DNA from: Candidatus Rariloculaceae bacterium
GTDB lineage: Bacteria; Pseudomonadota; Gammaproteobacteria; Steroidobacterales; Rariloculaceae
Direction of reading: 5' to 3'
Length of the DNA stretch: 64,000 nt
Assembly: GCA_965221035.1 (NCBI GenBank)
Contig: OZ244860.1
Location: 3,312,641-3,376,640 of the forward strand
Every line of letters begins with the position of its first letter. Positions within the stretch are counted from its first letter, which is position 1. This document shows positions 1 through 64,000 of the stretch, piece after piece. A program made the position numbers and the translations under genes. Under the pieces are notes generated by a model that did no database searches, had not been told where the DNA came from, and saw only the letters and a list, made by a program, of their open reading frames with translations.

Positions 1-3000
1 CCGGGATTCACGTTCGAGCCCGGCAGCGATCAAGTCAACATCGTCACCGGACCCAACGCGATCGGCAAGAGCAGCCTGGTCAGGGCGCTGAAGCACCTGC
101 TCGCCGGTGTCGATGCGCGTAACGATCCTCCCGATCTGCACCTGGTCGCGGAATTCCTGAGCGGAGACCTCGGCAAGGCCGCGCAAGGCGTCGGCGGGGG
201 TACGCGGCGCGTGGATTCGGTCGGGACAAAAGCCCGCGAAGTCCGCTGGACGGTGCGCCGCACCGGTCGGCAAATAGTCTGGATGCGTGATGGCGAACCG
301 CTGGCCGCTCCTCCCGCCCTGCCGGGCGCCGAGCACTTCGGCCTTTTCCGGCTATCCGTGGAGAACCTTCTCGCCGACGATGCTGACGACCGGCGATTGG
401 CCGCCGGACTTTGGCGCATGCTGCGGGGAGGTTATGACCTGGAAGGTGCGAGAAGGCCGGTCGGGCCGCGTTTCGGCAGCGCCGAAGCCAGGCAGCTGGC
501 CGCAAAGTCCAGAACGCTCCGGGAGGTGGAGGGTGCCCAGTCCGACTTGCTACGCGAGGAAGCGGAACTGCCGGATTTGGAGCGGCGCATCGTCCGCTCC
601 GAGCAGGCGGGCGCTCTCGTGGCGCGCTTGCGGACCGCCTTGGAGCTGCACGAGGCCATCGCCATCCGCCGGGCGCGCACGAACGATCTAGAGGCGTTTG
701 CCGTCCGGATGGCGCAGTTGCGCGGCGACGAGATCGAGGAGTTGGACAAGCTGGAAGCGATGCTTACGACGCTGCGCGGCGACCGTGCCAACGCGGAAAG
801 AAAAATTGCCGATGCGGGCCGGAAACTGGAACAAACGGGGTTGCACGATGTACGCCCCGGCACCGAAGAAATGGCCGCCATCGAAGCGTCGCTACGTCAG
901 GTGGAAGTGGATTTCACCCAACTCGACCGCGCCAACCAGGACCTTGGAGAAGCTGAAGCAGCTCTTGGTGTGGCCACAGCACAGCTGGGTATTTCCGCCC
1001 CGACCACCGATGCGGAGACTGCGACAGAAGACCGTAGTGCCCTGCGACCCGGCGGTGAAGCCATCGGTGAAGCCATCGGTGAAGCCATCGAATTGGGACC
1101 GCGCCATCTTGAGCGCGCCCGGGAAATCGTCGAACCCCTGGTTGACGCGCAATGTCTCCGCAAGGAATTGCACCAGCGCTTGAACCTGGCGGGGACCCCT
1201 CCGGACGCTTCGGAACTCGACCAATACCGCGAAGGCGTGGATGCCCTGCGGACCTGGCTGGCGGCGACAGAGGCAGGTCGCGACATCCCGGGCGCGCGGA
1301 GCTCCCGGTTCTTCACCCGGATATTGTGGTGGGCGACGTTCACGCTGTCGGCATTGCTCGCGGCGTTCGCCTTTCTGGCGGAGGCGTGGCTGGTGTTCGG
1401 CGGTATGGCCTTTGCGATAGCGATTCTTCTGGGCACATTGTGGATGGGGCAACGGGCGAGTGCGCTGGCGGAAGTGCCGCTGAAGGAGGAGAAGCGTCGA
1501 TATGAACAGACTGGCCTGGAACCGCCTCCGGAATGGCGCGAGGGGCCGGTGCGCGAACACTTGCGGCAAACCGTCCAGAGCCGGTTCGACGATCTGCGGC
1601 TGCGCGCAAGGCAAGCCGAGGGCGCCGAGCGCATACGCCAGGAGATCGGACAGGTGGACTCGCGGATCGCGGAACTAGAGGAGCGTAGTAGCGCGCTCGC
1701 CCGAGAGATCGGCATCGACCCGGCGCTGACCGGTGCTCCGCTGTATCGATTCATCGACGTGACAAGCCGTTTCGACGGGGCACGCACCGCCCACGCGCAA
1801 AAGGTTGCTGCCGTCGATGACCTGAGCAAGCGGATCGGCATAGGCGCCACCCGCATCCGCGATTTTCTCGGCGAGTGGCGCGCCGGGGATTCGCCGCCCC
1901 TCGGTGCATCCGTTACTCGCGAAGACCTGGCTGCGCTGCGTATCGCCTTCGATTCCTTGAAGGTGCGCCTGGTGGAAGCGGCGGACGCGCTTGGGCTGGT
2001 TGAAACCAACACACGGGAGACCGACTCGCTGGATGAACGCATCGCGGAAGCCGAATCGAACATCGCGAAGTTGTTTGATCGCGCCGGGCTCAAGGCCGGT
2101 GCCCGCGAAGAGCTGGTCCGGATGATCGATCGGATCGGTGATTGGCGGCAGGCCCGCAAGGCGCTGGACGTGGCGGAAACGGAAGAAAAACGGCTCCGCA
2201 AGCTGCTTTCCGACGGAAACGGCCTCGTGGACTCCGTGGAGGGCGGGGCGATCGACGCGCTCAAGGGCCAGTTGCGCGCAGCCGAAGCCCAGGCGGGAGA
2301 ACGGGACGAACTCCTGCGGAAGGAATCTGCAATCAACGCCCGCCTTAAGGAAGCCCGCAGGAGCCACGCGCTCGAGGAAGCCGCGATGGCGAGGGACCGG
2401 GCCGCCGAGGCGCTGAGCGACAAGCGCGACGAAGCCCTCGCAAGTGCCGCCACAGACATGTTGCTGGACGATGTGGAGGATGCATTCGAAACCGAACACG
2501 AACCGGTTCTGCTCGGCAGGGCGCGACGGTGGTTCAAGCGCGTGACGGCCCACGCCTTCACTCTGGAATTGCGGGATGCCGAAGGTATTCTCGCTCGCGA
2601 CAGCAAGCAAGGCGAACTGCGCGCGCTGAGCGAACTGTCGTCCGGCACCCGCATGCAGTTGCTGCTCGCGCTGCGTCTCGCTTGGATGGAGGACCGCGAG
2701 CGTGGCGGTGAACCGCTGCCGCTCTTTTTCGATGAAGCGCTGACCACGAGCGATGTGGACCGGTTTTCGGAGATGGCCCGGACGCTGACGCGGCTGGCGG
2801 ACGCGGGCCGCCAGATATTCTACCTCTGCGCCCGGCGCCACGAGGCCGCACTGTGGAAGCAAGCCACCGGCACGTCGCCCGCCCTGATCGACTTGGCTGA
2901 CGTCCGCTTCGGTTCCGCGCCCATGGACGCCGACACCCTGCGCGTTGAAGCGCCCCCGGCGTTGCCGCCGCCCGATGGCCTGGCGGCTGAGGACTACGCC

Positions 3001-3588
3001 GAGCGCATAGGTGTCCACGCTGTGAATCCCCGGGCCGACGCCGGCGCAATCCATCTTTTTCATCTGCTCCGTGACGACCTCGGTTTGCTGCACAGCCTCC
3101 TGGACACCTGGCGGATCGGCACCCTGGGACAATTGGAGTCCCTGCTGGCAAGCGATGCAGCGCGGTCCGCGATCCCCGACCGGCTTGTCCGGCAGCGGCT
3201 CCGTCAACAGTGCCGGACCGCGAGAGTCTGGGTTGAGCTATGGCGCCAGGGGCGCGGGAAGCCCGTGGCCAGGACCGCCCTTGAGCAATGCGGTGCCGTC
3301 ACGTCACGTTTTCTGGACCGGGCCACCGAACTGGCCGCAGAGCTGAATGGCGACGGCGCTGCGCTGGTCCGCGCCCTGCGGGCCGGACAACTGAAGCATT
3401 TTCTCAAGAGCAAGGCTGACGAATTGGAACAGTGGCTGGTCGAAAATGGCTATGTCGATGACTCGGAAACGCTTGATGCCGGCGAGCGCCGCCATCTGAC
3501 CCTTCAGCGGGCCCTCCCGGAGACTGCGAAAGACGCGGAGGACACTGGGCGGGTCGTCGAATGGTTGGAGGCTGCGGTGGTGTCGTGA
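1..3588 (+). CDS. SMC/Rad50-like ABC-type ATPase with mid-protein membrane hairpin (YhaN-like); 5' end outside window
   Basis: Frame 1 is open from base 1 and is in frame with ORF 211..3588. Bases 1-100 translate to PGFTFEPGSDQVNIVTGPNAIGKSSLVRALKHLL (Walker A GPNAIGKS). Long E/R/A/L-rich coiled-coil stretches follow. A hydrophobic hairpin FFTRILWWATFTLSALLAAFAFLAEAWLVFGGMAFAIAILLGTLWMG lies mid-protein. Late in the protein come the ABC signature LSSGTRMQLLLALRLAW and Walker B/D-loop PLFFDEALTTSD, then about 290 aa of unassigned C-terminal sequence. Confidence 0.8.
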   Translation, partial: PGFTFEPGSDQVNIVTGPNAIGKSSLVRALKHLLAGVDARNDPPDLHLVAEFLSGDLGKAAQGVGGGTRRVDSVGTKAREVRWTVRRTGRQIVWMRDGEPLAAPPALPGAEHFGLFRLSVENLLADDADDRRLAAGLWRMLRGGYDLEGARRPVGPRFGSAEARQLAAKSRTLREVEGAQSDLLREEAELPDLERRIVRSEQAGALVARLRTALELHEAIAIRRARTNDLEAFAVRMAQLRGDEIEELDKLEAMLTTLRGDRANAERKIADAGRKLEQTGLHDVRPGTEEMAAIEASLRQVEVDFTQLDRANQDLGEAEAALGVATAQLGISAPTTDAETATEDRSALRPGGEAIGEAIGEAIELGPRHLERAREIVEPLVDAQCLRKELHQRLNLAGTPPDASELDQYREGVDALRTWLAATEAGRDIPGARSSRFFTRILWWATFTLSALLAAFAFLAEAWLVFGGMAFAIAILLGTLWMGQRASALAEVPLKEEKRRYEQTGLEPPPEWREGPVREHLRQTVQSRFDDLRLRARQAEGAERIRQEIGQVDSRIAELEERSSALAREIGIDPALTGAPLYRFIDVTSRFDGARTAHAQKVAAVDDLSKRIGIGATRIRDFLGEWRAGDSPPLGASVTREDLAALRIAFDSLKVRLVEAADALGLVETNTRETDSLDERIAEAESNIAKLFDRAGLKAGAREELVRMIDRIGDWRQARKALDVAETEEKRLRKLLSDGNGLVDSVEGGAIDALKGQLRAAEAQAGERDELLRKESAINARLKEARRSHALEEAAMARDRAAEALSDKRDEALASAATDMLLDDVEDAFETEHEPVLLGRARRWFKRVTAHAFTLELRDAEGILARDSKQGELRALSELSSGTRMQLLLALRLAWMEDRERGGEPLPLFFDEALTTSDVDRFSEMARTLTRLADAGRQIFYLCARRHEAALWKQATGTSPALIDLADVRFGSAPMDADTLRVEAPPALPPPDGLAAEDYAERIGVHAVNPRADAGAIHLFHLLRDDLGLLHSLLDTWRIGTLGQLESLLASDAARSAIPDRLVRQRLRQQCRTARVWVELWRQGRGKPVARTALEQCGAVTSRFLDRATELAAELNGDGAALVRALRAGQLKHFLKSKADELEQWLVENGYVDDSETLDAGERRHLTLQRALPETAKDAEDTGRVVEWLEAAVVS
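1054..1089. repeat. Perfect 12-bp x3 in-frame tandem repeat GGTGAAGCCATC (encodes GEAIGEAIGEAI) inside the ATPase gene
   Basis: Read directly: ggtgaagccatc ggtgaagccatc ggtgaagccatc. Confidence 0.9.
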
Positions 3589-3657
3589 CTGGCCGCTGCG
3601 GAGAATACCCTCCATAATGTCCGCAAATCGTGCGGATTTTAACGGTTTGATCGGCAG

Positions 3658-4779
3658 ATGAACTACATCTGGGAACTTGAGCAGTGGCCAGCCTTGTACT
3701 GGGATGATCGCGCCCTTATGCGGCTTCTCACCCGAGTCAGCCGGGAACAGGGCCGAATTCTCGGCAAAATGGAAGAGCTCGGATTCGAACTGCGTACCAA
3801 GGCTCACCTGCGCACGCTGACGGAAGATGTCGTCAAGTCGAGTGAAATCGAGGGTGAAAGACTTGATCGGGAACAGGTCCGTTCTTCGATCGCGCGTCGG
3901 CTCGGCGTCGACATCGGTGGTCTCGTGGCCACGGACCGCGACGTTGACGGCGTCGTGGAAATGATGATCGATGCCTCTGGAAACCATGACGACCCGCTGA
4001 CAGTGGAGCGACTGTTCGCTTGGCACGCGGCGCTGTTCCCGACCGGTAGAAGCGGCTTGACCACGATCGTCGTCGGGAGCTGGCGCACCGATGTAACCGG
4101 CCCGATGCAGGTTGTCTCCGGTCCGATCAGCCGCCAGAGGGTCTACTACGAAGCGCCGCCGGCCGAACGTGTGCCTGACGAAATGGACAGGTTCCTGGCG
4201 TGGTTCGATGAACCGGGCGACATGGATCCGCTGCTCGTCGCGGGGCTCGCGCACTTGTGGTTCGTGACGATTCACCCGTTCGACGATGGAAACGGGCGCA
4301 TCGCCCGTGCGATCGCCGACGCCGCGCTCGCTCGCTCCGAACACACCGGCCATCGCTTCTACAGCATGTCGAGCCAGATACGTGCTGAAAGAGACGACTA
4401 CTACGACCTGCTCGAACGCACTCAGAAATCGACACTCGATGTCACGCCCTGGCAGACATGGTTTCTCGAATGTCTGCTGCGTGCGATAGAAGGCTCGGAG
4501 GACACCTTGTCCGCCGTCCTCGAAAAAGCTAGATTCTGGGAACGGTTTTCCGGGGCGGCGTTCAACGAGCGCCAGATCAAGGTGCTGAACCGCGTGCTGG
4601 ATGGTTTCGAGGTCAAGCTGACGTCATCGAAGTGGGCAAGGCTCGCCAAGTGCTCGCAGGACACGGCCTACCGCGACATCCTGAACCTGGTCGATCGAGG
4701 TGCGCTGCGCAAGGATGCTGGTGGAGGACGGAGCACTAGCTACTCGGTGGCAGTGGCACGTGAAGCGAAACCACGGTGA
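3658..4779 (+). CDS. Fic family protein (AMPylase-type, class II auto-inhibited architecture)
   Basis: 373-aa ORF with the canonical Fic motif HPFDDGNGRIARA (HxFx[D/E]GNGRxxR). An N-terminal inhibitory-helix motif [S/T]xxxE[G/N] is present as SSEIEG in VVKSSEIEGERL. The C-terminal tail looks like a winged helix. Same strand as the ATPase gene, 69 nt downstream. Confidence 0.9.
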   Translation: MNYIWELEQWPALYWDDRALMRLLTRVSREQGRILGKMEELGFELRTKAHLRTLTEDVVKSSEIEGERLDREQVRSSIARRLGVDIGGLVATDRDVDGVVEMMIDASGNHDDPLTVERLFAWHAALFPTGRSGLTTIVVGSWRTDVTGPMQVVSGPISRQRVYYEAPPAERVPDEMDRFLAWFDEPGDMDPLLVAGLAHLWFVTIHPFDDGNGRIARAIADAALARSEHTGHRFYSMSSQIRAERDDYYDLLERTQKSTLDVTPWQTWFLECLLRAIEGSEDTLSAVLEKARFWERFSGAAFNERQIKVLNRVLDGFEVKLTSSKWARLAKCSQDTAYRDILNLVDRGALRKDAGGGRSTSYSVAVAREAKPR

Positions 4780-4911
4780 GCGAGCATGTCCGTGTCGGGC
4801 TGATCGCGGTGACCTTCACCCGATTCGTCCGTCCGTTGTCCGATGAGAATAAAGGGCGTGCAATTCTACGAGACTTGTTGAAGCGGCACCTCTCCGAACC
4901 CCGTTACGCGC

Positions 4912-5598
4912 CTACAACGCCCGATACAACCTCTCATCGTATAGCGCCCCACTCAGGGGGTAGACGCTCGCTCGGAACGACCGGGTATGCGGGGCGTCGA
5001 TGTGCCGCATCCGGGCTTCGGCATTTTCCCACCGCTCCACGACCTTGAAGTGGTTTCTGCGGTTGGATTGCACCAGCACGTCGAACCGCTCGTTGCCGGC
5101 CTCGGCGAGGCTGGCGGCGGCGACCGCTTGAAGATGCTCCAGCGCGGGATCCACGTTGTTGGGCGTCACGTCCACGTGCGTGATGGCGTAGACGGCATCG
5201 TCGGACGGCTCGCTGTACTCGGTGCTGGCGACGAGTTCCACGTGCAGGCGTTCGTCATAGGGGCTGTAGAGCAGCGGCGCCAAGGCTTCGCGGAAAGCGG
5301 TCGCGCGGTCCGAGTCTCGATGGGATTGTTGGGCGTCCAGGCTTGTCCACGTTCCCAGCAGCACGAAGTGGTTCGGCTGGCCTATGCGCTGAAGGGCTTC
5401 GAGCAGCAAATTACCCGGGTCCTTGCGGCGCGCCTCCACCTCGGTCGAGATCAGTTCCAATGCCTGCTCGACAGACGCTGGCGAAACTTCGATGTAAGTC
5501 ACAACGAAAGCGGCATCGCCTTCTTGGGCTGCGGCTGTTCGGACCAGCGCGATGGCCAAGGCGGCGGCGAACAGGACAGGGCGGAATGCGTGCTTCAT
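4912..5598 (-). CDS. Secreted tandem ABM (antibiotic-biosynthesis-monooxygenase-like, dimeric alpha/beta-barrel) domain protein
   Basis: Start taken at ATG 5598, with GGAGAC a few nt upstream. This gives the signal peptide MKHAFRPVLFAAALAIALVRTAAAQ. Two similar halves each carry ABM-like strings (NHFVLLGTWTSLDAQQSH and NHFKVVERWENAEARMRH). The ORF-track start at 5646 adds 16 aa without a signal peptide. Confidence 0.6.
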   Translation of the reverse strand: MKHAFRPVLFAAALAIALVRTAAAQEGDAAFVVTYIEVSPASVEQALELISTEVEARRKDPGNLLLEALQRIGQPNHFVLLGTWTSLDAQQSHRDSDRATAFREALAPLLYSPYDERLHVELVASTEYSEPSDDAVYAITHVDVTPNNVDPALEHLQAVAAASLAEAGNERFDVLVQSNRRNHFKVVERWENAEARMRHIDAPHTRSFRASVYPLSGALYDERLYRAL

Positions 5599-5700
5599 GG
5601 GGATTGTCTCCAACGAGTCCGGACAGGCGGTACCCATTCTACACAAGGAGTGAAGCGAAAAAAGACGACACCAGAAGTACTTGCTGCTGCGATTTCGAAC

Positions 5701-5736
5701 CGGGTGTTCGTCTGGGTGTTCGTCCGGGTGTTCGTC
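5701..5736. repeat. Three tandem 12-bp direct repeats (C/T)GGGTGTTCGTC abutting a TTGACA hexamer (5737-5742)
   Basis: Read directly: cgggtgttcgtc tgggtgttcgtc cgggtgttcgtc ttgaca. Lies in the divergent intergenic region between the ABM gene and the Phd-type antitoxin gene. Confidence 0.85.
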
Positions 5737-5771
5737 TTGACAGACTGAAACAGGTCACGAAAACAGGTGGT

Positions 5772-6008
5772 ATGGAAACGATCAACGCAACTGACTTCAA
5801 GGCGCGGTGCCTGGCCATACTCGACCGAGTGAACATGACGGGCGAACGGATTGTGGTTTTGAAGCGCGGTCACCCGGTGGCCGAGTTGCGGCCGGCCAGC
5901 CCGCCCCATGCGGAGCATCCGCAATGGGAGTTGAAGGGAACGGTCGAGGTGTCGGGCGATATTGTCGGTCCGGTTGTGCCGGAATCCCATTGGGAGAACT
6001 TGGAGTAG
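5772..6008 (+). CDS. Phd/YefM-family type II antitoxin (no intact cognate toxin downstream)
   Basis: ATG at 5772 is preceded by AGGTGG. The 78-aa product METINATDFKARCLAILDRVNMTGERIVVLKRGHPVAELRP matches the usual Phd/YefM N-terminal pattern (xxF/AKAxxxxLLDxVxxGExVxIxxxGxPVAxLxP). The longer ORF 5343..6008 has an R/P/G-rich upstream part that I discount. Confidence 0.75.
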   Translation: METINATDFKARCLAILDRVNMTGERIVVLKRGHPVAELRPASPPHAEHPQWELKGTVEVSGDIVGPVVPESHWENLE

Positions 6009-6030
6009 CGTTGGCCCGGCTCGGCACCCA

Positions 6031-7311
6031 CTATTGGCAACCGCCGTAGCGCCGCACACGGATATCCGCCTGTTCCTTGTGGCCCATGAAGCCTTCCAGG
6101 TCACAAAGCCTGGAGCAGTACTCGCCGACCTTCAGGGAAGCCTCTTCGGTCAAGCGCTGGTAGGTGCAGGTCTTGATGAACTTGCCGACCCACAGCCCGC
6201 CGGTGTAGCGGGCCGCCCGTCGCGTCGGCAGCGTGTGGTTGGTGCCGATGACCTTGTCGCCGTAGGCGACGTTGGTTTCGGGCCCCAGGAACAGGGCACC
6301 GTAGTTGGTCATGTTTTCCAGGAAGTACGATGGATCGCGAGTCATGACCTGCACGTGTTCCGCCGCGATGCCGTCGGCCACCTGGACCATCTCTTCGACA
6401 CCGTCGCAGACGATGACCTCGCCGTGGTCCCGCCACGCGACGCGTGCGATATCCGCGGTTGGCAAAATCCCCAACTGGCGCTCGACCTCCGCCATCGTCT
6501 CGCGCGCAAGCGGTTCGGAATCGGTGAGCAGAATGGCCGGCGACGTGGGCCCGTGCTCGGCCTGGCCCAGCAGGTCCGCCGCACACAGTTCGCCGTCCAC
6601 GCTGTCGTCGGCGATGACCAGCGTCTCGGTCGGTCCGGCCAGCAGGTCGATGCCGACGCGGCCGAACAGCTGCCGCTTGGCTTCGGCCACGTAGGCGTTG
6701 CCGGGGCCGACGATCATGTCCGCCGGGTCGATGGATTCGGTCCCCAGGGCCATGGCGGCTACCGCCTGCACGCCGCCCAGGCAGTAGATTTCGTCCGCGC
6801 CCGCCATGTCCATCGCGGTGACGATGGCCGCGCTCGGGGCGCCCTGGTGGGGCGGCGCGGTCGCGGCGACCCGGTCGACACCCGCCACCTTGGCGGTGAC
6901 GATGCTCATGTGCGCCGACGCCACCATGGGATACTTTCCGCCCGGCACGTAACAGCCGACGCTGTTGACCGGCAGGTTCCTGTGTCCAAGCACGACGCCT
7001 GGCAAGGTCTCGACCTCGACGTCGCGCAGGGCGTCCCGCTGCGCCTGGGCGAAATTTCGAATCTGTGTCTGCGCGAAGCGGATGTCTTCGATCACCCGCT
7101 CCGGAAGTGACCGGCGGCAGGCCTCGATGGTGTCGGGGTCGAGGCGGAAGGAAGGCGGCGACCAGTTGTCGAAACGCTCCGAATAGTCGCGTAGCGCATC
7201 GTCTCCCCTTGAGCCGATGTCCGCGATGATGCGTTCCACGTCTCCGCGGATCCGATCATCCTCCTTGGCCTTGTTTTCGGCGGGCTGGCCCCGCTTCAGG
7301 TGGCGTGCCAT
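6031..7311 (-). CDS. Histidinol dehydrogenase family protein (HisD-like NAD-dependent dehydrogenase; possibly a catabolic paralog)
   Basis: 426 aa. Carries family-typical strings [16 protein letters not shown] and [15 protein letters not shown]. The length is typical for HisD. No other his genes are nearby; an SDR gene is encoded divergently. Confidence 0.75.
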
Positions 7312-7543
7312 GGTGTTGCTCCAAGCAGCATGCGCCGAGTGCCGGCGTTGGCTGCGTGTCCCTCACAAAAGAGGTCCCGATTGTACCGTCGCGGTCGTGA
7401 GTTCGGCGACCACGGCTCGTGGACGCGGCAATCGGCAAAGTACTTCAGGCATGTTCGAAGACCGTCAGTATCGGGCGTAGTAGACTGCGTTGCGGCTGAC
7501 CGGATAGGTAAATCGTTCAGCCAAGGGTGGGATTCGGTCGACC

Positions 7544-8323
7544 ATGGCCGGAATCGGAAAGAACGGCGGCAGGATGACAACACCAGGCACCAAGTGGGAC
7601 CTCAAGGGCCGTGTGGCTCTGATCTCCGGCGGCAGCCGCGGCATCGGGGCGGCCTGCGCCGAGGCGATGGTCGATGCCGGCGCGCGGGTGATCGCGGTGG
7701 CGCGCGATCAGGGCGATCTGGACCGGCTGCGAGACCGGTTGGACGGTGCAGTGGAGACGTGGGCCGAGGATGTCGGCGGGCGTTCGTTCCGTCGCCGCCT
7801 CGAACGGCTCGGGCGACTGGATATCCTGTTCAACAACGCGGGTACCAACTCGCCGGGGCCCTTCATCGGCACCCCCGAAGAGGTGGTGGACGAAATGATT
7901 GCCCTGAACGTCCGGGCGATGTTCCTGACGGCCCAGAGCGCCGCAAGGGTGATGCTTCGAGCGGGCAATGGCGGTTCGATCATCAACATGTCTTCCCAGA
8001 TGGGCCATATCGGTGCGGCGAACCGGACTGTCTACTGCATGACCAAGCACGCCGTGGAAGGGTTGACCAAGGCGCTGGGCGTGGAACTGGCGCCGCATGG
8101 CATCCGGGTCAACAGCGTCGCGCCGACCTTCATCGAAACGCCGATGACCCGGCCCATGTTCGAGGACCCGGACTTCAAGCGTTGGGTGCTGGACTGCATC
8201 CCCATGGAACGCATCGGGCAACTTCACGAAGTGGTCGCGGCGGTGATGTTCCTGGCGTCGCCGGATTCCTCGCTGATGACGGGCTCCAGTCTCAGGGTGG
8301 ACGGAGGCTGGACGGCGCGCTGA
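7544..8323 (+). CDS. Short-chain dehydrogenase/reductase (SDR)
   Basis: Cofactor motif LISGGSRGIGAA (TGxxxGIG type), NNAG, and catalytic YCMTKHAVEGLTKAL (YxxxK). An alternative start is ATG 7574. Confidence 0.9.
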   Translation: MAGIGKNGGRMTTPGTKWDLKGRVALISGGSRGIGAACAEAMVDAGARVIAVARDQGDLDRLRDRLDGAVETWAEDVGGRSFRRRLERLGRLDILFNNAGTNSPGPFIGTPEEVVDEMIALNVRAMFLTAQSAARVMLRAGNGGSIINMSSQMGHIGAANRTVYCMTKHAVEGLTKALGVELAPHGIRVNSVAPTFIETPMTRPMFEDPDFKRWVLDCIPMERIGQLHEVVAAVMFLASPDSSLMTGSSLRVDGGWTAR

Positions 8324-8363
8324 TACGCGGGCGCGTACGCCCGGCAAGCAACTTCCCGAGCGG

Positions 8364-9263
8364 CTATTCGACCGGCTGCGGTGCAAGCGACCGCAGGTAG
8401 ACCACCAGCGCGTCCAGGTCTTCCTCGGTCATGTTCCGGTAGTACTGGAATGCCATGCTGTCGAGCATTTGCCGTCCGTCGGGTCGGATGCCGTCGGTGA
8501 TGGCGAGCTTGATTTCCTCGTCCGTCCATTCGCCGATGCCCAGGGTCGGATGTGGCGTCACATTGGCCGAGATCACCGTGAAGCCGAGTCCGAAGATGTT
8601 CGGGTAGCTGTTTCCGCCGAGACCGGTGCGGCTGAAATCGTGCCTGCCTTGCACCAGGGGCGTATGGCACTCGGTGCAATGGCCCAGGGCGAGGGCGACG
8701 TAGGTGCCGTAAGCCAGCGGGTCGTCGCGGGAAACGTCGGGGACGGATTCCACGGGCGGACCCCAGTTGGGCGGCAGGGGTATTCGATACTCGCTCCTCG
8801 GCACGACCCGGTTCACCGGCTCCGTGTTGCGCAGATAGGCGACGATCGCGCGTACGTCCGTATCTGAAATGTCACGGTACCACGGTGTGGGCATCGGCGG
8901 GCCGATGATGGTTCCATCCGGCCGGATGCCATCGCGGATGGAGCGGATGATGTCTTCGTCGCTCCAGGTGCCGATACCTGTGGCTTCGTCCATCGTGATG
9001 TTGGGCGCATACGCATTGAACCCGGGCTCCTCGATGACGAACGACCCGGCCAGGTGAAGGTTTTCGATGGGCGTGCCGTCGGACCGCTTGGGCGTGTGGC
9101 AGTTGCCGCAGGCGGCAATGCTTTCCATCAGGTAGGTGCCGCGCTGGAGCAATTCGTCGGACTCCTGGGCGGGGATCGGGGGAGCGCAAACCAGAAATAC
9201 GAAACCGCCCGCCAGGCAGCTCGCGCCCCCGCGCAAGGCCTTTTTCCAAACAGTGGCCATCAT
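8364..9263 (-). CDS. Secreted dihaem c-type cytochrome
   Basis: Two CxxCH motifs (CGNCHTP, CTECHTP). Start ATG 9263 gives the signal-like N-terminus MMATVWKKALRGGASCLAGGFVFLVCAPPIPAQE. This ATG overlaps the stop of the upstream esterase gene (ATGA at 9263-9260). The 661-aa ORF-track version is an out-of-gene extension. Confidence 0.85.
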   Translation of the reverse strand: MMATVWKKALRGGASCLAGGFVFLVCAPPIPAQESDELLQRGTYLMESIAACGNCHTPKRSDGTPIENLHLAGSFVIEEPGFNAYAPNITMDEATGIGTWSDEDIIRSIRDGIRPDGTIIGPPMPTPWYRDISDTDVRAIVAYLRNTEPVNRVVPRSEYRIPLPPNWGPPVESVPDVSRDDPLAYGTYVALALGHCTECHTPLVQGRHDFSRTGLGGNSYPNIFGLGFTVISANVTPHPTLGIGEWTDEEIKLAITDGIRPDGRQMLDSMAFQYYRNMTEEDLDALVVYLRSLAPQPVE

Positions 9264-10687
9264 CGCGGCGTGAGCACGAAGTCCAGCAATTCTTCCTCCA
9301 GCAGGCGGTCGCTGGTGCCGACCGCGGACACATAGGAAATGTGTCCGTGCCCCGGCATCTGGCGCAGGCGCGGCTGCGCGTCGAAGTCCTCGACAAGCCG
9401 GGTCAGGAGTTGAGCGGTGGAACGGTGGAAGCCCCGCGGGTCGAATTCCGCCACGGTGATCAGCACCGGTGTCGAACCCGACTCGATATTGTCCAGCACG
9501 CGCATGTCGGCCAGGGTCCGACCGTCGACGGCATAGTAGTCGGAACCGACCTCGTCCGGGGCACCGGGCAACTGCAGGGCTGGCGATGCGAGGATGGCCC
9601 CGGCCACGCGGTCGCCCGTCGTCGACGTCAGGCTTGGACGGAACACGTAGTTGGCCACATGGTTGCCGCCTGCGGAATGGCCATAGACGTACAACCGGGA
9701 CGGGTTGCCCCGATAGTCGCCGATATTGGCGTGTACCCATTCCACTGCCGCGTGCACGGCTTCGGCGCCGCTGGGCCAGGTGGCCTCGGGCGCCAGGGGA
9801 TAGGTCATGTTCACCGCGACGAACCCCAGGCCGGCGAAGTGGATCGCCACATGCTCCAGGTTGCTCAGGTCGCCGCGCGAGAAGCCGCCGCCGTGCACCA
9901 GCAGGATGACGGGCGCTCCCATGCCGGGAGAATTTCGATTGTTGCCTTCGTAGACCCTGAGACGATGCCGTTCTTCCGGGCCGTAGGCGATTTCGTCGGA
10001 AACCGTGACGTCGGCAGCGACAAACACGCGCGGGGTGTCGGCGTACAGGGCCGCGGTCGCCACGGGATTGACGACGGGACCGATTTCGCGGTTGCCTTCC
10101 CGAGCCGCCGTGGTCATGCCGCTGCGCAGGGTGTTGGCGTTCCAGGTTGGCATTTCGTCGGTTTCCGACCAGCGCCAGCGTTGCCGATAGGATGCGTCGG
10201 CGGTACAGGATTCCAGGCTCACGGCCCTGGAGGAGTAGGGCGGCACCGTGCCGATGGCCGTGTTGACAAATACCCGCTCGGCCGCCAGCGTCAGGCACTG
10301 GCTTGAATCCGCGCTGGGCGTGACACGGCCATCGCCGTGAACCTGCCACGGGTGGGCCTCGTCGCAGTCGATGGAATGGACGTCCGCCCGGCCGGACTCC
10401 ATCGAGTCTGCGGAAAGGCAGCGGTCGTAATTGACCAGTCTGAGCTTTCCGTCGGCGTGCTCGAAAATTTCATCCACATCGAATCCCGGCAGGCTGTACT
10501 TGCAGCTGTGAGTGGTGATCGGCGCGTCGATTCGCATTTGAGCCCCGAAGCCGGGGATGTCCAGGCAGTAGCCGCGCGGGTCCTCCAATTCGTGCATCGA
10601 TCGCAGGAACGTCGACTGGGAGAACGCAGGCGACGACATGCACAACAGCACGGACGTCAGGCATGAGGTGGTCACGTGAGTCTTCAT
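9260..10687 (-). CDS. Secreted alpha/beta-hydrolase (HGGG-type esterase/lipase) with Cys-containing N-terminal domain (possibly ricin-type lectin-like)
   Basis: Start ATG 10687 gives the signal peptide MKTHVTTSCLTSVLLCMSSPAFSQ. The C-terminal half carries the oxyanion motif LLVHGGGFSRGD and the nucleophile elbow YGHSAGG (GxSxG). The lectin-like label for the N-terminal about 200 aa is a by-eye guess from spaced Cys/Trp residues. Confidence 0.75.
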   Translation of the reverse strand: MKTHVTTSCLTSVLLCMSSPAFSQSTFLRSMHELEDPRGYCLDIPGFGAQMRIDAPITTHSCKYSLPGFDVDEIFEHADGKLRLVNYDRCLSADSMESGRADVHSIDCDEAHPWQVHGDGRVTPSADSSQCLTLAAERVFVNTAIGTVPPYSSRAVSLESCTADASYRQRWRWSETDEMPTWNANTLRSGMTTAAREGNREIGPVVNPVATAALYADTPRVFVAADVTVSDEIAYGPEERHRLRVYEGNNRNSPGMGAPVILLVHGGGFSRGDLSNLEHVAIHFAGLGFVAVNMTYPLAPEATWPSGAEAVHAAVEWVHANIGDYRGNPSRLYVYGHSAGGNHVANYVFRPSLTSTTGDRVAGAILASPALQLPGAPDEVGSDYYAVDGRTLADMRVLDNIESGSTPVLITVAEFDPRGFHRSTAQLLTRLVEDFDAQPRLRQMPGHGHISYVSAVGTSDRLLEEELLDFVLTPR

Positions 10688-10725
10688 TGTTCTATCTCCA
10701 CGAATATCCGGCATGTGAACTGTTG

Positions 10726-11751
10726 CTATCCCTCGTCGCATTCATATGGTGCGATCTGCACGTCGGGAAGCCACACCAGTGTCTTGTCCATCACGACGGG
10801 TTCGGTAAACGTGGCCGGGTCGGTCACGGTGATTTCGTATTGAAGTTCGCTGGCGTTCTCGATCGGCGTGAACCGTTCGACCATCTCCACTTCGTCGCTG
10901 AGGGGAATGCCCCGGACATTGAAATGCCCAAAGTTGACTGCCGAGGTCTCCACTACCAGCGTCTCGCCCTCCCAGCGGCCGGTGGAGTGGCCGAGAACCG
11001 ACGGCTCCGGATCACCGGCCTGCGGTTCCAGGTGGATCATGCGGCGCAGGTCGTATTCCTCGATGCGCATCACGATGGTGTCGCCCTCGTCCACGAATTC
11101 GAACGGGTAGGGTGCCGCCATGATGGCGGGCATGCCCTTGATGGCGCAGTTCAGGAGCGGGTCGTCGAACTCCGCGTCGTACTCCGCGATGGTGGCGCGG
11201 GCGGCGTCGGTCAGCGGGTAGTCCCCGAGCCACAGGGAGCTCTTGCCGTCGGCGAGCGTCGTGCTCCAGACCTTGAAGATGCCCTGTTCCGCATTCGACG
11301 TGTCTCCGGTTTCGGCAAACCACCGGTCGTTGGTTCCCCACAGACGGTCCGACCAGATGAGGTCGGCGGGTTCGGGCGAAAACCGGAACACGAATTCCTC
11401 GCCGCTGGGCAACAGCAGGTTGTTGACGAACAAGCCATGCGGTGAACGCAGGGCGGGCCAGCCCGAGGCCCTTACCCGGTCGCCGATTTCGACGAACGGA
11501 TCGACGGCGGCCATTCGGCGCATGATGCTCAGCGAGTGGGTCTCCACTTCCCACTCCTGCAGTTCTCCGCCTTCACCCGTCACCGACATCGTGAACTTGA
11601 CGTGGGGATTGCGCCAGAGAATGCTGGTGATTTCACCCTCGACCTCGATGGTGGCACCGGGATCGAAGTTCCCCGCCACGCTGTGATGGGCCCAGGCGCC
11701 GGACACCATCGCTCCGGCTGCGGCAAAACCGATGACCACTCGAATCAACAT
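10726..11751 (-). CDS. Uncharacterised secreted two-domain protein (N-terminal domain like 12614..13036, C-terminal domain like 11917..12603)
   Basis: Signal peptide MLIRVVIGFAAAGAMVSGAWA is followed by HHS. The N-terminal part aligns by eye with the 12614 product (AHH..F.D.ATIE..G.I.S....NPH ... QEW.VE ... GDR). The C-terminal part aligns with the 11917 product (DP.L.C...G.P....PYP.E.V ... STG.WE.ETLV..T ... DP....EP.V ... YEC). It may correspond to the family I recall as DUF6152 plus a lipocalin-like domain; those names are unverified. Confidence 0.6.
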   Translation of the reverse strand: MLIRVVIGFAAAGAMVSGAWAHHSVAGNFDPGATIEVEGEITSILWRNPHVKFTMSVTGEGGELQEWEVETHSLSIMRRMAAVDPFVEIGDRVRASGWPALRSPHGLFVNNLLLPSGEEFVFRFSPEPADLIWSDRLWGTNDRWFAETGDTSNAEQGIFKVWSTTLADGKSSLWLGDYPLTDAARATIAEYDAEFDDPLLNCAIKGMPAIMAAPYPFEFVDEGDTIVMRIEEYDLRRMIHLEPQAGDPEPSVLGHSTGRWEGETLVVETSAVNFGHFNVRGIPLSDEVEMVERFTPIENASELQYEITVTDPATFTEPVVMDKTLVWLPDVQIAPYECDEG

Positions 11752-11916
11752 GGCATTCTTCTCCTTTTCGGGGCTGGCATCACCGGCGCAAACTCCCGTC
11801 GCTCCTGCGGCGCGATGCCGCTTGTTCGTCGAAATGGCATTTGCCGTATGTCCGATGACTGGAGTACGCTAGCCATCCCGCGATGGAAAGTTGCGCCTTG
11901 CATGAGGAATTATAGG

Positions 11917-12603
11917 ATGCTATCGACACGGGTACACCCTGAGCGAGCGCGGACTCCGGCGCTTGCCGGCGCGATCATCGCATTTTCAACCGTATTGTTC
12001 TCGGGTGAGGGGCTTGCCCAGGCCGACTTCGAAGGCATCTGGAACCCCCAACATCCGAGCATGATGGGCCAGCCGGATCCGGCCACCGTCAGGCTGACGC
12101 CCGCCGGCCAGGCCGAATTCGACGCCTTCACGCCCGACAAGGACCCGACGCTGCGCTGCCTGATGCCGGGCATACCGCTGGGATTGGTGGACCCGTATCC
12201 CATCGAGATCGTGCAGCAGGAACACCAGATTCTGATCCTCTACGAGCACTTCCACCAGGTACGCAGGATCTTCATGGACGGTCGGGAGGCGCCGGATCAT
12301 TGGCTGCCGTCCCTGATCGGATATTCCACGGGCCATTGGGAGAACGAGACCCTGGTGATCCGCACCACGCACATGCATCCCGACAACTACATGTGGACCG
12401 CCGGTTTCCCATTCTCGGGCGACGAGCATACCTACGTGATCGAGCGCTGGTGGCGCGAGGGTGACGTGCTGCGGTTTACCGGCGAAGTGCATGACCCGAC
12501 CTATTACGAGGAACCCTACGTGGTGAACGGTCGCTGGAACTACGCTCCCGATGGCGAGATATGGGAGTATGAATGCATTCCCGAATACGGCGGCATCGAA
12601 TGA
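11917..12603 (+). CDS. Uncharacterised secreted protein, homologous to the C-terminal domain of 10726..11751
   Basis: Start ATG 11917 (AGGA 9 nt upstream; alternative ATG 11902). Signal-like N-terminus ALAGAIIAFSTVLFSGEGLAQA. Motifs shared with the fused paralog: DPTLRCLMPGIPLGLVDPYPIEIV, YSTGHWENETLVIRTT, YEC. Confidence 0.6.
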   Translation: MLSTRVHPERARTPALAGAIIAFSTVLFSGEGLAQADFEGIWNPQHPSMMGQPDPATVRLTPAGQAEFDAFTPDKDPTLRCLMPGIPLGLVDPYPIEIVQQEHQILILYEHFHQVRRIFMDGREAPDHWLPSLIGYSTGHWENETLVIRTTHMHPDNYMWTAGFPFSGDEHTYVIERWWREGDVLRFTGEVHDPTYYEEPYVVNGRWNYAPDGEIWEYECIPEYGGIE

Positions 12604-12613
12604 GGAGAGGCCG

Positions 12614-13036
12614 ATGAAAAAGTTGACGACTCTTGGACTGGGTTCGGCGCTCGCCCTGTTGGCCGGTTTGCCGGTGGTGGCGCACCATAACGGGGGCACG
12701 TATTTCGATACCGCCACCACCATCGAGCATAGCGACGCGACGGTCGTCTCCTATGCGATTGTCAATCCGCACGGACGGCTCCACTACACCCTCACGGACG
12801 CCGAGGGCAACGAGCAGGAGTGGAGCGCGGAGTTGGCGAGCGCCAACAACCTGCGCCGTCGCGGGCTGGGAGGGGAGATCTTCAAGCCCGGCGACCGGCT
12901 GGTGTCCGTCTCGGGCAACCCGAGCCGTAGCGGAGCAAACTTCATGCGGCTGGAGCGGGCCGAGTTCGCCGACGGAACGGTGGCAACGTTCACCGGCGCC
13001 AATCGCGGGATCACGCCGGGGCGCGAGGCGCAGTAG
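12614..13036 (+). CDS. Uncharacterised small secreted protein, homologous to the N-terminal domain of 10726..11751
   Basis: ATG 12614 follows GGAGAGG. Signal peptide MKKLTTLGLGSALALLAGLPVVA is followed by HHN. Shares NPH, EQEWSAE and PGDRL strings with the fused paralog. Lies 10 nt after the stop of 11917..12603. Confidence 0.6.
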   Translation: MKKLTTLGLGSALALLAGLPVVAHHNGGTYFDTATTIEHSDATVVSYAIVNPHGRLHYTLTDAEGNEQEWSAELASANNLRRRGLGGEIFKPGDRLVSVSGNPSRSGANFMRLERAEFADGTVATFTGANRGITPGREAQ

Positions 13037-14969
13037 CACTCCGGGAGCGAGACACGGTAGTACCCGGGGCGCCAGGGGCAGTCGCGCCTGCGGCAGCCGC
13101 GCCTGGGGCGCCATGTACGGTGGCGCTCGGGGTACCAGGTCCAGCGGCGCTCGGGGCACCAGCAGCAGGTACGCCCGTGCCAGTGACAGTAGCAAGGGGG
13201 CGGCATCCGGCGGCCTCCGGATAGCCGCGCAACCGTGCCTGCACTTCGCCGCGTACGGAATTGATGAGAGTCAATCCGCGGACGCGCGCCAGTTCATCCT
13301 TGTGAATCGGTCGTTCGCGGACTTTGCCCCTCTCCAGCAGCCACTGGCGGTAGGTGCCGCCCAACAACCCGCAGGTGACCGGCGGCGTGTACCGAGCGCC
13401 ATCCAACTCGACCACGATGTTGGCGATGGTCGTCTCGGTGAGGTACCCGTCGGGATTCCAAAGCAGGACATCGTCACAGCCTGCGGCGGACGCAGAAGCC
13501 CTTTCGTAAACTTCCCTGCGGGAGGTCTTGTGATAAAGGAACGGGTTTTCCGGATCAATGGGATGCGTGGCCAACCCGACTAGCGGCGGCGTCTTGCCGG
13601 CAGATCCGGATTCGCTGATCGGCAAATATTCAAGCGATGGCGTCCCTTCGCGTGTCAGGCTCAGCCGGATCCGGTAGGCTCGTTCGTCAAGGGCGCCGGT
13701 CAATGAATCCAAGGCTTGCCCGACCGTGTTCCGGTCGAAGGTGAATCCAAAATACTCGGCCGAGTCGGCCAATCGTTTGAGGTGGTGATCCACCAGGAAG
13801 ATGCCCCGCTCCGGGGTCCACAGCATGGTTTCAAGCAGAGAGAAATCCGATGCGGGCGCGGGCGACGACAGAATCCTGGCCTTGGCGAGGCATTCCGCGA
13901 ATTCGTCTCCGGGCTCGGAGTCCGCGACGATGCCGCCTCCCACGCCATAGAATGCCGACCCGGTGCGCCTGTCCACCACCGCGGTACGGATGGCGACGTT
14001 GAATTGCGCTTTCCTGTTCGGCGCCAGGTAACCGATGGCGCCGGTATAGATTTCCCGCGGGAACGGTTCCAGGGATTCGATGATCCGCATGCTGGAGACC
14101 TTCGGCGCGCCGGTCACCGAGGCGCTGGGAAAGAGCGCGCGGATCACCTCCGAAACCGGCGCGTCGGTGCGCGCTTCCACCGTGGAAGTCATCTGCCAGA
14201 CGGTGGGATGACGGGTCACCGAGAACAGTTCGGGCGTAGAAACGGAGCCCGGCACGGCAACCCGGCCGAGGTCGTTTCTGACCATGTCCGCAATCATCAC
14301 GTTTTCTGCCCGGTTCTTGCCCGAGCGGTATAGCCAGGCGGCGAGTTCGCGATCCTCCCCGAGGGTCATGCCGCGCTTCGCCGTGCCCTTCATCGGCTGA
14401 CAACGGAGGCGGTTCCGGTCCAGCCGAAAGAACAGCTCGGGCGAAGCGCAGACGATCGCATGGTCGCCGCAATCGACGAAGGCGGCATAGGGCGCGTCGG
14501 CGGCCACCTGCTGGAACAACGCGTGCGGATCGTCCACTTGCTCCGCGACCTGCCGGGTCGTGTAGTTGATCTGGTAGGTGTCGCCCGCGCGGATGCGGTC
14601 CTTGATCGCGGCGACCTTGCGGAAGTACTCCTGCCGGGATTCGGCCATCCGCCACTCCGGTACGGGCTGCGGGCCGGGACGTGGCAGGGTTCGTACCGGC
14701 CCGGCATTCCGGAACAGCCCGAAGCAGACCAGGGGCAGCCTCGCGCCTGGCCGGGTTCGATACGCGGGATCGAAGCCCCGCGCCGCCTCGTAGGTCAGGA
14801 AGCCCGCCGCGAAAAAACCCTCGTGATGTACCCGGTGCTCCACCTCCACCAGCACATCGGGCACAGCGGCCGGATCGCGGCACGCCAGCACGTCCACCGG
14901 TTCGTCGAAGCGGAGCCAATGCCCGGCTTCGGGATCCCGCAGGACGATTTCCCCAAGGACCGGGTGCAA
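13011..14969 (-). CDS. Aminodeoxychorismate synthase component I fused to an aminodeoxychorismate-lyase-like (class IV aminotransferase fold) domain
   Basis: Chorismate-utilising enzyme strings: PMKGTAKRG, SVTGAPKVSSMRIIESLE, REIYTGAIGY, GVGGGIVADSEPGDEFAECLAKA. A second domain follows (LLETMLW..., DDVLLWNPDGYLTETTIANIVV, LINSVRG). It ends in an about 75-aa A/P/G/T-rich tail that overlaps the convergent gene 12614..13036 by 26 nt. Confidence 0.8.
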   Translation of the reverse strand: MHPVLGEIVLRDPEAGHWLRFDEPVDVLACRDPAAVPDVLVEVEHRVHHEGFFAAGFLTYEAARGFDPAYRTRPGARLPLVCFGLFRNAGPVRTLPRPGPQPVPEWRMAESRQEYFRKVAAIKDRIRAGDTYQINYTTRQVAEQVDDPHALFQQVAADAPYAAFVDCGDHAIVCASPELFFRLDRNRLRCQPMKGTAKRGMTLGEDRELAAWLYRSGKNRAENVMIADMVRNDLGRVAVPGSVSTPELFSVTRHPTVWQMTSTVEARTDAPVSEVIRALFPSASVTGAPKVSSMRIIESLEPFPREIYTGAIGYLAPNRKAQFNVAIRTAVVDRRTGSAFYGVGGGIVADSEPGDEFAECLAKARILSSPAPASDFSLLETMLWTPERGIFLVDHHLKRLADSAEYFGFTFDRNTVGQALDSLTGALDERAYRIRLSLTREGTPSLEYLPISESGSAGKTPPLVGLATHPIDPENPFLYHKTSRREVYERASASAAGCDDVLLWNPDGYLTETTIANIVVELDGARYTPPVTCGLLGGTYRQWLLERGKVRERPIHKDELARVRGLTLINSVRGEVQARLRGYPEAAGCRPLATVTGTGVPAAGAPSAAGPGTPSATVHGAPGAAAAGATAPGAPGTTVSRSRSATAPRAPA

Positions 14970-15029
14970 TTCAAGGCACCCGGCAAGCGGGGGCGGCCCT
15001 TGTCCGCATCGGCTCCGGCGCGGTTGCCG

Positions 15030-16703
15030 CTATGGATAGAGGCTCGGCAGTCGGTCGGCCCGGTAGATCGCCCAATTGGAATCGTCCTGCTGAAGCCGCA
15101 TTTCCCAGACCTTTTCGGGCGGGTCGGTGTGGGTGACCTCCATCAGGCGCGCCCAGCGCTGCGCCTGTCCGGGCGGAACGTTGATGCCTTCGGCATTGGT
15201 TTCCGCTCCGCCCACGTTGATGAGGATGGTATCGGCCTGCGGGTGCCAATCCACGTCGCCCAGGTAGCGCCCGTAGAACATCTCCTGTTCCGGACCGTAT
15301 ACCCACGGCTGGCTGACTTCCATGGTCTCCTCGTTGACCGCGTATTCCACGGCGCGGCTGTAACTGTCGGCCAGGGGCATCTTCTCCTCGAACGGGCTGG
15401 CCCGCGCGGCGCCGTTGTCGAACAGCAGGTATGTACCGTGCTCGGTGTGGGAAATGGCGTGGTGCTTGTAGGACCATTCCACATCGCCCACCGGCGTGAG
15501 CAGTTTGTCGCTCCACGGTTCGTTCCAGTTGTCGTGGGTGCCGAGAATCCAGACCAGTTCGCCGGTGTCCATGCTGACCTTGATCACCGCGTCCTGGTAG
15601 GGGACGGACATGAGAAAGGAGTGGTCCGCCTCCTCGTAGATCAGCGCGTTGCCATGCGTCCAGTCGTAAACGACGCCTTCGACTACTCCGTCGTAGTGGT
15701 TCGCCCAGAAGTCCTCCCGGAGCGAGTTGTAGCCGATGCGGTTGACATCAAGGATGTCGAACAGGCTCCAGGAGTTGACGACCTCGCCCTCGGGCGTGAA
15801 CTCGACCACCAGGTCGCCAATGACGTTGGCGTCGGCGCGTGGCGCGTCCGGATCTGTTTCGCTGGTGTACCAATCCTCGATGACCCTGTGCTCCGAACTC
15901 AGCAGCAGGAAGTTGCCGTTGGGCAGCTCGGCGAAGTCGTGGTGGAAGGAATCGGTTTCCACGGCAATGCTGTCCGGCGCCGGGTCCTTGGCCGTGCCGG
16001 TGAAGTGCCAGCGCCGCTGGATGTTGCCCAGCATGTCGATCTCGATCATGCCGCCGGTGCCGGGCCAGACCTCGTAGACCAGGTTGCCGTTGGAGATCCT
16101 GCGGATATCGTGCACGCGATGGTCGCCGGGCAGGTAATACCAGATGATTTCGCCCTCATCGTCGACGACGACGGCGGGCGAGAAGTTGGCCGGAGTGGAG
16201 TTGCCTTCCGTGTCCCACCGGCCGTTGACATTGAAGATCGTCACGCCGGGTTCCATTCTGGACGGGTCGCGGACGGTGACTGCGGGTGTCGGAAACGCCT
16301 CCGGCAGCGGGGGCGTGACAAAGGTCTGGGCGTCGGTCTCCGAGGAAAGCCCGGTACCGTCCTCCACTGTGGCGGTGATCGTGTGCGTGCGGCCTGCGCG
16401 CAATCCCAGGACCGGCAGCTCGTGCTCCGTCGTCATCGCCTCCTCGGGCGTAACGCTCCAGGATCGCTCGCCGTCGTCGACGTTGAGCGTCAGGCGGGTC
16501 GGCACATCGGTGGCGACGCTCAGAATGGCGGCCAGCGGCACCGTCGGGTTGGGATTGCCGATCAGGGTGACGCCCTCAATGGCCGGAGCCTCGGCATCCG
16601 GTGCCTGCGCGCCCAGTTCATCGCCGTCGGGCGGTGCGCAGCCAAGGATCAGTAGAGACGCCGAGCACATCATGGTTGCGCGCACTATGTATGAACGATA
16701 CAT
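15030..16703 (-). CDS. Arylsulfotransferase (ASST)-like beta-propeller lipoprotein
   Basis: Start ATG 16703 gives MYRSYIVRATMMCSASLLILGCAPPDG (lipobox LILGC). ASST-like strings include SFHHDFAELPNGNFLLL and YDWTHGNALIYEE. The family call is by eye. Confidence 0.6.
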   Translation of the reverse strand: MYRSYIVRATMMCSASLLILGCAPPDGDELGAQAPDAEAPAIEGVTLIGNPNPTVPLAAILSVATDVPTRLTLNVDDGERSWSVTPEEAMTTEHELPVLGLRAGRTHTITATVEDGTGLSSETDAQTFVTPPLPEAFPTPAVTVRDPSRMEPGVTIFNVNGRWDTEGNSTPANFSPAVVVDDEGEIIWYYLPGDHRVHDIRRISNGNLVYEVWPGTGGMIEIDMLGNIQRRWHFTGTAKDPAPDSIAVETDSFHHDFAELPNGNFLLLSSEHRVIEDWYTSETDPDAPRADANVIGDLVVEFTPEGEVVNSWSLFDILDVNRIGYNSLREDFWANHYDGVVEGVVYDWTHGNALIYEEADHSFLMSVPYQDAVIKVSMDTGELVWILGTHDNWNEPWSDKLLTPVGDVEWSYKHHAISHTEHGTYLLFDNGAARASPFEEKMPLADSYSRAVEYAVNEETMEVSQPWVYGPEQEMFYGRYLGDVDWHPQADTILINVGGAETNAEGINVPPGQAQRWARLMEVTHTDPPEKVWEMRLQQDDSNWAIYRADRLPSLYP

Positions 16704-16887
16704 CGAAATTCTCCGTGAGGTCTTGTTGTTCCTTGAAGGGTGTCGGACGGTAGCCACCGCGTTCCGGCTTGCGGTCTACGCGGTTTTCCCGACCGTTCCG
16801 ACGGAATACGATTCGGACAGGCGTATGATACACGCTGCAAGACCGCATGCTTGGCGGTCAAGGATTTCATTTGTGGAGCAATCGACC

Positions 16888-18261
16888 ATGAGATGGATTT
16901 TCAGTGTGATGACGCTCGCCTGTTTCGGGATTTCAGGAGCCTCGGCGCAGCAGAGCGAGGCCACCGCGAGACTGCTTGCACGAAACGAGATGTTCGAGCC
17001 CGCCATCATCGAAGTCGCCGACAACGTATATACGGCGATCGGTTACCAGGTGTCGACCAATACCATGATCGTGGGCGATGACGGCGTCATCATCATCGAC
17101 CCCGGGCAACAGCTGGCCGGTGCCCGACAGGTTCGCGCAGAATTCGAGAGGATCACCGATCTGCCCGTACGCGCGCTCATCTACACCCATGGCCACGGCG
17201 ACCATATCAACGCTTCGCCCGTCTTCCACGATCCGGATGCCGGCATCGAAGTCTGGGCGCGCGCCAATTTCGGCTCGGAGGCTGCGCGGGTAGTGGCGGG
17301 CGGACTGACGGGCGGTGCGCGGCCGTCCAACACGCAGGGGTTCGATCTTCCACCCGAGCAACGGATCAGCGTAGGTGTCGCGATTCCCCCGCAACGACCG
17401 GTGGGCAATCTGATGGGCGACGGCGCGCGGGCGGAGGTCCAGCGGGCCGAGCCGGTGCAGCCGACCCATACCTTTACCGAGGATCGGATGCGGCTCGAGA
17501 TCGCCGGCGTCACGCTGGACCTGGTGGCCGCGCCGGGCGAGACCGCGGACCAGCTCTACGTCTGGTTGCCGGAGCAACGCGTGGTCTTCGCCGGCGACAA
17601 CTTCTATCAGTCCTGGCCGAACGTATACCCTCTGCGGGGCACCGCCAGGCGTTCCATTCGCGACTGGATCCGAAGCATCGACAGCATGATCGCCGAGGAC
17701 CCGCTGCACGTGGTGGGGGGACATACCACACCGATGCTCGGCAACGCGGTGGAAGTCCTGACCAACTATCGCGACGCCATGCAGTGGGTGCTGGACCGCA
17801 CCATCGAGGGTGCCAGGCAGTTCATGACGCCGGATGAGCTGGTGGAGTATGCGGCGCTTCCGGAGCATCTGGCGGAGCTGGACTACCTGGCCGATTACTA
17901 CGGCAGCGTCTGGGGGACGGTGCGTGACATCTATGCCCAGGATCTGGGCTGGTTCGATGGCGACCCGCTGAACCTGCATCGGGAAAGCCCGCTGAAGCAG
18001 TCCCAACGAATGGCGGACCTGGTGGGCGGCGTGGATGTCCTGATGACCAGGGCGCGTGAGGCGATGGCGGCGGACGATCCTCTGGGCGCCGCACAGTTGG
18101 CGCAGCACGTGATCCGGCTGCGCCCGGACGAGCAGGAACCCAAATTGCTGATGGCGGACGCGCTCGCCGTCATCGGCGAACGGACGTTCAACGCGCCGGC
18201 CCGCAATTACACGCTGTCCTCTTCGAATCGATACCGGCGTCAGGCCACGGAAGGCGAGTGA
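16888..18261 (+). CDS. MBL-fold alkyl/aryl-sulfatase (SdsA1/BDS1-like) lacking the C-terminal SCP2-like domain
   Basis: Start ATG 16888 gives the signal peptide MRWIFSVMTLACFGISGASAQ. Metallo-beta-lactamase motif YTHGHGDH. Alkylsulfatase-typical strings PGETADQLYVWLPEQRVVFAGDNFYQSWPNVYPLRGT and YYGSVWGTVRDIYAQDLGWFDGDPLNL. The protein ends after the dimerisation-domain-like region (457 aa). The ORF-track 705-aa form includes a spurious upstream extension. Confidence 0.8.
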   Translation: MRWIFSVMTLACFGISGASAQQSEATARLLARNEMFEPAIIEVADNVYTAIGYQVSTNTMIVGDDGVIIIDPGQQLAGARQVRAEFERITDLPVRALIYTHGHGDHINASPVFHDPDAGIEVWARANFGSEAARVVAGGLTGGARPSNTQGFDLPPEQRISVGVAIPPQRPVGNLMGDGARAEVQRAEPVQPTHTFTEDRMRLEIAGVTLDLVAAPGETADQLYVWLPEQRVVFAGDNFYQSWPNVYPLRGTARRSIRDWIRSIDSMIAEDPLHVVGGHTTPMLGNAVEVLTNYRDAMQWVLDRTIEGARQFMTPDELVEYAALPEHLAELDYLADYYGSVWGTVRDIYAQDLGWFDGDPLNLHRESPLKQSQRMADLVGGVDVLMTRAREAMAADDPLGAAQLAQHVIRLRPDEQEPKLLMADALAVIGERTFNAPARNYTLSSSNRYRRQATEGE

Positions 18262-18350
18262 GGGCGTCGTATGTAGTCACAAAGTGGTCTTGAATTGGAA
18301 CGCAAGTCGGCGCATAGTTGGGATAGAACAGGAGCCAGGAGTTATCCGTC

Positions 18351-18626
18351 ATGGAACTTGCCTTGCGCGAGGCAAAAGCGCGCCTCTCCGAACTGGTCGC
18401 GGCTGCCCGCGGTGGCGAACGCGTGATTATCACCAAATACGGTCGGCCGGCGGTAGAACTTGTCCGTTGCGACCGCCGCGCCGGGGTTGACTTCGACAAG
18501 CTTGAGGCCAGCCGTCGGTACCTTGGGATCGAGGATGCGCCGCCGGAAGAAGTTGAGGTAATGGAATCGGCCTTCCACGACTCTGCGCTCAGTCGTCGGG
18601 TACTTGGACTTGAGCCGGAGAAATAG
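18351..18626 (+). CDS. Phd/YefM-family type II antitoxin
   Basis: 91 aa. MELALREAKARLSELVAAARGGERVIITKYGRPAVELVR fits the Phd/YefM N-terminal pattern. Confidence 0.8.
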   Translation: MELALREAKARLSELVAAARGGERVIITKYGRPAVELVRCDRRAGVDFDKLEASRRYLGIEDAPPEEVEVMESAFHDSALSRRVLGLEPEK

Positions 18627-18637
18627 GTGGGAACCGC

Positions 18638-18833
18638 GTGCGCATACTTCTCGACACGACCTATCTATACAGGCTGATGGAGGCGCCTGGAACGCTGTCC
18701 AATGCCGAGCGTCGATTCTTCGCGGCGCGAAATGTTGCTCGTCCAGGCTCAGGAGGAAGGTCTCAAGTTGCTGACCGTCGATCAGCATCTTGTTGACCAC
18801 CCTTTGGCGGTCACGCCCGACGGGAGCGCTTAA
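18638..18833 (+). pseudogene. Eroded PIN-domain (VapC-like) toxin remnant
   Basis: A GTG 12 nt after the antitoxin stop opens VRILLDTTYLYRLMEAPGTLSNAERRFFAARN, which is PIN N-terminus-like (LLDT). The frame then dies at 18796. A different frame reads LLVQAQEEGLKLLTVDQHLVDHPLAVTPD up to the stop at 18831-18833, which is PIN C-terminus-like. The central about 60-70 aa of a normal PIN domain is missing. Confidence 0.55.
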
Positions 18834-18892
18834 AGGCCATAGCCAGTCAGAAAGTTCCTTGGGCGCGGGTCTGCGCGACAAGATTTCTGCGC

Positions 18893-20056
18893 TCAGAATG
18901 CGTTCACGCCGGTCAGTTCCTTGCCCACGACCAACTGGTGCACGGTCTCCGTGCCTTCATAGGTCATCACCGTTTCCAGGTTTAGCATGTGGCGCATGGG
19001 CGTGTACTCGACGCTGATCCCGCTACCGCCGAGCATATCGCGGCAGTCCCGCGCGATCTCCAACGCCGACCGGACGTTATGCCACTTGGCGAGCGAAACC
19101 TGCGCCGGCCGCAATCGGTCCGCGTCCTTCAGTTGAGCCAGTCTGAGCGCCAGCAACTGGGCCGTCGTGATCCGGCGCGCTATTTCCGCCAGGCGAATCT
19201 GGATCGACTGCGTGTGGGACAGCGGGCGGTCGAACAATACCCTGTCGTGGGCATAGGCAAGCACCTCCTGGAAGCAGGCCTGCGCGGCACCGATCACGCC
19301 CCAGCATATTCCGTATCGCGCCTGGGTCAGGCAGCTCAGGGGATACTGAAGTCCCACGGCGTCCGGAAGGACGTTTTCGGCAGGGACGCGAACGTTGTCG
19401 AAGAACAGCGCCGAGGTGACCGACGCCCGCATCGAGAACTTTCGCTCGATATCGGTTGCGTCGAACCCCCGCATTCCCGGTTCCACGAGGAATCCGCGAA
19501 TACCGTCGTCGGTCATCGCCCATACAAGCGCAACGTCGGCGACAGTTCCATTGGTGATCCACATCTTTGAGCCGTTGAGGATCCAGTCGTTGCCATCCCG
19601 CCTTGCGTGCGTTTTCATGTTGCCAGGGTCGGAGCCGCCGTGGGCTTCGGTCAGTCCGAAACACCCGAGCGCCTCGCCCCGCGCCATCGCGGGCAGCCAG
19701 CGTTCCTTCTGTAGATCGGAACCGTAGCGGTGGATCGGATACATGGTCAGCGAACTCTGTACGGAGATGAAGCTGCGCAGGCCGCTGTCGCCGCGTTCCA
19801 GCTCCTGGCAGATCAGGCCGTAACAGACGTTGTTCAAGCCGGCGCAACCATACCCGTGCAGCGTCGAGCCGAAAAATCCCAAGCTGGCCATCTCGGGGAT
19901 CAACTCGTTGGGAAATCGGTGTTCCTCAAAGCACTCCCTGATGATCGGAAGCACGTTGTCGGACACGAATCGAGCTACGGTGTCCTTGACCAACACCTCG
20001 TCGTCCGCCAGCAGCGATGCGACATCCAGCAGATCCGTGGAGTTCAATCCGGCCAC
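18893..20056 (-). CDS. gcdH: Glutaryl-CoA dehydrogenase (acyl-CoA dehydrogenase family)
   Basis: 387 aa. Close by-eye match to GCDH strings: LGCFGLTEAHGGSDPGNM, WITNGTVADV, GIRGFLVE, KFSMRASVTS, ARYGICWGVIGAA, DMLGGSGISVEY, and the C-terminus TYEGTETVHQLVVGKELTGVNAF. Confidence 0.85.
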   Translation of the reverse strand: MAGLNSTDLLDVASLLADDEVLVKDTVARFVSDNVLPIIRECFEEHRFPNELIPEMASLGFFGSTLHGYGCAGLNNVCYGLICQELERGDSGLRSFISVQSSLTMYPIHRYGSDLQKERWLPAMARGEALGCFGLTEAHGGSDPGNMKTHARRDGNDWILNGSKMWITNGTVADVALVWAMTDDGIRGFLVEPGMRGFDATDIERKFSMRASVTSALFFDNVRVPAENVLPDAVGLQYPLSCLTQARYGICWGVIGAAQACFQEVLAYAHDRVLFDRPLSHTQSIQIRLAEIARRITTAQLLALRLAQLKDADRLRPAQVSLAKWHNVRSALEIARDCRDMLGGSGISVEYTPMRHMLNLETVMTYEGTETVHQLVVGKELTGVNAF

Positions 20057-20140
20057 TACATTCTCCCATGCGGCCCACTGGCCAGCGCGGCAATACTACA
20101 AGCTGTCTGGGGTCTCTGTTTCCCGAACTCACCGCACGCA

Positions 20141-20986
20141 CTACAAGCCCAGCCAATTTCCAATCAAGGGCGCAACGTCTGTCGTGTCAGTATTGGCCAG
20201 CGTCGTTTCCACCGGCGCGCCTGCGTCGATCCACCACCGGATGATCTCGGTCTCGATGTCGGTCAGGGGCGTCTTGCCCTCGGCGGGCATGAACTCTTCG
20301 TGGTCGCGTGCCAGCGTGATGCGGTGGTATAGCTCGCTGGACCCGGCATCTCCAGGCGAGATCGCGGGTCCGGTCTCACCTCCCTCCAGCGTGGTCGCGT
20401 AGGTGGACAGATCGAGCATTCCGCGCCGGCGCTCGGAATTGTGGCAACTGGAGCAGCGGGCCCGGAGCATGGGCCGAACCACGTCCAGCCAGGGGTCGGC
20501 CGCAGCCAGTTCCGTCACCGGAGGTCGCCGAGGCTCAAGACCGGCCAGGGTTCGAATCGGCTGCGGCGCGTACTCTGCGAGGAATGCCGGGCCGTGTGTC
20601 AGGTTGCCGCCATAGTGACCGGCCACCACCAGCAGCGCGACCAGCAGGGTTGCGAGCGGGTACCGCGTCCTGGCATAGATCGACGTCAGCCATGACCGCA
20701 GCAGCCAGACGAGGGTCGTCAACACCGCGACACTTGTTCCGGCGACCATGTGAACCGTGGCGGAGGGACCGCCGAACCCCCCTTCAAGGTAATGCATATA
20801 GCCAAGCGCGACGGTCACGACGGCGGTCAGGGCGGCGGACGCCCAAAGAAAGTGACCCGCTGTTCCCCTGCGCCGCAGTGTGCGCCCGTGCCGCGTGATC
20901 TCGAGTGCGACAGCGGCAAGGATGATCCCGATGGGCAGGTGCAGCACCACTACATGAAAGCGGCCCAGGAAGAAAATCCAGTCCAT
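20141..20986 (-). CDS. Membrane protein (DUF2231-like TM domain) fused to a Planctomycete-type cytochrome c (PSCyt1-like) domain
   Basis: Start ATG 20986 gives MDWIFFLGRFHVVVLHLPIGIILAAVALE plus further TM helices. The C-terminal part has VVRPMLRARCSSCHNSERRRGMLDLS (CxxCH). The ORF-track extra 42 N-terminal aa are discounted. Confidence 0.65.
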   Translation of the reverse strand: MDWIFFLGRFHVVVLHLPIGIILAAVALEITRHGRTLRRRGTAGHFLWASAALTAVVTVALGYMHYLEGGFGGPSATVHMVAGTSVAVLTTLVWLLRSWLTSIYARTRYPLATLLVALLVVAGHYGGNLTHGPAFLAEYAPQPIRTLAGLEPRRPPVTELAAADPWLDVVRPMLRARCSSCHNSERRRGMLDLSTYATTLEGGETGPAISPGDAGSSELYHRITLARDHEEFMPAEGKTPLTDIETEIIRWWIDAGAPVETTLANTDTTDVAPLIGNWLGL

Positions 20987-21166
20987 ACTCTCTCTCCAGC
21001 GCCCGCAATCGGGACACTGATCTCGGCGGTCGCGCCGGTAGTGCAGCGATCCGGCAAACCAGCGGCGCTTCGCGTCGATCAAATCGCGCCATCGGCACGC
21101 ATACGTTAGCAAAAAATGCGGATAACCTATAATCGCGCCCTGATTGGGTACCGTTCGGTCACGTCG

Positions 21167-22987
21167 ATGGGAGTCTCTGGGATGGAAAGGGTTTTTGCGG
21201 GAGTTGACCGGTTGTTGGTTTGTGTGGCGGTCGCCGTCGCGGCGTCATGCGGCGGGGAGCCGACTCCGACGTCATCATTGAATCTGGCTGACATCGACGC
21301 TGTGGTCGAGCGTGGCGAAGACCTTTACTTCGGCGCCGGGGAGTGCTGGGACTGTCACGGCGCCAGCGGCGGGGGCACAGACACTGCGCCCCCCATCGAC
21401 CATGCCCCGAGCGCGTTCGACATCCATTACATGCTCAATACCAACCCGGAAATGGCCGAGGCCAATGAACGGATGCAGCCGTCGCGGGAGGACATCATCG
21501 CCATCGCGGCCTACACGCGAACATTCGCCGGCCTCGATATCACGGAGGAGGCCATGGGCGAACTTGAGGCGTCCATGGCCAGCGCCAGGGACTATGCGGA
21601 ATATGCCAGCACCGACGCGTTCGTGGTGACGGCGCGTGATCGGGCCGTGGAGGCAATTGAAAGCTTCGACACGGTGTTGGCCGATTGGGAGCGTCGATCC
21701 AGGGAAGGCAATATTCGCAGCGACTACACGATCCGCGTGGCGCGCACCTACGATCCTGGGGAGCCCAGGTTCGTGCCCGAGCCGGGCAGGGTGTACTTCT
21801 ACGAGAACACCGGCGCCGGGCAGCCGGGAGAACTCGGATTTCCCAACATGGGCCGGTACGATGCCGGCTCGGTGCAGATCGTCGTCGGCGATGCCGCCAC
21901 CAAGGAAATCATCGCCTATCACACGTTCCCGCCCGAATTCCGCGCCTCCGTGCACACAACCGCCGTCACGCCCGACGGCAGGTACGTCTATATCACGGGC
22001 CCGCGGCCTTCCTATGCGGACGCGCCGGACCGGCCCGTCGGAGGCCTGGACACGCCGGCGACGATCATCAAGGCGGACGCGCTGACCCTGCAGCCGGTGG
22101 AACAGCTGATCGTCGGCGGACGCATGCATCATGCGCAGATCTTTCAGGATCGGCTGATGCTGGTGGATACCTTCGCGCGGGACGAGGACGGTCTGGATGT
22201 CTTTCTTATGGACCCGGAAACCGACGAGGTCGTCGGCGGGGTTCGGGACGAGGACCTGGGCGGGGTGTCGTATACCTCGTTCACCGACAACGAATACATT
22301 TACATCCTGATGCAGCCGGCGGGTTACGGACCCACCTCGATTTCCGGCTATCTGGTGGCGGGCCGCTACAATCGGGGAGAATTCGCCGTGTTGCGGCCGT
22401 TCTGGGTGGCCAAGGTCGATCCCGAATCCTGGGAAGTCGTGCAGGAATACCCCTATCCGGGATTCCGGGCCAACTGGATCGTGATCGACTCCACCCGGGA
22501 GAACATGTACGTACCGGTGGGCGGCAACTCCTATCTGAACAAGATCGACCTGGTGACGGGAAACATCGTCTGGACGGCGCCGACGGGCACCGGGCCCTAC
22601 GGAGCCAGCCTGACCGCCGATGAATCGCAGATCTGGGTCGCCGACAAGGGCGAGACCACGGGCATGTTCGGCCGGACGATGACGGTCATCGACACCGAAC
22701 GGGGCAGGCAACTGGAGACCGTGTTTTCGGGCTACCAGGTCGATCACGTCGTGCTTTCGCCCAACGGCCGCGAGATGTGGGGCACGAGCAATTCGGACGG
22801 CAAGATCTATGTGTTCGACGTGGAGTCCCGGCAGCAGACCCATGTGATCGACATGCCCGGGTTCGGGGACGCGCACGGACTGGTGTTCGTCTGGTATGAC
22901 GACGAAGGCCGGCCCCACGTGGTCCGCGACCAGGGGGGCTTCCACGGCGGGATCAACCCGGCCTTGGGGAACGCCCTGGACTATTGA
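21167..22987 (+). CDS. Secreted cytochrome c - beta-propeller fusion protein, paralog 1 of 3 (function unknown)
   Basis: Lipoprotein-like N-terminus MERVFAGVDRLLVCVAVAVAASCGG (alternative start 21182). Haem motif CWDCHG. YVTN-like propeller strings include TPDGRYVYITG. The C-terminus VVRDQGGFHGGINPALGNALDY is shared with 32850..34346 and 54563..56461. Confidence 0.7.
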   Translation: MGVSGMERVFAGVDRLLVCVAVAVAASCGGEPTPTSSLNLADIDAVVERGEDLYFGAGECWDCHGASGGGTDTAPPIDHAPSAFDIHYMLNTNPEMAEANERMQPSREDIIAIAAYTRTFAGLDITEEAMGELEASMASARDYAEYASTDAFVVTARDRAVEAIESFDTVLADWERRSREGNIRSDYTIRVARTYDPGEPRFVPEPGRVYFYENTGAGQPGELGFPNMGRYDAGSVQIVVGDAATKEIIAYHTFPPEFRASVHTTAVTPDGRYVYITGPRPSYADAPDRPVGGLDTPATIIKADALTLQPVEQLIVGGRMHHAQIFQDRLMLVDTFARDEDGLDVFLMDPETDEVVGGVRDEDLGGVSYTSFTDNEYIYILMQPAGYGPTSISGYLVAGRYNRGEFAVLRPFWVAKVDPESWEVVQEYPYPGFRANWIVIDSTRENMYVPVGGNSYLNKIDLVTGNIVWTAPTGTGPYGASLTADESQIWVADKGETTGMFGRTMTVIDTERGRQLETVFSGYQVDHVVLSPNGREMWGTSNSDGKIYVFDVESRQQTHVIDMPGFGDAHGLVFVWYDDEGRPHVVRDQGGFHGGINPALGNALDY

Positions 22988-23066
22988 CGGGCGCGAAACG
23001 GAGCAGGTTCAGCGGAACGGTGCACGTTGCGCAGCGACCCGCGGAGAGACGAAGGAGAACTCATCG

Positions 23067-24107
23067 ATGATGGCCGCGTTACCTCGAACCGACAGCAGGC
23101 GGGCGGCGGCCTTCGCGCCCGGCCTCGCCATGGCGCTGCTCTGGGCGTTCGCACCGAATCATGCCGAGGCGCAACTGCAGCGCATCGCCATTGGCTCGAA
23201 TCCTGCCGGAACCAACTATTACGTGGTCGCCAGCGGCGTCGCCAAGCTGCTGCAGGACGAGACCGGCATTCCATCGACCGTGCGTCCCTTCTCCGGTTCT
23301 TCCGTCTACATGCCCATGCTGCAGCGCGGCGAAATCGCATTGGGCATCAACACCCAGATCGACAGTCTGGCGGCCTATACCGCGCTGGACCCGTATCCGG
23401 CATCCATGTCGAACTTGCGCCTGGTGGCGGCGATGATGCCGCTTCGCGACAACTTCATGGTGAGGGCCGACTCGGGAATGGCCACCGTGGAGGATCTGCG
23501 GGGTGCCCGGGTCGTGGTCACGATTCGCTCGAACGTGGCGCTCGATCGATGGCACCGGGCGCTGCTCGCGACCGGCGGCCTGGGTCCTGACGATGTTGAT
23601 ATCGTGAGCGTCGCCAGTCTGCCGGATGGTGTGCGCCTGCTCACGGAGGGGCGCGTCGACGCGGCCCCGATCGGGATCGCCACGGCGCTGGCGCGCCAGG
23701 CCGAAGCCACGATTCCCGGTGGAATCCGCTTTATCGGGGTTGGCCGCAATGAGGCGGCACTGCTCGACACGATGCCCGGGGCACATGTTGATGTCATGAC
23801 GCCCGACATGGCCGCGGTGGGAGTGCGTGAACCCACCCGGCTGGCGCGTTTCGCGACCTATCTCAATACCGGTGCCCACCTCGCCGAGGATGATGCCTAC
23901 CTGATCGCCGCCACCATTCACCGGCACTGGGAAACACTGCGGCGCGACTATGCTCTGCTCAGCGCAGTAGAGCCTGGCTCGCTGGCCCCTTCAGACAGCC
24001 CGCATCCATACCACCCGGGCGCCGCCAGATATTTCCGGGAGGCGGGTCTTTGGACCGAAGCCCATGAGCAGAACCAGGCGCGGGCACTGGGCGGCGCCGA
24101 TCGTTAG
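23067..24107 (+). CDS. TAXI-family TRAP transporter solute-binding protein
   Basis: ATG 23067 lies 9 nt after AAGGAG. Signal peptide ends WAFAPNHAEAQ. TAXI-like strings GSNPAGTNYYVVASGVAKLL and the C-terminal PYHPGAARYFREAGLW. Confidence 0.8.
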   Translation: MMAALPRTDSRRAAAFAPGLAMALLWAFAPNHAEAQLQRIAIGSNPAGTNYYVVASGVAKLLQDETGIPSTVRPFSGSSVYMPMLQRGEIALGINTQIDSLAAYTALDPYPASMSNLRLVAAMMPLRDNFMVRADSGMATVEDLRGARVVVTIRSNVALDRWHRALLATGGLGPDDVDIVSVASLPDGVRLLTEGRVDAAPIGIATALARQAEATIPGGIRFIGVGRNEAALLDTMPGAHVDVMTPDMAAVGVREPTRLARFATYLNTGAHLAEDDAYLIAATIHRHWETLRRDYALLSAVEPGSLAPSDSPHPYHPGAARYFREAGLWTEAHEQNQARALGGADR

Positions 24108-24188
24108 CCCCCAGTGGGGGACAATGGCGCGGGCCCGTCCCCGCCCGTTATCGGTCACGGTTAGTCGGACGCAGGCGGAGGGTTCGAC

Positions 24189-26075
24189 TTGGATCACTTT
24201 CTGAACCGGCTGGAACAGCTCTATCTCGGCGCGATCATCGTCATCGGCATCGCCTGGATCGTAGACTTCCCGCAGTACTTCGGCGTCTCGGTAATTTCCG
24301 CGGAGTGGATGGGGCCGCTGATGGCGCTGGGGATCGCGGCCGCGTACCTGCGCCATCCCTATGGGAGGCGGCCGGGTGTGCTCGAACTGCTGCTCGGGCT
24401 GGCGGCCATCGGCAGCTGGTGCTGGATGTCGCTGAATTACTCCGACTGGATCATCGACATCTTCGGCGCCACGCCGCAGAAATACATTCCGGGCATCGCG
24501 GCCATCGTGCTGCTCATGGAGGCGTTGCGCCGCGCCGCCGGACTGCCTATCGCCGTCCTCGTGTGGTGCCTCATCGCTTACGGATTTCTCGGCTACCTGT
24601 TGCCGCCGCCGTTCCAATCCGAACAGCTTCAAATGTCGAGGCTCATCATGTACCTGTACGCGGACACCAACGGCGTGCCCGGCCAGGTCCTGACGGTTGT
24701 CGCCCGGCTTGTTCTTGCGTTCGTCGTATTGGGCAAGCTGATGCAGGTAAGCGGAGCGACACGGTTCTTCACCAACCTGGCGATGTCGGCCATGGGGCAC
24801 CAGCGTGGCGGGCCGGCCAAGGTGGCGGTCGTGGCCTCCAGCATTTTCGGCTCCATCAACGGCACCTCCGTGGGCAATATCATGTCCACGGGGATCGTCA
24901 CGATTCCGCTGATGAAGCGTTCCGGATTCAAGCCCCATTACGCGGCCGCGATCGAAGCGGTCGCTTCCAACGGCGGCCAGTTCGCACCGCCGGTCATGGG
25001 TGCGACCGCGTTCCTGATCGCCGACTTCCTCCAGGTGAGCTATGCGAGCGTGGTGATCGCGGCCGCCGTTCCCGCACTGCTCTACTACGTCTGCCTGTTC
25101 GCCCAGGTCGACGCCATCGCGTTGCGCTTCGGATTGCACGGGCTTCCCAGGGATCAACTCCCTAGCGCCCGCGAGGAATTACGCCAGGGCTGGATTTTTC
25201 TCGCACCGCTGGCGTTGCTGCTCTACCTGCTGTTCTGGCGAGGGTTCAATCCGGGGGTCGCCGCGTTGTGGTCAGTGGTGGCGTTGCTCGGGCTTACGAT
25301 GCTTCGCGAACGTCGCCTTTTGAACAAGGAGGAATGGCTGGAACTCATCGTCGGCGGCGGCGCGAACATGTTGCCGCTGCTGATGATCGCGGGCGGCGCA
25401 GGCATCGTCATCGGCGTCATGAACATCACCGGGCTGGGGTTCTCGTTGTCGCTGGTGCTCACGCAGATCGGTCAGAATGCGGGCCTGCTGGCCATGCTGC
25501 TGATCACGGGAGGGATCTCCATCATCCTCGGCATGGGCATGCCCACCGCGGCCATCTACGTGGTTCTCTCCGTCATCCTCGCCCCGGCCATCGTCGAAAT
25601 GGGCGTTTCGCCGATGGGGGCACACCTGTTCATCTTCTACTTCGGGTTGCTGTCGTTCCTGACGCCCCCGGTGGCGATCGCCAGCGCGGTCGCTGCGGGA
25701 ATCGCGGAAAGCGAGGTCTGGCGAACATCCTGGATCGGCGTGCAGCTCGGCGCGGTCGCCTACCTGCTTCCGTTCCTGTGGAGCTACAACGACGCGTTGC
25801 TGCTGCAGGGTTCCCTCTTGGCCAATGTGTATGCGGTGGGCACGGCGCTGGTGGCGGCGATGCTGATCGCCAAGGCCTTGCAAACCATGGTGCTGGGGAC
25901 TCGTACCGGGCTCTTGGCGGGAATGCTGCTCCTTGCGGGCGGGATCGCCGTGGGTTCCGGTACGGTCTGGATGGGAGCGGATGCGCATGGCGCGCTCGCC
26001 CTGGCCGCAGCTGGAATCGCAGTCCTCGCCGGGATTCGCTTCGCGGGTTCGTGGGGTCGCGATACTGTTCCGTAG
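24189..26075 (+). CDS. TRAP transporter fused permease (TAXI-associated type)
   Basis: 628-aa polytopic membrane protein directly downstream of the TAXI binding protein. TTG start as given in the ORF track. Confidence 0.8.
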   Translation: MDHFLNRLEQLYLGAIIVIGIAWIVDFPQYFGVSVISAEWMGPLMALGIAAAYLRHPYGRRPGVLELLLGLAAIGSWCWMSLNYSDWIIDIFGATPQKYIPGIAAIVLLMEALRRAAGLPIAVLVWCLIAYGFLGYLLPPPFQSEQLQMSRLIMYLYADTNGVPGQVLTVVARLVLAFVVLGKLMQVSGATRFFTNLAMSAMGHQRGGPAKVAVVASSIFGSINGTSVGNIMSTGIVTIPLMKRSGFKPHYAAAIEAVASNGGQFAPPVMGATAFLIADFLQVSYASVVIAAAVPALLYYVCLFAQVDAIALRFGLHGLPRDQLPSAREELRQGWIFLAPLALLLYLLFWRGFNPGVAALWSVVALLGLTMLRERRLLNKEEWLELIVGGGANMLPLLMIAGGAGIVIGVMNITGLGFSLSLVLTQIGQNAGLLAMLLITGGISIILGMGMPTAAIYVVLSVILAPAIVEMGVSPMGAHLFIFYFGLLSFLTPPVAIASAVAAGIAESEVWRTSWIGVQLGAVAYLLPFLWSYNDALLLQGSLLANVYAVGTALVAAMLIAKALQTMVLGTRTGLLAGMLLLAGGIAVGSGTVWMGADAHGALALAAAGIAVLAGIRFAGSWGRDTVP

Positions 26076-26169
26076 GCGCCCGTGATCAACAGCCTGGTGT
26101 TTGCGTGATGCCCAAGCAACCAGTAAATGGGGTATATTCAGGCGCAAGCATTTGGTGATCGGCAACATC

Positions 26170-26409
26170 ATGGATACTCGACTTGTCATCGACGCAAAAT
26201 GGGATCCGGTCGCCAGAGTCTGGGTGGCCACAAGCGAGGATGTGCCAGGCGTCGTCGTCGAGGCAGATACCACGAACGAAGTCATGGACATACTGCGGGA
26301 TGTGGTAGTCGACCTTATGGAGGCCAACGGCCTCGCGCCAAAAAACGAAAAGGACATCATTGTACGTTTCGCCCAACGAGAGGAACCGTTGTCGCTCAAG
26401 GCCGCCTGA
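26170..26409 (+). CDS. DUF1902/HicB-N-like putative antitoxin
   Basis: ATG 26170. The 79-aa product MDTRLVIDAKWDPVARVWVATSEDVPGVVVEADTTNEVMDILRDVVVDLMEANG has the VWVA..D.PG...EA.T pattern I associate with DUF1902/HicB N-terminal domains. Its stop overlaps the hicA-like start (TGATG). Confidence 0.6.
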   Translation: MDTRLVIDAKWDPVARVWVATSEDVPGVVVEADTTNEVMDILRDVVVDLMEANGLAPKNEKDIIVRFAQREEPLSLKAA

Positions 26410-26609
26410 TGGCGGACTACGAACGTCAGGTCGTCTCGGCTCTGCGCGGAGCGGGTTGCCGGTTCGTGCGCCACGGAAAGGGTGACCACGACATCTGGTA
26501 TAGCCCGGTGAGCGGGAGAACGTTCGTCGTCAAGACGCGGCGTATGCGGTCGCGGCATACGGCCAACGAGACGCTGAAGCAGGCTGGTTTGCCCAAGCTG
26601 CCGCGTTGA
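26409..26609 (+). CDS. hicA: HicA/YcfA-family toxin (mRNA interferase-like)
   Basis: 66 aa: MADYERQVVSALRGAGCRFVRHGKGDHDIWYSPVSGRTFVVKTRRMRSRHTANETLKQAGLPK. This fits the HicA pattern (L...G...VR..GSHH.....G....V......L..GTL..IL+QAGL). Confidence 0.7.
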   Translation: MADYERQVVSALRGAGCRFVRHGKGDHDIWYSPVSGRTFVVKTRRMRSRHTANETLKQAGLPKLPR

Positions 26610-26673
26610 GAGTCACGACCGCGAATCCACCCGACGGTGCTATGATCTTGCGCTTCCCGGACAGGGCTGGAGT

Positions 26674-28224
26674 ATGGGATTGCTTCGATCGATCCTGAGT
26701 CGCCGTCGGCTCATGGGCAACTCCGCAAGTGTCGGCGCGGCGCTCACCATGCCGATGATCGCCGCGAACAAGGCGCGCGCGGTACTGCCGAGCGATCTGA
26801 CGTCGCTGTCGGCCTCGCAGCTTTCCTCCGCAATCCGGACCGGCCAGGTGAGCTGCGTGGAGACCATGCGGGCATACCTCGACCGCATCGACCGGTTCAA
26901 CCCGGTATACAACGCAGTCGTAAGCCGGCTCGATGACGACACGTGCCTTGCCGAAGCACGGCGCGCCGACGAAGAACTGTCCCGCGGCGAGTATCGCGGC
27001 TGGTTGCACGGCATGCCCCATGCGGTCAAGGACCTGGCCCATGCCCGGGGTCTGCCCACAAGTCTTGGCTCGCCGATTTTCGCGGGCACGATGCCCGAGT
27101 CGGACGACCTGCACATCGCACGCATTCGCGCCGCAGGCGCAATCTTCATCGGCAAGACCAACGTGCCCGAGTTCGGAATGGGTTCGCAGAGCTACAACAG
27201 CGTATTCGGCGTCACGCGCAACGCCTACGATCCGGCACTTGCGGCCGGTGGCAGCAGCGGTGGCGCGGCGGTCGGCATGGCGACACGGATGCTGCCGATC
27301 GCTGACGGCAGCGACATGATGGGCTCGCTCAGAAACCCTGCGGCGTTCAACAACGTGATCGGATTCAGGCCCAGCCAAGGCCGGGTGCCGCGAACCCCCG
27401 CTGACCTGTTCTACAACCAGCTTGCGACCAACGGGCCCATGGGCAGAAACGTCGAGGATACGATCCGCCTGCTCGATTCCATGGCCGGCTTCGACCCGCG
27501 GGCGCCGATGATGATGCGCGACGAATTTCCCGGATTCGACGCGTACCGCGTACGGGAGCTTGAGGGACTGCGTATCGGATGGATGGGTGATTACGATGGC
27601 TACCTGGCGATGGAGCCGGGGGTCCTCGATCTGTGCGAGCAGTCGCTCTCCGTCCTTGAATCCCACGGCGCGCGCTTGGAGAACATCCTCCCGGAATTCG
27701 ACCTGGACCGATTGTGGCAATGCTGGCTCACGCTCCGGCACTGGTCGCACGCCGGACGCCAGCCGATGCTGGAAGACGAGTCACTGCGCTCGCAGTTGAA
27801 GCCCGAGATGATCTTCGAGATCGAGGGCAGCCTTGATCTCTCGGCAGCCGATATTGCCACGGCGGCCGAGACGCGCGCCGATTGGTATCTCCTGTTGCAC
27901 GCTCTCCTGGAACGATTTGACATTCTTGCGCTGCCGAGCGCCCAGGTCTTCCCGTTCCCGGCTGAAGTTCACTGGCCACGCGAGATCGACGGCCGTTCCA
28001 TGGACACCTATCACCGCTGGATGGAGGTCGTCATCGGCGGGACGCTGGCCGGCGTCCCCGTGCTCAATGTGCCCGTCGGCTTCGATGCGCGCGGCCGGCC
28101 TATGGGCATGCAGTTGATCGGACCGATGGGCGCCGACCAGTCCGTGCTTGAGGTCGGGTTGGCTTACGAACTCGTGACCGATCACCTGGAGCGACGCCCG
28201 GACCCTGTCGGCGAGATCGTGTAA
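26674..28224 (+). CDS. Amidase (amidase-signature family), Tat-type signal
   Basis: Twin-arginine N-terminus SILSRRRLMGNSASVGAALTM. Amidase signature region GGSSGGAAVGMA with upstream GKTNVPEFG. Confidence 0.85.
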   Translation: MGLLRSILSRRRLMGNSASVGAALTMPMIAANKARAVLPSDLTSLSASQLSSAIRTGQVSCVETMRAYLDRIDRFNPVYNAVVSRLDDDTCLAEARRADEELSRGEYRGWLHGMPHAVKDLAHARGLPTSLGSPIFAGTMPESDDLHIARIRAAGAIFIGKTNVPEFGMGSQSYNSVFGVTRNAYDPALAAGGSSGGAAVGMATRMLPIADGSDMMGSLRNPAAFNNVIGFRPSQGRVPRTPADLFYNQLATNGPMGRNVEDTIRLLDSMAGFDPRAPMMMRDEFPGFDAYRVRELEGLRIGWMGDYDGYLAMEPGVLDLCEQSLSVLESHGARLENILPEFDLDRLWQCWLTLRHWSHAGRQPMLEDESLRSQLKPEMIFEIEGSLDLSAADIATAAETRADWYLLLHALLERFDILALPSAQVFPFPAEVHWPREIDGRSMDTYHRWMEVVIGGTLAGVPVLNVPVGFDARGRPMGMQLIGPMGADQSVLEVGLAYELVTDHLERRPDPVGEIV

Positions 28225-28363
28225 CGGTCTGCGAGTAATTACAACCGCTGCAGGAACTCTGCTGGCGTTTCAATGTTGTACCTGTCGCGCAAGGCGAGTA
28301 GGTCCCAATCTCCCGTTACAAGTACTTCCGCCTTCGCCGTGACCAATGCGGCGCGGACTACCT

Positions 28364-29791
28364 TCACTCTCTACCGGCATTCGCCCTCACGGATTCGACC
28401 GCGTCATCCACGAGCGTGTCGACTTCGGCCTCGGAGTAACCCGAAAACGCCTCCGCGAGCTTGCCGCGAAGGTGCTCGAACTCTTCGTCGAGCTTGCGCA
28501 GACTGGTTTCCTTCCAGCTTAGCCAGAGTTCCTTCGGGCCGCGAAACGTGAAATTGGGGAAGTAGTCGAGCACCTGATCTTCCACCAGGCGCAGCGACGG
28601 CACCCGCTGAACCAGTGTCTCCATGGTGATCCGTGCCTCCAGCTGGGCGAGTCGATTGCCCAGGCAGAAGTGAATGCCGCGCCCGAAGGAGATATGTGTC
28701 CGGGCGTTCTTTCTGCGAATGTCAAAGGTCCCGGAGTCTCGATAGAGGCTTTCGTCGTGGTTGGCGGAACCCAGGGAAAGGAAAATCTGCGTGCCCGCCG
28801 GGATCTTGTGGCCGCCGATCTCGGTATCCCGGACCGCCACCCGACGCCAGCTGGTCTGCGGTGAGTTGAACCGCAGCACCTCTTCAAGAGCGTTGGGAAT
28901 CAAGGAAGGCTCGGCGCAGATCGCCTCCCAGTTCTCCCGCCGGGTCAGCAGGCAGACCAGCGAGTTGCCAAGAAAATTGCTGACGATTTCATGGCCTGCG
29001 AAGGACAGGCCGTAGACTACCGATTCCACTTCCTTGTAGGTGAGGTCGTCGGGGTCCGCATCGTGCCCCGCCAGCAGTTCCGAAGTGAAATCGTCGGCCG
29101 GCTCCCGATGGCGGTGCTTCACGAAAGACACGCAATACCGCCAGTAGGCGAGCATCTTCCTGGCGATATCGACCTGCTCTTCATCCGTCGCCTTGCCCCA
29201 GGTGAAGGCGAGCCGGTTGGTGGTCCATTCCTGAAGTTGGGGATCGTCCTCCCTGGGGAAGCCAAGCAGGCGGAAGATGGTCTCCCCCGGCAAGGGATGC
29301 CCGATGGTGGACACGAATTCGCAGGGTGCGCCAGCCTTGAGCATGCCGTCTACGAGGGCCTCGCAGCGCTCGCGAACATAGGGCGCCAGCGCCCGGATGC
29401 GTCGGCCGGAGAACCCTGCCTGGGTGTATTTCCTGATCCGCGTGTGGTCCGGACGGGCGCGGTTGGACATCACGGCGATGGGGTCATAGTCGGCCGCGGA
29501 AAGGACTTCGGCCGCGGCGTCGCAGATGGGCAGCACGGGATCCTGGACGTTTTCCGAGGAGAAGATGTCCGGATTGGTAAAAACGGCGGCGACGTCCTTC
29601 ATTCGCGTGACCACGAGGTACCCGAGTTCCTCGGAATAGAAGATTGGCGAGTCCTCCCGCCGCGGTCGCAGTTGCGAATAAGGGTCCGCGACGTATTCCG
29701 GCGCGAAGGGCGAGAATGCGTGATCCACGGGACATCCCTCGGGCCTGGGGGGGCGTTCCGTACGGATCTTGTGATAGGCGGTTTCGGTCAT
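28364..29791 (-). CDS. Cytochrome P450
   Basis: Start ATG 29791 (MTETAYHKIRTERPP...). Haem-thiolate loop FGRGIHFCLGNRLA, EEVLRF (ExxR), and AGHEIVSN (I-helix). An about 50-aa acidic C-terminal extension follows the P450 fold. Confidence 0.9.
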   Translation of the reverse strand: MTETAYHKIRTERPPRPEGCPVDHAFSPFAPEYVADPYSQLRPRREDSPIFYSEELGYLVVTRMKDVAAVFTNPDIFSSENVQDPVLPICDAAAEVLSAADYDPIAVMSNRARPDHTRIRKYTQAGFSGRRIRALAPYVRERCEALVDGMLKAGAPCEFVSTIGHPLPGETIFRLLGFPREDDPQLQEWTTNRLAFTWGKATDEEQVDIARKMLAYWRYCVSFVKHRHREPADDFTSELLAGHDADPDDLTYKEVESVVYGLSFAGHEIVSNFLGNSLVCLLTRRENWEAICAEPSLIPNALEEVLRFNSPQTSWRRVAVRDTEIGGHKIPAGTQIFLSLGSANHDESLYRDSGTFDIRRKNARTHISFGRGIHFCLGNRLAQLEARITMETLVQRVPSLRLVEDQVLDYFPNFTFRGPKELWLSWKETSLRKLDEEFEHLRGKLAEAFSGYSEAEVDTLVDDAVESVRANAGRE

Positions 29792-29885
29792 GACGAATGC
29801 CGGGATTGAGGTTGCTGGACGAGTATAGTGCCGCTTCAACCGGATGCGGCATGATCGGTTCGATGCGGCACTGAACGTCGATTTC

Positions 29886-31211
29886 CTAGTGAATGTCGAT
29901 TTCCTCCTGCGCGGCCAGCCGGGGCGATCGCAATGCCGCAATGGCGAGTGCCGCCACCAGGAAGGGGGTGGCGTAGATGAGGAAATTCAATCCCCTGGAT
30001 AGCCCCAGCCCGATCAACACTCCGGCCACCGCGGGGCTCAGGATGGCACCGACACGCCCGATGCCGATGCCCCAGCCAAGGCCGCTGGAGCGTGACCGGG
30101 CGTCATAGAGTCGCACCGCCGCGATATAAAGCGCAACAAAGCTGCCGTTGATGAAGAGGCCGGCGAAAAATGCCAGCACTGACAACACGGTCACGTTCAA
30201 GGGCATGAATCCGAACACCGCCATGAGCGCGAAGCTGCACGACAGGAAACCAATGAGCATGGGCCGCACACCCCGGGCGCGGGACCTCAGCCCCATCCAG
30301 AAAACGCCGATGGCGCCGCCCGTGTTGAAGATCACCGTGACGTAGATCGCGCGGTCCAGCGGCAGCCCGGCGCTGACGATGACCTGCGGCAGCCAGGTAT
30401 TGACGAAATACAGTCCGAAGATCACGCAGAAGAAGCAAACCCACAGCAGCGCCGTCCACGCCACCGGGTTGTCGTCGAACAGCCCCCGTATTCCCGTGCT
30501 GCCGTGCCGACGCGAAAGCGAGTTGGCCGCGTCGCCGTCCAACGGCCGCTGACCCATTCGCGCCAGCGTGGCGTTCAGCTTCGCCAGGCCGCGGCCGCCG
30601 GGTTGGCGCAACAGGAATTCGGGAGATTCGGGAACCAGCGCCAGGGCGAGCACGGTGACCGCCGCCGTCGCCGCACCGCCGGCGACAAACACCGATGTCC
30701 AGCCATACTGGGTCATCAGCGCAAGCGCCACCATGCCACCGAGGATGCCCCCGGCCGGGGCGGCGACATGCAGGATGCCGACACAAAGATTGCGGTGCCG
30801 GTCCGGCGCGAATTCCGCGACCGTGGTTGTGACGGTTGGCAGGATGGTGCCGATGGCGATACCGGCCAGAACGCGATAGATCAGCAGGTGCGAGATCGTG
30901 GTCGCGGTTGCCGTGAGGAACATGGCGCCCGTCAGGACTGCCAATGCCGCGCACATCACCGTGCGGCGCCCGAGATGATCGCTCAGCGGGGCGACCAGGG
31001 CCGACCCCAGGGCCATGCCGACAAACACGGCGCTGAGCACGACGCCCAGCGACTGGGGTTCGAGCCCCCATGCCTCGGACAGCACCGGCGCCGCGTACGC
31101 CATGGCGAACAGGTCGAACGCCTCGAAGATATTGATGGCGACACAGATGGCGATGACGCCCACCTGGTAGGGCGATACGGTTTCGAGCAATTCGGTCCGC
31201 CGGGTGTTCAT
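29886..31211 (-). CDS. MFS transporter (aromatic-acid/H+ symporter-like)
   Basis: Start ATG 31211, 1 nt after the stop of the upstream hydratase gene. A 441-aa 12-TM-type sequence with the loop DHLGRRTVM. The ORF-track extra 98 aa are discounted. Confidence 0.8.
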   Translation of the reverse strand: MNTRRTELLETVSPYQVGVIAICVAINIFEAFDLFAMAYAAPVLSEAWGLEPQSLGVVLSAVFVGMALGSALVAPLSDHLGRRTVMCAALAVLTGAMFLTATATTISHLLIYRVLAGIAIGTILPTVTTTVAEFAPDRHRNLCVGILHVAAPAGGILGGMVALALMTQYGWTSVFVAGGAATAAVTVLALALVPESPEFLLRQPGGRGLAKLNATLARMGQRPLDGDAANSLSRRHGSTGIRGLFDDNPVAWTALLWVCFFCVIFGLYFVNTWLPQVIVSAGLPLDRAIYVTVIFNTGGAIGVFWMGLRSRARGVRPMLIGFLSCSFALMAVFGFMPLNVTVLSVLAFFAGLFINGSFVALYIAAVRLYDARSRSSGLGWGIGIGRVGAILSPAVAGVLIGLGLSRGLNFLIYATPFLVAALAIAALRSPRLAAQEEIDIH

Positions 31212-31212
31212 T

Positions 31213-31992
31213 TCAGACGAATTCAACGGCCGCCTGACCGATTCCTTCCACTTCAACCAGCAGCCGGTCTCCGGCATGGACGGGTTGCAGCGGCACCAGC
31301 GAGCCTGAAAGGATGATCTCGCCGGCCTTGAGCGGGGTGTCGAATTCCGAGAGCGCGTTCGCCAGCCACGCCACGGCGTTCGCGGGGGAACCCAGCGCGG
31401 CGGCCCCCAGGCCGGTGGCTGTTTCAACACCGTTCTTCTTGACCACCATCCTGCAGGCGGGCAGGTCGACGGTGCCGGGCGCCACCCATCGATCACCCAG
31501 GACAATCAGTCCGCAGGAGGCATTGTCCGCCACGGTGTCCTGGATCCTGATGCGCCAGTCCCTGATTCGCGAGTCGACGATCTCGAAACAGGCGGCCAGT
31601 CCCTCGGTGGCGGCGAGGACCTCTTCCGCGGTCACGCCGGGACCTGCCAGGTCGCTGCTCAGCCTGAACGCGATTTCGCCCTCGACCCTGGGACGAATCA
31701 GGTCGCGCGCGATTTCCACCTTGTCGCCGCTGTGATGGATCATGGCATCGGTGAGAAAACCGAAGTCCGGTTCATCGACGTTCAGCGTCTCCTGGACGGC
31801 CTTGCTGGTCAGCCCGATCTTCTTGCCCACAACGCTCTCGCCTTCGGAAAGACGCCGGTCCAGCACCGCCAGTGAAATCCGGTAGGCGTCTTCCATGGTG
31901 AGATCGGGGACGCGTTCGGTCAGCGGTTCGATGGGCTTCTGCTCCAGCCGCGCTTGCCATAACTCCGCGCTGAACTGTTCGATCAGGTCCAA
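31213..31992 (-). CDS. 2-keto-4-pentenoate hydratase / 2-oxohepta-3-ene-1,7-dioate hydratase family (MhpD/XylJ/HpcG-like)
   Basis: 259 aa with GKKIGLTSKAVQ, EGEIAF, EIVDSRIRDW and ILSGSL strings typical of this hydratase/decarboxylase family. Confidence 0.8.
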   Translation of the reverse strand: MDLIEQFSAELWQARLEQKPIEPLTERVPDLTMEDAYRISLAVLDRRLSEGESVVGKKIGLTSKAVQETLNVDEPDFGFLTDAMIHHSGDKVEIARDLIRPRVEGEIAFRLSSDLAGPGVTAEEVLAATEGLAACFEIVDSRIRDWRIRIQDTVADNASCGLIVLGDRWVAPGTVDLPACRMVVKKNGVETATGLGAAALGSPANAVAWLANALSEFDTPLKAGEIILSGSLVPLQPVHAGDRLLVEVEGIGQAAVEFV

Positions 31993-32079
31993 ATTCGTTC
32001 TCCTGTTCCTCCGCCATTCTCGCGGAAATTCGACTCTTTTTCTGGCTGATGCCCAATCATGGTACGGAAAGGGCGCCGA

Positions 32080-32829
32080 TCAATACGTCGCCCGTCCGCC
32101 GGACAGATCGAAAGCCGCGCCCGTGCTGAACGAACACTCCTCCGAGGCGAGCCAGGCCACCAGCGCCGCGACCTCCTCCGGTTCGCCGAACCGCCCCAGC
32201 GGAATTTTCGACAACATGTAGTCCACATGCTCCTCGCTCATCTGGTCAAGGAGGGGTGTGCGCACCGCGGCCGGTGTCACGCAATTGACCAATACGCCCG
32301 TTCCCGCCAGCTCCTTGCCCAAGGACTTGGTCATGTTGATGAGTCCCGCCTTGGATGCGCTGTAGGCGGATGCGTTCGGGTTGCCGTCCTTCCCCGCGAC
32401 CGAAGCGATATTGACGATCCGGCCATAGCCCGCGGCGACCATGGTCGGAATCACGGCCCGCGTGACGAGGAAGCTGCCGACCAGGTTGACGTCGATGACG
32501 CGCCGCCAGTCGTCCGGCGGATATTCCCATAGCCGGTGGTTCGGCCCGGAGATGCCCGCGTTGTTGATGAGAATATCGACCTGGGGATGCGCCTGAAGCG
32601 TCGCTTTCATCGCCTTGGCCACGGAATCGCCGTCGGCAATGTCAACTTCGATTCCGGTAACCTCGCCGGCAGATGCCATGTCGTTCCGCAAGGACGCGAC
32701 TGCGTCATCGAGTTCGGTACCCGGAAGGTCCCATGCGGCGATGCCGGCGCCGGATTGGCGCAGTCTGTGAGCGATGGCATGACCCAGCCCGCGGGCGGCC
32801 CCGGTGACAATCGCGATTCGGTCAGGCAT
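32080..32829 (-). CDS. SDR family oxidoreductase (FabG-like)
   Basis: Start ATG 32829 gives MPDRIAIVTGAARGLGHAIAHRL. Also NNAG and YSASKAGLINMTKSL (YxxxK). The ORF-track 743-aa form is a read-through artefact antisense to the neighbouring gene. Confidence 0.9.
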   Translation of the reverse strand: MPDRIAIVTGAARGLGHAIAHRLRQSGAGIAAWDLPGTELDDAVASLRNDMASAGEVTGIEVDIADGDSVAKAMKATLQAHPQVDILINNAGISGPNHRLWEYPPDDWRRVIDVNLVGSFLVTRAVIPTMVAAGYGRIVNIASVAGKDGNPNASAYSASKAGLINMTKSLGKELAGTGVLVNCVTPAAVRTPLLDQMSEEHVDYMLSKIPLGRFGEPEEVAALVAWLASEECSFSTGAAFDLSGGRATY

Positions 32830-32849
32830 CGCGGAGGTACGGCGATGGA

Positions 32850-34346
32850 TCAATAGTCCAGGAAAATCCCTTCCGCCGGATCCAGACCGCCGTGGAAGCC
32901 GCCCTGGTCGCGCACGACCCGGCCCTCTCCGTTGTCGTCGTAATGCACCCAGACCAGGCCGTGGGCGTCGCCGTAGCCGGGCATTTCGATGGTGGCCATC
33001 TGCTCGCGCGTGGCCGTGTCGAATACGTACAGGACCCCCTCGGCGTTGCTGGTGCCCCAGACTTCCCGACCGTTCGGAGCCAGCAACACGTGGTCGATCA
33101 TGTAGCCTGCGAACACGGTTTCCAGGCCCCGGCCGGTGGCCGTGTCGAGCACCGTCACGGTTCGCCCCATGAACCCCGTCGTTTCGCCCTTGTCGGCGAC
33201 CCAGATTTCCGACTCGTCGGCGTTGAGCGTGGCGCCGTAGGGGCCGATGCCCGCCGCCGCATGCCAGGCGATCTCGCCGGTCTCGATGTTGATCCTGGTC
33301 ACGCTGGAAGAGCCGCCGGCGGGCACATACATGTACTCGGAAGCCGAATCGATCACGATCCAGTCGCCCCGGTAGCCGGGGTAGGGGTACTCCTGTTCCA
33401 CTTCCCAGGTGTCGGGGTTGATCCGCGCCACCCAGAACGGCCGCATGGTGGTGAGGCGCCCGACGTTCATGCTCGACGCCCCGACAAAGGCGTCCATGCC
33501 GCGCGGCCCATAGCCGGCAGGCTGCATCAGGATGTAGATGGATTCGCCGTCGGTATACGAAGTGTAGGAACTGCCGCCCAGGTCCTCGTCGCGGACGCCG
33601 CCGACGATCTCGTCCGTCTCGGTGTCGTAGAGGAACACGTCCAGGCCGTCGTCGGCCCGCGCGAAGGTGTCGATCAGCAGGAGGTTGTCCCGGAAGATCT
33701 GGCCGTGGTGCAGTCGCCCGCCCATGGTGACGATTTTCACCGGCTGCAGCGTCAGGGCGTCCACCTTGACCATGGCCGTGGTGGAGAGCAGCGTGGGCTG
33801 GGTCTCCTCGGAGAGCGCGCCGATGATGTAGACATGCCGGGCGTCCGGCGAGACGACCGTCGTGTGCACGCTTGTGCGCAGTTCCGGCGCCAGTTCGCCA
33901 TAGGCGATGACTTCCTTGGTCTCGGCGTCCCCCACGACGACCCGGTTGGATTGGGCGGTGACCATGTTGCGGCCCACCGAGAACCGGTTCGTGATGACAC
34001 CCGTGTTTTCGTAGAAATAGGTCTTGCCGGGCTGCGGCTCGAACTTCGGTTCGCCGGGCTCGAATTCCGCGACGACCTCGTTCCGGAAGGTGCTCATGAT
34101 GTTGCCCGTACGCGATTTTCGCTCCCAGCTGTCGAGCACGGTCTGGAAGGGTTCGATGCCGCTGACGATCCGGTCGCGTTCCGATTGGGGAAATTGCTCC
34201 AGGGCTTCCGGATCGGGCGGGAATACGGGAATCTGGCCGGCCGCCATTCCGCCCGGACCGCCCGGCCCCATGCCCGAATCCTGGGCGGACGCCGCCTGCA
34301 GGCACAGGCAAAGACCGATACCGGACAACATTCGTAACAATTTCAT
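32850..34346 (-). CDS. Secreted beta-propeller protein, paralog 2 of 3 (no haem motif)
   Basis: Start ATG 34346 gives the Sec signal MKLLRMLSGIGLCLCLQAASAQD. No CxxCH anywhere. Aligns along most of its length with paralogs 1 and 3, for example VHTTVVSPDARHVYIIG, GGRLHHGQIF, and the C-terminus VVRDQGGFHGGLDPAEGIFLDY. Confidence 0.7.
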   Translation of the reverse strand: MKLLRMLSGIGLCLCLQAASAQDSGMGPGGPGGMAAGQIPVFPPDPEALEQFPQSERDRIVSGIEPFQTVLDSWERKSRTGNIMSTFRNEVVAEFEPGEPKFEPQPGKTYFYENTGVITNRFSVGRNMVTAQSNRVVVGDAETKEVIAYGELAPELRTSVHTTVVSPDARHVYIIGALSEETQPTLLSTTAMVKVDALTLQPVKIVTMGGRLHHGQIFRDNLLLIDTFARADDGLDVFLYDTETDEIVGGVRDEDLGGSSYTSYTDGESIYILMQPAGYGPRGMDAFVGASSMNVGRLTTMRPFWVARINPDTWEVEQEYPYPGYRGDWIVIDSASEYMYVPAGGSSSVTRINIETGEIAWHAAAGIGPYGATLNADESEIWVADKGETTGFMGRTVTVLDTATGRGLETVFAGYMIDHVLLAPNGREVWGTSNAEGVLYVFDTATREQMATIEMPGYGDAHGLVWVHYDDNGEGRVVRDQGGFHGGLDPAEGIFLDY

Positions 34347-34568
34347 TTGAGTTGCTCCTCGCAGAACCCGGCTCATCCGGTCCTGTCCGCGCCAGAATAC
34401 TTCAACTTAGCGATCCGATACGACGCCGTCTAATCAAAGTTGGTGATATCGGGCAATTTGTTCTGCCAATGTTGGTCGGAAGCATCCTGAGAATGCGTAT
34501 GGTTGCATAATCGTTTTTGGGGATCGAGTTTGGGAGGCTGATATGGGCAGCGGTTTATCGACCGGGGT

Positions 34569-34991
34569 CTAAGGTAAGACGGAGCGTTGGCAGCTGCGTC
34601 TTCCGTTGGCGTCTGGATCAAGTAGTCCAACGCGGATAGTGCGACCGCGATGGCTTTTATGGTTGTCAAGGATCCGCCGGTCGCGACCCGTTCTCGATCT
34701 GTGACAGATAGGCAGGACTAATTCCGTTCCGGCGCGCCGGGACAATTCCATACCACTGCGACGACGGTACTCGCGGCAGACCCGCACGAGATTTTCGCCG
34801 TCGAGAATGCGATTGGCGAACACGACGGGGATCAACTCATCGTGACCTTCCGCAAGGTGTTATCTAGCCGCGACGTAGGCTTGCGCGTCGGCCAAGTCTT
34901 CAGCGGCTTAATACAGTCGCTCGTATACCTCAATGCGAAACACGATCATGTGCTCGCGAGTCGGCGATTCGATTACTTGCACATAGCGCAT
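34569..34991 (-). pseudogene. Decayed toxin-antitoxin remnant (short RelE/ParE-like tail ORF plus frameshifted XRE-type HTH antitoxin)
   Basis: On the minus strand, ATG 34991 to TAA 34908 encodes only MRYVQVIESPTREHMIVFRIEVYERLY. Downstream, three different frames together spell a typical HTH antitoxin: DELIPVVFANRILDGENLVRVCREYRRRSGMELSRRAG / SPAYLSQIENGSRP / LTTIKAIAVALSALDYLI. This implies at least two frameshifts. Confidence 0.5.
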
Positions 34992-35038
34992 TGTTGTCCC
35001 CCGTACTTGTATACGCGACCGCGAGGGCCGTTGACGTA

Positions 35039-35603
35039 TCTGCGGATTGCGGCCGTTTCTTGATTTGCTACACTACAGGCCTGCCCGGTATTCCCACGCG
35101 CTCAAGCTGCGGATTGCGGCCGTTTCTTGATTTGCTACACTACAGTCTTCAAGCGATATGACGCCGATGTCGCTGCGGATTGCGGCCGTTTCTTGATTTG
35201 CTACACTGGTACGGCCTAACGGAAGTCCTCCGCCCATGCTGCGGATTGCGGCCGTTTCTTGATTTGCTACACTGGATTCGCTGGCCCTAAAGGTGTCGGT
35301 AAAGCTGCGGATTGCGGCCGTTTCTTGATTTGCTACACTCACAAATACATGCAGGATTGCGACCTGGGCGCTGCGGATTGCGGCCGTTTCTTGATTTGCT
35401 ACACTGCCGAACCCTTGCGATCCACGATCAGGTTCGCTGCGGATTGCGGCCGTTTCTTGATTTGCTACACTGCCGAACCCTTGCGATCCACGATCAGGTT
35501 CGCTGCGGATTGCGGCCGTTTCTTGATTTGCTACACTCGCGAGAGACATCACACTTCGATTGACCAAGCTGCGGATTGCGGCCGTTTCTTGATTTGCTAC
35601 ACT
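35039..35603 (+). CRISPR. CRISPR array, 9 x 36-nt repeats, 8 spacers (type II-C); strand given is the predicted crRNA sense
   Basis: Repeat (+ strand) is GCTGCGGATTGCGGCCGTTTCTTGATTTGCTACACT. Copies lie at 35039, 35106, 35172, 35238, 35304, 35370, 35436, 35502 and 35568, each 36 nt. Only the first copy deviates (T for G at nt 1). Spacer lengths are 31, 30, 30, 30, 30, 30, 30 and 30 nt. Spacers 6 (35406-35435) and 7 (35472-35501) are identical. Orientation is inferred from the + strand anti-repeat and terminator at 40135-40257. Confidence 0.97.
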
Positions 35604-35652
35604 GCCCGTGATGTAAGGCACTGAATCGTCGCCGGTTTTGTTCGTCCGCTGG

Positions 35653-35979
35653 TCAAAAAAATTCCAGTTGGGCGGGTGGAGTCGGCGGCGATTCACGCGT
35701 TTTTCCGACATAGGTTTCGATGCGGCCAAATTGCTTGTCTGTAATTGTCAGAAATCGCACCTCTCCTGCGGACGGAACACGACTCCCCATCCTGGCTGCG
35801 TGAATCTTGGCGTTCTCGATAGATGCACAGTGCCGTATGTAGACGGAGTACTGCATCATTGTAAATCCGTCCTTAAGGAGGTCTGTGCGAAATCGAACAT
35901 AGGCTTTGCGAGCTTTGGGCGTATTCGTCGGGAGGTCAAACATCGCGATTACCCACATAGTACGCCAGCCCCATGGCAT
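35653..35979 (-). CDS. cas2: CRISPR-associated endoribonuclease Cas2
   Basis: MPWGWRTMWVIAMFDLPTNTPKARKAYVRFRTDLLKDGFTMMQYSVYIRHC... matches the type II Cas2 pattern (MFD.P....ERKAY.KFRK.L...GF.M.Q.SVY). The start is ambiguous: ATG 35979 (chosen, 108 aa), ATG 35958, GTG 36000, or TTG 36018 overlapping the cas1 stop. Confidence 0.85.
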   Translation of the reverse strand: MPWGWRTMWVIAMFDLPTNTPKARKAYVRFRTDLLKDGFTMMQYSVYIRHCASIENAKIHAARMGSRVPSAGEVRFLTITDKQFGRIETYVGKTRESPPTPPAQLEFF

Positions 35980-36014
35980 TGCCTTTGCTGTCCCTACCAC
36001 TTGCCGGTCCGGCT

Positions 36015-36950
36015 TCAACCGATTTCCGAAGCATCTACGAGATCGTATTCCAAAGGTAGTCCTTGGGGCAGAGATAATTTCCGGTCGCCTCCAGTCAAAG
36101 CGCGGCACAGTGATGCGGCACTGGTATGCAGGGCGAGCAGAATTGGTTCCCGCCGTGCGCCCACGATGATCGTTTCGTTGAGCAGAGAAAGAAGTTCAGC
36201 ACGAGTTTCCCGCTCCGCCAAGTCGGGAAACGAGTCGTGAGTAGTCCCCACAATTTGCCGCACTCGCCAGTCTACATAGGGACGGTATGGCTCCAGCAGG
36301 TCGTCCGCTAGGCAAAAGGGATTCCCGCGATGTCGATGATGTACTCCGATCGAGGGAATCAGTCCCGCTGCAACGACGGCACGGGCGACGGCAGCTCGCA
36401 CGATGGCGTAACCGTAATTCAGCAGCGCGTTAATGCCACCCGCTGTTCGGTCTCGTCGAAATGTCTTTCCGAAAAGTCGCGGCCAATACCTTTGCGCAGC
36501 TTGGGCCTCGATATTCGCGGGATCTCCCGAGCGTACGCGGCGTGTCAGTTGGCCAAGCCCGCCATGATTTCCGGTGAAATGCGACAGTACAATGCCCTGC
36601 TGCTCGATCTTGGCCCGCACGATCGCCTGCCAGGCCTGCTTGCGTACCGGTTTGCTGGCTTTGATCTGCGCACGGTGGCGTTCTGTCTGGACGTGATGCG
36701 CATCGAGCGGAAGCATCATTCCGGCGGGGAGATGATCGCGACCCGTGACCATGACTGTTGCACCGGCTTCCAATAACGAAAGAAATACAGATTGTGTGTA
36801 GGTCGCACGGATGTCGTCGACGATCACAACGCCAAGATCTTCAATCGGCAGAGTCACTCTTGGCATACTAGATCGCTCTACCACTAACTGACGGTAGGCG
36901 ACCGAGAGACGGGTTCCCGGGGTTGAGAATTCTACGGTCTTGCGGATCAC
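36015..36950 (-). CDS. cas1: CRISPR-associated endonuclease Cas1 (type II)
   Basis: 311-aa ORF with a GTG start 12 nt after the cas9 stop. Cas1-like strings NALLNYGYAIVRAAVARAV and GVHHRHRGNPFCLADDLLEPYRP. Position is between cas9 and cas2. Confidence 0.9.
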   Translation of the reverse strand: MIRKTVEFSTPGTRLSVAYRQLVVERSSMPRVTLPIEDLGVVIVDDIRATYTQSVFLSLLEAGATVMVTGRDHLPAGMMLPLDAHHVQTERHRAQIKASKPVRKQAWQAIVRAKIEQQGIVLSHFTGNHGGLGQLTRRVRSGDPANIEAQAAQRYWPRLFGKTFRRDRTAGGINALLNYGYAIVRAAVARAVVAAGLIPSIGVHHRHRGNPFCLADDLLEPYRPYVDWRVRQIVGTTHDSFPDLAERETRAELLSLLNETIIVGARREPILLALHTSAASLCRALTGGDRKLSLPQGLPLEYDLVDASEIG

Positions 36951-36962
36951 TTCCAGCCGAAT

Positions 36963-39900
36963 TCAATCGTTTGCGGGATGAATCCGGCCAATAGGATCAA
37001 CTGAAATCTTCGCACCTCCTTTCGATACAATGGCTGTCGGACCAGGATGAAACACTGTTGCCTTACCAGCATCGTTATGGTTCTTCATGACGACTTGACC
37101 ATTTCCCCAGATTTCGGAAACGACTTGTACTCTGAAAATACCGTTTCTCTTTAGCCGCAATGAGTCACCGGGAGACAATGACATCAAGAATTGCGCGTCT
37201 TTTCCGCGTTTGCGACAGACTATTGGTTTTTTTTGTACCAGCCGTCGTGATGCCTCAAACAAGCTGACCACTTCGTGGTCGATACGCCCATCCGGCATCA
37301 GGTAGATTGCAATGTGATGGTTCTTGCCCAAGACGGAAAATCCTGTCGACGTCTTTGCCATGAATTTGATCTGTTGTTTTTTTCGAAGTCGTACCTTGCG
37401 AATTTCCGGCCCCCTTCGCCCGCGCTTGGGGTAGGGCGGGAAAGCCCTCTTCGGATCGCCACCATGAGTGTTTACCCAAGACTCGATGATTTTGCGTACA
37501 TTCTGGTCAGGCCAGAAGTCTTTATTCTTTTCGTTGAGATCGTTCTTGCTCAGATCTTCGACCTTGCGACGCGAGACAAAGTACTGACGGGTTTGCCGAG
37601 ATTTTTTCGTGGTGGTGATTCCCGTATCGCCGTAGACTGTTTCCTTATGTAGGCGTCCAGAGATTTTCTTGCGGACTCGATGCGACACAATGATTTTCGC
37701 AACCGCCTGCTCTGCGTCGCGTCGAATCGTTGCCCAAGGCGGAGGAAGGTGCGGCTGGGCTGCGCTCGGATCATCTCGCCGTTGCCAGTAATGCGAAAGT
37801 TTTTGTGTCATACCGGGATGGCAACAAGCGACCGTCAACGCATCGACCGCATGATGTCTATGGTCGAGACGCGTTTTCTCGCCGTTATCCGCGAGAATGT
37901 TGTTCAGGCCCCAAAGCCGACGCAGCTGGGCGGTTACGCGCCCCGAAACGGCAAAAACCTTTGTCGGGGCTTCCGGACCAATGTCCGGCCAAAGCTTCTT
38001 TAGATAGGCAACGGTTTCGCGAGCGGCGTAACCGGTATCGTTTAATTGCCGCGACTTGAAGGCGTCGGGGATGGATGGTGCCAAGAACTTCTTGATCTTG
38101 CCCGATGACATTCCGATTCCTCCTCGGCGAGCCCTCATGTCATTGAGTCGTTCCGCAATCACGGCCCATTCGTCAGGATCGCTGGCGAACATCTCGGAGG
38201 GAATCCGGTTGCCCTTGAGGAGATTGACGTCCCTCCGGCATAGTGTTTTGTTGCCGAAACTGTTGTCGAGTGAGAGCGAGCGCGGCCAAATATGCTCGAC
38301 CTGAAAGTCTCCAGTGCCAAACAGGGCGCTAAAAGAGATTGAGTCACCTGTGTATGGACACCTCCGGCCGCACTCATTCCAAAGCAGCCATTTCTCTATA
38401 TCTGTCCGTGATGGCTCGGTGATCCCCATATCCTGGAGGTCTTCGCGCGCGTCGATTCGGCGCCTCTCGTGACGCCTAATGCCTTTCGCCTTCTCCTCCC
38501 TCATACGCTTGGAGTTGCCAACGTCGCGGGCGATCTCGACCCTTACGAGGTCAGGTTTGCCGAACATGTCGATCAAATTGTTGACCACCTTCCGCATTTC
38601 GTTCCGGGTTCGTGCAACCGTGGGGTTTCGCAAACCAGCGATGTGTTGGCGTTCTTCGGGGTCGACGGGACTCGGAAGGCGGTCGAACACCTCTCCAGTC
38701 GGTCTGTCGCGATTGGGAAACGCAGTGGCGCGCCAATTCTCCCAATCTGGATCTGCGCTATTGACTACCTCGCCAAAACGAGCACCCATTTCAAGATGCG
38801 GTAGGATCGCCCGAAGCGCATCAATTGAAAACGGCTCCCAGCCTTGCGGCAGCCGTAGAGCCTTGATTTTGGCTGCTTGCTCATCGGAAAGCCCAAACTC
38901 GGAAGCAAAGCAGTGTGCGACTTTGGCGCGGCGTTCTTGACGCTCTGGCGTTGGAAGAATGACCACACGTTGATTGCCGACTCTCTTGTAGTCCGCGTGC
39001 CATAGCTGGTCCGGAAGACTATCCCGAATTTCTTGTTTGCGTTCGTGGCCCTTCCAATCGTCGCCAAAAATGTCCGCTAGCTTCGCCTCGACGGCATTGC
39101 CGAGCAGCTTCCTTTCGCCACCCTCTTCAACGTTAAATTTGAGCTTTTTTTCCGCGCCGGGTTTGCCGCGCCTGCGATACAGCGGTGCAAGCGAACGTCG
39201 GACCGTGGGCCAGGTCATCGTTGCCTGGGTCTGCAATTTGGCAAGAATTGCTCGGCGTTCTTCCTTATCCAGACGCCGTTGGTCGCCACCCACGAGCGCG
39301 AGATTATTAAGCTTCTCGAGCATGCGCCGTTGTTGCGACAGCCAAGAACCCTTTGCACAGAGAGGCGCTCCAGGAACAAAGCGACACCGGCCGAGCGTCT
39401 TCAGGCGCCAGAAGACAGGCCGTTGAAAAAAAATCGCCTCGCGCACTGCGGAGCGGAATGGCGCCGGCACGAGGGACGACCAGACAGTATCAAATTCATC
39501 AGCGACGACCATGCGTGTCGTATGCTCGCCCCGTTTACGCTCATGCGGTCCCCGTTCGGCCAGCCAAGCGCCGAGCGGCTTGTCGGCAAGCTGTAATGCC
39601 TGAGCAGTTTCTATGCGCGCCGACATCGCGTTCTTGTCGTCATTCGTCGGGGATTCGGTGTTAGAGTCAAGAATGCCTTCGACATCACGTCCCTTGAAAT
39701 GCCGTCGCTGCGCGAGGTGGTAGATCGCGCGTCCGACTTCGTGAGAGGTCAGTGGTTCCCCTTCGAATGCTCGCTTGCGGAGATCGTAAGGGTCTTGTTG
39801 CATCACCTCTGCCCAGCCGGACGTGCCTCGTTTTGGCAGCAACCCAGCTTGGTACAATACCTCGCCCAAATTGCGACGGCGTTCACGTCGCCGTCGGAGT

Positions 39901-40085
39901 TGACGCCTGCGAAGTCGTGCTTGACGCCGTTCTTGATTTAGCGGAACACCCTTTGAATCGCGCGCCTCACGAAAAATACGGACGCCTAGACGGTGTATTT
40001 TCCCCGTAGTGCGCTCTGCATTCTGCTCAATCACCGCGTATCCGATAGACGTGGTGCCAATGTCCAGACCGAAAACAAGCGGCAT
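36963..40085 (-). CDS. cas9: Cas9 (type II-C, compact, 1040 aa)
   Basis: RuvC-I FGLDIGTTSIGYAV. Arg-rich bridge helix ERRQARLRRRQLRRRRERRRNL. RuvC-II LVRVEIARD. HNH FQVEHIWPRSLSLDNSFGNKTLCRRDVNLLKGNRIP. RuvC-III LDHRHHAVDALTVA. Followed only by cas1 and cas2. Confidence 0.97.
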   Translation of the reverse strand: MPLVFGLDIGTTSIGYAVIEQNAERTTGKIHRLGVRIFREARDSKGVPLNQERRQARLRRRQLRRRRERRRNLGEVLYQAGLLPKRGTSGWAEVMQQDPYDLRKRAFEGEPLTSHEVGRAIYHLAQRRHFKGRDVEGILDSNTESPTNDDKNAMSARIETAQALQLADKPLGAWLAERGPHERKRGEHTTRMVVADEFDTVWSSLVPAPFRSAVREAIFFQRPVFWRLKTLGRCRFVPGAPLCAKGSWLSQQRRMLEKLNNLALVGGDQRRLDKEERRAILAKLQTQATMTWPTVRRSLAPLYRRRGKPGAEKKLKFNVEEGGERKLLGNAVEAKLADIFGDDWKGHERKQEIRDSLPDQLWHADYKRVGNQRVVILPTPERQERRAKVAHCFASEFGLSDEQAAKIKALRLPQGWEPFSIDALRAILPHLEMGARFGEVVNSADPDWENWRATAFPNRDRPTGEVFDRLPSPVDPEERQHIAGLRNPTVARTRNEMRKVVNNLIDMFGKPDLVRVEIARDVGNSKRMREEKAKGIRRHERRRIDAREDLQDMGITEPSRTDIEKWLLWNECGRRCPYTGDSISFSALFGTGDFQVEHIWPRSLSLDNSFGNKTLCRRDVNLLKGNRIPSEMFASDPDEWAVIAERLNDMRARRGGIGMSSGKIKKFLAPSIPDAFKSRQLNDTGYAARETVAYLKKLWPDIGPEAPTKVFAVSGRVTAQLRRLWGLNNILADNGEKTRLDHRHHAVDALTVACCHPGMTQKLSHYWQRRDDPSAAQPHLPPPWATIRRDAEQAVAKIIVSHRVRKKISGRLHKETVYGDTGITTTKKSRQTRQYFVSRRKVEDLSKNDLNEKNKDFWPDQNVRKIIESWVNTHGGDPKRAFPPYPKRGRRGPEIRKVRLRKKQQIKFMAKTSTGFSVLGKNHHIAIYLMPDGRIDHEVVSLFEASRRLVQKKPIVCRKRGKDAQFLMSLSPGDSLRLKRNGIFRVQVVSEIWGNGQVVMKNHNDAGKATVFHPGPTAIVSKGGAKISVDPIGRIHPAND

Positions 40086-40100
40086 GTGCGATTGTCCCGT

Positions 40101-40128
40101 TTGCGATTCAGTTCAGATGCGCTATTAT
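40101..40128 (+). promoter_or_regulatory. Predicted sigma70-type promoter of the tracrRNA (TTGCGA-16 nt-TATTAT)
   Basis: TTGCGA at 40101-40106 and TATTAT at 40123-40128, with a 16-nt spacer. This places a start near 40135, exactly where complementarity to the CRISPR repeat begins. It lies 38 nt from the cas9 ATG on the opposite strand. Confidence 0.6.
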
Positions 40129-40134
40129 TGCACT

Positions 40135-40257
40135 TGTAGCAAATCGAGAAGCGGTCGATTTACTTTTCGCAGCAAATTGACCCTTTGTGCGGGCTCGGTG
40201 TCCCAAGGTCATCCACCGAAATCCAATGCCCCCGTCAATTGGCGGGGGCTACTTTTG
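40135..40257 (+). ncRNA. Predicted tracrRNA (anti-repeat 40135-40173, 3' hairpins, intrinsic terminator)
   Basis: 40135-40157 (TGTAGCAAATCGAGAAGCGGTCG) pairs with repeat nt 34-12: 23 bp, 3 of them G-U. A 10-nt/5-nt internal loop follows. CGCAGC at 40168-40173 pairs with repeat nt 6-1 (GCUGCG). The RNA ends in a GC hairpin plus U-tract. The 5' end is inferred from the promoter only. Confidence 0.75.
40228..40257 (+). terminator. Rho-independent terminator of the tracrRNA
   Basis: GCCCCCG (40228-40234), loop tcaattgg, CGGGGGC (40243-40249), followed by TACTTTTGT. Confidence 0.8.
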
Positions 40258-40298
40258 TAGTGGCATGTGGCACTTGGAAATTACGCCGGATACCGCGC

Positions 40299-41771
40299 TC
40301 ACAGCAAGTCCGCGACCTGCTCCCTCGAATACTTGAAGGTCTTGTAAGACGGGGCGGAACCGAAGTATTCCGCCACGGTTTCGCCGTCGGCGTTGATCTC
40401 GCGCGCATACTCGTTCACGGTGTCGGTCAGCAGCGTATTCCCGTTCGGCAAGCGCCGAGCACCACCCTGAAAGGGCGCGAAGAATTCGGGGTCTTCCCAG
40501 AACCACGCCTGCTCCGCGGCAAACGGCTGTCCCGGTTCACGCGGGTAGTGGCCGTCCTCGGCCGGTCGCAAGCGCAGTTCATGCACGTTCGAGACGCCCC
40601 GAAGTGCTCTCTGGGCCTGCAACGCGTTGGCGCCCATGGCGCCCATGGCGCCCATACCCATCCCTGCCAGTCCGGTGCCAATCTGGACATTGTTGTTGAA
40701 TATCAGCAGGTTGCCCGCTCTCGGCAGTCCTGCGTCAATCCAGTTGGCGTCATGCTGCTTGAGGAACACGCGGTCATCGGACGTCCCCATGTCGTAGGCG
40801 GCCGGATTGCCGTAACGGAACAGCAGGTCGCCGCCCTGTCCGCTGCGCCCCCCGGTCGATCCCGCGGCCTGCTCCGACGTGGTGCTGTGATCGATGATCC
40901 AGATTTCGTTGTAGATGAAGGAACTGAGCACGACCTGGTCGAGTTCCGGGTGGTAGTCGACACCGTTGAGATGCTGTCGAATCTGGTCGATCGGCGCATA
41001 GGACTCGGGATAGTGCGCGTCGATCCGTTCCGGATGATCCGCCACAACGCCGTAGTTGGGCGCGTCCGGATCGCGGTCCTGGATGATGTGGTCGTGGAAA
41101 TGCCATTCCCAGACGACCTCGGCGGAGCCGTCCTGGAAATTCGGCCGCACCTCGACGACTCCGTCGGACAGCGCCGTGGCCGCGCCCTCGATGTCCCAGC
41201 CGATCGCGGCGGCCTCCTCGGCGGAAAAGGACGTGTAGGTGAGGATCAGGATGTTGCCGTTGGGCATCGGCGTCGCGTCATGGTGAAACCGGTCGATCCC
41301 GACGTCGGTTGATTCGACCTCCCAGATCACGTCGCCCCGGGGATCGGCGATTTGAACAACCGACGCCTGCGGTACTCCACCCAACGGGTCTCTGGCCGTG
41401 GCGCCTGTAACCCGATCACCCATGCGCAGGATTCGACCGCCCGGAAGCACGTGGGCCGATACCCCGCCGCCGGTGAGATTGGTTTCCCACCGTTGGACGA
41501 CGCGGCCTTCGTCGTCCACCAGCAAGCTGTAGTTATCGAAGTCGGCGCCGATCTCGTCTGTGCGGTGCCAGAACAGGTAACCGTCGAAGAGTTCGGCGGG
41601 CCGATGCACTTCCACGCGCACGTCCGGTAGGCCACCGGTCGCCAGCAGCGCGCCGTCGTCTTGGGCGTCGGCGATCTGGAGCGGCAATCCTGCAACCAGG
41701 AGGCAGGCGCCGAGCGCGCCGCCGCCGGCACGCGTGCCCGGTGATCCGGGATGTTCAGCCGGACAAGGCAC
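40299..41771 (-). CDS. Arylsulfotransferase-like (ASST type 2) secreted beta-propeller protein
   Basis: Signal-like N-terminus GGGALGACLLVAGLPLQIADAQ. Strings RFHHDATPMPNGNILILTY, VWEWHFHDHIIQD and HLNGVDYHPELDQVVLSSFIYNEIWIIDHSTT resemble proteins annotated as aryl-sulfate sulfotransferase. Contains an in-frame 9-bp x3 repeat (40629-40655, MGAMGAMGA). The GTG start overlaps the DoxX stop by 1 nt, and the true start is uncertain. Confidence 0.55.
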   Translation of the reverse strand: MPCPAEHPGSPGTRAGGGALGACLLVAGLPLQIADAQDDGALLATGGLPDVRVEVHRPAELFDGYLFWHRTDEIGADFDNYSLLVDDEGRVVQRWETNLTGGGVSAHVLPGGRILRMGDRVTGATARDPLGGVPQASVVQIADPRGDVIWEVESTDVGIDRFHHDATPMPNGNILILTYTSFSAEEAAAIGWDIEGAATALSDGVVEVRPNFQDGSAEVVWEWHFHDHIIQDRDPDAPNYGVVADHPERIDAHYPESYAPIDQIRQHLNGVDYHPELDQVVLSSFIYNEIWIIDHSTTSEQAAGSTGGRSGQGGDLLFRYGNPAAYDMGTSDDRVFLKQHDANWIDAGLPRAGNLLIFNNNVQIGTGLAGMGMGAMGAMGANALQAQRALRGVSNVHELRLRPAEDGHYPREPGQPFAAEQAWFWEDPEFFAPFQGGARRLPNGNTLLTDTVNEYAREINADGETVAEYFGSAPSYKTFKYSREQVADLL

Positions 41772-42196
41772 TAGTCCAGCAGCCAGTGCCTTCGGCCGGT
41801 GTCGTAAACCCGGTATCGCCCGGACCCCATGAAGAACAGCGCTACGCCCATCGCCAGAAAGAGCAGTTGCCCTTCCTTGTTCCAGCCGCCGAACTGATTC
41901 AGTCCGAAGAATGGCACCGGCAGCACGTAGAAGACCACCAGCATGGTGCCGATCACCGAGGCGGCGGAGAGCCTTGTAAACAGCCCCAGCGCCAGGAGGA
42001 TGGGCGCCAACACTTCGGAGACATACACGAAGTACATGAAGAAACCGGGTATGCCATTGGCGGCCAGCATGCCCATCTGGAACGAGATGCCGTGGGTGAT
42101 CTTGCTCCAGCCATTCAGCAGCAGGGTGAATCCCAGCACCAGCCGAAGCACGAGGACGCCGTTGTCCGGATCGGTCCAGAATGAAGTTTGTCGCAT
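41771..42196 (-). CDS. DoxX-family membrane protein
   Basis: 141 aa with 4 predicted TM segments. DoxX-like N-terminus LVLRLVLGFTLLLNGWSKI. Confidence 0.7.
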   Translation of the reverse strand: MRQTSFWTDPDNGVLVLRLVLGFTLLLNGWSKITHGISFQMGMLAANGIPGFFMYFVYVSEVLAPILLALGLFTRLSAASVIGTMLVVFYVLPVPFFGLNQFGGWNKEGQLLFLAMGVALFFMGSGRYRVYDTGRRHWLLD

Positions 42197-42289
42197 CGGT
42201 CCTTGATTCCCTCCGGCCCGGAATACCGGCCCTGAATACCGGTCCTGAATCCCGGCGCTGAACCCCTGGCGGCCTGGTTGCCTTGTTGC

Positions 42290-43060
42290 TCAGTAGCCGA
42301 TCGTGAAGCGCTGCCTCACATGGGCCCGGTTTTCCACCTCGTCGATGGCGGCGGTGGCGAGGTCGGCCACGTAGATCGACGAATTGCCTTCGTCATCCAT
42401 CAACAGTTCGGTGGTCGACACTCGGTATTCGCCACGCTGTTGCGTATCCGAAATACCGCCGGGCGTCCAGCCCATGATGTTTAACGGCGGTGTGAGGACC
42501 GTCCAGTCGATGTCGCTGGCGATGTAGGTGTCCAGCGCTACCTTGTGGCCGACGAGCATGGCGTAAATCTCGGTGCCTTCGGGTACCGGAAACGGCGCGT
42601 TTGCGATCATTTCCTCCACCGTCGGAAACATGGTCGTCGCGCCGCCGATCTGGAGTACGTAGGGCGCGCCCTCCATGCCTTCAAGCGCCATTGCGGCAGT
42701 GCCCGCCGCCAGCGCGTGGGTGGAGCTCTCAGGCGCGAAGTCCCCTTCGGGTGAACCCTGTACGGAAATCACCACGGCGTCCGCCCCCTGGGCGATGGCG
42801 GAAAATGACTCCGCGTCCGTGACATCGCCCTGCACCGCGGTGAAATTCGCGTGCTCGACGGTCAGCCGGTCGGGAGATCGGGACACGCCGATCACCGAAT
42901 GTCCCCGTTCCAGCGCTTCGTCGACGATGAGCCCGCCGATACTGCCGCTGGCGCCGAAAACGACGATGGTCTGATTGTCTTGCGCATGGCCGGACGTGCC
43001 GAACAGCAACACGGCGAGGATCGGCGCAATAAATCGGTTGAATATGGGTCGAATTGTCAT
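42290..43060 (-). CDS. Secreted NAD(P)H-binding (NmrA/atypical SDR-like) protein
   Basis: Start ATG 43060 gives the signal MTIRPIFNRFIAPILAVLLFGTSGHAQ, then the Rossmann motif VVFGASGSIGGLIVDEALERGHSVIGVSRSP. Confidence 0.7.
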   Translation of the reverse strand: MTIRPIFNRFIAPILAVLLFGTSGHAQDNQTIVVFGASGSIGGLIVDEALERGHSVIGVSRSPDRLTVEHANFTAVQGDVTDAESFSAIAQGADAVVISVQGSPEGDFAPESSTHALAAGTAAMALEGMEGAPYVLQIGGATTMFPTVEEMIANAPFPVPEGTEIYAMLVGHKVALDTYIASDIDWTVLTPPLNIMGWTPGGISDTQQRGEYRVSTTELLMDDEGNSSIYVADLATAAIDEVENRAHVRQRFTIGY

Positions 43061-43266
43061 GGTTGCTCCTGTGTTCAAGGATGGAGCGCATGGCGTGATC
43101 CGCTCCTGAAGACGTATGTTAACAGCCCGATGGCTTGAGGGTGCCACACATATGCCATTTCGATGGTGCGCAATTTGCCGCGTGAATTTGTCACGGTCAA
43201 CTCCGGCTTGTATCGTTTAAACCTCCCTCGGCAACGGCAGGCGGCGGACGCTTCGCGCAGCCACCA

Positions 43267-43728
43267 ATGGGGCTACGAATGATTACGTTAACGGTCAACG
43301 GGCAGACCCATCGAATCGACGCCGAACCCGACACGCCGCTGCTTTGGGTCCTGCGCGATTTCCTGGGATACAACGGCACCAAGTTCGGCTGCGGGATCGC
43401 TTATTGCGGTGCCTGCACCGTTCATGTGGAGGGTAACCCGGTACGCTCGTGCATCGTTCCGGCGAGAGCCGCCGAGGGCAGTGACATCCGCACCATCGAG
43501 GGCCTGGACAATCATCCGCTTCAACAGGCCTGGATCGAGCACCAGGTGCCGCAGTGCGGTTATTGCCAGTCCGGCATGATCATGGCCGCGAAGGGGCTAC
43601 TGGACCGAAATCCGAATCCCACCGATGCGGACATCGATGCCGCCATCACCAATGTCTGCCGATGCGGAACCTATACCCGGATTCGCGCGGCAATTCACAC
43701 CGCCGCGGCGGCGATGAGGGAGGTCTGA
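43267..43728 (+). CDS. [2Fe-2S]-binding small subunit of a molybdopterin oxidoreductase (IorA/aldehyde-oxidase small-subunit type)
   Basis: Cys clusters [12 protein letters not shown] and [10 protein letters not shown] ... CRCGTY. Alternative start ATG 43279 (MITLTVNGQ). Confidence 0.9.
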
Positions 43729-43730
43729 CC

Positions 43731-45893
43731 ATGAAGACGCAGGTCTCCCGGCGCGGTTTCCTTCACGGTTCCGGGATGGCCGCCGCCAGCCTGGTCATCG
43801 GCTTTCACCTGCCTGTAAGGCCGGCGCGATCCCAGTTCGGCTCGCCGCCTGCGCCTTTTGTCGTTGATCGCGACATGGTCAATGCCTACCTGACATTCAA
43901 TCCTGACGACACGGTGTCCATCGTTTCAGCCGCGGCGGAGTTGGGACAGGGCTCGCTCACCTCTCTTCCCATGCTGATCGCGGAGGAGCTCGAACTGGAA
44001 ATCCGGCAGGTGCGCATCGAACAGGCGCCGCTCAATCCGGAAGCGTTCATGAACCGGCTCTTCGGTTACCAGACCACCATCGGCACGTCGGCGGTGCGAT
44101 GGGCGTTCGATCCCCTGCGGCAACTCGGGGCCAGCACCAGGGAACTGCTGCGCAACGCCGCGGCGGTTACCTGGGGCGTGCCGGTGGCCCAGACCGTGGC
44201 CCGAAGCGGCCAGGTCATCCACACTCCGACCGGACGGAGCCTGAGTTATTTCGAATTGGGCGAAACCGCCTCGGGATTGGAAATTCCGGTCGACGTACCC
44301 CTCAAGCCGCAAGGCGAATGGCGGATTCTGGGTACTCCATTCCCGCGCTGGGATACCGAGGCCAAGTCCACCGGGCAGGCGCGCTACGGTATCGACATGC
44401 GAGTGGAAGGGATGGTGGTCGCCACGATCGCCGCGACGCCGGTTCCCGGCGGCACCCTGCGTTCGGTCGATCCGCAACCGGCGCTGGTCGTACCCGGTGT
44501 GGAAGACGTGGTGATGCTCGAAGATGCCGTGGCGGTCACCGCGACCGATTACTGGTCGGCAAGGAAGGGCCTGGGCGCCCTGGCGCCGCAGTGGGATTCC
44601 GGGCCCGTGGCGGAGCGGGACAGCGAAAACATCCGCGAGGAAATGATGCGGTTGCTGGAACGTCCCGGCAACGAGGCGGTCAACGAGGGTGACATCGAAG
44701 CGGCCAGGGAAGCGGCGGCGCAGGTGCTGACGGCGACCTACGAGGCGCCCTATTGGGCCCACGCCACCCTGGAACCGCTGAATGCTACCGCCCACTATCG
44801 CGGCGACAGCATCGAGTTCTGGTTGGGAACCCAGTCACCGGGGCGCATCCGGAGCATGTGCGCGGAGACCTTTCCCGAAGTGCCGGCCGGAAACATCATC
44901 GTCAACAATCAGTACCTGGGCGGCGGCTTCGGTCGACGGGGCAGTCCCACACCGCCAAGACAGGCCGCGCTCATCTCGAAACAGATCGGCAAACCCGTGA
45001 AGCTGATCTGGTCGCGGGAGGAGGACATGACCCACTGCACGTATCGGCCGAAGTCCGCCGCCAGGATGGAAGGCTTTCTGGATGCGCAGGGCAAGGTCAC
45101 CGGATTCAAGGGCAGGATAGCGGTCCAGTCGACGCTGGCGGCGCTCACCGGCAATTCCGACATACCCTTCGATCCATTCGCGACGGAGGGCCTGATCGAC
45201 CACGATTACCGCTTTCCGGCGCTGAACTTCGAATACCACTCGCCGCGTCCGGGGATCCCGGTAGGTTTTTACCGGGGCGTCGGTTTCATCCACAACACGT
45301 TCTACCGCGAGAGCTTCATGGACGAACTGGCCCATGCCGCCGGACGGGACCCCATGGAGTTGCGCCTGGAGCTGGCCGGACACAGCGAGCGCAACGTGCT
45401 GCTCCTGAACACCCTTGCCGAGCGCTCCAATTGGGGCAGCCCCGCACCGGGAAATGTCCAGGGCGTGGCGTTCGCATACAGCGACGAATCCACGGTCGGG
45501 GAGGTCTTCGAAGCCGCCATCGGCGACGATGGCCGTGTCAGGCTGCGCAGGATCACCTGTGTCTGCGATGTCGGTGTTTGCATGAACCCGATGATGATCG
45601 AACACCAGATGGAGAGCGCCATCACCTGGGGACTCACCAGCGCCATGTTCGGGGAGATTCTCATCGACAACGGTGTGACGCGGCAGAAGAATTTCAACGA
45701 ATACGAGCTGGTCCGTATCAGCCACATGCCGGCGATCGAAACGGTGATCCTGCCGCCGACGGACACGCCGGGCAGCGGTGGTGAGTGCGGCGCGCCACCC
45801 GCGCCGCCGGCGTTGGCGAATGCGATCTTCGCCGCGACAGGCCGTCGCCTGCGTTCCATGCCGTTCAGGAATCACGGCATCTCGTTCGCCTGA
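43731..45893 (+). CDS. Molybdopterin-dependent oxidoreductase large subunit (IorB-like), Tat signal
   Basis: ATG 43731 lies 2 nt after the small-subunit stop. Tat motif MKTQVSRRGFLHGSGMAAASLVIG. 720 aa with aldehyde-oxidase/xanthine-dehydrogenase-type strings (GGGFGRRG, GVGFIHNTF). Confidence 0.85.
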   Translation: MKTQVSRRGFLHGSGMAAASLVIGFHLPVRPARSQFGSPPAPFVVDRDMVNAYLTFNPDDTVSIVSAAAELGQGSLTSLPMLIAEELELEIRQVRIEQAPLNPEAFMNRLFGYQTTIGTSAVRWAFDPLRQLGASTRELLRNAAAVTWGVPVAQTVARSGQVIHTPTGRSLSYFELGETASGLEIPVDVPLKPQGEWRILGTPFPRWDTEAKSTGQARYGIDMRVEGMVVATIAATPVPGGTLRSVDPQPALVVPGVEDVVMLEDAVAVTATDYWSARKGLGALAPQWDSGPVAERDSENIREEMMRLLERPGNEAVNEGDIEAAREAAAQVLTATYEAPYWAHATLEPLNATAHYRGDSIEFWLGTQSPGRIRSMCAETFPEVPAGNIIVNNQYLGGGFGRRGSPTPPRQAALISKQIGKPVKLIWSREEDMTHCTYRPKSAARMEGFLDAQGKVTGFKGRIAVQSTLAALTGNSDIPFDPFATEGLIDHDYRFPALNFEYHSPRPGIPVGFYRGVGFIHNTFYRESFMDELAHAAGRDPMELRLELAGHSERNVLLLNTLAERSNWGSPAPGNVQGVAFAYSDESTVGEVFEAAIGDDGRVRLRRITCVCDVGVCMNPMMIEHQMESAITWGLTSAMFGEILIDNGVTRQKNFNEYELVRISHMPAIETVILPPTDTPGSGGECGAPPAPPALANAIFAATGRRLRSMPFRNHGISFA

Positions 45894-45959
45894 CCGCCGG
45901 CGAATCCAGGCACGGCAGTAGCCGCGGCCATTCACCCGCAATCCCCAAAAGGAAGCCCC

Positions 45960-47429
45960 ATGAACCTTCTCAACCAGTATATCGGCGGCCAATGGAACGC
46001 GGCCGAAGCCCAGCGCACGTTCGAGGTCTTGAACCCGGCAACGGGAGAAACGTGGGCCCAGGCCCCGGATGCGTCCCGCAGCGACGCGAAGGCTGCGGTG
46101 GAAGCGGCGGCCCAGGCATCCGTGGCGTGGGCGGCCCTGCCTCATGCCGAGCGGGCCCGCCATCTCGCCAAGGCCGCGGATATTCTTGAGGTGCGCCAGC
46201 AGGAATTCGTCACGGCGCTTGTGGAGGAATCCGGTTCGTGGATCGGCAAGGCCATGTTCGAGTCCGGCTACGCAAGCGGCATCTATCGGGCCGCGGCGGC
46301 GTGCGCCTACCAGACCAATGGCGAAATTCTTCCGTCCGAGCACGGCAAGGTCAGCATGGCCGTGCGCCAACCCCTCGGGGTGGTGAGCGTGATTTCACCG
46401 TGGAATTTTCCGCTGCTGCTTTCATCGAGGGGGATTGCCGTCGCACTGGCGGTGGGCAACAGCGTGGTATTGAAACCGTCCGAGGAAACGCCCATGAGCG
46501 GCGGTACGCTGATCGCCGAGGTTCTGGCGGAAGCTGGCATTCCCGAGGGCGTATTCAATGTGGTGACGTGTTCGCGTGACAGCGTCGCGGAGGTGGGTGA
46601 CGAACTGGTCTCGAATCCGCATGTAGGCGCCATCAGCTTCACCGGTTCCACCGCCGTGGGCAGGCAGATCGCATCAAGGGCGGGCATGCTGCTGAAGAAG
46701 GCATGTATCGAGGCCGGCGGCAAGGACGCGCTACTTGTTCTGGACGACGCGGACATGGGTCAGGCTGTCAACGCCGCGACCTTCGGGACGTTCATGCACC
46801 AAGGCCAGATCTGCATGTCCGTGGAGCGAATCATCGTCGACGAAACCGTTGCGGACGAGTTTACGGAGCGCTTCGTGGCAAATACCAGGACGCTCAGGGC
46901 AGGGGACCCTCACGAGATCGGCAATGTCATCGGCCCGATCATCAATGATCGCCAGTTGCGGAAGATCGTCGAGCAGGTGGACGATGCCCGCGAAAAGGGC
47001 GCGGAGGTGCTTTGCGGCGGAACCAGCGAGGGACCGTACTACCACCCCACCGTGCTTTCCGGTGTCACACGGGAGATGAGAATCTACACCGAGGAAACAT
47101 TTGGTCCTGTGGCTCCGGTGATTCGGGCTTCCGGCGTCGACGAAGCCGTGGAGATCGCCAACGACTCCGAGTATGGGCTGTCCGCCGGCATCATCGGCCG
47201 GAACGAAGAGAGGGCGCTGGACGTCGCCAACCGGCTGCAGACCGGTATGGCGCACATCAACGACAGCTCGGTCAATGACGAGCCGCACGTGCCGTTCGGC
47301 GGAGTCAAGTGCAGCGGCCTGGGGCGCCATGGGGGGCGGGCGTCGGTCGAGACGTTCACGGAACAGCGCTGGATCACGCTGGAGCGGGGAGGTCGGCACT
47401 ATCCACCCCCCTTCGTGGAGAAGGGCTAG
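45960..47429 (+). CDS. NAD(P)-dependent aldehyde dehydrogenase
   Basis: 489 aa. VISPWNFP, GNSVVLKPSEETP, catalytic region FMHQGQICMSVERIIV, EETFGPV. Confidence 0.9.
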   Translation: MNLLNQYIGGQWNAAEAQRTFEVLNPATGETWAQAPDASRSDAKAAVEAAAQASVAWAALPHAERARHLAKAADILEVRQQEFVTALVEESGSWIGKAMFESGYASGIYRAAAACAYQTNGEILPSEHGKVSMAVRQPLGVVSVISPWNFPLLLSSRGIAVALAVGNSVVLKPSEETPMSGGTLIAEVLAEAGIPEGVFNVVTCSRDSVAEVGDELVSNPHVGAISFTGSTAVGRQIASRAGMLLKKACIEAGGKDALLVLDDADMGQAVNAATFGTFMHQGQICMSVERIIVDETVADEFTERFVANTRTLRAGDPHEIGNVIGPIINDRQLRKIVEQVDDAREKGAEVLCGGTSEGPYYHPTVLSGVTREMRIYTEETFGPVAPVIRASGVDEAVEIANDSEYGLSAGIIGRNEERALDVANRLQTGMAHINDSSVNDEPHVPFGGVKCSGLGRHGGRASVETFTEQRWITLERGGRHYPPPFVEKG

Positions 47430-47522
47430 AACACAAGCGATGGACCGGGTCCGTTCGAAAGGCGCGAACCGGTCGAGCTCCGGGATTCGAACCAGCATTC
47501 GAACCAGGATTCCGGGCCGGAG

Positions 47523-48149
47523 TCAGGGTTCGAACGCCACGCCCTCATCGGCCAGCGCCCTGGACACGCCGGGGTCGTCCAGCATGGTACTCACGAACCG
47601 TTCAAGGTGCGGGAAATCCCCCAGCCGGTTGGGAAACGCGCGCGCCGCCCAGCTTGAGAAAGTGAACAGATAGGCATCGATTACCGTTCTCCTGCCGGCG
47701 ATGACGTGGTCGCGTCCGTCCATGTGCCGGTCGGCGATCCCGTACAGGCGTTGAAGGTTGGCAAACGCGGCAGCGCGAATCGCCGGATGGGCGGATTCAT
47801 CGGGATGAAACCGCTGCGGCGCGAAGTACGGACGAAACCCCGGGTGCAGGTCGCCGCCCAGGAAACCGTGCCAATGGTTGAGCTCGTAGTGGCCCTCGGG
47901 TGTGGGATCGGGACCCAGGTTGGGCTGAGGATATTTCTCGATCAGGTACTTCTGGATGGCCGAGTTCTGAGTCAACGTGCGGTCGCCATCCACGAGCGCG
48001 GGGACGGCGCCGGCGGGATTCAGCCTGAGGTACTCGGGCGACCTGGTCCGCTCGCGCGTCACCGCCACGGCTTCGTATGGTTCGCCGATCCACTCGAGAA
48101 TGATATGAATGGCGAGGGAGCAGGCGCCTGGAAGGTAGTACAGTTTCAT
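47523..48149 (-). CDS. Glutathione S-transferase (beta/GstA-like)
   Basis: Start ATG 48149 gives MKLYYLPGACSLAIHIILEWIGEPYEAVAV, a classical bacterial GST N-terminus. The ATG overlaps the upstream ALDH stop (ATGA at 48149-48146). Confidence 0.85.
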   Translation of the reverse strand: MKLYYLPGACSLAIHIILEWIGEPYEAVAVTRERTRSPEYLRLNPAGAVPALVDGDRTLTQNSAIQKYLIEKYPQPNLGPDPTPEGHYELNHWHGFLGGDLHPGFRPYFAPQRFHPDESAHPAIRAAAFANLQRLYGIADRHMDGRDHVIAGRRTVIDAYLFTFSSWAARAFPNRLGDFPHLERFVSTMLDDPGVSRALADEGVAFEP

Positions 48150-49633
48150 TCGACTACCGCCGGAGCGCCGAAAGCGCGCTCTCCGGGCAGTTGCAGGGTG
48201 ATCAACTTCCACTCGGTCAGCGCCTCGATGTCCATTTCCGTGCCTTCCCGGCCGATGCCGCTGTCCTTGACCCCGCCGAAGGGCACGTGGGGTTCGTCGT
48301 AGAAGGTCGCGGCGTTGATGTGCACGGTGCCGGACTCAATGCCCCGAGCGTACAGCATGGCCTTGTCGATGTCCCTGGTCCAGATGGCGGCCGACAGCCC
48401 ATAGTTGGTGTCGTTGGCCAGCGCGAGTCCGTCCTCGAGTCCGTCCACAGGGTAGATCGCATCGACCGGCCCGAAAGTTTCTTCGCGGAACACGGTCATG
48501 CCTTCCTTGACGCCGGTCAGGATCGTCGGTTGACAGCGGTTGCCTGCCCATTCGCCGCCGGCGACCACCGTGGCGCCCTTGGCGCGGGCATCCTCGATAT
48601 GCGAACGCACGCGGTTTCTCTGCCGTTCCGAGATGATGGGTCCCACCCAGGTCGTGGGGTCGCGCAAGTCGCCCATCTGGTGCTCCGCGGCGTGTTCCGC
48701 CCTGGCCCTGAGCTTGTCCACGAATTCCTCGAAGATGGGCCGCTCCACCAGCACCCGACTGGTCACCATGCAGCCCTGCCCCTGGAAAAAGAAGCACGCC
48801 ATGGCGGCGGCATCCACCGCGGCGTCCACGTCCGCGTCGGCCAGCACCAGGGAGGGGCTCTTGCCGCCGAGCTCGAGCACGCAGCGCTTCATGTGCCGGC
48901 CACACAGGGCGGAAATGTGCTTGCCGATGGCGCTTGATCCGGTGAACAGGATGGCCTTCACCAATGGATGCGTGGTCAGGCTGTCGCCGATGTCGGCGCC
49001 GAAGCCGGTGATGACGTTGAACGTGCCGGGCGGGAAGCCAGCCTCCTCATAGACGCGCCCCATCATCAGCACGGACCTGGGCGTGAATTCGGATGCCAGG
49101 CTCACCACCGTATTGCCCGTGGCCAGGGCGCCGGCACTGAGTTTGGCGGCCTTCAGAAAGGGCACATTGAACGGCGTGATGCTTCCCACGACGCCCAGCG
49201 GTTCGCGCACGCTCATCACCATGCGGCCGGGATTGTCCGAAGGGTGCGTCTCGCCGGAGATTCGGCGGGTGATGCCGGCGGCCGAACGGAGGTAGTCGGC
49301 AGCGGCCATGGTTTCAAATCGCGCCTTGATGATGGGTGAACCGTTCTCGGTGACGATGGTGTCGGCGATGCCGTCGCGGTCGCGCTCTACGATGTCAGCG
49401 GCGCGGGCAAGCCACTGTTCGCGCTGGCGCGGGGTGGTCTGGCGGTAGGCCCGAAAGGCTTCGTGGGCCGTTCGCACGGCGCGATCCATGTCATCGGCGG
49501 TGGCTTCCGCTGCCCGGCAGAAAACCGTGTCGTCGGCGGGGTCCAGATCGTCGAAGTACCTGCCGCTGGACGAGGGCGTGTGCTCCCCGCCGATCCACAG
49601 TTCCAATTGGTCGATGTCGTTGTGTGTCGTCAT
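48146..49633 (-). CDS. NAD(P)-dependent aldehyde dehydrogenase
   Basis: 495 aa. ITPFNVPF, VLELGGKSPSLV, catalytic FFFQGQGCMVTSRVLV, EETFGPV. Confidence 0.9.
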   Translation of the reverse strand: MTTHNDIDQLELWIGGEHTPSSSGRYFDDLDPADDTVFCRAAEATADDMDRAVRTAHEAFRAYRQTTPRQREQWLARAADIVERDRDGIADTIVTENGSPIIKARFETMAAADYLRSAAGITRRISGETHPSDNPGRMVMSVREPLGVVGSITPFNVPFLKAAKLSAGALATGNTVVSLASEFTPRSVLMMGRVYEEAGFPPGTFNVITGFGADIGDSLTTHPLVKAILFTGSSAIGKHISALCGRHMKRCVLELGGKSPSLVLADADVDAAVDAAAMACFFFQGQGCMVTSRVLVERPIFEEFVDKLRARAEHAAEHQMGDLRDPTTWVGPIISERQRNRVRSHIEDARAKGATVVAGGEWAGNRCQPTILTGVKEGMTVFREETFGPVDAIYPVDGLEDGLALANDTNYGLSAAIWTRDIDKAMLYARGIESGTVHINAATFYDEPHVPFGGVKDSGIGREGTEMDIEALTEWKLITLQLPGERAFGAPAVVE

Positions 49634-49900
49634 GATTCAAGGCGCAACGCAACGCGATGCGGAGGCGAGAATAGCACCGGCGCCTCATTCGATCCCGCTC
49701 CGGGCGGACATCAGACATTTTTTTTCGTGATGGCCGCGAATTGTCGCGAGGCATGTCCCGGCCGCGTCTCCTTGCCGACCGGGTAGCCATTGGCGTAATG
49801 AATGAACCCCCATTATCAATATCCATTTCTGGTAACAGGACAGAACTCACTACAATGTCTCGCATGCATCATTGTGATTCCCAGTGGACCAGGAGACCTC

Positions 49901-50932
49901 GTGGCTGATCTCGTGTTCGGTTTCGGTACGTCCCATGGGCCGTTGCTGACCATCGATCCGGAGATCTGGGAGCGCAGCAGGACTGCCGACATGATGGAGA
50001 TTCCGCGAATCCATTTTCGCGGCAATACCTATTCCTGGGAGGAACTGCTGGCACTGCGTGGCGCCGCGAATTTCGCAGAGCAGAATACGCTGGCGGCCCG
50101 TCAGGCCGCGTTCGCGGACTGTCAGCGGGCGCTGGATGCGCTCGCCGATCGCATCCGCGAAGCGCATCTGGATGCCATGATCATCATCGGAGACGATCAC
50201 TACGAATACTTTCGCCGGGACATTCAGCCGCCGTTCGCGGTGTATTGCGGTGACAGTCTCGTCAACTGCGGATTCGATCCCGACGCGAAGACCGACTTGC
50301 CGGAGGCGGTCTGCGAGATTCTCGCGGCGAGTTGTCCGCCGCAGGATGAGGCTTACCCGATCGCTTCGGAGCTGGCCCTGGAAATCATCACCCAGGGCAT
50401 CCGCGACGGATTCGATGTGACGTCTTCGGAAGTCCAGCCCGTTGATCCGGAAGGGCTGCGGGGAATCGGCCACGCCGTCGGGTTCATCGTCCGGCGCCTG
50501 CTGGACGACCGACCGATGGCGCTGGTGCCCGTGCTGATGAACACCTACTTCGAGCCCAACCAGCCGCCGGTCAAGCGATGTTTCGACTTCGGGCGCTCCA
50601 TGGGAAGGGCGGTGAAGACCTGGAAAAGGGATGCTCGCGTGGCGGTCGCCGGTTCCGGCGGCCTGACGCACTTCGCGATCGACGAGGAGCTGGACAGGCG
50701 GTTGTTGCGGGCATTGCAGCAACGCGACCTGGACACACTGCTGTCGGTGCCGGAGAACGTGCTGCAGTCAGGCACCTCGGAATACAAGAACTGGATTGCC
50801 GCCCTCGGCGTACTGTGGGAGACGGGCCTCGAAATGGACCTGATCGACTATGTGCCCTGCTACCGGTCGCAAGCCGGAACGGGAGCCGGAATGGGTTTTG
50901 CCGCCTGGACTCCGGTCGGAACGGGCGGATGA
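49901..50932 (+). CDS. Class III extradiol ring-cleavage dioxygenase family protein (LigB-like)
   Basis: GTG 49901 lies 5 nt after AGGAG and gives VADLVFGFGTSHGPLL. GDDHYE and AGSGGLTHF strings fit the LigB fold. The ORF-track ATG 49802 adds 33 aa with no support. Confidence 0.6.
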   Translation: MADLVFGFGTSHGPLLTIDPEIWERSRTADMMEIPRIHFRGNTYSWEELLALRGAANFAEQNTLAARQAAFADCQRALDALADRIREAHLDAMIIIGDDHYEYFRRDIQPPFAVYCGDSLVNCGFDPDAKTDLPEAVCEILAASCPPQDEAYPIASELALEIITQGIRDGFDVTSSEVQPVDPEGLRGIGHAVGFIVRRLLDDRPMALVPVLMNTYFEPNQPPVKRCFDFGRSMGRAVKTWKRDARVAVAGSGGLTHFAIDEELDRRLLRALQQRDLDTLLSVPENVLQSGTSEYKNWIAALGVLWETGLEMDLIDYVPCYRSQAGTGAGMGFAAWTPVGTGG

Positions 50933-51405
50933 GCGGACGGGTTGCCAACGTGCCGAGGGCGTTGCGCCCGGTGGATGACGAAGAGCGACGCCGCATCGAG
51001 CGGGAATGCCGAGAAATCATGGTCCGGATGGGTCAGCACCTGGATTCGGGGCGTTTTGAGGAGTTTGTCGACTTCTTTACCGACGATGCCAGATGGCGCC
51101 GTCGCGGCAAGGAACTGAAGGGCAGGGACGCGATCCTCGCGCAAGTCCGCAAGCGTTCTCCGACGCTGATTCTCCGCCACGTGTTTACCAATTTCGTGGT
51201 GGATGTTCACGACGGGAACCACGCCCACTGCCAAGCGTACATGCTCGGCTTCCGGTACGACAACGGCAAGGTTGTGAGCTCTCCGCCGCCGTTTCGGGAT
51301 GCCAACCGGGCACTTTGGATATACCACGACGATCTGGTCCGCACCGAAGCCGGCTGGAAGGTTGCCCGGCGCAGCGCCGAGCGGATATTCGAAGACCCGG
51401 AATAA
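50929..51405 (+). CDS. SnoaL/NTF2-like fold protein
   Basis: ATG 50929 overlaps the LigB-like stop (ATGA). 158 aa. FEEFVDFFTDDARWRRRGKELKGRDAIL and RHVFTNFVVDV are typical of SnoaL-4/ring-hydroxylating beta-subunit-like domains. Confidence 0.6.
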   Translation: MSGRVANVPRALRPVDDEERRRIERECREIMVRMGQHLDSGRFEEFVDFFTDDARWRRRGKELKGRDAILAQVRKRSPTLILRHVFTNFVVDVHDGNHAHCQAYMLGFRYDNGKVVSSPPPFRDANRALWIYHDDLVRTEAGWKVARRSAERIFEDPE

Positions 51406-51450
51406 GCCAGGCGCCCGCATCTTGGCGAGGTTTCGCCTGGAGCGGTTGCT

Positions 51451-52149
51451 CTATGCAGCTCTGGTGGTGTTTGGCGGATCCCCGGGTGGGGGCGGTTCGG
51501 GCAAAGGCGTCAGGTCCCTGCGCATGAACACTGCTTCGAGCAGGCCTTCTATCCGAGCCAATCGCTCTCGCAATTCGCCCAATTCCTTTCGCTGCCCGGC
51601 CATTTCGCTGCTTTGCGAATCGAATCCGCGCCTCATTTCCTCGCGCTGCGACTCCAGTGCGTCCAGCGTATGCTTGCTGTGCGACTCCAAAGCGCCTTGC
51701 ATATCCTTGCGGTGCGACTCCAATGCGTCCTGCGTACGCTTGCGGTGAGACTCCAACGCGTCGTGCGTATGCATACGGTGCGACTCCAATGCGCCTTGCA
51801 TATCCTTGCGGTGCGACTCCAATGCGCCTTGCATATCCTCGCGGTGCGACTCCAATGCACCTTGCATATCCTCGCGGTGCAACTCAAATGCATGCAGCAA
51901 CTGCTCTCGGTGCGACTCCATTGCACCCTGCGTATGCGTGCGATGCGACTCCAACCCGACCTGCATCTCCTTGCGCTGCGACTCCAACCCGTCCTGCATC
52001 TCCTTGCGGTGCGTCGCCAACGCATCCTGCAGATCCTTGCGCTGCAAGTTCATTTCCTTGCGCAGTTCGCGGATGTCCTGTCGCAGCCACGCGAACTGGC
52101 CAAGCACGAGCGCACCCAGCGCGATGAAACCTGCAAGCGTCATATTCAC
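51451..52149 (-). CDS. Membrane-anchored His-rich protein built from ~14 tandem 11-residue repeats (consensus MQGALESHRKD)
   Basis: N-terminal TM helix MNMTLAGFIALGALVLGQFAWL. Then repeated units: LQDALATHRKE MQDGLESQRKE MQVGLESHRTH ... MQGALESHRED MQGALESHRKD MQGALESHRMH ... The tail is RERLARIEGLLEAVF plus a Pro-rich end. This is the only frame with a start, a TM anchor and non-degenerate composition. Confidence 0.7.
   Translation of the reverse strand: MNMTLAGFIALGALVLGQFAWLRQDIRELRKEMNLQRKDLQDALATHRKEMQDGLESQRKEMQVGLESHRTHTQGAMESHREQLLHAFELHREDMQGALESHREDMQGALESHRKDMQGALESHRMHTHDALESHRKRTQDALESHRKDMQGALESHSKHTLDALESQREEMRRGFDSQSSEMAGQRKELGELRERLARIEGLLEAVFMRRDLTPLPEPPPPGDPPNTTRAA
51615..52076. 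repeat. 33-bp tandem repeat array, ~14 units (well conserved 51648-52010)
   Basis: The unit start GCGACTCCA recurs at 51648, 51681, 51714, 51747, 51780, 51813, 51846, 51879, 51912, 51945 and 51978, exactly 33 nt apart. Degenerate units lie at 51615, 52011 and 52044. The units at 51681 and 51780 are identical, and 51813 differs from them by 1 nt. All six frames are open across the array. Confidence 0.95.
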
Positions 52150-52269
52150 GGGCGCATCGTAGCACGCCCGTTCGCGCCCAGCGGCATGTAGAAACTGCCC
52201 GATTTATCCAGATTTCCGTCTTGCAGTTTTGCCGAGAATGAGCATGCCCCACGCCAGCGCGGCCCCGGA

Positions 52270-53163
52270 TCAACTCAGCAGAAACTCGATGTGCGCCCGG
52301 TTGAAGGCCTCGGGCTCTTCCCACTGTGGCCAGTGGGCGCTGTTTTCCAGCACGACGACCTGTGCGCAGGGAATGGATCCCGCAGCCTTGCGGGCGAGTT
52401 CCAGAGGTTGCCCGGGGTTGTGATTCGTCCAAAGCAACAGGGTCGGGCAGGTCAGTTCCCGCAGTTGATCCGGGCGGTACCAGGTCTTCTGGCTTACGGG
52501 GTCGATCAGCCCGCCGATGGCCCGTTCGGTGAGCTTGCGGATGGCAGCTGCGCGTCCCGGCTGCGAATAGATCAGAAACCGGGTCTCCAGGAGTTCTTCC
52601 GTCAGGCTTGCCTCATCCAGAAACAGCCACTTCATGCGCATGGCGAGCGCTTCCCGGGTGGGCGTGCCGGTGGCCTTGCGCGAACGCGCCAGGAAGTCCT
52701 TCATCTGGTTGACACCCTGCGGAGTATCCGGCGACAGGGGCAGCCCGGTGTTGAGTACGAGCTTGCCAACGCGATGCGGGTGCTTGAGCGCGAACCACGC
52801 GGCAACCGAGCCGCCGAGGGATTCACCGGACAGGTGCGCGGTGTCGATGCCCATGGCGTTCATCAGGTCGAGCAGGTGGTCGACGTAATCCTGCTCGGCA
52901 TAGTCGATGTCGGGCGCATCGGTATAGCCGTGCCCGACCATGTCGAATGCGATCGTCCGGAAATGTTCCGTGTGGGCGGCGATGTTGCGGCTGTACGCTT
53001 CGGCGTGGCCGCCGGTCCCGTGCAGCAGCAACAACGGGAAACCTGAACCCGCTTCAATGACGCGGGTGCGGATGCCGCCGGCGTCGACAAACGTCTGCCT
53101 CAGGTCAACGCCTTGAAGGTTGTTCCAGATGGAAGATTGCATTTTGCTGGATGTCTCTCTCAA
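52270..53163 (-). CDS. Alpha/beta-hydrolase, meta-cleavage-product (C-C bond) hydrolase-like (BphD/MhpC type)
   Basis: FPLLLLHGTGGHAEAY, nucleophile elbow LSGESLGGSVA, and the C-terminal ENSAHWPQWEEPEAFN. Confidence 0.75.
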   Translation of the reverse strand: MRETSSKMQSSIWNNLQGVDLRQTFVDAGGIRTRVIEAGSGFPLLLLHGTGGHAEAYSRNIAAHTEHFRTIAFDMVGHGYTDAPDIDYAEQDYVDHLLDLMNAMGIDTAHLSGESLGGSVAAWFALKHPHRVGKLVLNTGLPLSPDTPQGVNQMKDFLARSRKATGTPTREALAMRMKWLFLDEASLTEELLETRFLIYSQPGRAAAIRKLTERAIGGLIDPVSQKTWYRPDQLRELTCPTLLLWTNHNPGQPLELARKAAGSIPCAQVVVLENSAHWPQWEEPEAFNRAHIEFLLS

Positions 53164-53238
53164 TTCGCCTCGATTGTTGTCGCTCGAAAAGTCTGGCTCG
53201 CCGTTCCCGGGCCCGATGGCTGGCTGTCCCGATGCGGC

Positions 53239-54486
53239 TCAATCCGCCGCCGGGCGGTTGGCGCGCACGTCTTCCAGCGACCAGGCGAGTACGGCTCCCG
53301 CCAGCATCAGTACCACCGGCACCAGCATGGTGGCCTGCAGCCCGGCAGTCACGGCAATCGCGCCTACCGCGTAGGTGGTGAATCCGGCGCCGAGAATTTC
53401 GCCGACGGCGTTGGCGGCGCCGGTGGCCGTGACCGCGTCCCGTGGGTTGACGGCCTCGGCCGGAATCACGCCCACCGCCAGCGGGGAGACCGCGCCGCCG
53501 CAGAACATGAATCCGAAGACGCTGATGAGCAGTATCACGTAGGGTACGTCCGCCGGCAGGCGGGCGAAGATGAGCCCGAACACCATCGCTGCCAGGAATG
53601 CGTACATGACGACCTTGCGCCGGTGACCGGTGCGGTCGGCGATCCAGGTGAAGGCGAATCCGCCCAGACCGTCCGCCAGCAGTGCGGCGCTGACGGTGAG
53701 GGGGATCACAGGGCCTTCCAGCATGAAGTATCCGCCGTTGGCCACATCGCTGCCCAGCAGGAACAGGCCGAACACCATGAACGTGAACACGCGGCCCATG
53801 CTGCAGATCGACATCAGCGCGCTGATCCAGACGTTTCTCGTCCGCAGGATTGTCATCAGCGGCGCTCGTTCACCTCCGTCCCGGCGGTTATCCGAGGTTG
53901 CCCGCTCCAGGGCCGGTTCGCCGAAAAAGAAAAGCAGCAGGAGCACCACGACGAGCATGGGTCCGGCGGCAATGAAAAAACCCGTACGCCAACCGTAGCT
54001 GTTGGCGATTCCGTCGAGCAGCGGTGGCGCCAGAACCATGCCGAGTATGATGAAGGCGATGAACATCAACGAAACCACGCGCGCCCGGGCGGGTGGCGGT
54101 GCGGTGCGGCGCGCGGCGTTCATGATCGGCGACAGCACGCCGCCTTCGGCAAGTCCGAGCGCGGTGCGGATGGCGATGAAGATCGCGATGGTCGCGGCCA
54201 ACCCCGAAACCCATCCAAGAACCGCGGTGATCGCACCGAAGATCAGCAGCATGGGCTTGGTGCCGTGCCGGTCCGCCAGCCTTCCCGCCAGCAGCGATCC
54301 CACGCCCCAGGCGACGGCAAACGCCAGCGCGATGGAGCCGACGCCGCCCAGGTTGAGTCCGAATTCGGCGGCGATGTGCGGCCCGAGGAAGGACGATGCA
54401 TTGCGCTGCAGGCCCACCAGCCCCCACATCAGCATCAGCAGGGCGACGCCGAAAACCCAATTGCCGCGAGACGAAGCCTCTTGCAT
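53239..54486 (-). CDS. MFS transporter
   Basis: Start ATG 54486 (MQEASSRGNWVFGVALLMLMW...). A 415-aa 12-TM-type sequence with the loop GRLADRHGTKPM. Confidence 0.8.
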   Translation of the reverse strand: MQEASSRGNWVFGVALLMLMWGLVGLQRNASSFLGPHIAAEFGLNLGGVGSIALAFAVAWGVGSLLAGRLADRHGTKPMLLIFGAITAVLGWVSGLAATIAIFIAIRTALGLAEGGVLSPIMNAARRTAPPPARARVVSLMFIAFIILGMVLAPPLLDGIANSYGWRTGFFIAAGPMLVVVLLLLFFFGEPALERATSDNRRDGGERAPLMTILRTRNVWISALMSICSMGRVFTFMVFGLFLLGSDVANGGYFMLEGPVIPLTVSAALLADGLGGFAFTWIADRTGHRRKVVMYAFLAAMVFGLIFARLPADVPYVILLISVFGFMFCGGAVSPLAVGVIPAEAVNPRDAVTATGAANAVGEILGAGFTTYAVGAIAVTAGLQATMLVPVVLMLAGAVLAWSLEDVRANRPAAD

Positions 54487-54562
54487 GTCAATCCCCTTGT
54501 CCGATGGCCGAGCGGACCGCGGGTCGTCCCGCCCGATTCTCATGGCGTCGGCCGACCGCCGT

Positions 54563-56461
54563 TCAATAATCCAGGGTCATACCCGAGTACGGATCGATGC
54601 GGCCATGAAAGCCGCCCTGGTCGCGGACCACACGCCCGTTGCCGTCGTCGTCGTAGTGGACCCATACCAACCCGTGCGGGTTGCCGTAGCCGGGCATCTC
54701 GATGATGTCCAGCTTCTCCCTGGTGGCCACGTCGAAGACGTGAATGGTGCCCTCGCCGTTGCTGGTGGCCCACATTTCCCGGCCGTTGGGCGACAATAGC
54801 AGATGGTCGACGGTGTATGCCCCGAACAGCGTTTCCTTGACCTGTGGGTTTCCGGTGTCGATGACGGTGACCGTGCGACCGCGGAACCCGGTCACCTCGC
54901 CCTTGTCGGCCACCCAGATTTCCGTCTCGTCCGCGTTCAGGCTGGCGCCGTAGGGGCCGGTGCCCGTACCCGAGACCCACGCGATTTCGCCGGTCGCGAG
55001 GTTGATCTTGCTGAGATTGGAGGTTCCGCCGGAGGGTATGTACATGTACTCGCCGGCCGAGTCGATGACGACCCAGTTGGCCCGGTAGCCCGGATGGGGG
55101 TACTCGCGAACGACCTCCCAGTTGTCGGGATCGATCCTGGCGACCCAGTAGGGGCGCAGGACGGTGACGTTGCCCTGCACGAACCGCTCTCCGCCGATGA
55201 TGCCGGAAAACGCGGGCGGACCGTAGCCGGCCGGGCTCATCAGCAGGTAGATGTACTCGTCGTCCGTGAACGCCGTATAGCAGGCGCCGCCCAGGTCCTC
55301 GCACTGGATGCCGCCGAGAATTTCGTCGGTTTCCGGATCAAGCAGAAAGACATCCAGGCCATCCGGGTCCCGCGCGAAGGTATCCATCAGAAGGTATCGG
55401 TCCCGGAAGACCTGCCCGTGGTGGAGCCGGCCACCGACGATCAGCTGCCTGACCGGTTCGAGCGTCAGGGCGTCCACCTTGAGCAGGGACGCTGGGCTGA
55501 CGATTTCCATGTTGCCCTGTGGCGCGCCGGCCGCCGCGGGGCCGGTGATGTAGACGTAGCGTGCGTCCGGTGACAGCACCGTGGTGTGAACCTGGCCGCT
55601 CAACGCCTCGGGCATCTCGTTGGCAACGATGATCTCGCGTGTGGCGGCGTCGCCGATGACCACCTGGCTGGCGCGGGCAAGTTCGGCGGACCCGGGGTCC
55701 AGGCCTTGATAGTAGAAGAAGTTCGGTCGGTCCAGATTTTCATAGAAGTAAGTGTGTCCCGGTTCGGGCGTGAATTTCGGTTCGCCAGCGTCGTATTCTT
55801 CCACGACGGTGACGTCGTATTCCTTCTCCAGCGAGCCTTCACCGGCCTTGCGCGTCCAGTCGGCGATCACGGTCTCGAATGGTGCGATCTGTTCAACGAG
55901 CCGGTCGCGGCGTGAGAACGCCACCTCGCCCTGTCCGACCACGCGCAGGCTGGCCAGTTCGTCGAGCAGCACGCCCCGGTCGATGGCTTGCGGATCGTGC
56001 CCCCGAAGCTGAGTGATGTAGTAGGTCAGGGCGAACGCGTCGATGACGGTCGGGTCGAGAAGGTCCACCACCACGGCCATCTGCGGGTTGCTCTGCATCT
56101 GGTATGCGATGAGGAACGGGCTTGGAGGATTTTCGAAGGCCGGCCCGATGAGGCCGTCGCCGCCAGCTCCATGGCAGGTCGTGCAGAGCGCGGGCGTGTT
56201 GTAGATTTCACCGCCCAGCGCAATGAGTTCTTCATCGCTGTAAGCGTCCAGTGCGCGTTGACTTTTCTCCTCGGGTGGCGCCAGGCCACCCAGGCCGGCT
56301 CCCGGACCCCCGGGCGGTCCGAACACAGCCTCGATGCCGGGTGGCTCCTCCTGTGCCGCTGCGATGTTCGAGAGCCCGATGCCGCCGCCGGGCAGCCGGT
56401 GAACCGACACCCACGCCAGCAGTGCCAGCACGACGGCGAAAACTGGAACGGGCTTCTTCAT
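54563..56461 (-). CDS. Secreted cytochrome c - beta-propeller fusion protein, paralog 3 of 3
   Basis: ATG 56461 is preceded by GGAGGGA and gives MKKPVPVFAVVLALLAWVSV. Haem motif CTTCHG. The propeller and C-terminus (VVRDQGGFHGRIDPYSGMTLDY) align with paralogs 1 and 2. Confidence 0.7.
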   Translation of the reverse strand: MKKPVPVFAVVLALLAWVSVHRLPGGGIGLSNIAAAQEEPPGIEAVFGPPGGPGAGLGGLAPPEEKSQRALDAYSDEELIALGGEIYNTPALCTTCHGAGGDGLIGPAFENPPSPFLIAYQMQSNPQMAVVVDLLDPTVIDAFALTYYITQLRGHDPQAIDRGVLLDELASLRVVGQGEVAFSRRDRLVEQIAPFETVIADWTRKAGEGSLEKEYDVTVVEEYDAGEPKFTPEPGHTYFYENLDRPNFFYYQGLDPGSAELARASQVVIGDAATREIIVANEMPEALSGQVHTTVLSPDARYVYITGPAAAGAPQGNMEIVSPASLLKVDALTLEPVRQLIVGGRLHHGQVFRDRYLLMDTFARDPDGLDVFLLDPETDEILGGIQCEDLGGACYTAFTDDEYIYLLMSPAGYGPPAFSGIIGGERFVQGNVTVLRPYWVARIDPDNWEVVREYPHPGYRANWVVIDSAGEYMYIPSGGTSNLSKINLATGEIAWVSGTGTGPYGASLNADETEIWVADKGEVTGFRGRTVTVIDTGNPQVKETLFGAYTVDHLLLSPNGREMWATSNGEGTIHVFDVATREKLDIIEMPGYGNPHGLVWVHYDDDGNGRVVRDQGGFHGRIDPYSGMTLDY

Positions 56462-56680
56462 CTTTCGGGCTCCCTCCAATGAATTCGGCAAGGCATGTTA
56501 CCCCTGTTCGCAGGCTTGGCGTTCAGAAGTCCCGGCCCTGACGTCGGGATCGTCTGCTTGCGGGGCAAGGAGTGCGTCCATGAAGGTTCAGGGCCATGTA
56601 TCCATGCTACTTGGCCGTCGTGCAGTAACTGAAATGAATATCTGATATAAATTGCCATTCATTTTGAGAATAGCGTATCC

Positions 56681-57610
56681 ATGTCAAACCTTCGACGCAT
56701 CGACCTGAACCTCTTCACTGTCTTCGAGGCGATCTACCAGGAGCGCAACCTGACCTATGCCGCCAACAGGATCGGGATGAGCCAACCCGCAGCGAGCAAC
56801 GCGCTGAAACGGCTTCGGGCCCTGTTCGACGACGAGTTGTTCGTGCGCCAGGGTAACACCATGCAGCCGACGCCTCGGGCACGCGAGCTGGCGTCATCGT
56901 TCAACCCGGCGCTGGAACTGATTCGGGACGGACTGGCCGCCAGGACTGTCTTTGACCCGACACAGCCGCGAGCATTCAACATCGCGGGAATCGAACACCT
57001 GGAGCACTTTGTCCTGGCGTCGCTGCTGAGCGCGATCGGTCCGAATCCGGGCCGGATCCGCCTGAACGCGGTGGGTGGGTTCGCGGACCAGTTCAAGGGC
57101 GAGTTGAAATCCGGGGAAATCGACCTGGCCATCGATCATGTTTCCTTGGCCGATGAGGAGTTCGAGGTCAGGCAGCTGGGCCAGGATACGCTGATTTCCC
57201 TGGTTCGGCGGGACCACCCCTGCGCGGGCAAGACGTTGAATCTGTACGAAACCCTGGCGCTGGACCATGTCTGTCTCAAGGCCCGGGATCACCGCGGCTT
57301 CGTCGCTGAGCGGTTCCTTCGCGCCAACGGGCGCGCGGATGCGATCATGGTTCGCGTCACGCATTTCTATGCGATGCTGAGCGTAATCGAGAACTCCAAC
57401 CTGGTGGGGACGATGCCGCGGCTCATCGGCGAGCGGTTTCTCGCACACTATCCGGTCGCTCAAGTGAGGACGGTCATTCCCGAAGGGGCGTTCCGGGTCT
57501 TGCTGATCTGGCACCGCAGCCAGAGCCGTGACCCGGGAAACGTCTGGTTGCGGGAGCATCTTGTCCGGGCCTACGCGTCGGCGACGCGACACCAATCATT
57601 CACGTCATGA
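56681..57610 (+). CDS. LysR-family transcriptional regulator
   Basis: N-terminal wHTH IDLNLFTVFEAIYQERNLTYAANRIGMSQPAASNALKRLRALFDDELFVR plus a LysR substrate-binding domain. Divergent from paralog 3. Confidence 0.9.
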   Translation: MSNLRRIDLNLFTVFEAIYQERNLTYAANRIGMSQPAASNALKRLRALFDDELFVRQGNTMQPTPRARELASSFNPALELIRDGLAARTVFDPTQPRAFNIAGIEHLEHFVLASLLSAIGPNPGRIRLNAVGGFADQFKGELKSGEIDLAIDHVSLADEEFEVRQLGQDTLISLVRRDHPCAGKTLNLYETLALDHVCLKARDHRGFVAERFLRANGRADAIMVRVTHFYAMLSVIENSNLVGTMPRLIGERFLAHYPVAQVRTVIPEGAFRVLLIWHRSQSRDPGNVWLREHLVRAYASATRHQSFTS

Positions 57611-57758
57611 ATGGCGTCCATCACAAGAATTTTGTGGCCCTTATGTAGTGGTTGCCTATACTTGAGAAGTCCGCATCGGAGACGTGCAGGTTGTTTCCGA
57701 AGGTCTTGTTGCAGCCATGCGACAGATTGTGCGGGGACACACTCAAGGGAGAGGCTCG

Positions 57759-60248
57759 ATGGACTTGAAAATTCGATTGGTCGGCAATGTGGCGCGGTTG
57801 ACGGCTGTTCTGGCGGCGATGACGTTGCCGTTCGGCGCGTTTTCCCAAGCCCCGCTCGAAGAGATCGTCGTCACCGCCACGAAACGCGAGGAGACCCTGC
57901 GCGAAATTCCGATTTCCATTGTGGCCCAGACCGGTGTGCAGCTCAACGAGCTCAACCTGGTCAATCCCGTGGACATGTCCACGTTCGTTCCCAACCTGTC
58001 CATGTACGACGGTGTGACCGGCATCGCGACCGTGATGCGCGGTGTCGGGACCACCGGCGGCAATCCCGCGTTCGAGCCGTCTGTGGCGTCGTTCATCGAC
58101 GGCGCCTACCTCGGGCGCGACCGGACCACCACCACGGCGTTCCTGGATCTCGACCGAATCGAGATCGTACGGGGGCCGCAGCCGCTCTTCGCCGGCCAGA
58201 ACGCGGTGGCCGGCGCCCTGAACCTCGTCAGCCGGCGACCCGGCGACACCTTGAACGGATATGTGCGTACCGGCCTGGGTTCGGACGACGAATATCAGTT
58301 CGAATTCGCCGTGGGCGGGCCGGTGACCGATACCTTGGGCGTCCGCATCGCCGCCATCTCGGACGAGCGCGGTGGGTGGATGCGCAATGGGGACATCATG
58401 GCCCGGTCTTCCGAGGACACTTCCGTGCGCGGTACGCTGGAGTTCAGCCCGACGGACGCCTTCACCGCGACCCTGATCACCACCTGGTACGAGTCCATGG
58501 GCAACGGCGGGACGGCCGAATACGCCTACTGTGCCCCGACCGATCCGCCCGGGCCGGGTTGGCGCGGCTACAACCTGTGCAACGCGAACCCCTCCAATGG
58601 TATCGACGATGTGTCCTGGGATGGCGTCGACGGTCCGTCGCCGATCGAAGTGGTGCAGGCGTCTGGAGGGCCGCCACTGGTCAGCTTTGCCGGCATGGGC
58701 TTCCCCGCCGGCGCCGTTGACCGCTCTGCGGAACCGCTGGCCGATTCTACCGAGCGCCGCGTGCAGGACGGCACGCGTACCAATCTCCTGCTCCAGTACG
58801 ACGCGGAGAACTTTTCGTTTACTTCCCAGACCAACGCCATCCAATTCGACTTCTACCAGTTGACTGATCCGGACGAGACCCACGTCAATTTCTTCCCAGT
58901 GCCGATATTCAACAACTACGAGGCCACCCAGCAGGAATTCCGCGTCCAGAGCGTTGCCGGCAGCGCCTTCGAGTGGATGGGCGGTGTGTATTGGCAGGAA
59001 AGCGCCTACAACAATGGCAACTACGGTTCGATTATTGGTGTCGGTTTGCCGCTGATCGGTCTGGCGCCGGTACTTGATTACCGCCGCGCGCCGCCGTTTC
59101 CCAACGATTCGTATTTCAGCGAAGAGGCCGAGTGGCTCAGCGGATTCGTCAATTTAGGATTCAGTCTCGGCGAAAACGTTACATTGGACGTCGGCGCGCG
59201 TGTCACGCAGGTGGACAAGACGGCCCTGTTCCAGAACGGAACGGGCTATTACGAACGCAACGCCGCCGGCGAAATCGTCAACCTGGTGCACAGCAACAAT
59301 GGTCCGGGTTGCGAGATCGGCACCGAGACGACCGTTCCGAACAACCCCAATGTGGAGGTTTGCGTTGCCGGTCGAGTGGACAATACCTCCACCGATCCGC
59401 AGATCCAGTTGAGTTGGGACGTGAGCGATCAGACCATGCTGTTCCTGCGCTATGCCGAGGGATTCAAGTCGGGCGGCTTCAGTGTCGGCATGTCCGTGCC
59501 GGACGTGGAACAGTTTGTCTATGATCCGGAGGAGGCGGAAACCATCGAGGCGGGCTTCAAGACGTTGACGGCCGACGGGCGGCTGGAACTCAATGTGGTC
59601 GCCTTCAACACCGAGTTCACCAACCGGCAGGTGTCGTCGCTGGCACCGGTCTTCCAGGGCGCGCCGGAGTTCATCATCCAGAATGCCGCGGCCTCCACCA
59701 GCACGGGCGTTGAGTTCGATGGCCGTTGGGCTGCGTCGGAATCCCTGGCGATCACGTTCTCCGGCGCCGTGCTCGATTCGGTCTACGACAGTTTCCCCGG
59801 CGCGGCGTGCAATGGCTGGAAACGGGCGCGGCGGCAGGATGGCTGCGGGGTGAACGGTCAGGCGTTCTTTGAAGCTGCGGGCCTCGATACCGAACTGGCG
59901 CATCCCTGGCAGCTCACGCTGGGGGCGCGCCACCAGCAGTTGCTGGACAACGGATACCGGATCGTGATCAGCGGCAATCTGGCGATGATCAACTACAGCA
60001 ACAACGGTTTCAGTCAGATCACCGAGCCCGAGTATCAGAACGGCACGGAGGAGCACCTGAATCTTCGCGTTGCCCTCCAGCCTGCGGACGTGAGATGGGA
60101 TATCGCCCTGTACGCGGACAACGCGACCGACAACCGGCGGTTCCAGTCAGTGGTAAGCGACCCCTTGGGCTACGACGAGAACATTCTCGTCACGCGCGTG
60201 CAGGGCGCCACCTACGGTGTCCAGGCGCGATGGAATTTCGGCGATTGA
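57759..60248 (+). CDS. TonB-dependent receptor
   Basis: ATG 57759 follows AGGGAGAGG. Signal peptide ends FGAFSQA. Plug-domain start LEEIVVTATKREETLREIPISI, then IEIVRGPQ, a long beta-barrel, and an aromatic-rich C-terminus ARWNFGD. Confidence 0.85.
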   Translation: MDLKIRLVGNVARLTAVLAAMTLPFGAFSQAPLEEIVVTATKREETLREIPISIVAQTGVQLNELNLVNPVDMSTFVPNLSMYDGVTGIATVMRGVGTTGGNPAFEPSVASFIDGAYLGRDRTTTTAFLDLDRIEIVRGPQPLFAGQNAVAGALNLVSRRPGDTLNGYVRTGLGSDDEYQFEFAVGGPVTDTLGVRIAAISDERGGWMRNGDIMARSSEDTSVRGTLEFSPTDAFTATLITTWYESMGNGGTAEYAYCAPTDPPGPGWRGYNLCNANPSNGIDDVSWDGVDGPSPIEVVQASGGPPLVSFAGMGFPAGAVDRSAEPLADSTERRVQDGTRTNLLLQYDAENFSFTSQTNAIQFDFYQLTDPDETHVNFFPVPIFNNYEATQQEFRVQSVAGSAFEWMGGVYWQESAYNNGNYGSIIGVGLPLIGLAPVLDYRRAPPFPNDSYFSEEAEWLSGFVNLGFSLGENVTLDVGARVTQVDKTALFQNGTGYYERNAAGEIVNLVHSNNGPGCEIGTETTVPNNPNVEVCVAGRVDNTSTDPQIQLSWDVSDQTMLFLRYAEGFKSGGFSVGMSVPDVEQFVYDPEEAETIEAGFKTLTADGRLELNVVAFNTEFTNRQVSSLAPVFQGAPEFIIQNAAASTSTGVEFDGRWAASESLAITFSGAVLDSVYDSFPGAACNGWKRARRQDGCGVNGQAFFEAAGLDTELAHPWQLTLGARHQQLLDNGYRIVISGNLAMINYSNNGFSQITEPEYQNGTEEHLNLRVALQPADVRWDIALYADNATDNRRFQSVVSDPLGYDENILVTRVQGATYGVQARWNFGD

Positions 60249-60284
60249 TCGCGGCGGTTCCCGCGTGGCGGATCCCGCCGGACG

Positions 60285-61721
60285 TTACCGGTCCGCCGGT
60301 CGCTCGGTGACCGACTCGGCCACCGGCGGGTAGATCGGAGGGCGATTGTCCGGTTCGACCTCGGGGCCGGTGCCGCCGTCGTAGTTTTCCGGCGGCGGCG
60401 TGCCGCCCAGCACGCGGCCCACCGGTATCGTGTTGCTGAAGGCCAGCATGCGCGCCGCGCGCGCGGGTTCGCTGTCCGCAAGATCGGTGGTCTCCGCCGG
60501 GTCGTCGACGGTGTTGTAGAGCTGCACCGGGAATGTTCCGGCGGTGCCGGGTGGCGGCCGTAGCGGACGGATCAGCTTCCAGCCGTCTTCAAGCACCGCC
60601 ATTCTGGGGCCGGCCGGCGTGGCGGAGGTGATGACGATGGGTTCGCCACGTTCGGATGTTGCTGAATGTTCGATGACCGGCCAAAGGTCCACCCCGGGCA
60701 TGTCGGCATCGTTGAAGCCCGGGTGCCCCGCGAGCGACACCAGTGTCGGGAACCAGTCGTAGACGGTGGCCACCTGTTCCACCGTCCGACCGCCCGCCAG
60801 GCGCGACGGCCAGTGGAGCAGCGCCGGCACGCGGATGCCGCCCTCGTACAGCGACATCTTGTTCCCCCTCAAGGGTTCGTTGACCGATCCCGCATTGAGT
60901 TCACCACCGTTGTCGCTGACGAAAATGATCAACGTGTTGTCGCCGTCCGGCCTGTCCACAACGGCGGCGAGGACGTCGCCGATCGCTGCGTCCATTTCCG
61001 TGATCATTGCGGCGAGACGTCGGCGGTTGATATCGGCGATGTCCGCATAGGCCTGCACCGCCTCCTGCGGCGCCTGCAGCGGCGTATGCGGGGCGGTGAA
61101 TGACAGGTGCATGAAATACGGCGCCTCGCCCGTGTGTCCCCGGATCAGGCTGATGGCCTCGTCCCTCAGCAAGTGGGTGACGTAACCTTCCTCGTCCAAC
61201 GCCTCGCCATTGCGTTCCCAGTCCGGAACGCGGTTGAGTGCGTGAGTGTAGTAATTGATTTCGCCGCTATTGGTGCCGTAGAAGTGGTCGTAGCCGCGGT
61301 TCAGGGGATGCTGGTCATGATAGTTGTGGCCCAGATGCCATTTGCCTACCAGCCAAGTGTCATATCCCGCTTCTTTCAGGTACTGGGGCAGGATCCGTTC
61401 TCCGGGCGGCAGCCCGAAATCCTCCCAGGGCGCGATCGGCGCGATCGTCCCCAGGCTCACCGCGCGCTTGCCGCTATAGAACGCTGTGCGCGTCGGCGTG
61501 CAGGACGGGTGTGTGTAGTAGCGGTCAAGGCGTATGCCCTCGGCCGCGAGCCGGTCGAGCGTGGGCGTCCTGATTTCGGCCCCGTGGTAGCCGACATCGC
61601 CCCAGCCCAGGTCGTCGGCCATGATGAGCAGGATATTGGGCTGCTCCTGGGCCACGGCCGCGCACGCGGCTATGCCCAGCACTGCGACGGAAGCGACGCG
61701 CGCAAGGCGAGTGGTGTTCAT
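60285..61721 (-). CDS. Arylsulfatase (Cys-type, formylglycine-dependent sulfatase family)
   Basis: Signal peptide, then LLIMADDLGWGDVGYHG and the sulfatase signature SCTPTRTAFYSGK (C-x-P-x-R), followed by GKWHLG. Confidence 0.9.
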   Translation of the reverse strand: MNTTRLARVASVAVLGIAACAAVAQEQPNILLIMADDLGWGDVGYHGAEIRTPTLDRLAAEGIRLDRYYTHPSCTPTRTAFYSGKRAVSLGTIAPIAPWEDFGLPPGERILPQYLKEAGYDTWLVGKWHLGHNYHDQHPLNRGYDHFYGTNSGEINYYTHALNRVPDWERNGEALDEEGYVTHLLRDEAISLIRGHTGEAPYFMHLSFTAPHTPLQAPQEAVQAYADIADINRRRLAAMITEMDAAIGDVLAAVVDRPDGDNTLIIFVSDNGGELNAGSVNEPLRGNKMSLYEGGIRVPALLHWPSRLAGGRTVEQVATVYDWFPTLVSLAGHPGFNDADMPGVDLWPVIEHSATSERGEPIVITSATPAGPRMAVLEDGWKLIRPLRPPPGTAGTFPVQLYNTVDDPAETTDLADSEPARAARMLAFSNTIPVGRVLGGTPPPENYDGGTGPEVEPDNRPPIYPPVAESVTERPADR

Positions 61722-61933
61722 TTGCCCGCCCTGGAAGTCTCGCCGCGGCGCATATGGCTTCCAGCCACCAAGTCCCGCGCAGTCGCCATTGGATGTTCCC
61801 CGCCGATTAGCTACTCTCGATGTTCAGATACGGGCGCCGAGCGGATAGCCGCCGGGCCGGTTCGGCACATCAATTGGAAGTCTACGGACTACCGGGGGTT
61901 CGGGCAAATTGTCCCGCCAAGGGAGGATGGAAC

Positions 61934-62362
61934 GTGAAGTGGTTTATTGGAGCCTTGACGTTGTGGCTGGTACTGGCGCTCGCCCATGCCCAGATTACCC
62001 AGCCGGAAATGACCGTTCGGAACTACGAAGACCTGCCGGTCAACGATATCGCCTCCGGCGTGCATACGCGCTTCGTTGTGGGAGATACTGTCATGTTGAA
62101 CCGCGTGCTGTTCGACGAGGGTGCGATGTCGCCGTTGCACAACCATTCGGAGGAACAGATCGTGACTCTGGTCCGGGGCCGCATGCGGGTTGCGTCCAGG
62201 GATCGGGAATTCATTCTCGAACCAGGTGACGTGGTGATCTTCCCTGCCTATGTGCCGCATCGGTTGGAAGCGCTGGAGGAAAGCGTCACTATCGAAACGT
62301 TGGGCGTCGGCGGGCATATCTGGCGCGGTGAGCGGATTCGGTCAATTAGGGCCGGGGAGTGA
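61934..62362 (+). CDS. Secreted cupin-domain protein
   Basis: GTG 61934 lies 6 nt after GGGAGGA and gives VKWFIGALTLWLVLALAHAQ. Cupin motifs HNHSEEQIVTLVRG and GDVVIFPAYVPHRLEA. Confidence 0.7.
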   Translation: MKWFIGALTLWLVLALAHAQITQPEMTVRNYEDLPVNDIASGVHTRFVVGDTVMLNRVLFDEGAMSPLHNHSEEQIVTLVRGRMRVASRDREFILEPGDVVIFPAYVPHRLEALEESVTIETLGVGGHIWRGERIRSIRAGE

Positions 62363-62639
62363 GCGCAGCGTCAGGATTTCGATACCGAGTTCGTGCGGAC
62401 AGGCCCGAGAGCCACAGTAGCGTTGGGAGGGCGCCATCTGCCTGCCGCAGTCACCCGGCCATTCATCTGGTAAATGATCTGCAATTGCAAAAATAAATAG
62501 TTAAATCATTAATTTGTGTAAAGCTGGCGTGCCGGGAATAACAGACTCGCGCGGCCCGGGAGGTTGCTTTTCCACAACATGTGATCGGCAAGCGAGCAGT
62601 TGCTAAACCAGCATTGTTAATCGGAGGCAGGGTTAAACA

Positions 62640-64000
62640 ATGAAAAACTTGGACAAGGTTGCCATTTTGGGTGCAGTGGTTGCTTTCGCGTCTGTACCCG
62701 AACAGCCCGTCATGGCTCAGATGGCCCTTGAGGAAGTGATCGTCACGGCCCGACGCCGAGAGGAGAGCCTGCAGCAGGTGCCGGTCGCGATTACCGCGCT
62801 GAATACCGAAGATATTCAGAACCGCAACATCGACAACGTGGAGCAGATGAATGTCCTGCTCCCGAACGTCGATATTCGCGGTGCGGGCATCACGGTGGGC
62901 TCGGCCAACTTCTCGATTCGTGGCATTCCGGGCGTTGCGCGCTATATCGATGGCGTCGTCATGAACGGTAATGTCGGTGGTCTCGAATCGATTGTCGAGC
63001 TCGAGCGCGTTGAGGTATTGCGCGGTCCGCAAGGCACGTACTTTGGCAAGAATGCCATCGGTGGCGCCATTCAGTATGTGACGCAACGACCGCTCGACGA
63101 GTTCGGTGCCCGCGTGCAGATGCGCATTGGTGAATTCAATCGTCAGGATGTGATCGCCAATGTCGACATTCCTCTGAGCGATACCGTCAAGACGAAGATC
63201 ACCGCGGCACAGCTACAGCGCGACGGCTACGTCGACAGCGTCACGGTTGCCGAGTCATATGGTGAACAGGACGATCAGATCGTCCGGGCGGCGCTGCAGT
63301 GGACACCGACCGACAACTTCGAGGTCGTGTTTACCGCATTGTCGTCGCGCAAGGATACGAACATGGCGGGCAACGTCCTGTTCGATGCGGTGGATGATGC
63401 CGGCTTCGGTCGCAACCTGCCGGGCACCTACCAGCAGATCGGCCTGCCATTTGACGACAGCCTCGCATTCGGACTTCAGGATGAGTGGTTGACGGCGGTC
63501 GATTATCTGGGACCGGGTGAAATAAACCACACGACTCAGTACATAATGGATCTGAACTGGGATATCAATGACAACATCAGGCTGCGTTCGATCACGAATT
63601 CCCGCACGCTCGAACGTCAAAGCAACTTTGACCTTGATGGCACGCAATGGGCGGCGTTTGACTGGTTCCAGGCGACCGATCAGGAAGATCAGTCGCAGGA
63701 ATTTCAGCTGCTCGGCTCCCATGATCGGGTCAACTGGGTCGTGGGACTCTTTTACAATGAACAGGACACACTACAGATCAGTCGCTTCTGGCAGGGTGTT
63801 GAACTGCAGGGCTTCTGTGGCGGAAGGCCGGTCAGGCTGCCGCCAACGATTTGCCCAAACCTGATTTACGACCTCGATCGGGAAATTCGCGAAGATACGG
63901 CTTACTTCGCGGAGGTAACATTCGACCTGACCGATCAGCTGACACTGACACTTGGTGCACGCACGTCAGAAGAGTATTTCCGAACGGTTGTTCTCGTGCC
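62640..64000 (+). CDS. TonB-dependent receptor, 3' end outside window (absent from the ORF track because it has no stop in the window)
   Basis: My own translation from ATG 62640: MKNLDKVAILGAVVAFASVPEQPVMAQMALEEVIVTARRREESLQQVPVAITALNTEDIQNRNIDNVEQMNVLLPNVDIRG...VELERVEVLRGPQGTYFGKNAIGGAIQYVTQRP... The frame is open to base 64000. This is a typical plug domain. Confidence 0.85.
   Translation, partial: MKNLDKVAILGAVVAFASVPEQPVMAQMALEEVIVTARRREESLQQVPVAITALNTEDIQNRNIDNVEQMNVLLPNVDIRGAGITVGSANFSIRGIPGVARYIDGVVMNGNVGGLESIVELERVEVLRGPQGTYFGKNAIGGAIQYVTQRPLDEFGARVQMRIGEFNRQDVIANVDIPLSDTVKTKITAAQLQRDGYVDSVTVAESYGEQDDQIVRAALQWTPTDNFEVVFTALSSRKDTNMAGNVLFDAVDDAGFGRNLPGTYQQIGLPFDDSLAFGLQDEWLTAVDYLGPGEINHTTQYIMDLNWDINDNIRLRSITNSRTLERQSNFDLDGTQWAAFDWFQATDQEDQSQEFQLLGSHDRVNWVVGLFYNEQDTLQISRFWQGVELQGFCGGRPVRLPPTICPNLIYDLDREIREDTAYFAEVTFDLTDQLTLTLGARTSEEYFRTVVLV

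Follow-up and report, generated by a model that had tools for sequence, protein, structure and literature searches.

A probable type II-C CRISPR-Cas9 locus with an array predicted to be transcribed opposite to its cas genes from promoters within its repeats

Organization of the locus

The window analyzed in this work, a stretch of 64,000 nucleotides from Candidatus Rariloculaceae bacterium, contains a 6-kb island of lower G+C content that carries a type II-C CRISPR-Cas9 locus. The features considered in our analysis are given below, with positions counted from the first letter of the window.

35039-35603, plus strand: CRISPR array read towards cas2, with nine repeats of 36 nt and eight spacers, of which seven are distinct; strand assigned from G.U wobble
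35039-35074, plus strand: cas-distal 'extra' repeat, with G1 changed to T and the putative promoter half intact; assigned from its sequence and from relatives
35568-35603, plus strand: cas2-proximal, leader-adjacent repeat, with TTGCGG at 35576-35581, TG at 35595-35596 and TACACT at 35598-35603
35604-35652, plus strand: leader in the spacer-acquisition sense, 49 nt, filling the gap from the array to the cas2 stop codon; contains TAAGGCACTGAAT (35614-35626)
35622-35694, plus strand: 31-bp hairpin spanning the cas2 stop codon, with TTTTT at 35700-35704; proposed terminator of array transcription
35653-35979, minus strand: cas2, by Pfam Cas2 match; start at ATG 35979 or ATG 35958
36015-36950, minus strand: cas1, type II, NMENI class, by match to TIGR03639 cas1_NMENI
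36963-40085, minus strand: cas9, 1040 aa, by match to TIGR01865 Cas9 (1.3e-170), with RuvC and HNH motifs
40101-40128, plus strand: promoter-like site of the putative tracrRNA gene, TTGCGA-16 nt-TATTAT; 8 relatives have TTG and CTAnnAT at the equivalent place
40135-40256, plus strand: tracrRNA gene of about 120 nt with predicted ends, made up of anti-repeat, conserved body, terminator stem and T run
40135-40173, plus strand: anti-repeat, by complementarity to the repeat; conserved in relatives
40228-40249, plus strand: 9-bp G+C-rich stem of the predicted tracrRNA terminator, followed by TACTTTTG, with the T run at 40252-40255

The Cas9 protein encoded in the window contains the Pfam domains RuvC_III, HNH_4 and Cas9_a, and both the motif residues D8 and H598 and the DHRHHA motif are conserved. 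Comparison with solved type II-C structures yields best E-values of about 1e-53 to 1e-59 that pertain to the nuclease core only, and we take these best matches to be type II-C enzymes, with Nme1Cas9 among the entries. The stop codon of cas2 lies at 35653-35655 and its encoded C-terminus ends ...VGKTRESPPTPPAQLEFF. Transcription of the cas9-cas1-cas2 operon would proceed on the minus strand. The adaptation genes are cas1 and cas2 only; csn2 (II-A) and cas4 (II-B) are absent among the neighboring ORFs, and those flanking the locus comprise an arylsulfotransferase-like gene, an exported protein of no known function, a short-chain dehydrogenase and short broken ORFs. The profile matches for cas9, cas1 and cas2 and the lack of csn2 and cas4 in the neighborhood thus bear out the II-C layout put forward in the original prediction, and the 80 related loci that we examined all present this layout or less.

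The repeats follow the consensus GCTGCGGATTGCGGCCGTTTCTTGATTTGCTACACT and begin at 35039, 35106, 35172, 35238, 35304, 35370, 35436, 35502 and 35568; the first spacer is 31 nt long and the other seven are 30 nt long. A gap of 49 nt separates the end of the last repeat (35603) from the cas2 stop codon, and the coordinates agree with the nine 36-nt repeats at this distance from cas2 that had been reported for the locus. The leader in this gap is about 49-51 nt long in most relatives, and its positions +12/+13 (AA) and +19 to +23 are conserved, unlike the cas-distal flank of the array. At the cas-distal end, the first repeat is mutated within nt 1-6 only, with its 3' half kept, in five of ten close loci (the window and four relatives), and in the window it pairs with the tracrRNA less stably than the consensus repeat does, by 4.6 kcal/mol. 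A similar mutation pattern has been described for the extra repeats of type II-C arrays (PMC12080349). Flank conservation and repeat decay suggest that new spacers would enter at the cas2-proximal repeat, beside the conserved 49-nt leader, which would make the cas-distal repeat the oldest and place the onset of its decay at the end that pairs with the tracrRNA. Leader and new spacers would then lie at the transcription-downstream (cas2-proximal) end, and the oldest, degenerate repeat upstream.

Against 50,697 phage records and 72,556 plasmids, none of the seven distinct spacers has a matching protospacer; a search of IMG/VR with two spacer cores gave no match, and there are no self-targets within the window. 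Hence, the spacers provide neither a PAM-side check on orientation nor a sign of recent activity. In Rfam, no CRISPR-DR or tracrRNA family was matched, the sole match being a chance snoRNA (E 0.79), and a literature search with the repeat sequence gave nothing relevant.

The tracrRNA and the orientation of the array

A scan of the whole window for anti-repeats returned one strong candidate, at 40135-40173 on the plus strand, with a score of 37 (runners-up at most 27.5), in line with the single plus-strand anti-repeat of the original prediction. The intrinsic terminator postulated downstream of it on the same strand is likewise present, as the stem at 40228-40249 and its T run, and nine loci show compensatory changes in this stem together with the T run. 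A tracrRNA of about 120 nt would thus be made on the plus strand, divergently from the cas operon, from its own sigma-70-type promoter. The repeat portion of the crRNA is predicted to pair with this RNA through 23 bp, an internal loop and 6 bp (-51.7 kcal/mol), and, judging from other type II systems, RNase III probably trims its 3' end. The earlier proposal that guides would form without RNase III overreaches in this respect, since a repeat:anti-repeat duplex of 23+6 bp is a normal substrate for the enzyme. In Neisseria meningitidis RNase III still forms the 3' ends of crRNAs, and interference there is independent of RNase III processing.

The array appears to be read on the plus strand, antisense to the cas genes, from its cas-distal end towards cas2. 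This reading, already advanced in the original prediction, is strongly supported by what we count as four independent lines of evidence: the G.U asymmetry of the repeat:anti-repeat duplex, the anatomy of the tracrRNA, the polarity of leader and degenerate repeat, and a plus-strand hairpin past the array. Alternatively, the array could share a minus-strand transcript with cas9-cas1-cas2, in which case crRNA and tracrRNA would both derive from that strand in their functional form. Such an arrangement is the default layout in type II-A systems, and it is favored by the short gap between cas2 and the array, which contains no canonical minus-strand terminator. Against it, every mismatch between repeat and anti-repeat is a G.U pair if both RNAs come from the plus strand and an A.C mismatch if they come from the minus strand, for which the predicted duplex reaches only -32.8 kcal/mol, some 19 kcal/mol weaker than for plus-strand RNAs. 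The same asymmetry holds across about 35-41 related loci, with a tally of 85 G.U to 6 A.C. The order of elements in the tracrRNA, with the anti-repeat at the 5' end and hairpins and T run at the 3' end, also fits the plus strand only; a minus-strand version would have its anti-repeat at the 3' end, after the hairpins, and would have neither promoter nor T run. Moreover, a minus-strand repeat would start with AGTGTA and not with G(C/T)TG(C/T)GG, which is nearly invariant in the family and is the typical start of type II repeats. Minus-strand co-transcription is therefore already contradicted by sequence, and we regard it as extremely improbable.

Proposed transcription from within the repeats

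With the array read on the plus strand, every repeat contains TTGCGG at nt 9-14, TG at nt 28-29 and TACACT at nt 31-36. The hexamers are spaced 16 nt apart, and the extended -10-like stretch TGcTACACT (nt 28-36) ends at the repeat/spacer junction. These are the promoter-like elements of the original prediction, at positions that can be read directly from the sequence and that are conserved across the family. The N. meningitidis repeat also ends TGCTACAAT, one base off the TGCTACACT of the window. As a promoter, the site matches the -10 consensus at 4 of 6 positions (TACACT) and the -35 consensus at 3 of 6 (TTGCGG), and it escapes a stricter consensus scan; a random 36-mer of the same composition would have TTG, TG and TAnnnT in the same places with a probability of about 7e-6, a post hoc value. 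Our comparison covered 41 distinct repeats, whose loci belong to many bacterial phyla and encode Cas9 proteins with 28-71% identity to that of the window. T31 and A32 are present in all 41 and A34 and T36 in 40, while the TTG at nt 9-11 is kept in 39-40 and G29 in 34. Within the subclade of the window, ACT is kept at nt 34-36 even though the tracrRNA does not pair there, and pairing hence provides no explanation for this conservation. A 'terminator-like' hairpin that a scan reported in every repeat (e.g. 35106-35120) was discarded as an artefact, its 6-bp stem including G.U pairs and having no equivalent in the repeats of distant relatives.

The most likely interpretation of this pattern is a promoter in each repeat. 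In the repeat before each spacer, TTG at nt 9-11 and TGcTACACT (to nt 36), with a 16-nt spacing, would act as the promoter of the crRNA, whose primary 5' end would fall about 6-8 nt inside the 30-nt spacer and leave a guide about 22-25 nt long. Conservation alone does not amount to proof of a promoter, because the conserved end of the repeat is also the leader-repeat junction and the TTG falls in the loop of the guide duplex. It is thus conceivable that TTG and TAcAcT are conserved for other reasons, the latter as an integration signal for Cas1-Cas2 and the former as a bulge recognized by Cas9, and that their likeness to a promoter is incidental. TAcAcT does abut the leader, at the expected point of integration, the predicted guide duplex leaves TT at nt 9-10 unpaired, and the anti-repeat also retains the full hexamer in 20 of 32 loci. 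Nonetheless, both functions are compatible with each other, the conserved sites coincide with the key sigma-70 positions (T1, A2 and the last T of the -10 element, and the -35 TTG at 16-nt spacing), and the repeat ends of related systems act as promoters in direct experiments, all of which renders a purely non-promoter role improbable.

Slightly less improbable, but still unlikely in our view, is that the plus-strand array is transcribed as one long precursor from an unrecognized cas-distal promoter, with the repeat motif being silent in the host and all 5' ends arising by processing. The weakness of the motif with respect to consensus and its having been missed by the scan would be in keeping with such a precursor. 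However, we found no promoter-like site upstream of the array between 33800 and 35100, and a comparison of 34 loci revealed no conservation of the cas-distal flank, as opposed to the almost invariant -10-like hexamer of the repeats; in addition, degenerate first repeats retain their 3' half. Furthermore, the type II-C systems of PMC3656092, PMC12477760 and PMC7038990 all use internal promoters, even if that of C. cellulolyticum has been inferred. Promoters within the repeats are thus preferred here over a single distal one, and the recurrence of a -35 TTG and a -10 TAcAcT separated by 16 nt, at fixed repeat positions and in many phyla, strengthens the general claim of repeat promoters in type II-C systems.

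A conserved hairpin over the cas2 stop codon

The 31-bp hairpin at 35622-35694 has one arm in the 3'-terminal part of the leader and the other in the final codons of cas2. It is predicted to be markedly more stable on the plus strand (-45.3 kcal/mol, z -4.3, 0/200 shuffles) than the same region on the minus strand (-28.8 kcal/mol, z -1.45), it includes 10 G.U pairs, it shows covariation in nine loci, and its strand asymmetry extends across the family (p = 4e-4). In its place, more distant type II-C loci have a compact hairpin straight after the last repeat. Some type II-C loci have been described with a hairpin or terminator ahead of the array, and a search for one in the window gave nothing significant (z +1.1).

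Transcripts leaving the last repeat would meet this hairpin and its T run, and might stop there before reading antisense into the cas operon. The hairpin is hence a candidate answer to the question of how convergent array transcripts stop at the cas2 boundary, but its role as terminator of array transcription is uncertain, since a 5-nt gap separates the T run from the stem and the conserved Gly-Lys codons of cas2 also fix the run. We found no description of a hairpin with T run over the cas2 stop codon in the type II-C literature searched, and we tentatively entertain, at somewhat less than even likelihood, that it is a functional element conserved among type II-C loci and hitherto undescribed. 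Acting as a dedicated terminator or insulator, it could prevent transcripts born in the repeats from colliding with the cas operon or entering it in antisense. If so, it would define a leader-derived small RNA of about 95 nt originating at the promoter of the last repeat.

Relation to characterized type II-C systems

Taken as a whole, the locus is probably a canonical and apparently intact type II-C CRISPR-Cas9 system, with a plus-strand array, a promoter in each repeat and a divergent tracrRNA. This architecture has already been published for N. meningitidis, C. jejuni and C. cellulolyticum, down to the mutated cas-distal 'extra' repeat. The locus adds a new example and no new mechanism, the promoters in the repeats having been proven by experiment in Neisseria and Campylobacter. 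In reviews, repeat promoters are presented as the type II-C norm (PMC7665894, PMC12080349), and, as stated in the original prediction, they have been described for both N. meningitidis and C. jejuni (PMC3656092, PMC5965381, PMC12477760). Among such loci the present one does not stand out, given that TAcAcT and TTG occupy the same positions in 39-41 of the 41 distinct repeats, from many bacterial phyla. The locus is better seen as a well-formed further example of the accepted norm, in a genome that is already public.

Among the closest known parallels is the Nme1Cas9 locus of N. meningitidis, which consists of cas9-cas1-cas2 only, with 36-nt repeats, 30-nt spacers and an array opposite to the cas operon (PMC5965381, PMC3936727, PMC12477760). 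Transcription there starts at the 6th nucleotide of each spacer (PMC12477760, PMC5965381), from a promoter in each repeat like that proposed for the window, and leader and new spacers lie where the transcripts head (PMC5965381, PMC3936727, PMC12477760), as they would in the window. On the other hand, the two Cas9 proteins are distantly related, the Cas9 family of the window keeps TTG at the -35 position, unlike N. meningitidis, and its tracrRNA gene differs in lying directly upstream of cas9 and divergent from it; the position and direction of the tracrRNA gene are known to vary among type II-C loci (PMC3936727). C. jejuni shares with the window a minimal three-gene system and an oldest, first repeat that is mutated at nt 1, from G to A in that species and from G to T here (PMC12080349). 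Its primary transcripts begin 5 nt into each spacer and their 3' ends are formed by RNase III and tracrRNA (PMC3656092), but its host and repeat are A+T-rich, its Cas9 is much smaller and its tracrRNA is located elsewhere (PMC3936727). For C. cellulolyticum H10, small-RNA sequencing revealed an array that is read counter to its cas genes; the guides are 23-26 nt long, and the final 9 nt of the repeat look like an extended -10 element (PMC7038990). Both array direction and repeat end are thus like those of the window, and promoter activity is inferred in both, although H10 harbors a Firmicute system.

The nearest relatives of the locus form an uncharacterized Cas9 family (loci L001-L018), found mostly in MAGs labelled Alpha- and Gammaproteobacteria, plus Kiritimatiellia and Binatia. 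They encode Cas9 proteins of about 1040 aa, 41-71% identical to that of the window, and share with it near-identical repeats (GCTGCGGATTGCGGCCG...TTTGCTACACT), a divergent tracrRNA, a leader of 49-51 nt and the hairpin over the cas2 stop. The repeat of the Parvibaculum lavamentivorans Cas9 locus is presumably of this same type. For this family of 1040-aa Cas9 proteins, the locus supplies a readily testable guide design that combines its repeat with a tracrRNA of about 120 nt and with guides some 22-25 nt long. The window departs from the other members in its short array, with 8 spacers against up to 100, and in the leader arm of its hairpin, which is shortened and rich in G.U pairs; no other substantive difference was observed.

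Organization and setting of the CRISPR-Cas locus

The array consists of nine copies of a 36-nt repeat, GCTGCGGATTGCGGCCGTTTCTTGATTTGCTACACT, on the + strand (35039-35603), the first copy carrying T rather than G at position 1, and the 66-nt period implies spacers of 30 nt. The last repeat ends 49 nt from the stop codon of a minus-strand ORF that matches Cas2, and the ORFs upstream correspond to Cas1 (type II, NMENI class) and to a 1040-aa Cas9 (TIGR01865 at 1.3e-170) with RuvC and HNH domains. No gene resembling csn2 or cas4 was found on either flank of the locus. Repeats, 49-nt gap, cas genes and single anti-repeat were all rechecked, and the coordinates and counts of the original prediction proved correct throughout.

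The neighbouring genes encode an arylsulfotransferase-like protein, an unknown exported protein and dehydrogenases, together with a few short broken ORFs. The G+C content of 52-57% over 6 kb (~34.4-40.3 kb; 34400-40300) lies below the 62-66% of the flanks of ordinary metabolic genes, and this difference suggests that the CRISPR-Cas locus is a horizontally acquired island. The region adjoining the array (34569-34991, minus strand) contains short broken ORFs with no Pfam match; one frame encodes a helix-turn-helix (XRE-like) motif, ISPAYLSQIENG, that is broken by a frame change, a 27-aa ORF lies upstream of it, and together they resemble what is left of a toxin-antitoxin pair.

Strand of the array and of the tracrRNA

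A local-alignment scan of all 64 kb returned a single strong anti-repeat, at 40135-40173 on the + strand. Set against the reverse complement of the repeat, it shows a 23-nt match, an internal loop of 10 nt against 5 nt and a match to repeat nt 1-6. The three mismatches in the long arm all become G.U wobbles when the two RNAs are taken from the + strand and A.C oppositions when they are taken from the minus strand, and the predicted duplex is therefore stronger in the former case (-51.7 versus -32.8 kcal/mol). Among 80 related loci, taken as one genome per species, approximately 35 carry an anti-repeat within ~150 nt upstream of cas9 and on the opposite strand, and the transition mismatches of these loci comprise 85 G.U against 6 A.C when the crRNA is taken as antisense to cas9.

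The anatomy of the tracrRNA gene points the same way. On the + strand, the anti-repeat is followed by a conserved body and then by a G+C-rich stem of 9 bp and a T run; upstream lies a promoter-like site whose TTG and CTAnnAT elements recur in the alignment with eight relatives:

40101-40128, + strand: promoter-like site of the tracrRNA, TTGCGA-16-TATTAT, the only sigma-70-like site that the scan finds in 6.4 kb

When the tracrRNA of the window is aligned with those of eight relatives, the core is almost invariant, the internal hairpin shows G-C to A-U and U-A to C-G exchanges, and the terminator stem changes on both sides, with T runs after the stem on the + strand only. The minus-strand reading, burdened by the weaker duplex and the A.C mismatches, would also put the anti-repeat at the 3' end, after the hairpins, and was rejected, as tracrRNAs are not built in this way. 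The mismatch asymmetry, duplex energies, anatomy and covariation thus uphold the proposal that the array is antisense to the cas genes, and a + strand reading of array and tracrRNA is as well established as sequence evidence on its own allows. No protospacer was found for the seven distinct spacers in phage and plasmid records, in the window or, for two spacer cores, in IMG/VR, so that there is neither a PAM nor an independent, target-based check of the strand.

The -10 element of the tracrRNA (TATTAT, 40123-40128, +) overlaps an extended -10-like sequence on the minus strand, TGCAATAAT (40132-40124), some 40 nt upstream of the cas9 ATG, and the divergent promoters of tracrRNA and cas9 may share one A+T-rich patch (40117-40136). 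The complement of the anti-repeat is itself a repeat-like sequence facing cas9; the full TACACT is kept in 20 of 32 related loci, and in those 20 it could act as a cas9 promoter.

Promoter-like elements within the repeats

Read on the + strand, the repeat contains TTGCGG (nt 9-14), TG (nt 28-29) and TACACT (nt 31-36), with 16 nt between the hexamers. The match to consensus is weak (3/6 and 4/6, respectively), and the element is absent from the calls of a stricter consensus scan, but its key positions are strongly conserved, which sustains the original proposal of a promoter in every repeat. In a comparison of 41 distinct repeats, whose loci carry labels of many phyla and encode Cas9 proteins with 28-71% identity to the one in the window, T31 and A32 are invariant (41/41), A34 and T36 each occur in 40, TTG occupies positions 9-11 in 39-40, and position 29 is G in 34; some relatives (e.g. 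locus L028) have a perfect TTGACA at nt 9-14. The conserved positions are exactly those that weigh most for the sigma-70 holoenzyme.

Conservation of the repeat end could also stem from pairing with the tracrRNA. In the subclade of the window, however, the stretch of the anti-repeat that faces repeat nt 34-36 has diverged (AAG, AGA, GAG, etc.) while the repeats retain ACT, and the predicted tracrRNA start (~40135) would leave these three nucleotides unpaired. Alternatively, the repeat end could be conserved mainly as the leader-repeat junction for Cas1-Cas2 and the TTG as a Cas9 contact, the latter in keeping with its being unpaired in the predicted guide duplex; yet both roles are compatible with a promoter. 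The promoter reading also fits the flanks, since no promoter-like site was found upstream of the array and a comparison of 34 loci reveals no conservation whatsoever in the cas-distal flank. A small terminator-like hairpin called inside every repeat (e.g. 35106-35120; GCTGCGGATTGCGGC then CGTTTCTTGA) is weak, has no equivalent stem in the repeats of distant relatives and is probably spurious, a product of the pattern scan.

In types II-B and II-C, array and cas operon are transcribed in opposite directions (PMC3737331, PMC3936727), and a promoter in each repeat has been shown for Campylobacter jejuni, with transcripts starting at the 5th spacer nucleotide (PMC3656092), and for Neisseria meningitidis (PMC5965381, PMC12477760), with a start at the 6th (PMC12477760). 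Repeat promoters have been inferred in Clostridium cellulolyticum (PMC7038990) and Flavobacterium (PMC10309648), and are by now described as general to type II-C arrays (PMC7665894, PMC12080349). Given this direct experimental proof in related systems, we infer that the repeat promoters of the window are quite probably active; by analogy with the start sites in N. meningitidis and in C. jejuni, they would yield guides of ~22-25 nt. Since every sequence-level hallmark of the II-C class with repeat promoters is present, the locus is a further example of an already known architecture, with predicted transcript ends. Its high-G+C genome, which had been put forward as making for a clean, testable case, is unremarkable, given that many G+C-rich Proteobacteria MAGs harbour close relatives. 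In two related loci, L010 (11570-11635) and L011 (11469-11667), the repeats follow cas9 immediately, without an intervening cas1 or cas2, and these are apparently cas9-only loci with short arrays.

A hairpin over the cas2 stop codon

A predicted RNA structure lies at the boundary of array and cas operon:

35622-35694, + strand: 31-bp hairpin just past the array, with TTTTT 5 nt after it (whole element 35622-35704)

The hairpin takes its 5' arm from the end of the leader and its 3' arm from sequence antisense to the final codons of cas2, and the loop between them contains the cas2 stop codon. Owing to ten G.U pairs, it folds far better as a + strand RNA (-45.3 kcal/mol, z -4.3, 0/200 shuffles) than as a minus strand RNA (-28.8 kcal/mol, z -1.45). 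The same hairpin is present in eight close relatives (L002, L003, L005, L006, L007, L014, L015 and L018), where compensatory changes track synonymous changes in cas2. Over these nine sequences, on which the covariation tests rest, 85% of the alignment cells are paired, a share that falls to ~50% if partners are shifted by 1-3 columns; eight pairs differ at both positions, and 0/500 shuffles reach the observed values. In the + (crRNA) orientation, G.U pairs make up about one fifth of the paired cells.

More distant type II-C loci have instead a compact G+C-rich hairpin directly 3' of the last repeat, with a T run immediately after it, as in a canonical terminator, in L012 and L026 (TTTTTCC; TCTTTTTG), and 3 nt past it in L019 (GCTTTTGCG). 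When the 120 nt that follow the last repeat are folded for 40 loci, the crRNA sense is more stable than the cas sense by 4.4 kcal/mol, as opposed to a strand difference of only 0.2 kcal/mol in control windows inside cas1/cas2 (p = 4e-4), and these 120 nt also fold better than those controls.

We read the hairpin as an RNA element of the array transcript and, most simply, as a candidate terminator or insulator that would shield the cas operon from convergent transcription. Against termination as such, the T run does not abut the stem directly and is also fixed by cas2 Gly-Lys codons. In the literature consulted, the treatment of type II-C array flanks concerns the opposite, cas-distal side (PMC12080349), and no description of this hairpin was found.

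Leader, extra repeat and spacer history

The flank between last repeat and cas2 (the leader; 35604-35652 in the window) measures 49-51 nt in most relatives. Within its first 30 nt, compared over 40 loci, an AA at +12/+13 (30 and 35 loci, respectively) and a T-G-A-A-T around +19 to +23 are conserved at fixed distances from the repeat:

35614-35626, + strand: conserved leader positions, TAAGGCACTGAAT

This cas2-side element is probably needed for spacer integration. At the opposite end, the window and four of nine close relatives carry mutations in the cas-distal repeat, always within nt 1-6, which pair with the 3' end of the anti-repeat, leaving the promoter half intact; replacement of G1 by T costs the predicted duplex 4.6 kcal/mol. 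This is the pattern of the type II-C 'extra' repeats of Feussner et al., 60% of which carry mutations, for the most part within the first 15 nt, at a median cost of ~5 kcal/mol and with retention of the promoter (PMC12080349). The extra repeat of C. jejuni NCTC 11168 is mutated at its first nucleotide, the same position as in the window.

Spacers 6 and 7 (35406-35435 and 35472-35501) share one sequence, GCCGAACCCTTGCGATCCACGATCAGGTTC, and probably reflect duplication of a repeat-spacer unit by slippage or recombination, not two separate acquisitions. The first and oldest spacer (35075-35105) is 31 nt long instead of 30, and both it and the next oldest (35142-35171) start with ACAG.

Follow-up and report, generated by a model that had tools for sequence, protein, structure and literature searches.

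The Cas9 proteins Ghh2 and Cme4 were placed in clade IX by Gasiunas et al. 2020 (Nat Commun 11:5512; PMC7606464), and their crRNAs, tracrRNAs and sgRNAs are listed together with the determined PAMs, N3CAC and N3CAT, in supplementary file 4 of that paper (PMC7606464), in whose main text the word "pseudoknot" does not occur. In Neisseria and Campylobacter, type II-C arrays and cas operons are read in opposite directions, and most anti-repeats are located upstream of cas9 (PMC3737331); promoters inside the repeats have been documented in N. meningitidis and C. jejuni (PMC3737331, PMC5965381). A promoter and a terminator of its own are regarded as supportive, not essential, for a tracrRNA (Chylinski et al. 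2013). Pseudoknots have been called rare in type II systems; in the NsCas9d pseudoknot, nt 146-149 pair with the P3 loop (PMC12339737), and triple helices are present in the CjCas9 and BlCas9 guides (PMC11222456).

Herein, we analysed a 64,000-nucleotide stretch of the genome of Candidatus Rariloculaceae bacterium, referred to below as the window. Judged from its sequence, the + strand region from 40136 to about 40255 is very probably the tracrRNA gene of a type II-C CRISPR-Cas9 system, with predicted ends and a probable pseudoknot in its core. It belongs to the guide family of Ghh2 and Cme4 (clade IX), which is also found beside Parvibaculum-like Cas9 genes. A tracrRNA is an expected part of such a locus, and the general understanding of Cas9 systems is unchanged by it.

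Locus composition and related systems

The cas genes of the locus are cas9, cas1 and cas2, the set of type II-C (Table 1), and five flanking frames that were examined contained no csn2, cas4 or other cas family. The cas9 ATG at 40085 agrees with the N-terminus MPLVFGLDIGTTSIG, which bears the RuvC-I motif, and the true start of cas2 is probably internal to its open frame, near 35960. The cas2 gene ends at 35653 and the array at 35603; the CRISPR repeat reads GCTGCGGATTGCGGCCGTTTCTTGATTTGCTACACT in crRNA sense. Upstream of cas9 lie the tracrRNA gene and then an arylsulfotransferase-like gene at 40299-41771. The tracrRNA gene is intergenic and outside the array, being located between the cas9 ATG (40085) and the stop codon of this neighbour (40299).

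Table 1. Features of the locus; positions are counted from the first nucleotide of the window.
Feature	Positions	Strand	Basis or remark
CRISPR array: 9 repeats (36 nt), 8 spacers (30-31 nt)	35039..35603	+	opposite to cas genes
Open frame with cas2	35653..36108	-	TIGR01573, E 1e-15, frame residues 51-141
cas1, type II, NMENI subtype	36015..36950	-	TIGR03639, E 2e-74
cas9, 1040 aa, divergent from tracrRNA gene	36963..40085	-	TIGR01865, E 1e-170
tracrRNA -35 box TTGCGA	40101..40106	+	promoter scan; conserved place in relatives
tracrRNA -10 box TATTAT, 16 nt from -35	40123..40128	+	promoter scan; conserved place in relatives
Anti-repeat (upper stem), 23 pairs with repeat nt 34-12, 3 G-U	40135..40157	+	pairing scan, cofold, relatives
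AUUUA bulge (40158-62); C40163:repeat G11; UU (40164-65) facing repeat U9-U10	40158..40165	+	cofold
Lower stem UUCGCAGC with repeat nt 8-1 (GCUGCGGA)	40166..40173	+	cofold
Helix A 5' arm UGACC	40178..40182	+	pairs with 40207-40211
Invariant core GGGCUCGGUGUCCC	40191..40204	+	contains helix B 5' arm CGGUG (40196-40200)
Helix A 3' arm GGUCA	40207..40211	+	covariation
Helix B 3' arm CACCG	40214..40218	+	pairs with 40196-40200, crosses helix A
Intrinsic terminator GCCCCCGUC-AAUU-GGCGGGGGC then UACUUUUG	40228..40257	+	terminator scan

The locus resembles the type II-C loci of N. meningitidis and C. jejuni in that the operon holds only cas9-cas1-cas2, the repeats are 36 nt long, the array runs opposite to the cas operon and a promoter-like element is present at the 3' end of the repeat. 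In this element, TTGCGG (repeat nt 9-14) and TACACT (nt 31-36) are separated by 16 nt, which is the layout of the tracrRNA promoter, with consensus matches at 7 of 12 positions. A difference from those two systems is that the tracrRNA of the window matches no Rfam model: Rfam 15 gave no match within 40101-40257 at E <= 10 and, with gathering thresholds applied to the whole window, no relevant match. The tracrRNA is outside all curated Rfam families.

The closest solved relatives of the window Cas9 are Cas9 chains of about 1,085 residues, which we take from their PDB codes to be GeoCas9 and Nme Cas9; they align mainly in the HNH/RuvC region (E 1e-53 to 1e-59). Nearly all of the relatives came from Alpha- and Gammaproteobacteria MAGs. 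The Cas9 of Parvibaculum lavamentivorans, PlCas9, has about the size of the window Cas9 and the PAM N3CAT. PlCas9 (Ran et al. 2015) is cited as validated in vitro in PMC6859307. Loci of Parvibaculum type, represented by L010 (Parvibaculum sp. MAG) and L064, have the same layout as the window, a Cas9 that is 58-59% identical to that of the window and a homologous tracrRNA (111 bits with the covariance model R1 described below); they differ in having a nearly continuous duplex, with a 2x2 loop and a one-nt bulge and without the 5-nt bulge.

Comparison with Ghh2 and Cme4 revealed the same repeat type in the same orientation (GCUGCGG...UUUGCUA...), an anti-repeat that starts (U/G)GUAGCAAA..., and the same order of parts: lower stem, AAGCAA(A/U) linker, helix A, GGGCU(C/G)GG..CCC core, helix B 3' arm, and a GC hairpin with a U-tract. 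Both arms of helices A and B are carried by the Ghh2 and Cme4 guides, and their Cas9 sizes (1037 and 1029 aa) are near the 1040 aa of the window. Ghh2 differs from the window in its Cas9, which is 52% identical over the first 400 aa, and in lacking the 5-nt bulge on the tracrRNA side. The helix B arms differ as well, being CGGUG/CACCG in the window, CGGCA/UGCCG in Ghh2 and GGGCG/CGCCC in Cme4. An earlier note on this DNA had likened the layout to a Cas9 guide scaffold, and the Ghh2 and Cme4 guides, which are homologous, share the orientation and are listed with determined PAMs, agree with it. For the window's own array, blastn of the 7 unique spacers against phage and plasmid records and a search of the 3' halves of three spacers against IMG/VR returned no protospacer match.

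Repeat:anti-repeat duplex and the transcribed strand

The longest run of pairing with the repeat in the 64 kb, on either strand, was 23 pairs, and the next best was 15; the 23-pair upper stem with its three G-U pairs to repeat nt 34-12 is exactly what the earlier note had described. The anti-repeat pairs with the repeat of the adjacent array through these 23 pairs and an 8-bp lower stem, the 5' 39 nt of the tracrRNA thereby facing the CRISPR repeat as read on the + strand. Three further sites with seemingly strong duplex energies, at 7601, 45886 and 61511, were discarded as GC-rich pairings interrupted by loops, with longest runs of at most 15 pairs.

In silico folding of crRNA with tracrRNA, which had been suggested as a check, gave a duplex of -49.8 kcal/mol on the + strand, compared with -32.2 kcal/mol on the - strand. 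The lower stem consists of six G-C-rich pairs plus a G-U and an A-U, and the proposed pairing of CGCAGC (40168-40173) with repeat nt 1-6 (GCUGCG) was recovered in it. The internal loop of 10 against 5 nt that had been drawn between the stems is one legitimate reading, but the energy-minimised duplex adds C40163:G11, U40166-A8 and U40167-G7. In this model, the duplex is better read, from the spacer outward, as the 8-bp lower stem, a 2x2 U/U loop, a C:G pair, a 5-nt tracrRNA bulge and the 23-bp upper stem. One subgroup of relatives has the bulge as an insertion of 4-5 nt (9 nt in L014), and the Parvibaculum-like subgroup lacks it.

The two halves of the duplex vary together among relatives. In 26 loci the anti-repeat co-varied with the repeat of its own locus, position 16 being A-U in 16 loci and G-C in 10, and position 18 being C-G, U-A or G-C. 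All wobbles in these loci are G-U in the + sense, and one U-G is kept in 21 of the 26. Compensation extends to the lower stem, where L014 combines repeat GUUGCG with tracrRNA CGCAAC, and L019 combines repeat GCUGUG with tracrRNA CACAG(G)C.

An inverted repeat is in principle complementary on both strands, and many type II-A arrays run in the direction of the cas operon (PMC3737331); the RNA pair could then be encoded on the - strand, with the array co-transcribed with the cas operon and a tracrRNA running from about 40173 leftwards into cas9. We consider this extremely unlikely. On the - strand, the three G-U pairs become A-C mismatches, the duplex energy changes from -49.8 to -32.2 kcal/mol, and the conserved wobbles of the relatives likewise become mismatches. 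The longest pairing run on that strand of the window is only 12, and the anti-repeat would run on into the ribosome-binding site and coding sequence of cas9. Moreover, the conserved promoter, core and terminator are all on the + strand, and the Ghh2 and Cme4 guides are listed in the + orientation. The array and the tracrRNA gene are thus read on the + strand because of the G-U pairs and the guide orientation of the relatives.

With both RNAs read from the + strand, the tracrRNA would anneal to each repeat in array transcripts, and the long upper stem is predicted to be processed as an RNase III substrate. Some crRNAs may also start at the promoter-like elements within the repeats, as in Neisseria and Campylobacter. 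Cas9 would then bind to the pseudoknotted core as well as to the lower stem and the bulge, and would be directed by the dual RNA to cleave DNA beside a PAM, which is N3CAC or N3CAT in the characterised relatives.

Family conservation and the fold of the core

The covariance model R1 was built from 30 relatives, with the window sequence excluded. It matched the window at 40135-40264 (+) with 133.6 bits over model positions 1-130 (E about 1e-36), and its remaining significant matches in the window (E <= 0.0014) were the repeats only, at 17-18 bits. Exactly one R1 site upstream of cas9 and on the opposite strand was found in 44 of 80 loci. Across 45 sequences, 94.3% of the cells were paired and 17 of 22 pairs changed on both sides; the covariation score was reached by none of 500 shuffles, and slid controls were 36-52% paired. 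The R1 match, the covariation and the + sense of the wobbles uphold the proposal of a + strand tracrRNA with promoter, stems, bulge and terminator, divergent from cas9. Open frames upstream of cas9 in the relatives were set aside as evidence; their listing is uninformative because both strands of these GC-rich genomes contain frames of 150 codons or more.

Given that tracrRNAs have been proposed to descend from degenerate repeats (PMC3737331), the anti-repeat might be a functionless, decayed orphan repeat, with a coincidental promoter and hairpin or with a hairpin that terminates the arylsulfotransferase-like gene. The promoter match taken alone is at chance level, and the hairpin, 50 nt past the stop of the 40299-41771 gene, could serve that gene. 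Conservation makes this explanation barely credible, however. Among the 33 loci matched by BLAST, most have 85-95% identity over tracrRNA nt 1-84, whereas the Cas9 proteins of the same loci are only about 50-71% identical. The anti-repeat covaries with each locus's own repeat, covariation is also seen within helix A, helix B and the terminator, and the element occurs as a single copy at a fixed place in each locus. A functional tracrRNA gene is the reading retained here.

The earlier note had left the part between the lower stem and the terminator hairpin as about 55 nt of further sequence. The spacing was right (54 nt), but this part holds the putative pseudoknot, which had gone undescribed, and is the most conserved of the RNA. 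The strand opposite to cas9 carries a motif GGG(C/U)U(C/G)GG-n-CCC, about 100 nt upstream of the gene, in 46 loci (43 of L001-L045 plus L056, L064 and L069; L030 and L038 are without it). The window has GGGCTCGGTGTCCC at 40191-40204, together with helix A (UGACC/GGUCA) and helix B (CGGUG/CACCG). All five pairs of helix A changed on both sides among 44 distinct sequences. Helix B was perfect, with 5/5 Watson-Crick pairs, in 40 of 46 sequences (45 related loci plus the window) and had 4/5 pairs in the rest; its arms occurred in six different complementary combinations. Since helix B was left out of model R1, the alignment is not biased towards it. Its 3' arm follows helix A at a distance of 3 nt and precedes the terminator hairpin. 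Helices A and B cross, and the core is therefore most likely a pseudoknot. The GGG and CCC of the core may in addition form a 3-bp helix C; because they did not vary in any sequence aligned, covariation neither supports nor refutes it.

RNAalifold applied to the tracrRNA alone also exposed helix B. The pairing of the anti-repeat with the core in the same prediction was rejected as an artefact, because the crRNA partner had been left out.

The minimum-energy structure of 40174-40257 (-30.6 kcal/mol, z = -2.2) is a different one, in which the 3' part folds as nested hairpins (UGACC..UUG..GGGC-loop-GUCC..CAA..GGUCA), that is, a conventional nexus and terminator with no pseudoknot. Two stem-loops after the duplex are also the canonical type II-C sgRNA of a 2026 preprint (bioRxiv 10.64898/2026.08.17.745178). 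Forcing helix B into a nested model costs about the same (-10.2 vs -10.5 kcal/mol), and energy therefore cannot decide between the two. The alignment speaks against the nested hairpins, which we regard as unlikely: their inner pairs have no two-sided changes and are disrupted in 14 and 17 of 33 sequences, whereas helix B is perfect in 40 of 46 sequences with six complementary arm combinations. Helix A is independently supported, and A and B can coexist only as a pseudoknot. Furthermore, the CjCas9 and BlCas9 guides have non-nested folds that were unpredicted from sequence (PMC11222456, PMC12339737).

For the family as a whole, we give about even chances to a core that is an H-type pseudoknot in place of a simple nexus hairpin, with the loop of the invariant element pairing after helix A. 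A division into two subgroups accounts for part of the helix B signal; the six arm combinations argue for several events.

A hairpin loop that pairs with a downstream strand and is missed by ordinary secondary-structure prediction is shared with CjCas9, BlCas9, NsCas9d and the IscB omega-RNA; the sequences are unrelated, and the fold of the window's tracrRNA is predicted from covariation only. If the H-type core holds, the clade of type II-C Cas9 proteins of 1,030-1,040 aa would keep a loop-to-tail fold like that of IscB omega-RNA, Cas9d and CjCas9, a type of fold for which standard sgRNA design pipelines make no provision. The tracrRNA would add a non-nested fold well supported by covariation to the type II-C guides. 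A ready sgRNA for the uncharacterised 1040-aa Cas9 would be the guide followed by GCUGCGGAUUGCGGCCGUUUCU-GAAA-AGAAGCGGUCGAUUUACUUUUCGCAGCAAAUUGACCCUUUGUGCGGGCUCGGUGUCCCAAGGUCAUCCACCGAAAUCCAAUGCCCCCGUCAAUUGGCGGGGGCUACUUUU, and this fused design is predicted to fold as intended. It must not end before 40218, because one arm of helix B would be lost.

Transcription signals and the cas9 start

The anti-repeat is flanked by a promoter of its own and a Rho-independent terminator. The 3' hairpin GCCCCCG-tcaattgg-CGGGGGC was found where the earlier note had placed it, at 40228-40249; the scan gave it 9 pairs and a loop of 4 nt. It is followed by TACTTTTG at 40250-40257, the U-tract being interrupted in the window. 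The terminator sequence is different in every relative while the hairpin is kept, and 9 of 9 pairs changed on both sides.

The promoter TTGCGA-16-TATTAT was likewise present where it had been reported, and it is the sole sigma-70-like match within 34800-40500. One such match is not above chance (shuffles gave 2.6 +/- 1.5). A TTGnnn-N16/17-TAnnnT element is found at this position, in the same register, in 30 of the 43 related loci; the -35 of the relatives is TTG(C/A), and the -10 is (C)TAnnnT, which in most of the listed flanks ends 6 nt ahead of the anti-repeat. The promoter thus carries weight because it is conserved, not because of the match itself. Regarding the start, for which a position near 40135 had been given, the region is right, but G40136 is more likely than T40135 as the predicted first nucleotide, since the first pair is missing in about half of the relatives and nt 2 is nearly always a paired purine.

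The tracrRNA gene is divergent from cas9 and begins 49 nt upstream of it. Its -10 box starts 38 nt from the cas9 ATG (40085), the spacing that had been claimed, and its -35 begins 15 nt after the ATG, abutting the complement of the cas9 ribosome-binding site. Family-wide, the tracrRNA promoter is within about 10-25 nt of the cas9 start codon.

With only 15 nt between the ATG and the tracrRNA -35, the leader or promoter of cas9 must overlap this region, and conservation might come mainly from - strand control elements of cas9. Such elements are, however, improbable as the main source. A conserved TTGnnn-N15-18-TAnnnT is not present on the cas9 strand, where 4 of 43 loci have any such match, at scattered places, and the sequence changes fit + strand RNA helices, including G-U pairs that mismatch on the other strand. 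Control of cas9 and a tracrRNA role of the region are not mutually exclusive.

The back-to-back promoters of the earlier note therefore stand in part: the geometry fits (15 nt from ATG to -35), but neither a cas9 promoter nor its conservation could be established, a consensus scan of the - strand having returned none. Two candidates were rejected. TTGCTG-18-TAATTT, obtained with a relaxed pattern, ends 192 nt upstream of the cas9 ATG, beyond the tracrRNA terminator, and is not conserved, three other loci having scattered matches. A shared bidirectional -10 (TGC-AATAAT on the - strand, the complement of 40124-40132) was discarded since its TG is not conserved in the relatives. Coupled regulation of tracrRNA and cas9 is only a guess, because the cas9 promoter was not found. 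From the geometry, cas9 transcription would have to run through the tracrRNA promoter. A weaker reading is that cas9 has no recognisable promoter of its own and that its mRNA is made through the tracrRNA promoter; if true, transcription of the tracrRNA and of cas9 would interfere with each other across the whole family.

In S. pyogenes, a long tracrRNA form from a second, upstream promoter reportedly guides Cas9 to the cas9 promoter, a finding attributed to Workman et al. in 2021. In the window, a single promoter-like site was seen for the tracrRNA, and the sequence upstream of that site is cas9 coding sequence.

The tracrRNA gene and its relatives

The analysis establishes the position and strand of the tracr gene, its promoter and terminator signals, its pairing with the repeat and its family membership (see table). 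Since cas9, cas1 and cas2 occur without any further cas family in the flanking frames tested, the locus is of type II-C, of which such a gene is an expected component. The closest solved Cas9 proteins matched with E values of 1e-53 to 1e-59; we take their chains, from the PDB codes, to be GeoCas9 and Nme1/Nme2Cas9.

Features of the CRISPR-Cas locus and the predicted tracrRNA (window coordinates)
Feature	Position	Strand	Remarks
CRISPR array	35039-35603	+	nine 36-nt repeats, eight spacers
cas2	within 35653-36108	-	
cas1	36015-36950	-	type II NMENI subtype
cas9	36963-40085	-	1040 aa; TIGR01865, E 1e-170
tracr -35, TTGCGA	40101-40106	+	sigma-70-like promoter scan
tracr -10, TATTAT	40123-40128	+	16 nt spacing from -35
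Anti-repeat (upper stem)	40135-40157	+	CRISPR repeat nt 12-34 in inverted form; 23 consecutive pairs
Lower-stem core, CGCAGC	40168-40173	+	pairs with repeat nt 1-6
Helix A	40178-40182 with 40207-40211	+	two-sided changes at 5/5 pairs
Core, GGGCUCGGUGUCCC	40191-40204	+	nearly invariant; enclosed by helix A
Helix B, CGGUG with CACCG	40196-40200 with 40214-40218	+	complementarity across relatives
Terminator-like hairpin	40228-40249	+	9 pairs, 8 G-C; then TACTTTTG
Arylsulfotransferase-like gene, Pfam PF05935	40299-41771	-	upstream of tracr terminator

A Cas9 alignment scan, with one genome per species, yielded 80 related loci. BLAST detected the tracr sequence opposite the cas9 strand in 33 of them, starting 44-82 nt upstream of the cas9 ATG except in L005 and L022. 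In these two, sequence is inserted between tracr (at ~7856-7985 and ~8534-8664, respectively) and cas9 (start 10001 in both), separating them by 2.0 and 1.3 kb rather than ~50 nt. L012 and L022 share one MAG, and both of their Cas9 matches end at residue 853. Tracr nt 1-84 were 85-95% identical in most of the 33 loci, and Cas9 there ~50-71%. The covariance model R1, trained on 30 relatives with the window left out, scored 133.6 bits at 40135-40264 (+) (E about 1e-36); the other significant matches in the window (E <= 0.0014) were CRISPR repeats only, at 17-18 bits. In 44 of the 80 loci R1 had a single hit, which in every case lay upstream of cas9 and on the opposite strand. The earlier note was thus right in its main reading, a tracrRNA serving Cas9, given the R1 score, the repeat pairing and the co-variation. 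The relatives are nearly all MAGs of uncultured Alpha- or Gammaproteobacteria, and in some of them the array, built of repeats of this family, is very long (within the 10 kb analysed, 74 repeats in L004, 115 in L008, at least 131 in L020 and 76 in L064).

The family already has characterised members, the clade IX proteins Ghh2 (1037 aa, PAM N3CAC) and Cme4 (1029 aa, PAM N3CAT) (Gasiunas et al. 2020, PMC7606464 supplementary file 4). Homology to the window is plain for their repeats, tracrRNAs and sgRNAs alike: the repeats agree in type and orientation, and the lower stem, the GGGCU(C/G)GG..CCC core and the two arms of each of helices A and B recur. The window Cas9 was 52% identical to Ghh2 over 400 residues compared, and 58-59% to the Parvibaculum-type Cas9 of L010 and L064. 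PlCas9 is cited in PMC6859307 as validated in vitro. What is added here is a corrected anatomy, a usable sgRNA design and a covariation-supported pseudoknot.

Pairing with the CRISPR repeat

The upper stem of 23 pairs, three of them G-U, was recovered as the earlier note described it, and is the longest run of pairs with the repeat in the 64 kb (next best, 15 on the + strand and 12 on the - strand). With both RNAs in the + sense, all three non-Watson-Crick positions are G-U. The proposed crRNA:tracrRNA cofolding (repeat with 40135-40173) gave -49.8 kcal/mol on the + strand versus -32.2 on the - strand. One U-G wobble was retained in 21 of 26 loci, and the conserved wobbles would be A-C mismatches if the RNA pair were read on the opposite strand. 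In Neisseria and Campylobacter, mapping experiments showed type II-C arrays to be transcribed opposite to the cas operon (PMC3737331); the direction deduced for the window agrees with this, and with the orientation of the Ghh2/Cme4 guides.

The predicted 6-bp lower stem was also present. Between the stems, where a 10/5 internal loop had been drawn, an unpaired region does exist, but the energy-minimised duplex has an AUUUA tracr bulge (5 nt, 40158-40162), a C40163:G11 pair, a 2x2 U/U loop and an 8-bp lower stem. The bulge is an insertion common to one subgroup (the window, L001-L006, L008, L012, L015, L016, L020, L041 and L043), mostly of 4-5 nt, and of 9 nt in L014; in the window subgroup the equivalent of 40158-40162 reads AUUUA, GUUUC or AUUUC. 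The Parvibaculum-like subgroup (L007, L010 from a Parvibaculum sp. MAG, L017, L023, L045 and L064) is without it; apart from a single bulged A in the lower stem, its duplex is nearly continuous. Helix B arms differ partially between the groups, being mostly CGGUG/CACCG in the window subgroup and mostly CGGCA/UGCCG in the Parvibaculum-like one.

By sequence comparison, repeat and predicted anti-repeat co-vary across related loci. Sixteen loci have A-U and ten have G-C at duplex position 16, three pairs (C-G, U-A and G-C) are found at position 18, and compensatory lower-stem changes occur in L014 and L019; in the more distant L026, L028, L032, L040, L042 and L044, the pairs differ extensively and matching is retained. 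L036 retains core and terminator (9806-9926, 62.8 bits) with a degenerate anti-repeat, and no CRISPR array was found within 10 kb; it may be a decaying locus.

By analogy with established type II biology (PMC3737331, PMC5965381), the tracrRNA would anneal to each CRISPR repeat, RNase III would cut inside the 23-bp upper stem, Cas9 would bind the lower stem, bulge and core, and DNA would be cut beside a 3' PAM.

Co-variation and a candidate pseudoknot in the core

Alignment of the relatives reveals co-variation in the predicted duplex, helices A and B and the terminator. The ~55 nt that the earlier note had passed over as further sequence show the strongest conservation in the RNA, and contain helices A and B with their covariation. 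Since the 45-sequence alignment was fitted to helices A and C and the terminator, with helix B outside the model, its counts favour the fitted elements: the whole structure was 94.3% paired, with two-sided changes in 17 of 22 pairs. The covariation score was reached by none of 500 shuffles, slid controls were 36-52% paired, and a smaller alignment gave the same outcome. The GGG/CCC of candidate helix C was invariant in all aligned sequences. An alignment-free check of helix B in 46 sequences (45 related loci and the window) found 5/5 matches in 40 and 4/5 in the others, with six complementary arm combinations (CGGUG/CACCG, CGGCA/UGCCG, CGGCG/CGCCG, GGGCG/CGCCC, GGGCA/UGCCC and CGGUA/UACCG). 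Given that helices A and B cross, the covariation supports a pseudoknotted core. The inner pairs of the nested minimum-energy fold showed no covariation and were broken in 14-17 of 33 sequences. Non-nested folds are on record for the CjCas9 guide, the BlCas9 guide and Cas9d; the main text of Gasiunas et al. 2020 (PMC7606464) calls clade IX guides "longer, more complex" and makes no mention of a pseudoknot.

Transcription signals of tracr, cas9 and the array

The promoter TTGCGA-16-TATTAT, located as previously proposed, was the sole sigma-70-like match when both strands of 34800-40500 were scanned; since shuffled sequence gave 2.6 +/- 1.5 matches, the lone match proves nothing by itself. TTGnnn-N16/17-TAnnnT occurs on the tracr strand in 30 of 43 loci, beginning <80 nt from the cas9 ATG, and where flanks were listed, most -10 boxes end 6 nt ahead of the anti-repeat; the register of the putative promoter is thus conserved. 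The suggested start near 40135 holds as a location, but G40136, 8 nt past the -10, is the likelier nucleotide, because the T40135:A34 pair (tracr nt 1) is present in just 10 of 26 loci, whereas at nt 2 a purine that pairs is found nearly everywhere. The predicted primary RNA would therefore be ~120 nt, in agreement with the earlier estimate.

The 3' hairpin terminator of the earlier model was likewise found, and is the strongest terminator-like site within the scanned region. It sits 50 nt past the stop codon of the arylsulfotransferase-like gene, which runs in the same direction as cas9, and also scored as terminator-like on the - strand, there followed by AUUGGAUUU. The hairpin may be bidirectional; if it is, cas9 would need a promoter within the tracr gene.

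The cas9 ATG and the start of the tracr -35 are 15 nt apart (in most relatives, 9-26 nt), and the -35 borders on the sequence complementary to the cas9 ribosome-binding site; therefore, the cas9 mRNA must start inside or beyond the tracr promoter. No consensus match for a cas9 promoter was found on the - strand of 34800-40500, and TTGnnn-N15-18-TAnnnT on the cas9 strand (window 40086-40330 and 42 loci) occurred in 4 of 43 loci, scattered and in no conserved place. The one candidate in the window, located past the tracr terminator, shows no conservation. Of the proposed back-to-back promoters with coupled regulation, the geometry is real and family-wide, but the 43 loci hold no recognisable conserved cas9 promoter. 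Transcriptional interference or an antisense leader between tracr and cas9 is possible.

Every repeat carries TTGCGG (nt 9-14), 16 nt and TACACT (nt 31-36) on the + strand, matching 7/12 consensus positions; the -10-like box runs up to the repeat/spacer border, and the layout is that of the tracr promoter. This fits the repeat-internal promoters described in Neisseria and Campylobacter type II-C arrays (PMC5965381), and crRNAs could plausibly start at this putative promoter within each repeat. A tandem repeat at 51614-52045 (33-nt unit, 13 copies, 78% match) bears no relation to the CRISPR locus. Within the array, the adjacent spacers 35406-35435 and 35472-35501 are identical (GCCGAACCCTTGCGATCCACGATCAGGTTC), reflecting duplication of one repeat-spacer unit. 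Only the repeat at 35039, farthest from the cas genes, deviates (its nt 1 is T, where the others have G), which marks a degenerate terminal repeat at the cas-distal end (5' in the crRNA sense); the remaining repeats are identical.

Follow-up and report, generated by a model that had tools for sequence, protein, structure and literature searches.

A membrane-anchored protein with a tandem-repeat helical stalk represents a large family with conserved termini and variable length

Does an open reading frame (ORF) made largely of a short tandem repeat encode a working protein and, if so, what would the repeat contribute? This question is raised by an ORF in the 64,000-nt stretch of DNA analyzed here (the window). 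The ORF lies at 51451..52149 (-), ends with a TAG stop codon at 51451-51453, and encodes 232 aa from a GTG at 52149, or 230 aa from an in-frame ATG two codons further on, at 52143. Relatives begin with MDMTL. The first ATG of this start is gone in the window copy (GTG) and in one relative, L009 (ATT), and both have kept the second, which favors 52143 as the start codon.

Tandem Repeats Finder reported a period of 33 with 13.1 copies at 51614-52045 (78% matches, 0% indels, score 372), and a repeat search placed unit starts exactly 33 apart across the whole array. A sequence-only reading of this DNA had described about 14 in-frame copies of a 33-bp unit, and we likewise count approximately 14-16 units without indels. 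In the protein register there are 16 eleven-residue rows (residues 23-198; 51556..52083 (-)), 11 of which fit the consensus ESHRKDMQGAL. Units 51681 and 51780, previously described as identical, are separated by a 1-nt synonymous substitution (A/T) in an Ala codon. The 1-nt difference reported for unit 51813 is correct, as 51780/51813 and also 51813/51846 are each 1 nt apart, and three adjacent units within 51787-51885 differ from one another by just 1-3 nt. Because neighboring units are nearly identical, our data agree with the earlier proposal of recent expansion. A pairwise distance matrix defines a core of nine consecutive ES(H)R units at 51655..51951 (-), all with His at position d of the helical register. 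A metagenome scan with the 16-mer GGTGCGACTCCAATGC, which is too short for that collection, returned at least 120 stretches; each of those listed was a single chance match, with no array.

As the repeat keeps several further frames open through the array (e.g. 51613-52191 (+), 192 aa), ORF length by itself is no evidence for a gene. The correct frame is instead identified by the conservation of its termini in other genomes. In comparisons with relatives, the termini are under purifying selection, with dN/dS of 0.05-0.14 at dS of 0.6-1.4. L015 is an orthologous locus, syntenic with window positions 47525-56071 at ~82% nucleotide identity. The two align throughout except at 51575-52051, where L015 has 80 bp instead; the window copy has ~14 repeat units and L015 has ~3. 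On this comparative evidence, the ORF is a real, functional gene, predicted to encode a small bitopic inner-membrane protein.

The size of the array could also mean that the window copy is a decaying or selectively neutral allele, in which a runaway array and the ATG-to-GTG change have led to poor expression or an incipient pseudogene. Consistent with this, it is the longest and most atypical member found, its first start codon has changed to GTG from the ATG seen in relatives, and the three codon positions contribute about equally to the differences within the array (16/18/22); of the codon differences, 37 are non-synonymous and 13 synonymous. However, the reading frame is intact through 699 nt and the array has acquired no indels. 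Its termini match those of other members in conservation (dN/dS of 0.09 against L015), the second ATG has been kept just as it was in L009 when the first was lost, and the unit framework (E1, S2, H3, R4, A10, L11) is still conserved through the array. We consider decay highly improbable.

The sequence-only reading did not recognize a family, and indeed no Pfam or NCBIfam model matched above its cut-off. Searches of Pfam, NCBIfam, PHROGs and PADLOC with the window protein, with repeat-poor short members and with distant relatives yielded only sub-threshold coiled-coil noise, a PDB sequence search gave just weak apolipoprotein and prefoldin matches (E≥0.01), and literature searches for a described family of such architecture returned nothing relevant. 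Relatives are nonetheless numerous. We found 19 homologues, and ~35 loci in genomes have near-invariant termini. With a threshold of E≤1e-5, a profile search collected at least 3,600 small proteins, none with an informative name or a curated model. Most of them belong to uncultured Alpha- and Gammaproteobacteria and Acidobacteriota, and host-associated (sponge-type) MAGs may be over-represented. An HMM built from our family alignment (A1) scored the window ORF at 223 bits and showed the window to contain no further copy. In several genomes, paralogues of the family coexist. Judged by these profile matches, the window gene is a member of a large family that is so far unnamed.

Genomic context differs from one family member to the next. 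The gene had been described as sitting alone between catabolic operons. This requires qualification, since MFS and alpha/beta-hydrolase genes lie 120 bp upstream on the same strand. Exact-sequence look-ups returned no record of this MFS protein or of the repeat protein, with either start codon. Across the family, 12 independent genomic contexts have no neighbor in common, consistent with a stand-alone gene. Guilt by association was therefore not informative. On the other side, a LigB-dioxygenase/SnoaL pair is convergent with the repeat gene, with a stop-to-stop gap of 45 bp; an intrinsic terminator sought in this gap was not supported by a significant folding signal (z = -1.45). The unrelated contexts, together with a 162-nt duplication flanking the gene in L003, prompted us to consider a mobile element as a general explanation. 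We rejected it because each context is a stable syntenic orthologous group, and because homology stops at the promoter and at the stop codon, with no terminal inverted repeats. It should also be noted that the L003 gene call is fused to a duplicated permease start.

Comparison with relatives shows that repeat number varies, the window copy being the longest found. Similar variation was seen in other orthologous groups, with protein lengths of 129/99/114/95 aa and 102/92/144/85 aa between flanks that are 80-95% identical. Both termini are under strong purifying selection, and the stalk between them varies between orthologues in unit sequence as well as in length. The stalk would grow and shrink in this way when 33-bp units (21-bp in some relatives) recombine unequally, or slip against each other, in frame.

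The N-terminus contains a single transmembrane (TM) helix, as previously proposed. The 19-residue Kyte-Doolittle mean is 1.8 in TLAGFIALGALVLGQFAWL and does not exceed 0.31 past the first 30 start positions of the 19-residue scan. Hydropathy and family conservation together place the helix, LAGFIALGALVLGQFAWL, at 52084..52137 (-), with a small-xxx-small spacing. Near-invariant columns in this region of the family are G5, L9, L12, G15, F17, W19, L20, R21 and D23, and the LGQFAWLRQD of the window protein matches the family TM motif GxFAWLRxD, the columns of which are invariant in A1. The window protein has no Lys or Arg before the TM helix and 3-4 after it; means for the superfamily are 0.02 before and 4.2 after. 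Because positive charge sits after the TM helix and not before it, the positive-inside rule predicts an N-out/C-in topology, with a short acidic N-terminus outside and the long helix inside the cytoplasm.

The opposite orientation would make this protein a periplasmic N-in/C-out stalk of the TolA, TonB, Rz i-spanin or Lpp type, with a Pro-rich end that touches the cell wall or outer membrane. An N-terminal TM helix, a long helix and a Pro-rich end do resemble these proteins, there are weak PHROG matches to Rz-like spanins (E 0.02-0.05), and periplasmic tail-specific proteases, too, recognize a non-polar C-terminus. However, the charge asymmetry is the opposite of that expected, the N-terminus begins with an acidic MD, and there is no signal-peptide n-region. 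No o-spanin, Tol or Ton partner genes are found nearby. Furthermore, the linker between the TM helix and the conserved C-terminal cap (described below) ranges from 28 to 178 residues; as a helix rising 0.15 nm per residue, it would span about 4 to 27 nm. Its length varies even between orthologues, as would hardly be expected of a linker that bridges a compartment of constant width. A periplasmic stalk is thus quite improbable.

The repeat array is predicted to be helical. The hydrophobic-moment spectrum peaks sharply at 98 degrees, or 3.67 residues per turn, in agreement with the 11-residue helical periodicity proposed earlier. AlphaFold2 models the monomer as one unbroken helix from residue 3 to residue 208 (mean pLDDT 86.8); a Foldseek search of the PDB with this model gave zero matches, as expected of a lone helix. 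After the TM segment, the helix runs uninterrupted for ~185 residues with an a-d-e-h pattern of period 11, where a is Leu, d is His or Gln, e is Arg, and h is Met or Thr.

Relatives are informative about what such a helix might do. The dominant repeat lag among the top 112 superfamily members is 11 (n = 87), with lags of 7 (n = 8), 18 (n = 9) and 22 (n = 8) in the others. TM-to-cap linkers are 28, 32, 39, 43, 46, 50, 54, 61, 75, 76, 80, 90, 97, 102, 152 and 178 residues long, and nearly all differences from the commonest length (32) are sums of 7 and 11; for differences of 0-29 residues, this is true of 7/7. Stalks that vary by steps of 7 and 11 residues indicate a coiled-coil register. From this periodicity we infer a coiled coil, the AlphaFold2 model being that of a monomer, and identical chains would zip into a parallel, nearly untwisted stalk. 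In the window protein, His or Gln at d and Arg at e leave only Leu (a) and Met or Thr (h) as apolar positions, so its stalk may pair weakly or act as a single helix.

The same period of 11 had been taken to suggest a lipid-surface helix like those of apolipoproteins, LEA-3 proteins, perilipins and synucleins, which would lie flat on the inner leaflet and stabilize or sense the membrane under stress. This reading can draw on the strict periodicity and on the Pfam model for apolipoprotein A1/A4/E, PF01442, the only library model to match recurrently (35.4 bits, E 1.2e-8 for the window protein; 19-51 bits for relatives). Weak hits to ApoA-I and ApoA-IV among PDB sequences (E about 0.01) and to the sll1863 family of stress proteins (E 0.026) point in the same direction. 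The PF01442 scores, however, are far under the 90-bit gathering cut-off. In apolipoproteins A1, A4 and E, proline punctuates a series of class-A amphipathic helices, each a 22-mer (2x11) whose apolar face is broad. The window protein shares the 11/22-residue helical periodicity of apolipoproteins and LEA-3 proteins, but it is anchored by a TM helix, its apolar face is narrow (2-3 positions per 11-residue unit, muH 0.27 at 98 degrees), and it has no Pro in residues 23-198. LEA group 3 proteins are hydrophilic and have no TM segment, and LEA families, including LEA_4, were absent from Pfam matches at E≤10. The mixing of 7- and 11-residue units in relatives follows the register rule of coiled coils rather than that of class-A helices, and it is the TM segment and C-terminal cap, rather than the repeats, that are most conserved. 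A lipid-surface role fits these data poorly and is rather improbable.

A second proposal was that every unit presents a His and an acidic residue, creating a metal-buffering or pH-sensing surface. The His of the ESH position is present in only 10/16 rows, with Gln in 4/16. The window protein has 15 His in total (6.5%; codons CAC x10, CAT x5), and the His ladder lies on the apolar stripe, at 294 degrees, between Ala and Met. When window units (HRKDM) are aligned with the family unit (LRxEM), the His occupies the site of the core Leu, position d; at the array ends, this position is Gln (CAG) or Leu. The stalks of L015 and all ~35 relatives lack His. As neither the syntenic orthologue nor the other relatives have His there, our data do not support a metal or pH surface as a property of the family.

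Selection could still have favored His in the window allele, either to bind or buffer Zn, Ni or Cu or to make stalk assembly pH-dependent. In support of this, 10 of the 15 His share one hendecad position on the apolar stripe, HxxH pairs (i/i+3) occur in 3-4 units (ESHRMHTH, ESHRTHT, ESHSKHT), and the unit that was amplified is the one bearing His. There is also a precedent in SmbP, which binds metal and is made of His-rich helical repeats (PMC10893511). By contrast, no other family member has stalk His, and the change from the family Leu to His takes two single-base steps, the Gln intermediate of which persists at the array ends. No metal-homeostasis genes are adjacent, the neighbors being aromatic-catabolism genes. 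On one helix, the His are spaced 11 residues (about 16 angstroms) apart, so chelation would require a hypothetical oligomer. SmbP from Nitrosomonas europaea is similarly small and rich in His and acidic residues, and binds Cu, Zn, Ni and Mn (PMC10893511), but it is periplasmic and soluble, and the His described here are limited to one allele and to a coiled-coil core position. No SmbP sequence match was obtained in PDB or library searches. We regard a selected His function as improbable; a metal or pH role is possible only for the window allele, as an allele-specific gain at most. We favor a scenario in which the core Leu of one unit changed first to Gln and from there to His (CTG>CAG>CAC), after which this unit was amplified. 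The ladder would then be an allele-specific by-product rather than the purpose of the family, and would weaken the core or make it sensitive to pH or metal.

The C-terminus is the second conserved module. The cap, ELRERLARIEGLLEAVFMRRDLTP (51505..51576 (-)), forms the end of the predicted helix, and its columns E190-P213 are invariant or nearly so in A1. It reads ELRERxARIEGLLEAVFMRRDLTP and is followed by a Pro-rich, disordered tail, LPEPPPPGDPPNTTR (51454..51504 (-)), with pLDDT below 50 at the end of the model. The window protein has all of these parts and ends ...TTRAA. The cap is present in all family loci, the terminal Ala-Ala is invariant in the family alignment, and 106/112 of the top superfamily hits have an (R/K)xEGxLE cap followed by Ala-Ala-COOH. 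Ala-Ala-COO- is the main ClpXP determinant of the ssrA tag, and related Ala-Ala degrons target cellular proteins (PMC7652416). With the C-terminus predicted to be cytoplasmic, the Ala-Ala end is a candidate ClpXP-type signal for recognition or turnover. Among ClpXP substrates are natural proteins with an Ala-Ala end (PMC7652416), but the residues preceding Ala-Ala in this family are polar or charged (R/K/E/S) and not Leu as in ssrA-like degrons. The Ala-Ala end could also be in part a product of GC-rich codon drift (GCC GCC TGA).

Upstream of the start codon, the family has a recurrent promoter-like arrangement. A TAnnnT hexamer lies 5-7 nt before the start in 24/30 loci, compared to 1.1% at random positions, and most alphaproteobacterial loci have TGGAC(A/G) exactly 17 bp upstream of this hexamer. 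Since the box sits so close to the ATG, a σ70-like TGGACA-N17-TAnnnT promoter abutting the start codon would drive a leaderless or near-leaderless mRNA. In the window, an extended -10-like box, TGcTACGAT (52156..52164 (-)), ends 6 nt upstream of the GTG, so that TACGAT and the ATG, which lies 6 nt on, are 12 nt apart. Its -35 region is poor, and a generic promoter scan found nothing in the region upstream of this gene. A GTG as first start codon is poor for leaderless translation. Further upstream, a conserved element, GAAATCTGGATAAATCGGGCAGTTTC (52191..52216 (-)), aligns with the upstream DNA of L004, L008, L009, L010 and L015 and contains a direct repeat, AATC(T/G)GG, with copies 10 bp apart. 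This element could be a regulator site or a leftover of an ancestral -35 region.

Taken together, the evidence tips, if not strongly, towards a membrane-tethered and probably cytoplasmic coiled-coil stalk of evolvable length with a conserved C-terminal module, possibly including a ClpXP-type degron. The stalk would act as a length-tolerant spacer that keeps the C-terminal module off the membrane. A more ambitious version, which we think unlikely, is that the family is an undescribed class with leaderless constitutive mRNAs and a cytoplasmic stalk, whose AA-ended members serve as ClpXP/FtsH substrates or tethers and whose window member carries a His/Gln stack switchable by pH or metal. If so, evolving stalk length would tune protein lifetime or the reach of the cap from the membrane, and the window allele would add ~10 His/Gln core layers.

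With these results, one odd ORF becomes a defined, testable family. It unites four features that suggest experiments: a predicted N-out/C-in anchor, a heptad/hendecad stalk that changes length between close orthologues, predicted promoters abutting the start codon, and a conserved Ala-Ala C-terminus. Its members would form a natural series of coiled-coil "rulers" with 28 to 178 residues between TM helix and cap, and the window allele, with the core Leu naturally exchanged for His in ten units, is of use in studies of polar-core coiled coils. Family genes are also prone to mis-annotation, as illustrated by the fused call at L003 and by ambiguous start codons.

Several known systems resemble parts of this architecture. 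Coiled-coil tails of ZorA and other anti-phage proteins in PADLOC matched at 13-21 bits, but NCBIfam ZorA2 scored 16.5 against a cut-off of 700 and no Zor genes are nearby, so this candidate was rejected. PARCELs are also variable-number intragenic repeats that encode amphipathic segments of membrane-targeted proteins and are patchily distributed across clades; they consist of a 25-residue motif encoded by DNA with dyad symmetry (PMC2996958). The window array has a period of 33 bp (11 aa) with no inverted repeats found, and identity with PARCELs was rejected. ZapG/YhcB (DUF1043) likewise combines a coiled-coil domain with an N-terminal TM helix in a small protein (PMC8163987), but it lacks tandem repeats and occurs in gammaproteobacteria only, whereas the window family has its own cap and AA terminus. 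DUF1043 gave no Pfam match at E≤10, and the DUF948 matches, all of them in relatives, reached 18-26 bits where 37.2 is the cut-off. F-type ATP synthase subunit b shares architecture only, an N-terminal TM helix followed by a long a-d-e-h hendecad helix. No homology can be detected (10.3 bits for the NCBIfam subunit B' model NF006293, which has a cut-off of 118), the window gene lies outside an atp operon among alpha/beta hydrolase, MFS transporter, SnoaL and LigB dioxygenase genes, and its product has a Pro-rich tail and AA terminus in place of a delta-binding domain. In subunit b, the cytoplasmic hendecad helix forms a right-handed coiled-coil stalk, and chimeras are functional if the residues substituted in the dimerization region keep the hendecad pattern and right-handed coiling (PMC6131620).

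The repeat array lies within a minus-strand ORF (51451-52149) that encodes 232 aa from a GTG codon, with an in-frame ATG two codons further on, at 52143. Tandem Repeats Finder places the array at 51614-52045 (period 33 bp, 13.1 copies, 78% matches, indels 0). Repeat spacing is exactly 33 bp start to start over the whole length, confirming the exact 33-bp phase proposed by the sequence-only reading; the units at 51681 and 51780, which it described as identical, are one synonymous base apart. The protein stalk (residues 23-198) consists of 16 rows of 11 residues with the core consensus ESHRKDMQGAL. A His had been claimed for every unit; 10 of the 16 rows have one, but in four it is replaced by Gln. 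The proposed single N-terminal TM helix holds, as TLAGFIALGALVLGQFAWL is the sole hydrophobic stretch of the protein, with a Kyte-Doolittle 19-residue mean of 1.8 compared to at most 0.31 past the first 30 start positions of the averaging window.

Several frames on both strands stay open across the array owing to the repeat, so ORF length by itself is no proof of the coding frame. Three other open frames lie over the array (51613-52191, plus strand, 192 aa; 51657-52127, plus strand, 156 aa; 51633-52025, minus strand, 130 aa). All three probably arise as by-products of periodic sequence, and could be miscalled as genes in automatic annotation. Across 54 conserved codons of family members, dN/dS is 0.05-0.14 (dS 0.6-1.4), indicating purifying selection on the protein in the frame of ORF 51451-52149. 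Judged from codon conservation, this is the genuine coding frame. The family HMM detects this copy and no other in the 64-kb window.

A protein search returned 19 relatives of 127-170 aa, and a genome scan with each species represented once gave approximately 35 family loci, every one in a metagenome-assembled genome (MAG). Carriers include Alphaproteobacteria, Gammaproteobacteria (among them Ca. Rariloculaceae and Ca. Azophilus), Defluviicoccus and Rhodospirillaceae; our impression from record names is that many are host-associated. In all relatives the N-terminus (LAGFxALGALIxGLFAWLRQDIRxLR) and the C-terminus (ELRERVARIEGLLEAVFMRRDLTP, followed by a Pro-rich tail and AA) are near-invariant, while the unit sequences between them are fully different (e.g. 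GKIDALREDMT, DSKFGSLRNDF, LRTELRGEIES). The idea that the window gene is a decaying allele is disfavoured because its frame is intact and both termini are conserved. Several carrier genomes hold 2-4 paralogues. At one locus (L166), two superfamily members (5001-5348 and 5845-6123) lie 500 bp apart with an 82-aa ORF between them, in a toxin-antitoxin-rich region (MazE/PIN, RhuM); the pair resembles a case of local tandem paralogy.

Searching with a profile made from short family members retrieved at least 3,626 superfamily proteins at E<=1e-5, all of them lacking an informative name. Subfamilies include ones ending 'LEGLLEGLREAIAGRxAA' and 'MEGSLEGFLAGRRDRDAA', and one member of the latter carries a name that assigns it to an Acidobacteria MAG. 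In the genome scan, loci of Vicinamibacterales MAGs (L037-L045) matched only at the N-terminal TM/'WLRxDIR' motif (~4001-4080); they are flanked by a DUF1592/DUF1588-type protein on one side and an SNF2 helicase on the other. These acidobacterial loci probably belong to the 'MEGSLEGFLAGRRDRDAA' subfamily, in which case the family crosses phyla.

Among the best 112 superfamily matches, K+R averages 0.02 ahead of the TM helix and 4.2 over the 15 residues that follow. As the positive-inside rule orients membrane proteins by charge asymmetry, the helix and C-terminus are predicted to be cytoplasmic. A periplasm-spanning role for the stalk is disfavoured, both by this asymmetry and by the range of TM-to-cap lengths (28-178 residues, or ~4-27 nm if each helical residue adds 0.15 nm). 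The C-terminus is AA in 106 of the same 112 matches and VA in four. Ala-Ala-COO- is the principal ClpXP determinant in the ssrA tag, and natural Ala-Ala-ending proteins serve as ClpXP substrates (PMC7652416); by analogy, the conserved family terminus is a candidate degron or recognition signal.

In an AlphaFold2 model computed with the family alignment, residues 3-208 of the window protein form one unbroken helix (mean pLDDT 86.8) and the tail is disordered. The hydrophobic-moment spectrum shows one sharp maximum, at 98 degrees (3.67 residues per turn), in agreement with the 11-residue helical periodicity suggested earlier. On the hendecad wheel of the window stalk, a is Leu, d is His, e is Arg and h is Met/Thr. 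TM-Trp-to-cap lengths in the family are 28, 32, 39, 43, 46, 50, 54, 61, 75, 76, 80, 90, 97, 102, 152 and 178 residues. Nearly all differences from the commonest length (32) are sums of 7 and 11, including 7/7 of those of 0-29. The dominant repeat lag in the best 112 superfamily members is 11 in 87, 7 in eight, 18 in nine and 22 in eight, which are coiled-coil numbers. The 7/11 length rule supports helical packing register as a putative selected property of the stalk. Lipid-surface binding had also been suggested for the 11-residue helix; a class-A lipid-binding helix is opposed by the 7/11 register, the narrow apolar face and a muH of 0.27.

Loci were grouped by synteny using all-against-all comparison. 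Window positions 47525-56071 are syntenic with locus L015 on a 5.9-Mb Gammaproteobacteria MAG chromosome (OY761822.1), with ~82% identity either side of the array, and the sole break in the alignment (51575-52051) corresponds to 80 bp in L015. The L015 orthologue is 100 aa long, with ~3 units of GSLRGEQ type that lack His. Other syntenic groups, with flanks 80-95% identical, have members of 129/99/114/95 aa and 102/92/144/85 aa; the window allele has the longest stalk among the family loci examined. Three neighbouring units of its array are 1-3 nt apart, and a fourth, three positions off, is 1-4 nt from them. Inter-unit differences fall on all codon positions, and the framework alone is held (E1, S2, H3, R4, A10, L11). 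The orthologue length differences, together with the near-identical window units, indicate that the stalk is an expandable spacer. In the best-supported reading, the window protein is a hendecad stalk of evolvable length, tethered to the membrane, probably cytoplasmic and probably homo-oligomeric, and would bear a conserved C-terminal module. Window positions 22070-22987 and 32887-33767 both match L015 592-1509 (70-72% identity, opposite strands) and look like paralogous copies of a gene adjoining the syntenic block.

In the family alignment, the window 'HRKDM' aligns with the consensus 'LRxEM', so His stands in place of a core Leu. Position d codons are CAC/CAT in the core of the array and Gln (CAG) or Leu at its ends, consistent with a CTG>CAG>CAC origin, after which the mutant unit would have been amplified. 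On this comparison, the His ladder is peculiar to the window allele and cannot explain the family.

The family gene is stand-alone, with no recurrent neighbour across 12 independent contexts. These include PLP enzyme/acyl-CoA dehydrogenase genes, the inside of an ABC peptide-transporter operon, toxin-antitoxin islands, sulfatases, a murein endopeptidase, an SNF2 helicase and, in the window, aromatic catabolism. The apparent aromatic-catabolism neighbourhood (43554-57610) comprises a MoCo-binding hydroxylase subunit, two aldehyde dehydrogenases, GST, a LigB-type extradiol dioxygenase, a SnoaL_4 protein, an alpha/beta (meta-cleavage-type) hydrolase, an MFS transporter and a LysR regulator. At L003 (also L017), a peptide ABC operon carries the family gene between its SBP_bac_5 and permease genes. 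The family gene is bracketed there by a 162-nt direct repeat (L003 7928-8089 and 8511-8672, 87% identity), a duplication of the 5' end of the downstream permease gene together with its upstream region. In protein records P0009, P0014 and P0016, the gene callers' product begins with the stale permease start ('MSWSFLLRRLL...') and runs on into the family ORF.

Inter-locus homology starts at a promoter-like element and stops at the stop codon. Of 30 loci, 24 carry a TAnnnT hexamer 5-7 nt upstream of the ATG (compared to 1.1% of random positions), with TGGAC(A/G) exactly 17 bp upstream of it in most alphaproteobacterial loci. Most loci lack a Shine-Dalgarno motif, and we infer from sequence that family mRNAs are leaderless. 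The window box, TGcTACGAT (52156-52164, minus strand), is 6 nt ahead of the GTG. In both the window and L009, the first ATG is gone and the second kept, making 52143 the likelier start. A generic promoter scan and terminator fold at the window gene were both unremarkable. Further upstream, GAAATCTGGATAAATCGGGCAGTTTC (52191-52216, minus strand) is kept in gammaproteobacterial-type loci (L004, L008, L009, L010, L015) and holds two direct copies of AATC(T/G)GG with a 10-bp spacing; the element may serve as a regulator-binding site or be left over from an ancestral -35 region.

Searches of Pfam, NCBIfam, PHROGs, PADLOC and PDB sequences gave no above-threshold match for the window protein, short repeat-poor members or distant relatives. 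As the sequence-only reading had found, the family was not recognised: curated libraries yielded only sub-threshold matches of coiled-coil type, most commonly Apolipoprotein PF01442 (35 bits versus a 90-bit cut-off), and none of the membership tests placed it in a known family. A Foldseek search with the AlphaFold2 model returned no match, as expected of a single helix. In architecture only, the closest analogues are ATP-synthase subunit b, in which a TM anchor is followed by a right-handed hendecad coiled coil (PMC6131620), and ZapG/YhcB (PMC8163987). For the window allele, the His ladder may confer pH or metal sensitivity on the stalk, with SmbP as a loose precedent (PMC10893511).
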